This document shows, piece by piece, positions 1 to 33,690 of a stretch of 33,690 nucleotides of DNA (within the stretch, counting starts at the first letter, position 1; the number at the start of each line of letters is the position of its first letter). The position numbers and the translations under genes are program-made. The notes beneath the pieces are model-generated. The model searched no databases. It was given only the letters and a program-made list of their open reading frames with translations, and was not told the DNA's origin. The stretch comes from Nemertoderma westbladi (taxonomy: Eukaryota; Animalia; Xenacoelomorpha): the NCBI GenBank assembly GCA_032718475.1, contig JAUCBJ010008564.1, positions 1 through 33,690 of the forward strand, read 5' to 3'.

Positions 1-514
1 ACCAAGAAGGTTCAAAGGCGCTTTGAAAGTATGCACTGCAATACAAATTCCTAAGTAGTTATTGGTAATGACTGGTGAATAGTTCGGTTTTCAGATCAGA
101 TTTGAACTTCTTAAGGTCAGCGCGAGTTCTTAGTTCCAATGGTAGGCTGTTAAAAATAACTGGTGCCGCGTATGCGAACGATCGGGCACCATACGTCTTT
201 AGGTTGTATCGGGGCGGGGTATTGTTAATGTCCAAAGGTAAGGAGTTCGTGATGAAATGTTATTGGGGACCAGTAGATCAAAATAATATATTTTGTACCC
301 AGATTATTTAGCGCCCGCCATGTTAATAAAGCTATCTTATACTGGATCCGAGATGTCACAGGGAGCCAATGTAATAGCTTGAGGTAAACGGTGATGTGAG
401 CAGACTTGGGCAGGTTAAAGATTAGCCTGGCGCAAGCATTTTGAACCACTTGAAGCCTATCAAGTTTATCCTCAGTAATACCATATAATAAACAGTTGTT
501 CGCATCTAGACATG
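1..514 (-). mobile_element. 3' portion of a CR1/L2-group LINE (ORF2 C-terminus + 3' tail), interrupted at 514 by an LTR
   Basis: Minus strand reads LDANNCLLYGITEDKLDRLQVVQNACARLIFNLPKSAHITVYLKLLHWLPVTSRIQYKIALLTWRAL, then after a frameshift PRYNLKTYGARSFAYAAPVIFNSLPLELRTRADLKKFKSDLKTELF...stop at 59-61. This is the typical post-RT C-terminus of L2/Crack-like ORF2. The 3' UTR contains AAAGCGCCTTTGAA, resembling the L2-type tail. Confidence 0.88.
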
Positions 515-1903
515 TGTGACGGGATCAGAGGATCCCGACCGAGTTTGAGTTTATTTACGCGTCAAAGGCCGCACCGTTCGATGGAAAAGATATAGTTAGT
601 TTGTTGTTCCAATATTCTTCACAAGTGGTGAAATATAGTATACAATAATAGTGCAATAACAGATAGCATGAGATAAATTGAGATAACTGAATGTACCGGT
701 AAAATACAATAACTGGTGACGGTGATGATGGTGTAAAGTGTTGCCGTACTGCCCTGAGCAACTGAGATAACTGAATGTTGGGCACTGACCGGTAATATTA
801 TATACCTACTTACATATGGCCATTGTACTCAGCGGATGCATTTCTTGGCTCCTATTGGCCGATAACCTAATTCTCGCCCTCAACTCTGTGGGAGTGTTTC
901 CCCCCCACTGCTGTTACTTTCCCCTCCCGGAGGTTTAACCTCTGACCTCCTTTGTGTGCGGCCCTTTGGGGTTTGTCGTCCCCGTTTATTGGGGTGATAC
1001 GAGGTTGATTGGTAATCAACCTCGTGCTTCCCAATATTGCTGAAAGGCGGCACTTCCCAACTTTATGGGGGTTGGTGAGGCGGAATTGAATCCGCTCACA
1101 CTCCCCCCATGCTATCTTCCCGGTGAGAAGATAGCATCAACCTCAAAGTGCGCTTCAATTCCGCTGGAACTCGATCTACTATCGGGTGTGGGGTGGAGTT
1201 ATCTTTTACTTGGAGATGGTTTTCCAGGCCGCTCCCTCTGGGTATGATGTTTCTACCCTCTCTTGGCGCAACCGCAACCTATGTTGCACCAAGACATCTG
1301 GCGTCCCGTGTCGAGACAATTGTGGATTCTCACACAATTTTTAAAGCTCTCACTCTGCTCTAAACTTCTCACTCTAACTTCTCCACTCTACCTTACTCTC
1401 TAACTCAACTATTACTCCACTCCACTCTAAATCGCACTCTAACTTCCCACACCTGAATCGCACTTGTCTGCACTCTCTCTCGCATCCTGTCTTCTCTCCA
1501 GACTTCTCTCATACTCCTCTATTCTCTAAGGCCCTAATCTCTAATGCTACCCCTGTGCTATCATACTATCTGCTTACTACATACTCGCTACTTACTATCT
1601 AACTCTCTTACTACTTACTTACTTACTATCTAACTCTAATTCTACTAACTCTAACTAGAACTCTCTAACTCTCTACTAACTCTAACTCTACCCACTCTTC
1701 TAACTACGTGGCGCTTTCGGTGCCCACAACCACTCTGTTACTACCTCCATCTACGTGGCGCTTTCGGTGCCCACAACCACTCCGCTTACTACTTTCTACG
1801 TGACGCTTGCGGTGCCCACAACCCCTCTACTACTACTTTCTACATGGCGCTTACGGTGCCCACAACCCCTCTGCTACTACTCGTGGCATGTCAGTATGCC
1901 ACA
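515..1903 (-). repeat. 3' LTR of outer element (~1389 bp; TGTGGC...GTCACA)
   Basis: Minus strand begins TGTGGCA directly after the purine tract GGCGGGCAAGGGAG and ends GTCACA exactly where LINE coding resumes. AATAAA lies ~35 nt before the end. The partner LTR is not in the window, so identity cannot be tested. Confidence 0.7.
1706..1880. repeat. Four ~45-bp tandem repeats with hairpin core GTGGCGCTTNCGGTGCCCAC in the outer LTR U3
   Basis: Copies start near 1706, 1751, 1796 and 1840. The intervening sequences are homologous (aacc.ctct.ctactac). Confidence 0.9.
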
Positions 1904-1917
1904 CTCCCTTGCCCGCC
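1904..1917 (-). promoter_or_regulatory. Polypurine tract of outer element
   Basis: Minus strand GGCGGGCAAGGGAG abuts the TG start of the LTR. Confidence 0.65.
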
Positions 1918-2168
1918 GACTTCTAACTTAGCTAACTTCTACCTAACTTTCTAACTAACCTTCTGACTACTACTTACTTTCTTCTAACTACTAACTATCT
2001 GACTACTAACTTCTTACTATCTTCTACTAACTATTACTTTCTACCTTCTACTTATTTATTATTTTATTATTTTATTATTTATTTTAATTAAATAATTATT
2101 TGTGCGTGGGAAGGGCGTCTCGCCCTCATTCCCACCCCCCTCAGTCCAACATATTGGACGACTAGACT

Positions 2169-3521
2169 CTAAAGGTGCCCCTCGATCTTCCATCGATTCT
2201 TCCATGAGGCACTGTCCCGCTGCCCCCCTATAGCTCCTCTTATCTTTCGACCCACTTTCCTCGCCAATTCCAACTCACCAGGAATTGGTTCTCCCTCTTC
2301 CGCCACCCTAAAATCGGGTCTCTCCGCCGCCTTCTTAACTTCCTCGTCTCTTGGCATCAAAATGCCACCTCCCACCTTGTTGTCTCCCGGCGGCAGAATG
2401 AAAAGAAAGTGAAAGAACAGGCAAAACAGAAGGTACAATAGTAATCCTATCCCTTTCCATCCTGTCTTCTCACTCGAGCTCCCCCTTGTCAGTATGCCTC
2501 TCAACCGGACTGGCGTCTCTTCCGGACACTCCTCTGGACACTCCTCCGGACACTCCTCCGGACTATTGTCCTCCTGACACTCCACCGGACACTCCTCCGG
2601 GTTGTCCTCTGGACATCTCGCCGTCCGCTCCTCTCCATCCCCATACCGATACTTGCTGGGACCCTTGTTCCATCCCATTGCCTCTAAGTCTTCCGCATCA
2701 AATCCATTCTCCTCCGCCCACTCTCCTACTGTTACTTCCCCGTCTGGCTCATCTACCACCTCCGGTTTCTTCTCTTCATCCTCTGTGTCTACGGTGCCTG
2801 GTAACATGCACCCTGATGTCTCAGTCACCCTGGATGGAATCTTGGTATTAACTGGGCCGCTAAGCGTCCATCCGAACGGCGTGAGGATCCCCGTCGGATC
2901 CCGCTGTCTGTCTTTGCCGAAGACCGTCTGCATTCTCTCATGGGCCGTCGGGCAGTCCATTCCTACTATAATGAATACCTTCCTAACGTCCACCTCTGGT
3001 ATAGAGAAATCGATACTGTCCAGGAATCTATATTGTTCAACCTCAATGTTGGTTGGTCGCCTGGCGTTGATATTTATCGATTCTATCACCTGGATGGGGT
3101 CGATGGTCGCCCCATAGTCGCATCCCGGTGCAATCGCTGATATCCTGCACCGCCCCGTCCTCATCTCCAGGACCTCATCCTTACTTGAGACGGTAGTTAC
3201 CGCCATTCTATTCGGCCTCGTCTTTAGCCCTATTTCTTTGGCCACCCAGTTCTCCACCAGCGTGAAGGCTGCTCCGCTGTCGACCAGCATTAATGTTGTT
3301 ACTGATCGACCGCCCTCTCCTGATATCTTCACTGGTACTACCCCGAGTAGTACTTTCCTCTTCCTTCTTGCTACTGTCGTGCTTGTAGCCATGGTTTGGC
3401 CTCCAGTCTCATCCTCTCTTGCTGCTGTTTCTCTACACTCTCCGGATCTGTGTCCTTCTACCACACATCGATGACATAGTCCATTTGCGTCTGTGTAGGC
3501 TATATGATCTTGTTTGGGCAA
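2169..3521 (-). CDS. Outer element Gag C-terminal zinc knuckle + BEL/Pao aspartic protease + acidic PEEC repeats + hydrophobic segment
   Basis: CHRCVVEGHRSGEC knuckle; VLLGVVPV...LMLVDSGAAFTLV; IIVGMD; TPFGWTLSGP. Same frame as 3618-4772, separated by one TGA at 3618-3620. Confidence 0.8.
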   Translation of the reverse strand: MPKQDHIAYTDANGLCHRCVVEGHRSGECRETAAREDETGGQTMATSTTVARRKRKVLLGVVPVKISGEGGRSVTTLMLVDSGAAFTLVENWVAKEIGLKTRPNRMAVTTVSSKDEVLEMRTGRCRISAIAPGCDYGATIDPIQVIESININARRPTNIEVEQYRFLDSIDFSIPEVDVRKVFIIVGMDCPTAHERMQTVFGKDRQRDPTGILTPFGWTLSGPVNTKIPSRVTETSGCMLPGTVDTEDEEKKPEVVDEPDGEVTVGEWAEENGFDAEDLEAMGWNKGPSKYRYGDGEERTARCPEDNPEECPVECQEDNSPEECPEECPEECPEETPVRLRGILTRGSSSEKTGWKGIGLLLYLLFCLFFHFLFILPPGDNKVGGGILMPRDEEVKKAAERPDFRVAEEGEPIPGELELARKVGRKIRGAIGGQRDSASWKNRWKIEGHL

Positions 3522-3617
3522 TGCTTGCCAGTGCTTACAACTCCTGGTCTTATGGGTTCCTTCCCGATGTAATTGATATTCGAATCCTGGATTATAGGGT
3601 TCCCTGTATAGTCCCTC

Positions 3618-4772
3618 TCATATCGTGCCTAGGTTTATATCTACTGATTTAGTGTTTTGGTTGTCTAGACTCGGCCTACTGGGTATGTTGGGATTATGTT
3701 TATTTGTGTTGATATTTTCTTTCTGTCCCTGCCACGGTTTGGCCCTACTCCCAGCTAACTGTGGGCTTGTAGCCCCCTGTGTGGCCGCGTGTGGTAGCGA
3801 CTGTCTCACTCTCGGGAATGGATCTGCAGGATTGTGTTCGGGTTTAGGCCTGTTGTATTCGGTCTTTGGCGCCTTCCCCAAACTATCCTCACTATAGACT
3901 GGGTCTGTGATCAACTCGGCTTCGTAGTTGAGGAAGTTTGACATTTCCTCTAGCCCTGGCTCCGCACCTTTCTTCTCCTGAGTGGAGAAGGCGATCTTCC
4001 TCCACTTGCTCCACAGCCAGATTGGCAGTGCCTGCGCTATCGTGGTGATGTTATTAGATGCGTTGAGTTCGTATGGCGTGTCTAGCGTCTTCAGCACGAT
4101 TAACGCCTTCTCGACTTTGTTCGCAAATGTCTTTATGCTAACGGGGTTATCCTGTAGGCCACCCGATGTTATACCCCTCAGGGTTTGCCGGATGATCTTG
4201 GCCGGGTGGCCGTACTCCCTGTCTAGCGCCCGCCACGCTGTCATGAAGCCGCCCTCGATGCCCTGGTACTGCCTCACGAAGTCGTATGCTGGGCCTCCTG
4301 TATGCACCTGTAGATATTTTAGGCACTCCGCCTGCGTCAAGTTCTTACATAATATCTCGTTGCTGTACATGCGCCGAAATTGCAGGTATTCTTCCGGCCT
4401 ACTTCCGTCGAATTTAAATGGCTCGACTGGTGGTAACTCGATCATGGTCTTTAATGCATCGATTAGTGTCGCCATTCCCATTGCCTGTGCTTCCAATGGG
4501 TTAGAGGGATGCTGTACAGATTCTCCTGTTGGGTGCGGTCCGCCCGTCCTATCTGTTGACCTTCTTTGTTGCGTCGGATATATCATCGGGGGTAGTGGCC
4601 CCCTCCATATTTCCGTGTCGCACGACCTGTTCTCGTCCAGGGGGTTCGATGTTCTCATTGCTGTTCGAGTATATTGTCGATATTGTAATGGGGGAATGTC
4701 ACCCTGCCCCCCCCCCCCCCCACCGGTATGTTTGGTACTGGGGTTGATGTTAATATATTGGGGCCCATACAT
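3618..4772 (-). CDS. Outer element BEL/Pao Gag capsid-like domain (DUF1759-like)
   Basis: LPPVEPFKFDGSRPEEYLQF...LKYLQVHTGGPA...AWRALDREYGHP...LPIWLWSKW matches the BEL/Pao Gag pattern. Confidence 0.85.
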   Translation of the reverse strand: MYGPQYININPSTKHTGGGGGGQGDIPPLQYRQYTRTAMRTSNPLDENRSCDTEIWRGPLPPMIYPTQQRRSTDRTGGPHPTGESVQHPSNPLEAQAMGMATLIDALKTMIELPPVEPFKFDGSRPEEYLQFRRMYSNEILCKNLTQAECLKYLQVHTGGPAYDFVRQYQGIEGGFMTAWRALDREYGHPAKIIRQTLRGITSGGLQDNPVSIKTFANKVEKALIVLKTLDTPYELNASNNITTIAQALPIWLWSKWRKIAFSTQEKKGAEPGLEEMSNFLNYEAELITDPVYSEDSLGKAPKTEYNRPKPEHNPADPFPRVRQSLPHAATQGATSPQLAGSRAKPWQGQKENINTNKHNPNIPSRPSLDNQNTKSVDINLGTI

Positions 4773-6075
4773 CTATCTGCAATAACTCTCCCCTCCCCTG
4801 GATATATGTTATGTCCCTGGATATTATAGTCATGCTGCTGTGCTGGTACCGATATAGGCCTATCCACTTCTTGCCTACTTACCGGTATGTACTCCGCGAC
4901 TTCCGGGTTTAATCCCGTCGTTCGCGCTACCCTATCGCCTACACTATTTCTCCCAGCATGGCCTATAATAGTATGTGCAGTAAGGCCTACAGTATGTCCT
5001 GCAGTCTGCATGTGCCCTTCCGAACCGAAGTTCAATCTTCTCGAATCTCGAATCTCCCCGCGACTACCGTACTCTCGATCGGCAGCTATATCCCATCGGG
5101 AAGTTTCTCTTCGATCCCCTCTCCTGTTCTCGTCTTCGTATCAGTACGTCCTGTACCCTTCTCTTGGCGTGCGGTGCGTCTCTCCGGGGCGACGGCAATC
5201 TTCCGGAGTTCGACCCCACTGACTCCCTAACTCCATCTCTACTACCGACGGCTCGCTATCCGTCCTCGCTCTCCGGTTGCTCCTAGCAACGACTCTTCTA
5301 TTATCTTCACTTCTTCTCTCTTCGACCTCTCGGTTAAACTCTACTATTCTTCTTCTCTCTTCGACCTCTCGGTTAAACTCTACTAATCTTCTTCTCTCTT
5401 CTGACTGGGCTCGACGTTTCGTCGCTCGCCCACTCTCGGCGCTAAGATCTGACTCTACTCTGTCCGGTTGGACCCTCCTGGGGATACTCGTCATCCCCCT
5501 ACTATTCTCCGTCGTCGGGTGCCGTGGTTCACCTAACTTGCCCCGCGCATTATCCGCCGACGCCTGTGGGACATTCTCTGCCCCCCCCCCCCCCTCTCGC
5601 TACTAATCTCTCGTGGTGGGGCGCCCGTAGCCCCCCCCCACCCGCTATCTCTGCCTCTCCCTCTATCACTGTGTTGCCTGGTAGGCTCCCGTCGGGTTGA
5701 CTCAACCCCGCTACTCCCTGCACACTAACTACTTGGCCTACCAGGCCCCCGTCGGGCTCTCTCACCCCTGCTCACCCCTACCAGGCTCCCATTGGGGTTT
5801 CTCACCCCCGTTACTCCCTGCCTACTGACTACGTGGCCTACCAGGCTCTCATTTGCCGGGCCACCTGCGTCCGCCACGTTTATATTAATAGCACCATTAT
5901 TAACATTGTCTTCTAAATCAATTAAATTATTTTGTACATCCGAATTAGAAACGGGATTATTTTGGTCGTTTGAATTAAGATTGTTATTTGAATTATTTTG
6001 CGTAATTATATTATTTGAATTATTTTGTATATTCGGGTTTAGATTATTATTTAAATTATTTTGTAAATTCGAATC
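4773..6075 (-). pseudogene. Low-complexity N-terminal gag region of outer element (Asn-rich, Gly-rich, RRIVEFNREVEE repeat), frameshifted
   Basis: A chain of overlapping minus ORFs (5725-6285, 5550-5765, 5141-5494, 4655-5035) with shared internal repeats (LVG.VVS.QGV.G). Some breaks fall at poly-C runs. Confidence 0.65.
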
Positions 6076-6077
6076 TA

Positions 6078-6766
6078 CAGTACAGGCCACCAGAAAACGC
6101 AGATTTGTACAATTGTGAACACATTTTATCAAATGTGTACCAGTGTAATGTAATGTTGTTGAATGGGACAATTGAACATAATTGAATTGGCAACAACCAA
6201 AAATTTTTCTCCAAAGGATACAATTGAATACTTTTGAAACGCTTAGTAATCTGGAAACTCTCTGTAGTTTGCCGCGAACTGTCACTCACTGCAGCTGGAA
6301 ATGCGATAAGGATATTGTTTACCTTTATAGTGTGCGGTTAATAGTGTCTAGTAGGCAGGCCTATAGTTAGTGATGTTAAGCCATCTTCTGGTGTTTCTCT
6401 GTGCCCTCTCGGTGTCAGACTAATGGCGCGACATCTCCCTGCACTAAATTAATTATTCAATGGTCTAGGCTCCTCCATCCATATACCCATCCACTCCCAT
6501 ACACTCCATGAACTTCCATGTGGTCTTGTATGTAGTTCTCTCTCTACCAATACAGCCCATGTCCGCAATGTTACGCCCTGGGGGCTCTCTCATTTACGTG
6601 ATATCAGACATACATACACAAAGCCTTTGCCGGTCCCCCCCAGTTAGCCTCCTGCTGTGTGATCTAGAAGATAACTTGCCATAAACTGCCAATCAGATGA
6701 CTTGAACAAATGTGTTCACATGTGATCACATTGGATGAAATCTGCTTTTTCTGGTGGCCTGTACTG
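6078..6766. mobile_element. Non-autonomous Tc1/mariner-like DNA transposon (MITE), 689 bp
   Basis: TIRs CAGTACAGGCCACCAGAAAAcGCAGATTT / AAATCTGCtTTTTCTGGTGGCCTGTACTG, with a further inverted block TGTGAACACATTT/AAATGTGTTCACA. TA duplication at 6076-77 and 6767-68. Excision restores the host frame ...NSNNV|DSNLQNN. No transposase ORF. Confidence 0.92.
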
Positions 6767-6768
6767 TA

Positions 6769-7126
6769 CATTATTTGAATTATTTCCTACATTTATATTA
6801 GGGTCGTTCGGATTTAAATTACTATTACCAGGCAAAGTATTATTTCCTGAAATGAAAGTTTGATTAGGGTTATCTACTATGGTACTATTAATATTAACGT
6901 TCTCTACTGTATTATTATTACCTCCCCCCCCCCCCCCCCCCGCCCGTACGGTTACACCAGTCTTGGGTCTGCCGTCCGGTCCCTGTAAGTGGGGTATTAA
7001 CAAACGTTTTCACTACTTCTGGCTCCTCGTAAATACTGCCCGAGCCAGCCTCACTTTCTGACAGCCCCAACTGCGCCAGTTCTAGTCGGCGCTTCTGTTT
7101 GGCTTGATATTGCATAAGCCCCCTCA
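6769..7126 (-). pseudogene. Outer gag fragment between the inner LTR element and the MITE
   Basis: LRGLMQYQAKQKRRLEL... continues the 26083-26991 ORF in frame. A frameshift in the poly-C run (~6924-6941) leads into the Asn-rich frame. Confidence 0.8.
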
Positions 7127-7131
7127 ACCGG

Positions 7132-8280
7132 TGTTCGCGCTTCCAAATTTAGATGTCTTCTAGATTATAAATCGACTTTAGCCTATGACGAGTATTTGAT
7201 ACACTACATTAGCCGAAGCCAGTCTATGCGCGACCATTCACCCGCTGGATATACCCGGGAGACTGGATTCGGAAGCTTTGACCTTATTGCGGTGTAGGCC
7301 TACTGTATTATTCGACTGATTGTTAATATATAATTTCTGACCAATATTATTCACTTTCGGGAAATATTAACAGTTCCTTTAGGACGTGGCGCTCTAAATA
7401 TGTAAACAGAGTTATGACTTACACTAGACACAATGGGATGGCTATGGATTCACGTATAAAGCGCATTCTTTAGGAGATGCTTTGTTATCAGTCACAATCA
7501 TGCACACTACCGCACAATGCTGCACACCGATCTGCCGACCTTCACTAATTTTAGTCACATATAAAGAGAACAACAACCGACACATGTAGTGCCTATGAAA
7601 TAGCATTAGATTCACTCCAAAACCAATATAATGTAAGTCGCAATTGTTATATGTAACCGGTCTCTTACCTTCAGTATATCAAGAAGATTGGGGGTTTTAT
7701 AATTATTTATCGATATTATCCAATATAATAATATTCCATCAACTGATATAATTAATAACCGACAGTAAATAGCAGTAAAAATGCGGTGTTTGTAGGTGAC
7801 AATATGATTTGCATTGATATGCAGTGTGTTGAGTTGGTATGGTTTGATAACAGTTATACGTTTCTATGACCAAAGCCTACTAATGTTTGGCTAAAGCCTG
7901 AAACACAGAAATTCCAAAGCCGGTCTTCTGGCTGTGGACAAAATACACATACTGACTGATATTTCTGTATACAATCTCCAACACAGAGTGAAAACCGCTC
8001 TGATTGGTCGACCAAACAAAGAACGAACAAAGAACAAAGAAAAGTTACACGTGGACACAGCTGATAGATGTCGTCATCGGAGTTCCGATGTTTAGAGTAT
8101 TTGGCTTATTGCGACATAAAATCGCTAGTTATGTCCGCTAAAGTACACATACAGAAGAAATGGCTTTTTATGTCCACTAAAACACCGGTACAGTAAGGAA
8201 ACGGCTTTTTATCTCTGTTAAAACACCTACAGAGTACTTTGTGGGAAAAATAACCAGCTAATTCCGCAAAAGCCTTTACA
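7132..8280 (-). repeat. 3' LTR of inner element (1149 bp)
   Basis: Direct repeat of 24900-26087. About 13 substitutions by eye, plus 24-, 22- and 7-bp indels that account for the 39-bp length difference. Confidence 0.96.
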
Positions 8281-8290
8281 CCGCTCCCAG
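8281..8290 (-). promoter_or_regulatory. Short purine-rich tract (PPT) of inner element
   Basis: Minus strand CTGGGAGCGG immediately precedes the LTR start TGTAAAGG. Confidence 0.55.
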
Positions 8291-8306
8291 AAAATGGGAT
8301 TTAATT

Positions 8307-9362
8307 CTATAAAATATAAAAAATCACAGTTTCTAAAATATAAAAATACTCTAAACAGTTAGTCTTTCTTACGCGGACTGCGTTTACGCAGTTTTTTGAG
8401 GCTAGCAAGAGTCCTTTTCTCTTTGGGGCGAGCCACTTTACTAGGAGGGCTATAACTCCTGGGTGAAGGGTGCAATACATTGCATCAGAAGGTTTAGGAT
8501 TACGATTGGTGTATCCGCCGGTCGAGGTACCTGGTTGATCGATATCAACTTCAGTGGAGCGAGGTCTAACGGCCTTTAGGGCGCGTCTTAGGACAGCAGC
8601 TCCTACTGGTCCCTGACGAGTCGTCTGGACAATAGTGGTAGGTGGACCGTGAGTGGTGAGAAACTTCCTCGGTTTAATGGATCTTTCCAGCTCGCGTTCT
8701 CGGGCTCGATATTCGTAGGGCCGTCGAGATACTTCCTGTAACTCAGGGTGCGAGTTGATAAATAAATCGCCATACTCAGGGTCTTGACGGATGAAATTGA
8801 TCAAATGGTATGAATTAATATCGTTAGGATTGACGTTCCTGAGATATTTTCGAACAAATTTGGTGGAAATACACTCACCAACACGCTTCATTAGTTCGTA
8901 ACTCGGTGTGCGTGTTTTTTGTTCAACTGACGCGAATAGATAAGGATGGAACGCGTAAACTCCCTCGTAGGCGCGTCCAGGGTAATAGTGATGGCGTGAC
9001 TCACAATGTAAATCCGCGTTCGCTTCCCAAGCTCGGATGTAGCGCAGAGTAATCATCTCATCTACGCTTTCCAAATCGCGGTTAAAAGGGCAATTAAAAC
9101 TGGCATGTCCTTTAAGTTGACAGTGGTGGCATTGAGTCATAAATTGGGGGCAAACTGCAAAAATGTGTGAGTTATTGAGTCTGCAATACGCACAATAGAT
9201 CTCCATCATCGGTTGTTCGTGGAAATAGGAGCAGGGTACGTCTGAGTCCATAGGGGTGAAATGATCTCTCGATGCGCATAATCGGCAACGTTTTCGAGAA
9301 ACATAGTTGGCGTGCCGATAATCGTATGCGGTGAGACATTGTGGACCTTGATACCATTCCAA
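8307..9362 (-). CDS. Extra ORF, C-terminal part: clustered CCHC zinc fingers
   Basis: CRLCASRDH-x9-C, CAYCRLNNSHIFAVCP, CHHCQLKGHASFNCP. Overlaps the upstream ORF (-1 shift). Confidence 0.75.
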   Translation of the reverse strand: MEWYQGPQCLTAYDYRHANYVSRKRCRLCASRDHFTPMDSDVPCSYFHEQPMMEIYCAYCRLNNSHIFAVCPQFMTQCHHCQLKGHASFNCPFNRDLESVDEMITLRYIRAWEANADLHCESRHHYYPGRAYEGVYAFHPYLFASVEQKTRTPSYELMKRVGECISTKFVRKYLRNVNPNDINSYHLINFIRQDPEYGDLFINSHPELQEVSRRPYEYRARERELERSIKPRKFLTTHGPPTTIVQTTRQGPVGAAVLRRALKAVRPRSTEVDIDQPGTSTGGYTNRNPKPSDAMYCTLHPGVIALLVKWLAPKRKGLLLASKNCVNAVRVRKTNCLEYFYILETVIFYIL

Positions 9363-10657
9363 GACGTAGCGTTATCGCTGCTCCAGGGCGCTGTAGGCTG
9401 AATCTCCTCAGATTCTAAGCATATTGGTTCATCTTCCAATTGCATAGCTGAGATAGGTGCGGCTGTCTCCGCAAGCGAACCCACTGTCTGAACTTTCACG
9501 ACAGAATAACCTGTGGGTATTCGAGGTCTTTGTATAACAGATGAATGTAAGTTCTGTATACAAACGTCCTTGAAAAGGGCGAATCCCGCGCTGTCTAACT
9601 TCTCCGCAACTGAGTCTCTTAGGCTGAGTTTGGTCAGAGCGCGGTCCTTGAACTGACTATCAACGTTATGGAACGGAGTCAGAAAGCGCCTGAAACATTC
9701 GAAGCGGATGAATTTATTGTGTTCATCTAGCTTGGCGAGTTTGGTTCCAAGTATTAAGGGATGGGCGCGTATGGTACGACTGCACACATCGGCTAGCCAA
9801 CCGGCAAGTGCGGCGTTTTCAAAGATCGTGTATATAGCTAAGGAGGGACGAAGTGGAACACTCATAAAGCTATACACGGCGCCAGGTGCGGTCAATGGTC
9901 CGTCAAAGTATAATCGAGAATAATGATCTCCATATACTTGTTGGTAATTGATAGGATTTCCAACCTTGAAATTCCATCCGTATTCTTGAAAGGCAAGATG
10001 TCCTATGGAGGTTCGTTGTACTTTAGTAATGCCGCTGGGTGTATTTGCATACATAGTGCGGAAGAAACCTCGGCCTTCTGCCCAGGGAGCAATCAGCTGA
10101 GTATCGACGAAAGGGTATGGAATGTTCTCCATGTTCCGAAAGTCGTTTTGGAGATCTCCATAAACAGCTGAGCCGATTTTAAGGATTCTTTCGTTAAACA
10201 ACATCTCGAGCACGGGCTGGGGTAACATCGATCCATCGATATCCATGGCCGGTTTGCGCTCGGTGTCGATGACATAACGCTGCGCGAGTTTGAATTGTCC
10301 ATGTCGGAGTTTCTTTTGTATTTCGGTAAGGGTCTCAAAAGAATAATCAATCACATCGGAACACGCTCGAGTGAATATGTGGGTAGAACCAGCTAGTCCT
10401 CGTATATGTATCATGCGTGTAGTTCCCAGTTCTCCAACTGGAACGCTACCTTCGTTATCGTAAGTGACAACTCCATACATCTCGATAACGTTAAGAGTCT
10501 CATTCCACTCTTTAGTGGCGTTTTCTAGAGTCATTCCCACTGGATGCCACAAGGTAGTGCATTCGCTAGCATTAGGTAGATCTCTATACTTTAAATATTG
10601 TGTAGTATATGTTTCTACATCTCCATATCGTTGTATTCTTTCCTCTTCGAATAACAC
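9206..10657 (-). CDS. Extra ORF, central part: DEDDy (WRN/EXD/RNase D-like) 3'-5' exonuclease domain
   Basis: ExoI VVTYDNEG; LPQPVLEMLFNERILKIGSAVYGDL (ExoII); FVDTQ; SIGHLA; ExoIII-like PLRPSLAIYTIFENA. The frame is open upstream past 10729. Confidence 0.75.
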   Translation of the reverse strand: MLFEEERIQRYGDVETYTTQYLKYRDLPNASECTTLWHPVGMTLENATKEWNETLNVIEMYGVVTYDNEGSVPVGELGTTRMIHIRGLAGSTHIFTRACSDVIDYSFETLTEIQKKLRHGQFKLAQRYVIDTERKPAMDIDGSMLPQPVLEMLFNERILKIGSAVYGDLQNDFRNMENIPYPFVDTQLIAPWAEGRGFFRTMYANTPSGITKVQRTSIGHLAFQEYGWNFKVGNPINYQQVYGDHYSRLYFDGPLTAPGAVYSFMSVPLRPSLAIYTIFENAALAGWLADVCSRTIRAHPLILGTKLAKLDEHNKFIRFECFRRFLTPFHNVDSQFKDRALTKLSLRDSVAEKLDSAGFALFKDVCIQNLHSSVIQRPRIPTGYSVVKVQTVGSLAETAAPISAMQLEDEPICLESEEIQPTAPWSSDNATSWNGIKVHNVSPHTIIGTPTMFLENVADYAHREIISPLWTQTYPAPISTNNR

Positions 10658-10728
10658 GTCGAGATTCCAGTGTACTAATCGAGTTTTGATGAATCCATCA
10701 AGATTATACGGAGGTATTGTCTCTTTCT

Positions 10729-11958
10729 CTATTCTGGAAACATTATAGGGTTTTCGAAAGAGTTTACTTTCACTAACTGATCCAGATGTTTCTGCAGTTG
10801 TTCGAGTTCAACAAGATCGAGAGGATTTATTAGTGGTAGAAACCTCAGACTATGTGTAGGATCTTCCGGTTTTACCATGTAATATTGCGTTAGATTGACA
10901 TAATAAGGGTGATCTTTGATCCCATAAAACGAGTTCGGTAATGGTCTAGCGCATATGTTAACCTCGTGTACCATACGACGGACAAGATCTGCTCTATTGT
11001 CCGGAGGTTCAACGAGTATACCATCAACACGAGCGGCCTCGATTGGCGGACGTTGCAACATGGGAGCGTCAGCGATAAGTCGAGATCTTAGGTTGATATC
11101 AACCGGTTGAGGCTGTGCCGTGGCGAAGAGTTTGTCTCCGAAATGGGGAACCATCGAAGGATGGATGATGGTTTTAGAATAGAGATCCGTCATAAGGATT
11201 TGAGCTTCTGGCTGGGCTAAAGCTGCTTCTTCTCTCTCACCCATTTCTATGTGTTTCTCCTCGAGCTGATTTTCCTCCGCTTGTTGTTGTAAACGCTCGT
11301 CTAGGAACTCTTGTAGAGAATAGGTTCGTCCACGTTCGATGTCTTCCTCGAGATTCTGGATTTCTCTATCGAACTGGGGTAAAGCTAATTCTTTCACCGC
11401 TTGGACTTGTTGCTGCAATTTGTGTTTCTCTAAACAATCGTAAGTTCCTTTTCCGATCTTCTGCCGAATAGCGTCTAACGCGTTTCGTACAACGCTCTCT
11501 TCGACTTCGGTAACGGGTTGTATCGGGGTTAAACCAGGACGGTTGTACGGGTTGAATGGCGATATTAGATGACCGCGTCCCAATCCGGCTAGATAGGATG
11601 TGCGAATATCTAGCGAGCCCACTACCGGAGTGCCACCGATTAATTGTTCGGGTAACACAAGATCTTTAAATAGTGAGTACAGTTCAGGGGGATCCGTTAT
11701 ACTATTAGGATCGAGTGTTTGAGGTCTCACCAATGAATGAGGAGGTCTGACCGAGTATTCCGGAACTCTGATCATTGGTTTATTTAAGGATTGTTTGAGT
11801 CGAGCGAGCGTAGGTGATACGTCGAACAGGTTTCGCTCGAAACTCCCATAAGTATATCGTGTAAAACTGTGTTTAGCGCAACGTCTCCGCGGATGTTTAT
11901 GTCTTTCCGTTTGCTGATTGGGTCTAGGGCATTCGTCGCAGTAATACCAAAGACGCAC
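10729..11958 (-). CDS. Extra ORF, second fragment (unknown; Cys/His motif and coiled coil)
   Basis: 409-aa ORF. CDEC-x9-HKH-x4-C near the start and a Q/E-rich coiled coil. Overlaps neighbours by -1 shifts. Confidence 0.6.
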   Translation of the reverse strand: MRLWYYCDECPRPNQQTERHKHPRRRCAKHSFTRYTYGSFERNLFDVSPTLARLKQSLNKPMIRVPEYSVRPPHSLVRPQTLDPNSITDPPELYSLFKDLVLPEQLIGGTPVVGSLDIRTSYLAGLGRGHLISPFNPYNRPGLTPIQPVTEVEESVVRNALDAIRQKIGKGTYDCLEKHKLQQQVQAVKELALPQFDREIQNLEEDIERGRTYSLQEFLDERLQQQAEENQLEEKHIEMGEREEAALAQPEAQILMTDLYSKTIIHPSMVPHFGDKLFATAQPQPVDINLRSRLIADAPMLQRPPIEAARVDGILVEPPDNRADLVRRMVHEVNICARPLPNSFYGIKDHPYYVNLTQYYMVKPEDPTHSLRFLPLINPLDLVELEQLQKHLDQLVKVNSFENPIMFPE

Positions 11959-12605
11959 GTCCTGCAGGGAAACGCGGGTGATCGTTCTCCAGTTTTACAA
12001 TATTCCTCCATCTGTTCGAAGCTATCTGGGACGACAGGTAGCGGTCGATCGGCGGTAAGATACATCATAGTGAAATAGAGCCGTTTGAGTTCTATCATAG
12101 GGTCATGATGTATACCTTGAGGATATCGAGTTTCTAGATTTTGTTGACTGGCAATATTGAGATATGTTTCTCTCAGGAATTCCAGATAATCGTTGAAGTC
12201 GCTGCGTTTATCCGGCTCTTCAACGTCTTCTCTTTCGAGTCGGTTCCGAATAGAATTCTCGTGTTCTATTCTCGGTTTATCGTTCCGACTCCGCTGGGTA
12301 TGGTATTTAAATAAAACCATTTCCCTTTCGGTGTCTACATCGTCCGTATCGTGTAAATCGATAGGATGGCCAGTAGTTAAGAAGTCCATATACGTACCAT
12401 TACAATGTGTATAGCGAGCGGTGAATTTTCTATAGTCCAATTCACGCGTAAGTTGCTCCTGGGACATTGGCGGTTCGATATAACGACCATTGTCCTCCGT
12501 AGTAGTTGGACTAGCGTCGCCGCGTATCAAGCTATCAACAAACGCTTGTAAAGGTAGAGTATATCGCTCCCTAATACCAAGATCATCTTCTATCATCTCA
12601 GTCAT
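11784..12605 (-). CDS. Extra ORF, N-terminal fragment (unknown function)
   Basis: ATG at 12605 after an AT-rich leader; 273 aa of globular-looking composition; no signal peptide. Confidence 0.6.
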   Translation of the reverse strand: MTEMIEDDLGIRERYTLPLQAFVDSLIRGDASPTTTEDNGRYIEPPMSQEQLTRELDYRKFTARYTHCNGTYMDFLTTGHPIDLHDTDDVDTEREMVLFKYHTQRSRNDKPRIEHENSIRNRLEREDVEEPDKRSDFNDYLEFLRETYLNIASQQNLETRYPQGIHHDPMIELKRLYFTMMYLTADRPLPVVPDSFEQMEEYCKTGERSPAFPCRTCVFGITATNALDPISKRKDINIRGDVALNTVLHDILMGVSSETCSTYHLRSLDSNNP

Positions 12606-13425
12606 AGCTGCTATATGAGTTTATTAATATTATAATGAGTTTATAATTAGGCTAGCGGGCATCGCTGCCTACCCCTCTCGGCCCCCGGACAGTGCAAGAT
12701 CCTCAGCGCCGATGTACCGTCGTCGCTGTGTTTTTCGCCAACGTAGTAGCTACACAACGACAACGATAACTGGCACAAGTCACTCCACTGTCCGTCCCAA
12801 AGGCTTAGATTTACTTCAGGTTCTTACGGCAGAGTTAGGGCTACTTTCACAATTGCGACTCGCTACTGTAAACACACTTTAGTAGTAACATTCACCTATA
12901 AACGCACAAATTCCACACAACTGTCACAAATTGTTCACATTCGGGCCATTTGTCCGTTAGTCAGTGCCTTCCAGAATGCCACGTTATTATTATGTATCCT
13001 TGGATACTAGCAGTGTGCTATTTATTCCCTATGCTATTCAATGGGGCAAGCTTTCTATTGTTCTTTTAACTCACTTCTAATTCTAGCGTGGTTGTTGCTA
13101 TGGTGACATTATGGAAAGCTAGCAGTAGAATTAGGGTAATTCTCATGCATACAGATCTGGGATGCTATTTAATAGTAATTCTTTAATTGTCAATATCCCC
13201 TTTATACATGATTTTATGAATTTTATCGGCTATTGACTATATATTGGAGATTCTCGCACACTAATACACTTAATAGGGTGAATCTCCGCTCCCATGATCT
13301 ATTAATTAATGGAATTTTGGGAATGTTATAAATTGTATAAAATGACAATTTATCAAATTCATTAAAAGAGATGAATTAGAATTTATTCCCGTAAATTTTA
13401 TTATTTAATATTAAATAGACACAAT

Positions 13426-13785
13426 TTTATTCCAGAGCATGTCTGGGGACTAGGATCCTGAATTCTAGGAAATTTGTCCTTTTAAGAGTATCGGTAAGTG
13501 CTACGATATCTTAATAGACTAGAATTTTAAAGGATCTAAATTTTACAGATTTTAATTTATAGATTTTCTAGAGTTAACTTGTAAGTAGTTACTCTATGGT
13601 ATCTGTTTGACAGATTTTATAAATATTAATAGATAATATTTAAGATGGGCACCGGTTTATTCCAGAACTTGTCTGGGGACGTTAACCACTGATTCTAGAA
13701 TTTTGTCTTTCAAGTATATCGGTGGGTGCCGCGATATCTTAATCGACTAGAATTACAGATGGTCAAAGGGTTTAACAGATTTATT
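13426..13785. repeat. Two diverged ~125-bp direct repeats (230-bp period) in the IN-ORF3 spacer
   Basis: TTTATTCCAGA..TGTCTGGGGAC...ATTCTAG...TATCGGT...CGATATCTTAAT.GACTAGAATT at ~13426 and ~13656. Confidence 0.85.
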
Positions 13786-14299
13786 TTGCGTTGTATGCTA
13801 CTGTTAAAGGGACATCACGCTATATGTATTATTTAATATACGGTATGAGAGCAATATCGCAAGAAGCAATGTCAGTGAGAAGAGGCAAGTCGTTTCCAAG
13901 GTCTACCCAGAGCTTGGTTTAGCCGAGACACGAGGATCTGAATTTTGCATTCCTAATTCTCTACTTACCAATAATACTTGAATATAGTAGGAGCTTTATT
14001 GTACTTTAATATGTACGGATATTTCATCTTACTGTAGTCACGTATTTATAATGTAATACGGACAGTAAGGAAAGAGAAAAGAAATTATTTCTCGCCGTCG
14101 CACTAAATATATAATATATAAGTAATTAAGTAATAAGACTAATATATATTGCACTAATCTACTAGATAATTGCTAAAATGACATTCTACTAAATAAAATT
14201 AAAGAAAACGATTATAATAAAATTACATAATAATACGTACCTAAATATAAAATAATAAGAATATAAAATAATATAGTCACACACCCACTCCAGCCGTTG

Positions 14300-16312
14300 T
14301 TACGTTGGGGAGTCCCTAGATGTTTGCTGGATTAGGGAGGTGGTCGTGGGAAGAGTATCTTGCCTTCCATAGTTTCCGGAGAGTTCTCGGTCTCTTTCCA
14401 GTAAACATAAACGACCAACTGGGCGATTGAGCTGCTGTGTCTCGAAGACAATTCCCGGTTTATTAAAGTTACGTCGCATGACGACGAGTTCTACCGATCG
14501 CACCAAACCATCATCCGAGATGTGAGTCTCGATGATACGACCTGTCTGCCACCGCTTACGTGGAAGATCTGAATCCACAATAAGGACCCTGTCTCCAGCG
14601 CTGACGTTTTCTTGCTGCGCAAACCACTTAGTTCGAAGTTGTAGCGTGGGCAGATAATGTTTTTCGAAATGGTCAGCGAAACGACGGGATAACAACTGCA
14701 TAAGTTGCCAAGTTTGCCGGCAGTATTCGTCTCCGTCTGTGATTTCCGAGCGTGGGAGCATGGGTACAGGTTTCTTCAGTAGGAAGTGCGCGGGTGTTAG
14801 CGCTTCCAGGGAATCGGGACTCGAGGAGACTGGCATAAGCGGTCTCTCGTTGAGATAGGCGGCAATTTCCTCCATTAACGTCCGCAAAAGTTCGTCGGTG
14901 AGATACGCGCGGCACGGCACTATGAAGTGAAATGCGGTCTTCACGCTCCTGATTAATCTCTCCCAACTTCCTCCCCACCAAGGGGCGTTGGCGGCGTTGA
15001 AGGTCCAGCTAGACGCTGTTACCCTTAGCTGATCGTCCACCTGTCTTTGGTTCCAATCTTTGACGTAAGCTTTGATTTCATTGTTGGCACCAATGAAGTT
15101 CGTTCCCTTATCAGATCTCATCGTGTTACTAGTTCCAAAGCGAGCGATCTGTCGTCGTAAGCTCAATAGGAAGCTGTTGGTAGATAAATCGTTCACCATA
15201 TCGAGATGGATAGCTCTACAAGTCATACAAACAAAGATGACACACTATCTCTTGACTATAGTCCTAGCACGATATACTTCAATAGGGCCAAATAAATCTA
15301 CACCGGTATTAGTAAAGGGTGGTTCATAGAAGCTTACTCGTTCCCTAGGTAATTCTGCCTCTCGCTGTGTTAAAGGCCTACTGAATGCTTTCCTACAGGG
15401 TATGCAGTTCCTAAGAACTTGGTTCAGAGCTCTACGGGGTTTATAAAAATAATAGCGAGTTCGAATTTCGCTAAGAACTCGTTCTCTACCAGCATGATAA
15501 AGTTTGCTGTGAACATCTACAATCATCTTGATTTGTATTTCAAGATTTCTAATGAGTATGGGAAACTTGGTGTCAAAAGATAATGGAGCATTAGTTAATC
15601 TTCCTCCAACACGTATCAACCCATCTATCATTGTGCTAGAGAAACGATCCCTTAAGCGCATCTGTGGATTTCTCAACAACAGGAAATACTTATCGGAATC
15701 CTCATAGCATTGCAGGAGTCTCAGCATCTGCTTGTTGGTTTCTTCATGCTCCTGATAACTGATCTTCTCCTTCAGAAACCTGTCGGATATCTTATATTTG
15801 GGAAGATCTTTAACAACATGGACCTGCACAAATGTCAGTGGAGCGGTATCACTATTGGTCTTCGTCCTGGAGTAGTGATGATGAAAACATCGCTTTAAAT
15901 ATGTAACGGCCTTACAGAGCCGATTCCAGGAACTGTAATGATATATCGCTCTCTGCAGGAGAGGTGAGAGTCCTTGCGAGACGTCTGGTATTCCAGATTT
16001 CCAATCCCTCTCTCTGATGATTTCCACAACAGACTTATTTGTGGCTGTGGGTTTCGGATCCAAAGCGTCGTCTCCGGAAGTGTGTAGTACAGACAGATCT
16101 ACCACGGGTTTAAATAACTTCGATTTACTCGCCCGAGTTTTAGGTTTGACTTTCTCCGCTCCCTTGGCCTGTCTAATCTCTGCCGTAGTAAGATGAGGAG
16201 GCCATTCATCCTCTTCTTTGCTTAGGAAGTCGGGTCCACCTAACCAGTCTGGAGTATCTATCAGTTCTTGTGGAGTTGCTCCCCTGGAGGCGATGTCTGC
16301 TGGATTAATCGT
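14300..16312 (-). pseudogene. Inner pol: RNase H end + integrase (HHCC, DDE, C-terminal DUF5641-like), with in-frame stops
   Basis: INPADIASRG, GLIRVGGRL, HSKLYHAG...CIPC, GVDLFGP, SDKGTNFIGA, PWWGGSWERL, ALTPAHFL, YLPTLQLRTKW, DGLVRSV. Same frame as RT, broken by TGA (16313) and TAG (15245). Confidence 0.93.
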
Positions 16313-18586
16313 TCAGGGGCAATGTCTCCATTGATCCATCTTCGTGCGACTAAGTATAATGGCTACTCTTTTGGTAACGAAGACGCTGAACTGACAGACT
16401 TCATTGGTTATATACTCCAACACGAGTAAAGCATCGGTCCAATAGACAGTTTTCTCCAGTGGATAGTCGATCTGTTCTGTTACATTCCGGCCTATGGCTG
16501 TAGCGTATAGAGCCGCTTTTAACTCCGCTCGAGGAACTTTCAACTTGTTGTTTATCAATGCCTTAGAGGTAACCAAGGCGACTTTGATTCCATCCGGAGT
16601 TTTCACTCTCAGGTAGACTACTATACCTATTCCCATATCGCTGGCGTCTCCAAACACATGGAGTTGATAGGAATACGTAGGGAGAACATGACCAAAATAT
16701 GAACGGGAAATTATAAAGTTCTCGATGGCTGGTAGAGAATCTTCCCATTTCATCCACTTGTTTAATAATTCCCCCTTAAGTGGATCGTCCCATGAGTGGT
16801 TTTCAAGCCACATTTGTTGTACTAAACTCCGAGCAATCAATATAACTGGGCTAATAAATCCCAATGGATCGAAATAAGTGCTCAGGATACTTAAACAAAT
16901 CCGTTTAGTCCGAACTGGATTATCTCGCTGTTTTAGCTGGAAAAACAGGATATCTCTCTCTGTGTCCCATTTCAAACCAAGTGTCTTGGTTTCTGGAAGA
17001 TCATCTTTGATTAGGTCTAGGTCTTTCGCTCCTCGATCTTCTACCGGGATCGATTCTAGAAACTCACGGGAGTTGCTGGTGAATTTAGTTAATCGAAATC
17101 CACCTCTTTTTAAGCACTCTACCGTTCCTTTGGCGACATCAATGGCTTCTTCCACAGATGGAAGGGACTTTAAATTGTCGTCCATGTATATATCCCGTTT
17201 GATGTTGTCGATCACCTCTTTTGAGAAGGCGTCCCGGTTGTCATCAGCAGTGGTGCGCACCACTGAGCAGGCGTTTGAAGGGCTTGAGATGATCCCAAAA
17301 GCCTGGATGGTCATCCAATACTCCACCGGTTTCTGGTTGAGGTCTCCTTCAGGCCACCACAGAAATCGTAGGCTGTCTCGATCCCTATCCAGCGCCTTGA
17401 CTTGTAAGAACATGCCTTCTATATCGGAGGCGAAAGCGATTGAATATTGTCGTAATCTTAAGAGTATTCCCAACAAGGATTGGAGTAAGTTGGGTCCTGG
17501 TAACAACTCGGAATTAAGGGATTGGCCCATGTAGAGGGCGGAGCCATCAAATACTACTCGTACCTCATGGGGTTTACCGGGTTTGGGAACGTAATGATGT
17601 GTTAAATAGTACGTTCTTTCAGTTAGGGGTGTTCCTTCCGGTACTCGCTCCGCATATCCCTTGTTAATAAAATTCTTCAACTGAGTCTGATACATTTCTT
17701 TAGCTGAAGCATTTGCTGTAAGGCGTCGATGTAGTTGAGCAATTCTTTTCTCCGCCAAGGGTCGGTTGTTTATGAATTTTGGTTCTCGCTTTCGGAATGG
17801 GAGACCGATTTCATATCTACCTTGATCTTTAAGAAAATGTGTAGTTGTCTCCTGGATCTGCTTGGCTCTTTCTTCTTCTACCGATAGGGCCTTATCGTAG
17901 GAATTGGGCTCTACAGCCTCTTGAGTAAAGAATCGTACGGCGTGTTCATCTCGAGTCTTCGCGTTATAGCGCTCGATTATGTCATTCAGTTCGTCGTTAT
18001 AGTCGACTTGTCCTGATGGACGAATGACTTGACATAGGTTCCCTTGGTTTTGCCAAGTCTTATTTTCCGTAAGGATATCGATGGTATTCTCCTCGTCAAA
18101 GAGTTGGTGGATATCGTCATTATCTGAGGAGTATGGTGTTCCCTCAGTTGGGTCGTCAACTTCACTGCTCTCTACTTCCCATTCACTTAATTGATATACC
18201 TGTTCCTTTGGTAATCTTTCCATGAGAGTTCTACGGGAAGGGCCAGTAAAGTACCAACCTACTCTAGTTCTTCCCGCATAGACTTGTAATGGTTGCGGTT
18301 GAGCAGGACGTTTCTCCAATGTCTCAAGCGCTTCATGCGCATTTTGGCCGATGAGTATTTGCACTCCACGGTAATCTGTGTTGAATCTAGGTATATTAAG
18401 CTGCTGGGTGGAATCGTCCTCATCCCAGTTATAAGGTTCTACTTGGCTGGTAGCGAAGTTCTTTATCGCCACCATTTTTACTGACCTTATACTATGTTCT
18501 CCTAGTTCATCCTGGGGGGTGGACAACGCACCTACATAATAATCCGCTATTACTATAGATTTCCAAACCTGCATAATTCCTGACAT
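16313..18586 (-). CDS. Inner pol: protease C-half, reverse transcriptase, RNase H (Pao peptidase A17-like region)
   Basis: ILIGQN, TRVGWYFTGP, YYLTHH, VRVVFDGS, SLNSELLPGP, SDIEGMFLQV, YMDD, KTLGLKW, FDPLGF, LHVFGDAS, PRAELKAA, WTDA. Confidence 0.96.
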   Translation of the reverse strand: MSGIMQVWKSIVIADYYVGALSTPQDELGEHSIRSVKMVAIKNFATSQVEPYNWDEDDSTQQLNIPRFNTDYRGVQILIGQNAHEALETLEKRPAQPQPLQVYAGRTRVGWYFTGPSRRTLMERLPKEQVYQLSEWEVESSEVDDPTEGTPYSSDNDDIHQLFDEENTIDILTENKTWQNQGNLCQVIRPSGQVDYNDELNDIIERYNAKTRDEHAVRFFTQEAVEPNSYDKALSVEEERAKQIQETTTHFLKDQGRYEIGLPFRKREPKFINNRPLAEKRIAQLHRRLTANASAKEMYQTQLKNFINKGYAERVPEGTPLTERTYYLTHHYVPKPGKPHEVRVVFDGSALYMGQSLNSELLPGPNLLQSLLGILLRLRQYSIAFASDIEGMFLQVKALDRDRDSLRFLWWPEGDLNQKPVEYWMTIQAFGIISSPSNACSVVRTTADDNRDAFSKEVIDNIKRDIYMDDNLKSLPSVEEAIDVAKGTVECLKRGGFRLTKFTSNSREFLESIPVEDRGAKDLDLIKDDLPETKTLGLKWDTERDILFFQLKQRDNPVRTKRICLSILSTYFDPLGFISPVILIARSLVQQMWLENHSWDDPLKGELLNKWMKWEDSLPAIENFIISRSYFGHVLPTYSYQLHVFGDASDMGIGIVVYLRVKTPDGIKVALVTSKALINNKLKVPRAELKAALYATAIGRNVTEQIDYPLEKTVYWTDALLVLEYITNEVCQFSVFVTKRVAIILSRTKMDQWRHCP

Positions 18587-18588
18587 GT

Positions 18589-20682
18589 TTAACTTAGTTC
18601 GGAATTGGGTTGTCCAGCAAAGATGTCTTCGGCTAGTTCTTTGTCGATGAATGTTCCTGTGCTACCGGAGTCAAGGAGGGCGTTCACTATATAACTCCTT
18701 TTAGATCCGTGGACCCTCAACTGTACTACTGGAAATTTTCGGATTCCTACATTGGAAGTTGGTGCTTTCCAAGATGGTTGTCGGTCAGAAGTAGTTAGGG
18801 GGAGCTCGCTATCGGTGTCCTTTTCATACGTAAGTGCTCGATACACTGCGGTATTTATCAGGTAACAGGATTCGTTTTCATCGGAGAATTCGTCCGTATA
18901 GAATCCTTCCATCTCAGAACTTTGGTCAGTGTCGTTCACATCACTGAATTGGACATGCAGTTCGGAATCACTTACCTGACTCGGGCTGTTTCGTTCGAAT
19001 TCAGTATGCAACAAGAGATGATGTTTTGCGCCGCACTTCGCACACCTTGCGTCTGAGTAACAGGTTCGCCGTTGGTGTCCTTGTCTGAGGCAATTATAAC
19101 ACAACCGCTTATCCCACATGACTTCCCGTCTATCCTTTAATGATTTCTTTAGGAATTTATCACACACATTCAAACGGTGGGTCCCATCACATAGCGCACA
19201 TTTCGGTTTGATATTACTTACCTTATTTTGAGTAACGTTGTGCACACTCGTTCTTTCTTCGGGCTTTCTTACCTGAATTCTCTTAGGAGACGTAGGAGGA
19301 GTTTTTCTTACCTGTTCTCTCCTGTCATTGGTTCGAGACTTGAATTTACTTACGTCTTTAGGCGTTTTATTGACATAATAAGATCTTTCAGTGTCTTTCC
19401 CGCTGTCTTCTTCTTGAGAAGCCTGGCTTTCGCCGTCGTCGGTATAACACACTGGTGTTACCTTTCTCCTAGAAACGGGTTTCTCACTTACCTTGTTTTC
19501 CGGTGTCTTCTCTTTGGACTGCTTTAGGAGCTGTAATTTCACTTCTCCATCTAAGAATGACATGAGATCAGCCATGGTAGGGTCTCGTCGTTGTTGTTCC
19601 ATCATATATAACACTTTCTTATCCCAGCGTGTACCTACTCCACCCTTAGGTAAAGTAGAGGCCACGGCTCCAATAACCATAGAACTCTGATATTCATGAG
19701 ACTTACCTAGCCAATCTAATTGTCTACAGATCTCCTGAATCTCATCGGAAAACTCTATAATCCCGCTGCTAATGAACTTTCGGGGCGCTACCAATTTTGC
19801 ATACAAATACCTAGCTATGTTATTCCTATTACCATACCTGGTGTTTAGTGTATCCCAAACTTGTCTTAATCCATCTGGATGTCCAATAAACTTTAACGCC
19901 ATTAACTTGGGAGATCCTTCCAAGCACTCAATGAGGAATCTAAGTTTCTCTCCATTAGATAGCACAGAGTTCTGTATGTTATCTTTGTAATATTCATTAA
20001 AAGGTAACCATTTCATCTCATCTCCATTGAACTTGACTATCTCTCCCACCTTTACCGCTTGACGGGCTTCGGTTCTAGCCATTTGACGCGTAAAACTTTC
20101 TTGGGCCATCGTGTTATTTAATATCGAGTTATCGGTATATAAATTTCTCGGATTATAATCAGGTCTATAGGGAATATCATTGTCAACCGGTTTATAATTA
20201 CCCTTAATAGGGTTTACTATAGGAGTTTCCACTTCACTAGCTGTATAGATGCGTGTAGGCTCCACACCTTGCGCATGAAATACTTCAGGCCTAACAGGTT
20301 GACACATTGTTACAGGGGGTGGTGGTATACCCTTTTGTATATTTACTAATTTATCGTGTTCTAACGCGATACTTTGCTGCACTTCTTGCAACTCTAACCT
20401 ACTTTCCCTTACTGTTCCCTTAAACTGATGAACAGTCTCCTGCATCTGCCCGAGCAGGAGATTCATCCCTCGCCGCCCCTCATCCACCCACTCGACCGCC
20501 GAAGCAGGAGCCGCCAACGTAGTAGCGGGCAGACGAGAGACGACGGGCGATAAATTCTTGATGTCTTGCTCGGCGTCCAGGACGGGTTCGGACTCGGGAA
20601 CAGTCCTACTGGGCACAGGTAGTTTAGTACTGTGCAAAGGGAATTTAGAGGTAGGTTCTGGGAGTACAGGTGTCTCTATCAC
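18589..20682 (-). CDS. Inner Gag (capsid-like domain, three CCHC knuckles) and protease N-half
   Basis: KFNGDEMKWLPF...LNTRYG; CALCDGTHRLNVC, CYNCLRQGHQRRTC, CAKCGAKHHLLLH (BEL triple knuckle); ALLDSGSTGTFI. Confidence 0.95.
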   Translation of the reverse strand: MIETPVLPEPTSKFPLHSTKLPVPSRTVPESEPVLDAEQDIKNLSPVVSRLPATTLAAPASAVEWVDEGRRGMNLLLGQMQETVHQFKGTVRESRLELQEVQQSIALEHDKLVNIQKGIPPPPVTMCQPVRPEVFHAQGVEPTRIYTASEVETPIVNPIKGNYKPVDNDIPYRPDYNPRNLYTDNSILNNTMAQESFTRQMARTEARQAVKVGEIVKFNGDEMKWLPFNEYYKDNIQNSVLSNGEKLRFLIECLEGSPKLMALKFIGHPDGLRQVWDTLNTRYGNRNNIARYLYAKLVAPRKFISSGIIEFSDEIQEICRQLDWLGKSHEYQSSMVIGAVASTLPKGGVGTRWDKKVLYMMEQQRRDPTMADLMSFLDGEVKLQLLKQSKEKTPENKVSEKPVSRRKVTPVCYTDDGESQASQEEDSGKDTERSYYVNKTPKDVSKFKSRTNDRREQVRKTPPTSPKRIQVRKPEERTSVHNVTQNKVSNIKPKCALCDGTHRLNVCDKFLKKSLKDRREVMWDKRLCYNCLRQGHQRRTCYSDARCAKCGAKHHLLLHTEFERNSPSQVSDSELHVQFSDVNDTDQSSEMEGFYTDEFSDENESCYLINTAVYRALTYEKDTDSELPLTTSDRQPSWKAPTSNVGIRKFPVVQLRVHGSKRSYIVNALLDSGSTGTFIDKELAEDIFAGQPNSELS

Positions 20683-20756
20683 TGAAGGGGTGGCTTCGAG
20701 AACAGGCCTAATTATTTCAGGCTCATCTACTATGGTAGGGAGTCTTTCTATTTTAA

Positions 20757-22393
20757 TTATTTGGCTGTGGGTTCTATACTACCTAAGTCTGTGTTAGTTA
20801 GTTGCCTTCTAACAGCTGGGGGCAAATCAGGCAATTTCTGACGGTGGGACATTCTTCTATGCCTACTTAAACGAGATCTATTTCCTCCGCCTTCAGGATC
20901 GGTGGTATCGCCTTCATCAGAGGATGTAAATCCCTGTCTTTTGGGAGTAGATCGACTCATCATCTGCATTTGACTAGCTGTTAACTGTTTATTTATGCAG
21001 TCTTGATTCTCTTGAATATTTTCCAACTCTAGTTGGGTGGTCTCTTCAGATGCTCTTCGTTCTGCTTCTGCCACTGCTCGCTTTCTTTCCGCTTCTGCCG
21101 CTTTTCTTTCCGCTTCTGCCGCTGCCGCTTTTGCCTCTGCCGCTGCCTCTGCCGCTTTTCTTTCCACTTCTGCCACTTTTCTTTCTGCTTCTGCCGATGC
21201 CACTGCCGCTGCTGCTGTCTTTCTGTCTTCTATACGTTTTTTCTTGACTTGTTCTTCTTGGACCCTAGCGATGCGGAGCCTTTCATCAAATTTAGCTTGG
21301 TCCGCAGCTATCATATCCGCATCGATTGCGTCCAACACAAGCTTGGCTCCTTCACTATTAGGGCTAAGTCCAGACAGCCGTCTCCTCAACTCTTCGTCAC
21401 CTACAAATCGTTGATAGTCTGACAGATAGATGTCAATAGCATCCCTCTTATGCGGTTTTTCTGCTGTCACTTCACTTTCCACTTGGGAAAAGGTAGCGTC
21501 TGTTGATTCTCCATGGGTTGAGCGCTCAGCCAACTGAGATTTCCACGGGGCAGTTCTTTGAACTTTGAGACTCACCCGCTGAAACCAAGTCTTTACGGCA
21601 ACTTGCAATGACGTGTCTTGTCTTCTTTTCGAAGCCTCCTCAAAGGCCGATAAGATTAGTCTGATTCTTAGAATTCTTTCTCTAACTTGATAAAGCAGCT
21701 CTCCCTGCTCTTGAGGTCCTTGTGGTTGTCGAAACAGTTGTTCCTCTAATCGCTCCATAGAGCTGAAGAATCCCTGTACGTATCCTGCTGCTGACCTCTT
21801 CCACACAGCTGGATCGCTGGTTTCTTTTGTCACTCCCATCCTGTGTATGTCTTCCCAGGCAGCTTCCGATAAGTCAAACGGGAGTCCGGGTCCGGGGAAG
21901 TCCATTGCGACTCGACAATAGACTTCAGTTCTTCCCTTGTATATCCCACATAACTATCCTTGGTCGATCGCTTACTTCTCGCCCAATCAATCTGGTGTTC
22001 CTCCACCGCAATCAATACCCTAGTGAGTACAGCTGCAGGAAGGATGAGAAGGGGATCCGAATAAACCGCATCTGCCATCTTTGCTCCGCACTCGGGTGTC
22101 AGCTCTACAGTATCCGCACTACTGGAGCTGTCGGGCTGCTGAGAAATAAGTTCTCGGCTCGAGTGTTGCTGCTGTTCCGCTGCTTCTTGGTCCCGCTTGA
22201 CCTGAGCTCGAGTGCCTATGATAGACCTACGGTGTTGGACTAGCCTAGGGTCTGATACTACTACTGGAGGGATGATCTTTCTTACAGTAGGAGGTGAGTT
22301 GAACTTCGGTCTCACACGTTCCACACTCCTGTCTGGGTCACAGATGGTTGTATCTAGGAGACTGTCTGACAGGTTTTGCTTTGTGTCAGACAT
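20757..22393 (-). pseudogene. Inner Gag N-terminal extension (two frameshifted ORFs, Ala/Glu/Lys coiled-coil repeats)
   Basis: ATG at 22393; ORFs 21830-22393 and 20757-21905 overlap; AEAERKAAEA repeats. Confidence 0.75.
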
Positions 22394-22527
22394 GTTTGTT
22401 TGTACAGTTGAATGCCTACTGCTATATTACAGTTTAAGCAAGTCTAGTAATTCAGTATCACCGTTAGCCTAGTAATTAATTACCGATATCGTTACTCTAT
22501 GTAACGTGATATATATACAATATATTA

Positions 22528-23022
22528 GAATACCGGTATACAATTATAGTATGTATATAAGTATTATTACAGACTAGGTTTGTCACAGAATACCGGTATA
22601 TAATTTCAGCACAAATATATAAATATATAATAAGCCTATCGTGAATACCGGTATACAGCTTACTCTTATAGTATATATAAGTATAATTATGGACTAGAAT
22701 TAATTACAGAATACCGGTATATAATTTCAGCACAAATATATAGAAATATATAATAGGCCTATCGTGAATACTGGTATACAGCTTACACTTATAGTATGTA
22801 TATAAGTATAATTATAGACTAGAATTAATTACAGAATACCTGTATATAATTTCAGCACAAATATATAGAAATATATAATAGGCCTATCGTGAATACCGGT
22901 ATACAGCTTACACTTATAGTATATAAGTATAATTATAGACTAGAATTAATTACAGAATACCGGTATATAATTTCAGCACAAATATATAGAAATATATAAT
23001 AGGCCCATCGCAAATACCGGTA
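22528..23022. repeat. ~124-bp tandem repeat x4 in inner 5' UTR
   Basis: Units each contain two GAATACCGGTATA motifs; starts near 22528, 22643, 22767 and 22891. Confidence 0.93.
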
Positions 23023-23979
23023 TGTCAATTATTTTAGAATAATTGAATTTCTGAATTTTAGGGATTACTTGTTTACTTTACTTTACTTGATTACTGTTAT
23101 TTAAGCAGTAGTCCAACTGACATTAAGACCTAATTGATGTATGACAGGCCTACTATTTTATAAATCGGTTTGAGTTGATTTATAATATATGTGTACCCGT
23201 TTAATGGGTTTTGTCAATATTTGAAATAAATGTTATTATTTCTGGGAAGGAGTCACTACACAGAAGCTGTGCGCTCTCAGTGAAGTGCTACTTGTTGGAC
23301 ACTAAAACAAATAATTCTAATTTACCTAAGTTACTTAATACTACAAATTGCGTACAATTCGGGGTGAGATTACAATCTCTAAATAACCACAAAAATTACA
23401 CGTACGAATTTTTAGGGTAATTTTACAAGGAGTCTACAAACCAGCCTAACAAAGGGTTAGAATATCTGGTTATTACAAACAGACAGGATACTACGGTATT
23501 TGAAAATAACAAAGCAGTAGTAAATATACTGCGTTGTCCAGATAGGAAAAATACCACCATCTGACGACTTATAGCCGTATCGCTATAAGTACTACGTTAT
23601 GTATCACGGAGTGTTCCTACCTAGAAGTTAATTACCGCGGTCTACCAGAACCAACGTGCCTATTAACCACTTTACAACACAAATATACTGCCTACACACT
23701 AATTACCTTCGGAAAGTATTGTACACTAAACCCTAAATTAGGTACAAGTACTTATATAACAAATAACCAGCAGTTAGAAATACTTGTACAGCTAAAAGAA
23801 CCACGGTATCTGCTGGAGTGACCGGGGCACAAAATCACCAGTCTTTACCTACGCCAAGCAGCCCTGATGTAGTACCGGGGTTAATTTAACTATAACGGTA
23901 TGTATAACAAGCACAATTACTCTAGGAATAAACTTGGGGATATGAATGTTGCGAATAATCTCATAAACTCTGAATAATA

Positions 23980-24551
23980 AATATTACGCTACACGGACAG
24001 ACTACTCAAACAAAATACAGACCAAACGCTGACAGACTACTATCAAGCCTAAACAAACTACAGTATATGCAGACTCCGAAATGGTTAGTTAGTATGCGTT
24101 CTAACCGAGTAGTACGACTTATTCTTTCAGGGGGATTTACCTCACAGCACTGGAAGCCCCTACATTCCTAACTGGTACTTTATCGGACATACACTCTACA
24201 CACACCGCAATCTCTTCAGACCTAACAACAGCCAGACAACAATCCAGCCTACAAATTATCTAAATAAGAAATATTACGCTACCCGTACAGACTACACATA
24301 CAAAATACAGACCAAACGCTGGCAGACTACTATCAAGCCTAAACAAACTACAGTATATGCAGACTCTGAAATGGTTAGTTAGTATGCGTTCTAACCGAGT
24401 AGTACGACTTATTCTTTCAAGGGGATTTACCTCACAGCACTGGAAGCCCCTACGTTCCTAACTAGTACTTTATCGGACATACACTCTACACACACTACAA
24501 TCTCTTCAGACTTAACAACAGTCAGACAACAGTCCAGCCTACAAATTATCT
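23980..24551. repeat. 290-bp tandem duplication in inner 5' UTR
   Basis: AATATTACGCTAC...CCAGCCTACAAATTATCT at ~23980 and ~24270, high identity. Confidence 0.95.
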
Positions 24552-24899
24552 GTACAATCTGAGCAGGCTTACACGTCTTCTGCTCAATATTAGCCTACAA
24601 ATAAATACAACTGACAGAAATAAGTAAACCATACAAAGGAATAAGGGGTGATCAATCCCTAATCCCCTAACAGCCTACAATATACAATATATCACAATCG
24701 AAATAATACTGCTGTACCTGTACTGCTGTAAGTACCGGTTCGGGTGGTTAGGTAGTTAGGCCTACTGGGTACCGGTTGACCGGTACTTCAGCTTTATTGC
24801 CTACTGCAATACAGAAGCAATAACTGTTATTGTTCTTACCAGAACAATATTAAACTGTATTTATTGCCTACACTGCAATCAGAATTCAATAACTGTTAT

Positions 24900-26087
24900 T
24901 GTTCGCGCTTTCAGACCTTTAGCAGTTTAACCTGCCAAATTTAGATGTCTTCTAGATTATATTTAGATGTCTTCTAGATTATAAATCGACTTTAGCCTAT
25001 GACGAGTATTTGATACACTACATTAGCCGAAGCCAGTCTATGCGCGACCATTCACCCGCTGGATATACCCGGGAGACTGGATTCAGAAGCTTTGACCTTA
25101 TTGCGGTGTAGGCCTACTGTATTATTCGACTGATCGTTAATATATAATTTCTGACCAATATTATTCACTTTCGGGAACTATTATCAGTTCCTTTAGGACG
25201 TGGTGCTCTAAATATGTAAACAGAGTTATGACTTACACTAGACACAACGGGATGGCTATGGATTCACGTATAAAGCGCATTCTTTAGGAGATGCTTTGTT
25301 ATCAGTCACAATCATGCACACTACCGCACAATGCTGCACACCGATCTGCCGACCTTCACTAATTTTAGTCACATATAAAGAGAACAACAACCGACACATG
25401 TAGTGCCTATGAAATAGCATTAGATTCACTCCAAAACCAATATAATGTAAGTCGCAATTGTTATATGTAACCGGTCTCTTACCTTCAGTATATCAAGAAG
25501 ATTGGGGGTTTTATAATTATTTATCGATATTATCCAATATAATAATATTCCATCAACTGATATAATTAATAACCAACAGTAAATAGCAGTAAAAATGGGG
25601 TGTTTGTAGGTGACAATATGATTTGCATTGATATGCAGTGTGTTGAGTTGGTATGGTTTGATAACAGTTATATGTTTCTATGACCAAAGCCTACTAATGT
25701 TTGGCTAAAGCCTGAAACACAGAAATTCCAAAGCCGGTCTTCTGGCTGTGGACAAAATACACATACTGACTGATATTTCTGTATACAATCTCCAACACAG
25801 AGTGAAAACCGCTCTGATTGGTCGACCAAACAAAGAACGAACAAAGAAAAGTTACACGTGGACACAGCTGATAGATGTCGTCATCGGAGTTCCGATGTTT
25901 AGAGTATTTGGCTTATTGCGACATAAAATCGCTAGTTATGTCCGCTAAAGTACACATACAGAAGAAATGGCTTTTTATGTCCACTAAAACACCGGTACAG
26001 TAAGGAAACGGCTTTTTATGTCCGTTAAAACACCTACAGAGTACTTTGCGGGAAAAACAACCAGCTAATTCCGCAAAAGCCTTTACA
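24900..26087 (-). repeat. 5' LTR of inner element (1188 bp)
   Basis: Matches 7132-8280; followed on + by TSD ACCGG. Confidence 0.96.
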
Positions 26088-27255
26088 ACCGGGCGTGCAT
26101 ATCATCCCGCACACGCTTTCCCGTTCTCTCTCTCTCCCTGTCCTCTCGCAAACTCTGGTTCGCCAACTCTGTTTCTCTCGCCACCCGCTCTCTACGCTCG
26201 CTCATCTCTCTCGTCTCTCGCTCCTTACGCTCGTTCTCTACCCTCATTTCTCGCTCTTTGCACTCGTTCTCTACCCTCATTTCCCACTCTTTACGCTCCT
26301 CTTTCTCCCTCTCTTCTTGCTCCATACAGTTCCTGGCCACCCTCTCAGCACTCTCTTTACACTCCTTCGCCAGTTCTCTCTCTTTCTCTAGCAACGCAGC
26401 TCCCTCCTCCAGCTGCCTCTCTAACTCCTTTTGGTCTAACGCCACTATATCGAGCTGGCACGCCAGATCGATTTCTAACACCCTTCTTACTTTTGGGGAG
26501 GATGTAGCAGACTTGTCGGTCGCGACGGACTCCCGTTGCCTCCCCGTCCTATTAACTTTCCCCCGCTTTCTGAGGTTTTCGCCGACCGACGAGACCGAAT
26601 CCTCGGGGTTAACCTCGGATTCGCCCTCTCGCGGTCCCTGCCAACCCACTAACTTAATTCCCCTGGCATCCACTAAGTATGGCCCTATGTACACTACACC
26701 GGGCTCCATACCCCTAGATTGCCACAGCTCGAACAGTTCAGTGGCGGTCTCTCTCGCCCTCTCACCCGCCAACTCTCCTTGCCCAAACCGAACCAGATAG
26801 TTAAAATGTCTGTTCGACTCACCTAGTCGCTGTTCTAGCTTCACCTGGTCCAGTTTTGTCCCCTCCTTGGCTTCCTTCAACTGTCTCCTTGTTGCGTTGT
26901 AGGCTCGTCGCAACCGGTCGCTGACTCCGACGTCCTCGTCGTCGACCTCCCCTCTTTCTCTCCGTGTTCGGCGTCGTACCGGCGGCCCCACCGTCGCCGT
27001 TCCGGTGGGCCGTCCATCGCCCTCAGCCTGTGGCTGGCCAGCGACATCGGTACCTCGTGTGCCATCGTGCGTCGACTCGTCTCTCCCTCCTCTCCACTCG
27101 CTCGTCCCTCATTGTAGATGGCCGCCCTCTGCCTGAGCTATCGGGTCGTTCGTGGTCGACGATCCTGGCATCGTGGGTCGATACCGTCGCATTGCAGCCT
27201 CGCGGCCTTGCGGATCATTTCGTTCGTATCGTCCGGGGTCCGCGGCGGTGTCGTC
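26088..27255 (-). pseudogene. Outer element gag N-terminal coiled-coil region, cut by the Polinton upstream and the inner LTR element downstream
   Basis: ORF 26083-26991 is in the same frame as 27109-27306, with a single TGA at 27109-27111 between them. E/R/K coiled coil. Joins 7126 in frame (DDMHAR|LRGLMQ). Confidence 0.8.
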
Positions 27256-27331
27256 AGTAGTAGGCATAACAACGTGATTGAGACAGCGTCTGCCATAGTC
27301 TACCATGTTAAAGAATTTGCCGAACGGCTCT

Positions 27332-27625
27332 TGCCCCGCCTACTTACTATGATTACTATTGTTGCCCCACCCACTTACTATGGTTACCATGGTTACCATT
27401 GTGCATATGTAACATATGTCACCGCTGTGTATATATGTGACATACACGGTATAAGACCAGTTTGCAGGCGTGCCCCGCCTACTTACTATGATTACTATTG
27501 TTGCCCCACCCACTTACTATGGTTACCATGGTTACCATTCTTGACCCCGCCATGGTTACTATGGTTACCATTGTGCATATGTGACATATGTCACCACTGT
27601 GTATATGCGACATATGCGGTATAAG
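27332..27625. repeat. Nested tandem repeats in the putative Polinton TIR (~139-bp period; ATGGTTACC units)
   Basis: TGCCCCGCCTACTTACTATGATTACTATTGTTGCCCCACCCACTTACTATGGTTACCATGGTTACCATT at 27332 and 27471. Confidence 0.9.
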
Positions 27626-27776
27626 GCCACTCCACAGACGGAAGTAATTTAATTAATTCGTGTCTACCGGTCGGCGTTTGACCTTGAACCGCAATAGGTA
27701 AAGTGGGCAAACCCATAATATTACACTTTTAATTACAGTTGCAACAGCTCATCTCCAATTTAAATAAACACAGACT

Positions 27777-27985
27777 TATGGGGGCGAGCCATGAAGTGAG
27801 TGATAGCATCGAAGTGAGGTTATTGTATTTATACTTATCACTACGCAACAAGTTGTGGGGGGGCGAGCCGTGAAGTGAGTATAAGGTTATAGTATTTATA
27901 ATATTATTTTAATAATTTGATTATTCTACCTATGGGGCGAGCCATGAAGTGAGTGATAGCATCGAAGTAAGGTTATTGTATTTAT
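27777..27985. repeat. Three subterminal repeats GGGGCGAGCC.TGAAGTGAGT...AGGTTAT.GTATTTA
   Basis: Copies near 27777, 27857 and 27931. Confidence 0.9.
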
Positions 27986-28015
27986 AATTATTAATTGTCG
28001 AAATTATTACTTACA

Positions 28016-28306
28016 TTAATTTTCGGTTGGAGGCGGCGTATGTGTTTCGCCGACCATTCGCGGGGGGCATACACACATCGATCGCCCCCCAGCGATAGGC
28101 AAGACGATCGCCGGGCGCGTCGGGACCAAATCATCGTTGATCATTGACCGTGAGTTAAATTCAATTGAGTGCATCACCCACACCCTGCGTGCCCACTCAG
28201 CTTTTTTGAGAAGTTTCCTGTTTGATTTTTCCAAATTAAATGGCGGAGGATGATACTCGAAGGGTTGGACAACTAATAACTTCGGGTTTTTACCGCCTTC
28301 AGCCAT
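28016..28306 (-). CDS. Polinton small hypothetical protein (96 aa)
   Basis: ATGG start after an AT-rich leader; GC-richer than its flanks; co-oriented with the other Polinton genes. Confidence 0.55.
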   Translation of the reverse strand: MAEGGKNPKLLVVQPFEYHPPPFNLEKSNRKLLKKAEWARRVWVMHSIEFNSRSMINDDLVPTRPAIVLPIAGGRSMCVCPPRMVGETHTPPPTEN

Positions 28307-28638
28307 TGATATTGAATTGAAAATTAATTTAATAATTAATAAATTATAAGAATATAAGAATAATATTAAAAATTAAAATAATAATGTGATGCCGCTATCA
28401 CTATTCTCAATGTTATTATATAGCAAACTAGCTAACTAATTTTCTATGCTTCACGGCGTATCTATATTATTTCTTTTGCAAAACTGCCCACATATGTGAG
28501 TAAATTGAACTCAGAGCTTTGATTGTCGTTAGAGCGTTTAATTATTGCCTAATTCGCGTAGCCTGGATTGAGATTCTGGCCTTTGTGTTAACCGCGTAAG
28601 TTGGGCGGCAGATGCTTGGGTCCCAATGTGCTCTGTGC

Positions 28639-28887
28639 CTAATTATTATTATTTCCGGTTTTACCAGATACGTTAAAGAGACCCCCGCCCGTAAGGTTTC
28701 TGTGAAGACCCCAACCCATATCACTTACCGTGCCCCATATATTTATTAAAAATATTGCTATTACTATATACCCAAGAAATAAATATTTATTATTAATATT
28801 AACGCTAATAATAATATGTTCACACACCGTAATTGAATATACCCATAACCAAAATAAATAAATTATTTTATTAATGAAAGTGTCCAC
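28639..28887 (-). CDS. Polinton small hydrophobic (membrane) protein (82 aa)
   Basis: Two hydrophobic stretches (IIYLFWLWVYSITV; YLFLGYIVIAIFLINIW); overlaps the protease stop. Confidence 0.4.
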   Translation of the reverse strand: MDTFINKIIYLFWLWVYSITVCEHIIISVNINNKYLFLGYIVIAIFLINIWGTVSDMGWGLHRNLTGGGLFNVSGKTGNNNN

Positions 28888-29303
28888 TGTAATAACAATA
28901 AATCATTGTACCGCAAATTAGAGGTGAATATATTCATTGCTCTGGGATTTTTCGGCACCTCGGTTAAATAATACAGACAAAATAGACCACACTGAGTCGA
29001 TTGTGGCGCTTGAAATATTTTACGATTCCAAGTATGCCTTTGGGTATATTTATGCAACCAATATGATATTTTTGGTGGAGGCGCTTTACCAAACGAATCT
29101 AAATAATAAGCAATTCTGTTAACCACGCGCACGCAAGACCAGTGTTGTCCAGGTAGGCCTATACGTTGATTATTAATAATAAATGAATAATTTTGTTTAT
29201 GCTTATTTTTTTTTGTGTGTATTATGTGTAATTGGTCGATTGCGTAAACACCGATGTATTCGGGCCCCACCGGGAATTTCGCTAATTGTATAGAGTCCAA
29301 CAT
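28863..29303 (-). CDS. Adenain-like (C5) cysteine maturation protease
   Basis: GQHW...YLDSFG...FQAPQSTQCGLFCLYYL gives the His-Asp-Gln-Cys catalytic set. Confidence 0.93.
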   Translation of the reverse strand: MLDSIQLAKFPVGPEYIGVYAIDQLHIIHTKKNKHKQNYSFIINNQRIGLPGQHWSCVRVVNRIAYYLDSFGKAPPPKISYWLHKYTQRHTWNRKIFQAPQSTQCGLFCLYYLTEVPKNPRAMNIFTSNLRYNDLLLLQWTLSLIK

Positions 29304-29333
29304 CTTAGCGTACGCGTATCATTAAAAGTTTAT

Positions 29334-30584
29334 TTATTCAGTTATTATTTCCTTGGCTTCCGAAATAGATAGAAGAGCGTCATAGCTTGCCATTAATATA
29401 ACGTTAATAGTGTTAACTAGCGCATTACTAAATTTCAGAATCAAATGCCCACTAGTATGAACACTAGGTTGAATCTCATGGCTTTGATCCCCGCCGGCAG
29501 TAAGATCAAATACGATCAAAGGAAATTGGGTACGAAATCGTTCTGGTGTTAGCGAGCAAAATACGCCGCTCAAGCTCTTGAACACGTTCATTAAACTTTC
29601 GAATTCCAACATAAAATTGTTTTCTGGAAAGTTAGGGCGATATGGATACCCGTGTATAATACGGGAGTCGATGTTTAGTTCAGCATAATTTAAACCGAAA
29701 TGGTTAAAATGTAACGGATTACTGCTTAATTCCCCGTTGAAGCTGGCGTTGGTAAGCATTCCAACCAAAATATACTTAGGTAATTTCCCTTGGATTATGT
29801 TCGATTCTGTATAACTGGATTGCCCACCGCCAATAGTGAAGGTTTTCACTTCTTGTTTTAACAAGTTATAAATAAAGTCATTTTTTTGTGACCCCAACAA
29901 ATGCGCGCGCATAACCTCGGCATCAATCTTGTGGCGTTTTATTTTTAAATTAATATTCATGATTTCAACTCTCGGGTTTACCAATCCTGCGGGGGGTTCA
30001 ACTTTCAAAAAAAAATTATTCGATACTCGGTCTATACGAAGTCGAATGTTAATTCCCGGCGGCAGTAATTTGTCCTGGCTTGCCAGGTCTAAAAAAATTG
30101 GGGCCACAACGAATTTAACATAATTCCCGCGAACGTCATTCTCAGTAGCGACAGGTACCCCACCTAGATTATTATCATTATCTTCATACCCACCAGCACT
30201 TAAAATACTGCGTTTTTCGTTAGCATCTGTCAACAGTAATGTCTGAAACGTAGACTTATAGGCGTAGAACCCATTCGAGGTTTCAACTAGCTTTTCATTT
30301 AAATATAACGAACAATTTTCAAATAGTGACCCACCCGGGTAATTAAGATGGTGGAGGGTTGTATCGTCGTTAGCCCTATTACCATCCCATGTAATTTTAT
30401 ATTTAATGTGAAATTTCGAATTCTTTAAATCAGTATATAGAACATTTGACTGGGGTATAAAGAACTCGATTTGTCGGGCATTCGCGTCAAGAGTAGAAAT
30501 CGGGTAGATATCCGAAAAATGTGAAGATGTATATTCTCGCTGATTTGTTTTACTTGAGAATAATGATAATTCTAATTTACTCAT
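29334..30584 (-). CDS. Polinton/adintovirus major capsid protein (double jelly-roll)
   Basis: 416 aa; YPIS...IEFFIP...YTDL, SLF...LN, YAYK, DLASQDKLLPPGINIRLRI, LPKYILVGM...FNG...NPLHFNHF, FDLT motifs. Confidence 0.92.
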   Translation of the reverse strand: MSKLELSLFSSKTNQREYTSSHFSDIYPISTLDANARQIEFFIPQSNVLYTDLKNSKFHIKYKITWDGNRANDDTTLHHLNYPGGSLFENCSLYLNEKLVETSNGFYAYKSTFQTLLLTDANEKRSILSAGGYEDNDNNLGGVPVATENDVRGNYVKFVVAPIFLDLASQDKLLPPGINIRLRIDRVSNNFFLKVEPPAGLVNPRVEIMNINLKIKRHKIDAEVMRAHLLGSQKNDFIYNLLKQEVKTFTIGGGQSSYTESNIIQGKLPKYILVGMLTNASFNGELSSNPLHFNHFGLNYAELNIDSRIIHGYPYRPNFPENNFMLEFESLMNVFKSLSGVFCSLTPERFRTQFPLIVFDLTAGGDQSHEIQPSVHTSGHLILKFSNALVNTINVILMASYDALLSISEAKEIITE

Positions 30585-30593
30585 TTTGTTAAG

Positions 30594-31121
30594 TTACATA
30601 AAAATATCACGGCATTTATTATTTCGCTTTTTACGTTTGCGCCCAACGTTCATACCCACACTTGGGTGTCGTCGTTTCCCGCTCCTCTTTTTTTTACTTT
30701 TCGGGTTTGTAAATTCATTGTATACCCGTTGGGCGATTTGGCGAGTCTTTGGATGAGGTTCTAACCGCTCGGCCACTTTATTTATCAAATCATCTGCTTT
30801 ACTGCGTAAAATACGTTTTCCTTCCGGTATTATGTATTTCCGTGCTACTTTCGCTGCTTTGGGGAGTGCCTTAGTTAGCACCTTTCTCCCTAACTTGCGG
30901 GCTAATATACCCAGACCAGTTGTTAATATTCCGCGTCCGCGCTGGCGATTTTGGGTGTATCGCCGCCCGAATTTATTATTCTTATTATTCCATATACCAG
31001 TAGATGGGCCAAACCCCGGGAGAATGCTTCCACCCTTAAAAACGGGTATATCGCTATAATTCCCGCTTCCCAGTTGGATTTGTGGGGTGCTATATAATTT
31101 AAACAAATCAGAATCTGACAT
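30594..31121 (-). CDS. Basic core/DNA-condensing-like protein
   Basis: K/R-rich; QLGSG, FKGGS and QRGRG motifs resemble adenain cleavage sites; adjacent to the capsid gene. Confidence 0.7.
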   Translation of the reverse strand: MSDSDLFKLYSTPQIQLGSGNYSDIPVFKGGSILPGFGPSTGIWNNKNNKFGRRYTQNRQRGRGILTTGLGILARKLGRKVLTKALPKAAKVARKYIIPEGKRILRSKADDLINKVAERLEPHPKTRQIAQRVYNEFTNPKSKKKRSGKRRHPSVGMNVGRKRKKRNNKCRDIFM

Positions 31122-31127
31122 TATTAT

Positions 31128-31429
31128 GAGTATTTATTATAACATATAATAATAATTCTTTACTACATACGTATATGTGTAATCTACAAATATAAGTAGC
31201 ATATAATAACGCAATAATTAATTATATATACATTAATTCGACGACAACCATTTCCCATAACCAACCGCGAGTTTCGCTGGAGTATTTATTATAACATATA
31301 ATAATAATTCTTTACTACATACGTATATGTGTAATCTACAAATATAAGTAGCATATAATAACGCAATAATTAATTATATATACATTAATTCGACGACAAC
31401 CATTTCCCATAACCAACCGCGAGTTTCGC
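31128..31429. repeat. 150-bp tandem duplication covering the 3' end of the 31385-31981 gene and the intergenic region
   Basis: 31128-31277 and 31280-31429 appear identical. Confidence 0.95.
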
Positions 31430-31981
31430 AGAACAATAATTAAAACAAAAATCACTATTATCAGATTGGTAGGCACAATTTGTTATTGCCGAAAAATCGT
31501 GAAAAAGGCATTTGGTGTCATAATCAACATATTTTTCGTTTATGCCGTACGTTTCTAGAAGTGTTCCATTCACATTAAATTCATTTTTTAAAATAAATAA
31601 TTTCGGTATTCCGCGTATTAATATTTGAAACCCCAACCGTTTTTTTTCTTGTAACCATTCCTGTATGTACATTTTAAATGCGCTTTGGTCCATAAATCCG
31701 TAGTCAAAATTAATGTGATGCGTAATATTGGCGAGTTGTGTGAGACGGTCGTATTCGCTTAAACTTAAAATTTTTGCAGGTGGACCATTAATAAACCATA
31801 CGTTTTCTAATGATTTGATGGTAGTATTATAAGCCGCAAACTCTTTAAAATAAATGGTTGCAACGGGGTGTTGGTCGATCTGCGGAAGATGCGTATAATA
31901 TTGGAAATCTACTATTATTCCCGGGTTTTCCAGCGTCGGGTAATAATCACGCCCACGGCTGCGACTTAGAAATTTATCCAT
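31385..31981 (-). CDS. Polinton accessory protein, possible DnaQ/DEDD-fold nuclease derivative
   Basis: IIVDFQ...FKEFAA...HHINFDYG...ILIRGIPK...LLETYG...CLFH...CSAK pattern, as recalled from Polinton-associated proteins. Confidence 0.55.
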   Translation of the reverse strand: MDKFLSRSRGRDYYPTLENPGIIVDFQYYTHLPQIDQHPVATIYFKEFAAYNTTIKSLENVWFINGPPAKILSLSEYDRLTQLANITHHINFDYGFMDQSAFKMYIQEWLQEKKRLGFQILIRGIPKLFILKNEFNVNGTLLETYGINEKYVDYDTKCLFHDFSAITNCAYQSDNSDFCFNYCSAKLAVGYGKWLSSN

Positions 31982-32055
31982 ATAGTCGCTATAACTTCAG
32001 ATAATCAGATAATAATAAATAATAAATAATTTACATCGATTAAATTGTGACTATC

Positions 32056-32859
32056 TCAATCAATTCGTATAAAATGAAGCGTCAATATTGAATTTCCATA
32101 ATGAAAGCGCAACAAATTTCCGGAATCTCCAATCAATCGAACTCGTATATAACGTAAATTAGATGTTGAATTAACTTTTTTATAGTAGACTTCCTCAACT
32201 TCACGACTAATAATTTGCCCATATTCCCCTTCTATGGGTATGCTACGCAACAGAGGGTATTCGCTATTGTCTACAAATTGAGGTTCGACGCAATTGATAT
32301 GTATATTTATGTTGGGTTCCAGTATTTCGACAGCATTAGGATGCTTATGGCAGTCGTACTTATTATTCCGCGAATCAATCCTTAGCAAGTGATAATCCCC
32401 CGCAGCATTTTGCACACACATAAAACCTTTGCCATCAACCTCGTGTTCTGTTAATCCTAGGTAACCACCCAAACGTTTACTGACAAATATCGACAACTGT
32501 TTACCTTTAAAATGTATGGTTATATTACCTGAGCGTGCTGTATTATCAATTATATTAATTTGGCCTTTAATAAGGCTTTTGTTGAAGTACTCAATGATCC
32601 TTTCCAATGATAGGAAAGATCCTTCGGGGAGAGTAACATCTCTTGTAAACATTTTTTTATTTTTTATGGCCTTTATATAAATGTCGCTATTGTCATACCT
32701 GATACTAGATACGTACGTTATACCGGTTAAACCTATTAACCATTGCCCTTTAGCGAAAGGTAAAGGAATTTGCAAATTTGTTTGGAAATCGCTGGCGCTA
32801 TTACGCGGGAATTCTATGGGGTTTGCGTTTGAGGGTAGTACAACGTAATAACTGTTCAT
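32056..32859 (-). CDS. Minor capsid protein (penton) 1
   Basis: YYVVLPSN...FPRNSASDF...WLIGL; C-terminal CVEPQFVDNSEYPLLRSIP...IRVRLIGDSG...LTLHF. Confidence 0.88.
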   Translation of the reverse strand: MNSYYVVLPSNANPIEFPRNSASDFQTNLQIPLPFAKGQWLIGLTGITYVSSIRYDNSDIYIKAIKNKKMFTRDVTLPEGSFLSLERIIEYFNKSLIKGQINIIDNTARSGNITIHFKGKQLSIFVSKRLGGYLGLTEHEVDGKGFMCVQNAAGDYHLLRIDSRNNKYDCHKHPNAVEILEPNINIHINCVEPQFVDNSEYPLLRSIPIEGEYGQIISREVEEVYYKKVNSTSNLRYIRVRLIGDSGNLLRFHYGNSILTLHFIRID

Positions 32860-33690
32860 TCTTGTAGTTTTTGTCGCCGTTGTTGTTTTTTGAGTTCTAG
32901 AACTAAAATTGTTTTACCCCCATGAAAGACTATATGCTTTCCTTTATGGTCGCGAAGCGTTATACTAATTGTGTCGAGCACTTTTTTATTTCTTAATTGT
33001 TTGTAATGTGTGTTTTTGAATTCCAGGTTGATGAATGAGTATGGTTCCCATTTCAAAGGGATTATCCGCAAAAGAGGCGCCATCGAATGTCCTACGTGAG
33101 AAGATTCAATCATATCTGTATATATAAACATTGTGTGTCTATCCCTCGTTATATCGCAAGGTTCGGGGAATTCAACTCCATCCGCTTTGTTTGTATCTTT
33201 ACAGCCTAAGTTCAATAAATCATCATCTTTGTTATAGTGTATTGCCCAAAGCGCCCCAAGACCCATTAAATTATTTTTTAAACTCGATAACCCGAAAATA
33301 TTTATTATATCTCCATAGAATTGGAAATAGCGGCCTTTCTCACAATGTAGACGAATTTTTGATGTATGTTTTTGGTAGTTAAACTTAACATCTTTGAAAC
33401 CGTGGTGGGATATTGCGGGATTTTTCAAATAAACACTAATATGGTTTAAAATTGACTCAATAGAAGCATATAGACCAAGATTAAAATCGATTTCTATAAG
33501 ATTGTATGGAGCTATATGAAATTCCAAATCCTCATCAACCATATATTCACCAATTATAATTCCAGATCTTTGTTCAATATTTCTATAGGTCGACACATAC
33601 TGTATTTCCTTTAGACCCACGACCCAATCTGTGCTGACGGGGATAGGTTTGGACAACTCAATCGTGAAATCGCTGGGAGTGTTATCAGGA
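32856..33690 (-). CDS. Minor capsid protein (penton) 2, N-terminus off window
   Basis: Frame open to the window end (PDNTPSDFTIELSKPI...WVVGLKEI); FIYTDMIESSHVGHSMAPLLRII...ISITLRDHKG...LVLEL. ATGA overlap with penton 1. Confidence 0.88.
   Translation of the reverse strand, partial: PDNTPSDFTIELSKPIPVSTDWVVGLKEIQYVSTYRNIEQRSGIIIGEYMVDEDLEFHIAPYNLIEIDFNLGLYASIESILNHISVYLKNPAISHHGFKDVKFNYQKHTSKIRLHCEKGRYFQFYGDIINIFGLSSLKNNLMGLGALWAIHYNKDDDLLNLGCKDTNKADGVEFPEPCDITRDRHTMFIYTDMIESSHVGHSMAPLLRIIPLKWEPYSFINLEFKNTHYKQLRNKKVLDTISITLRDHKGKHIVFHGGKTILVLELKKQQRRQKLQE

Follow-up and report, generated by a model that had tools for sequence, protein, structure and literature searches.

Structure of the element

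The window, a 33,690-nucleotide stretch of Nemertoderma westbladi DNA (contig JAUCBJ010008564.1), carries a BEL/Pao retrotransposon of ~19 kb on the minus strand (7132-26087), the strand on which all of its features described below are read. Retrotransposons of this superfamily fall into the clades BEL, Pao, Tas, Suzu, Sinbad, Dan and Flow. As expected of BEL/Pao, the element has TG...CA long terminal repeats (LTRs) and a 5-bp target-site duplication, ACCGG (7127-7131 and 26088-26092). The 5' LTR (24900-26087, 1188 bp) and the 3' LTR (7132-8280, 1149 bp, with a small deletion close to its end when compared with the 5' LTR) are 98.2% identical over 1134 nt. The gag-PR-RT-RH-IN order is also that of BEL/Pao: a gag-protease region in three frames (18589-22426), with DUF1759, zinc knuckles and an aspartyl protease, is followed by pol (14300-18661), with RT, Peptidase_A17, Integrase_H2C2 and DUF5641. 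The BEL-specific Pfam domains all exceed their cut-offs (DUF1759, E=7e-12; Peptidase_A17, 2e-36; DUF5641, 7e-20); a Pfam RT match was not found in pol, and RT was identified from its YMDD motif.

Downstream of pol lies an AT-rich spacer of 1.7 kb (12606-14299), which ends in AG dinucleotides immediately 5' of the first ATG of a third gene, ORF3, and may serve as a splice acceptor or internal promoter region. ORF3 sits between the end of pol (14300) and a short polypurine tract (8281-8288) that adjoins the 3' LTR. It is therefore part of the element, as the preliminary description had it, since it lies inside both the LTRs and the target duplication.

ORF3 in the window and in sister copies

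In the window copy, ORF3 is spread over four pieces. Piece A (11784-12620, first ATG at 12605) and piece B (10729-11994) have no family match, the latter containing a Cys/His cluster (11869-11940) followed by Pro-rich and Glu/Gln-rich helical stretches. Piece C (9206-10807) holds an exonuclease-like domain, and piece D (8307-9371) completes the series. The start coordinates of consecutive frames differ by 3n+2, so that each link is a -1 shift, which confirms the earlier account of four same-strand ORFs linked in this way between integrase and polypurine tract. In each zone of frame overlap, sister contigs from three studies differ from the window copy by a single base in length. ORF3 is therefore probably one gene of ~1,400 codons that is broken in the window copy, as had been suspected; the same length variation rules out programmed frameshifting between the pieces. 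A fourth single-base difference occurs near the 3' end, and hence the hydrophobic tail of piece D is probably out of frame. The window copy is dead: it has frameshifts, its pol carries two in-frame stops, and the changes private to it are neutral, as described below.

Sister copies were read through short contigs from four runs, which come from three samples and three studies. Contigs aligned on 8290-12700 in 4/4 runs (25,062, 18,707, 8,640 and 335 contigs, which are not copy numbers) and covered all 30 bins of this interval, so ORF3 is present in sister copies. The contigs also include forms that skip most of ORF3, and likewise forms that skip pol. Variant counts refer to the 39 classifiable among 40 listed sites, of 774 sites. 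Among those listed, 18 of 20 segregating variants are synonymous against an expected share of 0.336 (p=2.6e-7), and 14 of 15 are so (p=2.4e-6) when five low-frequency sites, probably from one divergent contig, are left out. By comparison, 7 of the 19 listed changes private to the window copy are synonymous (p=0.81), a share that differs from that of the segregating variants (Fisher p=0.0008, same sites). Because the synonymous excess is found in segregating variants and not in private changes, ORF3 is under purifying selection, in all four pieces, and the neutral evolution that would have spoken against the preliminary description is not what the listed sites display.

These data also bear on whether ORF3 could be a recently captured host fragment or a nested insertion that does nothing for the element. 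The broken frame of the window copy and the deletion forms among sister contigs would suit such an origin, but gag and pol are broken likewise, and the GC and GC3 of ORF3 (0.454/0.416) equal those of gag (0.451/0.405) and pol (0.452/0.450). Furthermore, no terminal repeats surround ORF3 among the repeats listed, and we rule out a nested insertion. The synonymous excess largely refutes this origin, which we regard as very improbable.

Nor is ORF3 an envelope gene. The highest 19-residue hydropathy ranges from 0.93 to 1.36 across the four pieces, none of which has a transmembrane helix by this measure, and the signal peptide and C-terminal transmembrane anchor of an envelope are thus lacking by hydropathy; the absence of a hydrophobic helix rules this candidate out and, together with the absence of a fusion-protein match, bears out the earlier remark that envelope features are missing. 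In BEL/Pao elements that do carry env (roo, F-type; mosquito Chuviridae-like, gB-type; PMC13524379), the interval from integrase to the 3' LTR likewise holds a third gene; unlike theirs, the window ORF3 has a predicted nuclease fold and zinc knuckles.

The exonuclease-like domain

The domain in piece C (9764-10528) resembles those of RNase D and WRN in its ExoI-III motifs and has two insertions. In P0002 numbering, the motifs comprise D26/E28 (ExoI, at 10459/10453), D127 with K119 (ExoII, D127 at 10156), D144 in a DTQ motif, and Y235/E239 (ExoIII, at 9832/9820). A 34-row alignment shows no variation at D26, E28, K119, D127, L228 and Y235; in it, ExoII has its Asp after the KxG strand, and ExoI its DxE where the first strand ends. 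The register of ExoI is not unique, as two other alignments put the motif at residues 65-67 or 90-92; D26/E28, which lie on a strand with pLDDT ~73, are the likely ExoI. All motifs named in the preliminary description were thus recovered, with one departure from the canonical pattern: ExoIII reads YxxxE rather than YxxxD, both here and in the homologue P0001, and for this reason we class the domain, on its motifs, as DEDDy-derived and not as a canonical DEDDy member.

Pfam gave no match for the exonuclease frame, so the assignment rests on remote-homology tests. The NCBIfam model rnd matched at E=0.0037, and all family matches of the domain fall below curated cut-offs. A two-sequence profile matched 28 of 201 bacterial genomes, 22 of the 28 matches being DEDDy proteins. 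Conversely, a profile of 70 bacterial domains scores the window domain at 11.0 bits, which 0 of 2500 shuffles reach, the significant match spanning the ExoII region alone. A length-free search returned P0001 as its sole match (E=4.4e-5 among 1.84 billion). This protein shares 29% identity with the window protein, keeps all four catalytic positions acidic and retains the Tyr, and 25 of the 30 Atlas matches of its residues 40-290 carry PF01612. It also has three zinc knuckles, like the three tandem CCHC-type knuckles (9090-9287, the first loose, two strict) in the last frame of ORF3, so that the exonuclease-plus-CCHC-knuckle layout is common to both proteins.

A single-sequence AlphaFold model reached a pLDDT of 29, and an alignment-guided model 58, with a core at 78-89 and strands 37-56 under 50. 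The guided model matches RNase D best, with Z 12.9 and an rmsd of 3.4 over 170 residues, a result that is partly circular because DEDDy proteins made up the alignment behind the model; an unguided Atlas search favours a DnaQ-like fold for P0001. As the leading fold matches span only ~2 Z, no DEDDy subfamily can be assigned. The sequence comparisons indicate that the core of ORF3 is RNase D/WRN-like and remotely homologous to DEDDy nucleases, and they support the proposed RNase D-like core, probably of DnaQ-like fold, with zinc knuckles. About a third of the protein has an assigned function.

Other searches were negative. Within one length class of proteins, a search with piece C found no homologue, and a search with P0001 or the two-row profile returned P0001 itself alone. 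Viral contigs contained no family member in 5/5 scans, prokaryote genome contigs gave no match, and metagenome contigs gave none for piece C and a single match, 25 residues long, to a WRN-type fragment (L001). Matches by tblastn to plasmids and phages were at chance level, PHROGs offered nothing better than E>0.08, and PDB sequence searches found no exonuclease, and for P0001 nucleocapsid-type knuckles only.

Discussion

ORF3 is a real accessory gene. Its domain shares ExoI DxE, ExoII KxG...D, DTQ and the ExoIII Tyr with E. coli RNase D, Rrp6, WRN, EXD2, Nibbler/Mut-7, EXD1 and Egalitarian, but differs from these cellular DEDDy nucleases in its ExoIII Glu, its two insertions of 30-35 residues and an identity below 30% to any of them. 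The preliminary description knew of no such gene in BEL/Pao, and the titles and abstract openings of the papers listed likewise revealed no DEDDy or exonuclease third gene there; neither the BEL/Pao survey PMC3118150 nor PMC13524379 contains the word 'exonuclease' (0 occurrences in each). The concept is less new, because DEDDy third ORFs have been published for other LTR retrotransposons: they occur in Juno and Vesta of bdelloid rotifers, and also in Athena/Terminon retroelements (PMC5408684, PMC6431247). The ORF3 of Juno, Vesta and Athena resembles ours in occupying the env position with a DEDDy gene of RNase D-like type, in having no transmembrane segment and in one Asp-to-Glu change in the catalytic motif. 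Several differences were found. First, the carrier is BEL/Pao here, as opposed to the four bdelloid clades named Juno, Vesta, TelKA and Mag (PMC5408684). Second, the catalytic motif is D-E-D-E and not the DEED of the bdelloid ORFs. Third, unlike the bdelloid ORFs, ours runs to ~1,400 codons and has a C-terminal set of three CCHC knuckles. Fourth, ORF3 is under purifying selection, whereas the bdelloid enzymatic ORFs showed no significant departure from neutrality (PMC5408684).

A likeness in layout is offered by Trypanosoma brucei RNase D (TbRND, PDB 7C42), a DEDD exonuclease followed by tandem CCHC fingers, which trims small guide RNAs and requires the fingers to do so (PMC7797062). Our guided model matches it with Z 10.2 and rmsd 4.1 over 176 residues (partly circular). 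TbRND is, however, a cellular enzyme of mitochondria whose DEDD motif is intact and whose four fingers follow a short linker, and the two layouts are probably a parallel architecture.

We propose, at somewhat short of an even chance, that ORF3, a selected protein with RNase D-like and CCHC parts, is a 3'-5' exoribonuclease that trims single-stranded RNA, most likely silencing small RNAs. Its translation would use a subgenomic RNA that arises by splicing or by an internal start; the CCHC knuckles would, as in TbRND, grip RNA and feed its 3' end to a two-metal site, and the exonuclease would trim single-stranded RNA ends to the element's benefit, host small RNAs able to silence the element being the most likely substrate. 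If the enzyme is active, we think its target somewhat more likely to be silencing small RNAs, or precursors of them, than RNA of the element itself. A bolder form of the proposal is doubtful: this highly amplified BEL/Pao lineage would encode an active exoribonuclease, with a non-canonical D-E-D-E site and knuckles, that destroys or over-trims piRNAs or siRNAs as an enzymatic suppressor of silencing in the germline, and the gene would come from a pool of nuclease genes exchanged across animals among BEL/Pao, gypsy and Penelope-like elements.

The fourth acidic ligand of ORF3 is Glu. Activity may have been lost, because the matching Asp230 of TbRND directly binds the A-site metal (PMC7797062). 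ORF3 might then be a pseudo-nuclease, catalytically dead or weak and limited to binding RNA, either as a decoy for silencing proteins or as a transport or packaging adaptor for the element's RNA, and would resemble EXD1, Egalitarian or Maelstrom; of these, EXD1 and Maelstrom take part in piRNA biogenesis as inactive DEDD derivatives (PMC5408684). The Glu is present in both family members, the W and Q that lead into ExoIII are lost in the window protein (kept in P0001), and ORF3 encodes a long protein in which helical and Pro-rich stretches occur along with several zinc fingers. However, four positions remain acidic and the Tyr is kept at only 29% identity, while a dead site would be expected to drift from acidic residues. 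On balance, we consider catalysis somewhat better supported than its loss, and the pseudo-nuclease unlikely, if a serious alternative.

An active nuclease could also mature the element's own RNA, trimming a self-primer to an 11-bp duplex or clearing particle RNA ends. A TGG tRNA primer site was not found after the 5' LTR. The 11 nt directly after it (24889-24899, repeated at 24820-24830) resemble a primer site, and their exact complement, a candidate self-primer, lies within the LTR (25661-25671, also 7847-7857). This 11/11 complementarity was reached in 3 of 4000 shuffles, site and complement are paired in the predicted fold, and among 2459 leader 11-mers, 3 possess a complement of this kind, two of them being the site and its duplicate. 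The element, judged by sequence, looks self-primed. In Tf1, the primer cut is performed by RNase H. The self-primed Tf1 and Tj1 likewise have a primer site that abuts the LTR and complements LTR-internal sequence (PMC4600332), but they are Ty3/gypsy. RNase D-type enzymes act on structured RNA by processing its 3' ends (PMC5408684), which would fit such a role; the Tf1 primer, on the other hand, arises by a cut at a defined site (PMC4600332), and we find own-RNA maturation quite unlikely.

Lastly, ORF3 might proofread for RT as a 3'-5' DNA exonuclease, enabling faithful copying of a 19-kb genome. The element is ~2x the usual BEL/Pao length of 4.2-10 kb (PMC3118150), and the WRN and Pol I exonucleases share the fold. 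Against this, the frames holding the 22 DEDDy matches of the unguided profile measure 372-467 aa, the size of RNase D and not of Pol I, ORF3 is separate from pol, and CCHC knuckles suggest single-stranded RNA. Since the nearest matches are to RNase D-type domains, not to those of polymerases, and ORF3 stands apart as a gene of its own, this is the weakest of the three roles proposed earlier, and improbable.

The nuclease genes described in bdelloid retroelements were low-copy and showed no clear selection. The present family is abundant, belongs to a different superfamily and has strong purifying selection on ORF3; the nuclease gene is thus not a rotifer curiosity. If ORF3 acts against small RNAs, a retrotransposon would here encode an enzymatic counter-defence; should the enzyme be dead, ORF3 would be the retroelement version of the RNA adaptors EXD1 and Egalitarian.

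Results

The element that occupies most of the window is a BEL/Pao retrotransposon of 18,956 bp on the minus strand (26087 to 7132), recognized by its LTRs, flanking duplication and Pfam domains. The LTRs have TG...CA termini and share 98.2% identity across 1134 nt, and ACCGG stands on both flanks; DUF1759, Peptidase_A17, Integrase_H2C2 and DUF5641 were matched above cut-offs in the expected order. BEL/Pao elements are usually 4.2–10 kb long (PMC3118150). The present one reaches 19 kb because of a 2.5-kb leader (22430–24899), which contains tandem arrays with units of ~120 bp and ~290 bp, together with a 1.7-kb spacer and 1.2-kb LTRs. This copy is decayed, with two in-frame stops in pol and gag in pieces. 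It has inserted into another BEL/Pao element, older and in the same orientation (2169–7126 and 26093–27108): the 5′ LTR interrupts an ORF of that element at 26088, and DUF1759 (3618–4772) and a protease (2169–3617) lie on the far side. Separately, an AT-rich cluster of minus-strand ORFs lies at 28863–33689, with weak Pfam matches only (Josephin and adenoviral protease); we take it to resemble the capsid, penton-like and protease genes of Polinton/Maverick elements.

The third gene, ORF3, follows a 1.7-kb AT-rich spacer. It begins with an ATG at 12605 and reaches the polypurine tract through four frames, each offset by −1 from the one before. The preliminary description had read these frames as probably one gene, and this was borne out by short sister contigs, read as other copies, from four sequencing runs (three samples and three studies, one run possibly being the window's own source). 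The 12 best-supported of 16 length differences include single-base ones in each of the three overlap zones and a fourth near the 3′ end; therefore, the frame breaks look particular to the window copy, and the family ORF3 is probably, as far as the sequences tell, a single frame of about 1,380–1,430 codons. Contigs of all four runs (335 to 25,062 per run) cover 30 of 30 bins of 8290–12700, so that ORF3 is seen in sister copies piecewise, and its linkage across the whole element in the window copy. All six frame changes among the long frames of gag, gag-pol and ORF3 (8307–22426) are −1 shifts, which hints at biased assembly error besides decay. Contigs of several runs also skip 1.7–2.9 kb, most of the gene, in ORF3 (~8500–12230) or pol (~14430–18110), so non-autonomous deletion subfamilies exist.

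Selection was gauged by simple synonymous counts, short of a full codon model, on the subset of the 40 best-supported of 774 substitutions; one of these, at a break, was omitted, leaving 39. Neutral evolution, which the preliminary description had named as speaking against its reading, was not what this subset showed: 18 of the 20 variants segregating among sister contigs leave the amino acid unchanged, where random transitions would give a synonymous fraction of 0.336 (p=2.6e-7), and such synonymous variants are present in all four pieces. Five of the sites are at low frequency and probably derive from a single divergent contig; without them the count is 14 of 15 (p=2.4e-6). Changes private to the window copy are neutral-like (7/19 synonymous, p=0.81) and differ from the segregating ones (Fisher p=0.0008). 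The gag-pol control gave a like pattern on fewer sites, with 4/5 segregating and 1/11 private changes synonymous. GC and third-position GC of ORF3 equal the gag and pol values, which, with the synonymous excess, upholds the claim that the gene belongs to the element. On this sequence evidence, ORF3 is an old, selected component of the BEL/Pao element, and the idea that it is a passenger is scarcely credible.

The exonuclease-like domain, unbroken at 9545–10534, gave no matches in Pfam and PDB sequence searches. A search of 1.84 billion representatives yielded one homologue, the 648-aa protein P0001 (E=4.4e-5). Over 171 residues the two are 29% identical, yet all four metal-ligand positions are acidic in both. 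Four unguided tests point to DEDDy: an NCBIfam match to ribonuclease D (E=0.0037); a two-row profile with matches in 28 of 201 bacterial genomes, 22 of the 28 falling in RNase D-sized DEDDy frames; a profile built from 70 bacterial domains, by which the window domain beats 2500 of 2500 shuffles, in the ExoII region only; and an Atlas search with P0001, in which 25 of 30 matches carry PF01612 (score 0.93; top match 0.95) and the top ones are Basidiomycota clusters. A MAFFT alignment of the window domain, P0001 and 32 bacterial domains, of which 31 are WRN/EXD-like, has D26, E28, K119, D127, L228 and Y235 invariant; since other alignments put ExoI at other positions, its register is likely, short of certain. 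The fold model from this alignment (mean pLDDT 57.6; 78–89 over residues 101–150) matched RNase D with Z 12.9 and an rmsd of 3.4 over 170 residues, followed near that score by Rrp6, Nibbler, EXD1 and WRN, a comparison that is partly circular. The WRN/EXD-like DEDDy core that had been proposed is supported by the unguided tests but not by its last motif: ExoIII reads YxxxE in both the window protein and P0001, lacking a defining DEDDy feature, and the domain is therefore classed as DEDDy-derived. In line with the predicted Cys/His fingers, the last piece has tandem CCHC knuckles, common to P0001, and a transmembrane-grade hydrophobic stretch is absent from all four pieces, in keeping with the envelope-free reading. 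Of the matches obtained, a broken or intron-split WRN-type exonuclease fragment in a small JGI contig (L001, 644–1088) came nearest to the ExoII region of the window protein, at 56% across 25 aa.

The 11 nt directly 3′ of the 5′ LTR (24889–24899) are not a tRNA-type primer site. Their exact complement, a candidate self-primer, lies at LTR position 417 (25661–25671; 7847–7857), a result that 3 of 4000 shuffles also gave, and the two are paired in the predicted fold. This resembles Tf1/Tj1, where the LTR-adjoining site is complementary to sequence inside the LTR (PMC4600332). Alternatively, the motif, which is nearly palindromic and recurs at 24820–24830, could be a transcription-factor site instead of a self-primer.

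Discussion

Trypanosoma brucei RNase D (TbRND) combines an exonuclease with tandem CCHC knuckles in the same layout as the ORF3 protein, and its fingers, which hold the RNA upstream of the 3′ end, are required for trimming (PMC7797062). By this likeness, the ORF3 protein would be a soluble RNA 3′-end nuclease, and it may be translated from a subgenomic RNA; AG dinucleotides lie just upstream of its ATG. The acidic residues kept at the four metal-ligand positions would favour activity. In TbRND, however, the residue matching the changed ExoIII position binds the metal directly. An RNA-binding pseudo-nuclease is the foremost alternative, though somewhat unlikely. As for the target of an active nuclease, host small RNAs would be favoured, because selection on the gene works by way of transposition, although ORF3 is dispensable for the replication of most BEL elements. 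A role in maturing the RNA or the primer of the element itself is unlikely, and proofreading very unlikely. We tentatively regard the ORF3 product as an active RNase, most likely acting on host small RNAs, a reading that leads the others but stands slightly below even odds; the full silencing-suppressor reading is doubtful.

The published BEL/Pao third genes described in PMC13524379 and PMC3118150 are envelopes. In bdelloids, the elements Juno and Vesta carry DEDDy ORF3s with a DEED motif, common to Athena/Terminons, whose enzymatic activity that study did not demonstrate (PMC5408684); the same account is repeated in PMC6431247. The preliminary description knew of no DEDDy ORF in BEL/Pao, and likewise no BEL/Pao exonuclease gene was found in the openly available literature searched, at the level of titles and abstract openings. 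ORF3 is real and selected, with a published BEL/Pao counterpart not found in that literature. DEDDy third genes are already known from bdelloid LTR elements; within the literature searched, the new part is that a BEL/Pao element carries a DEDDy-derived one.
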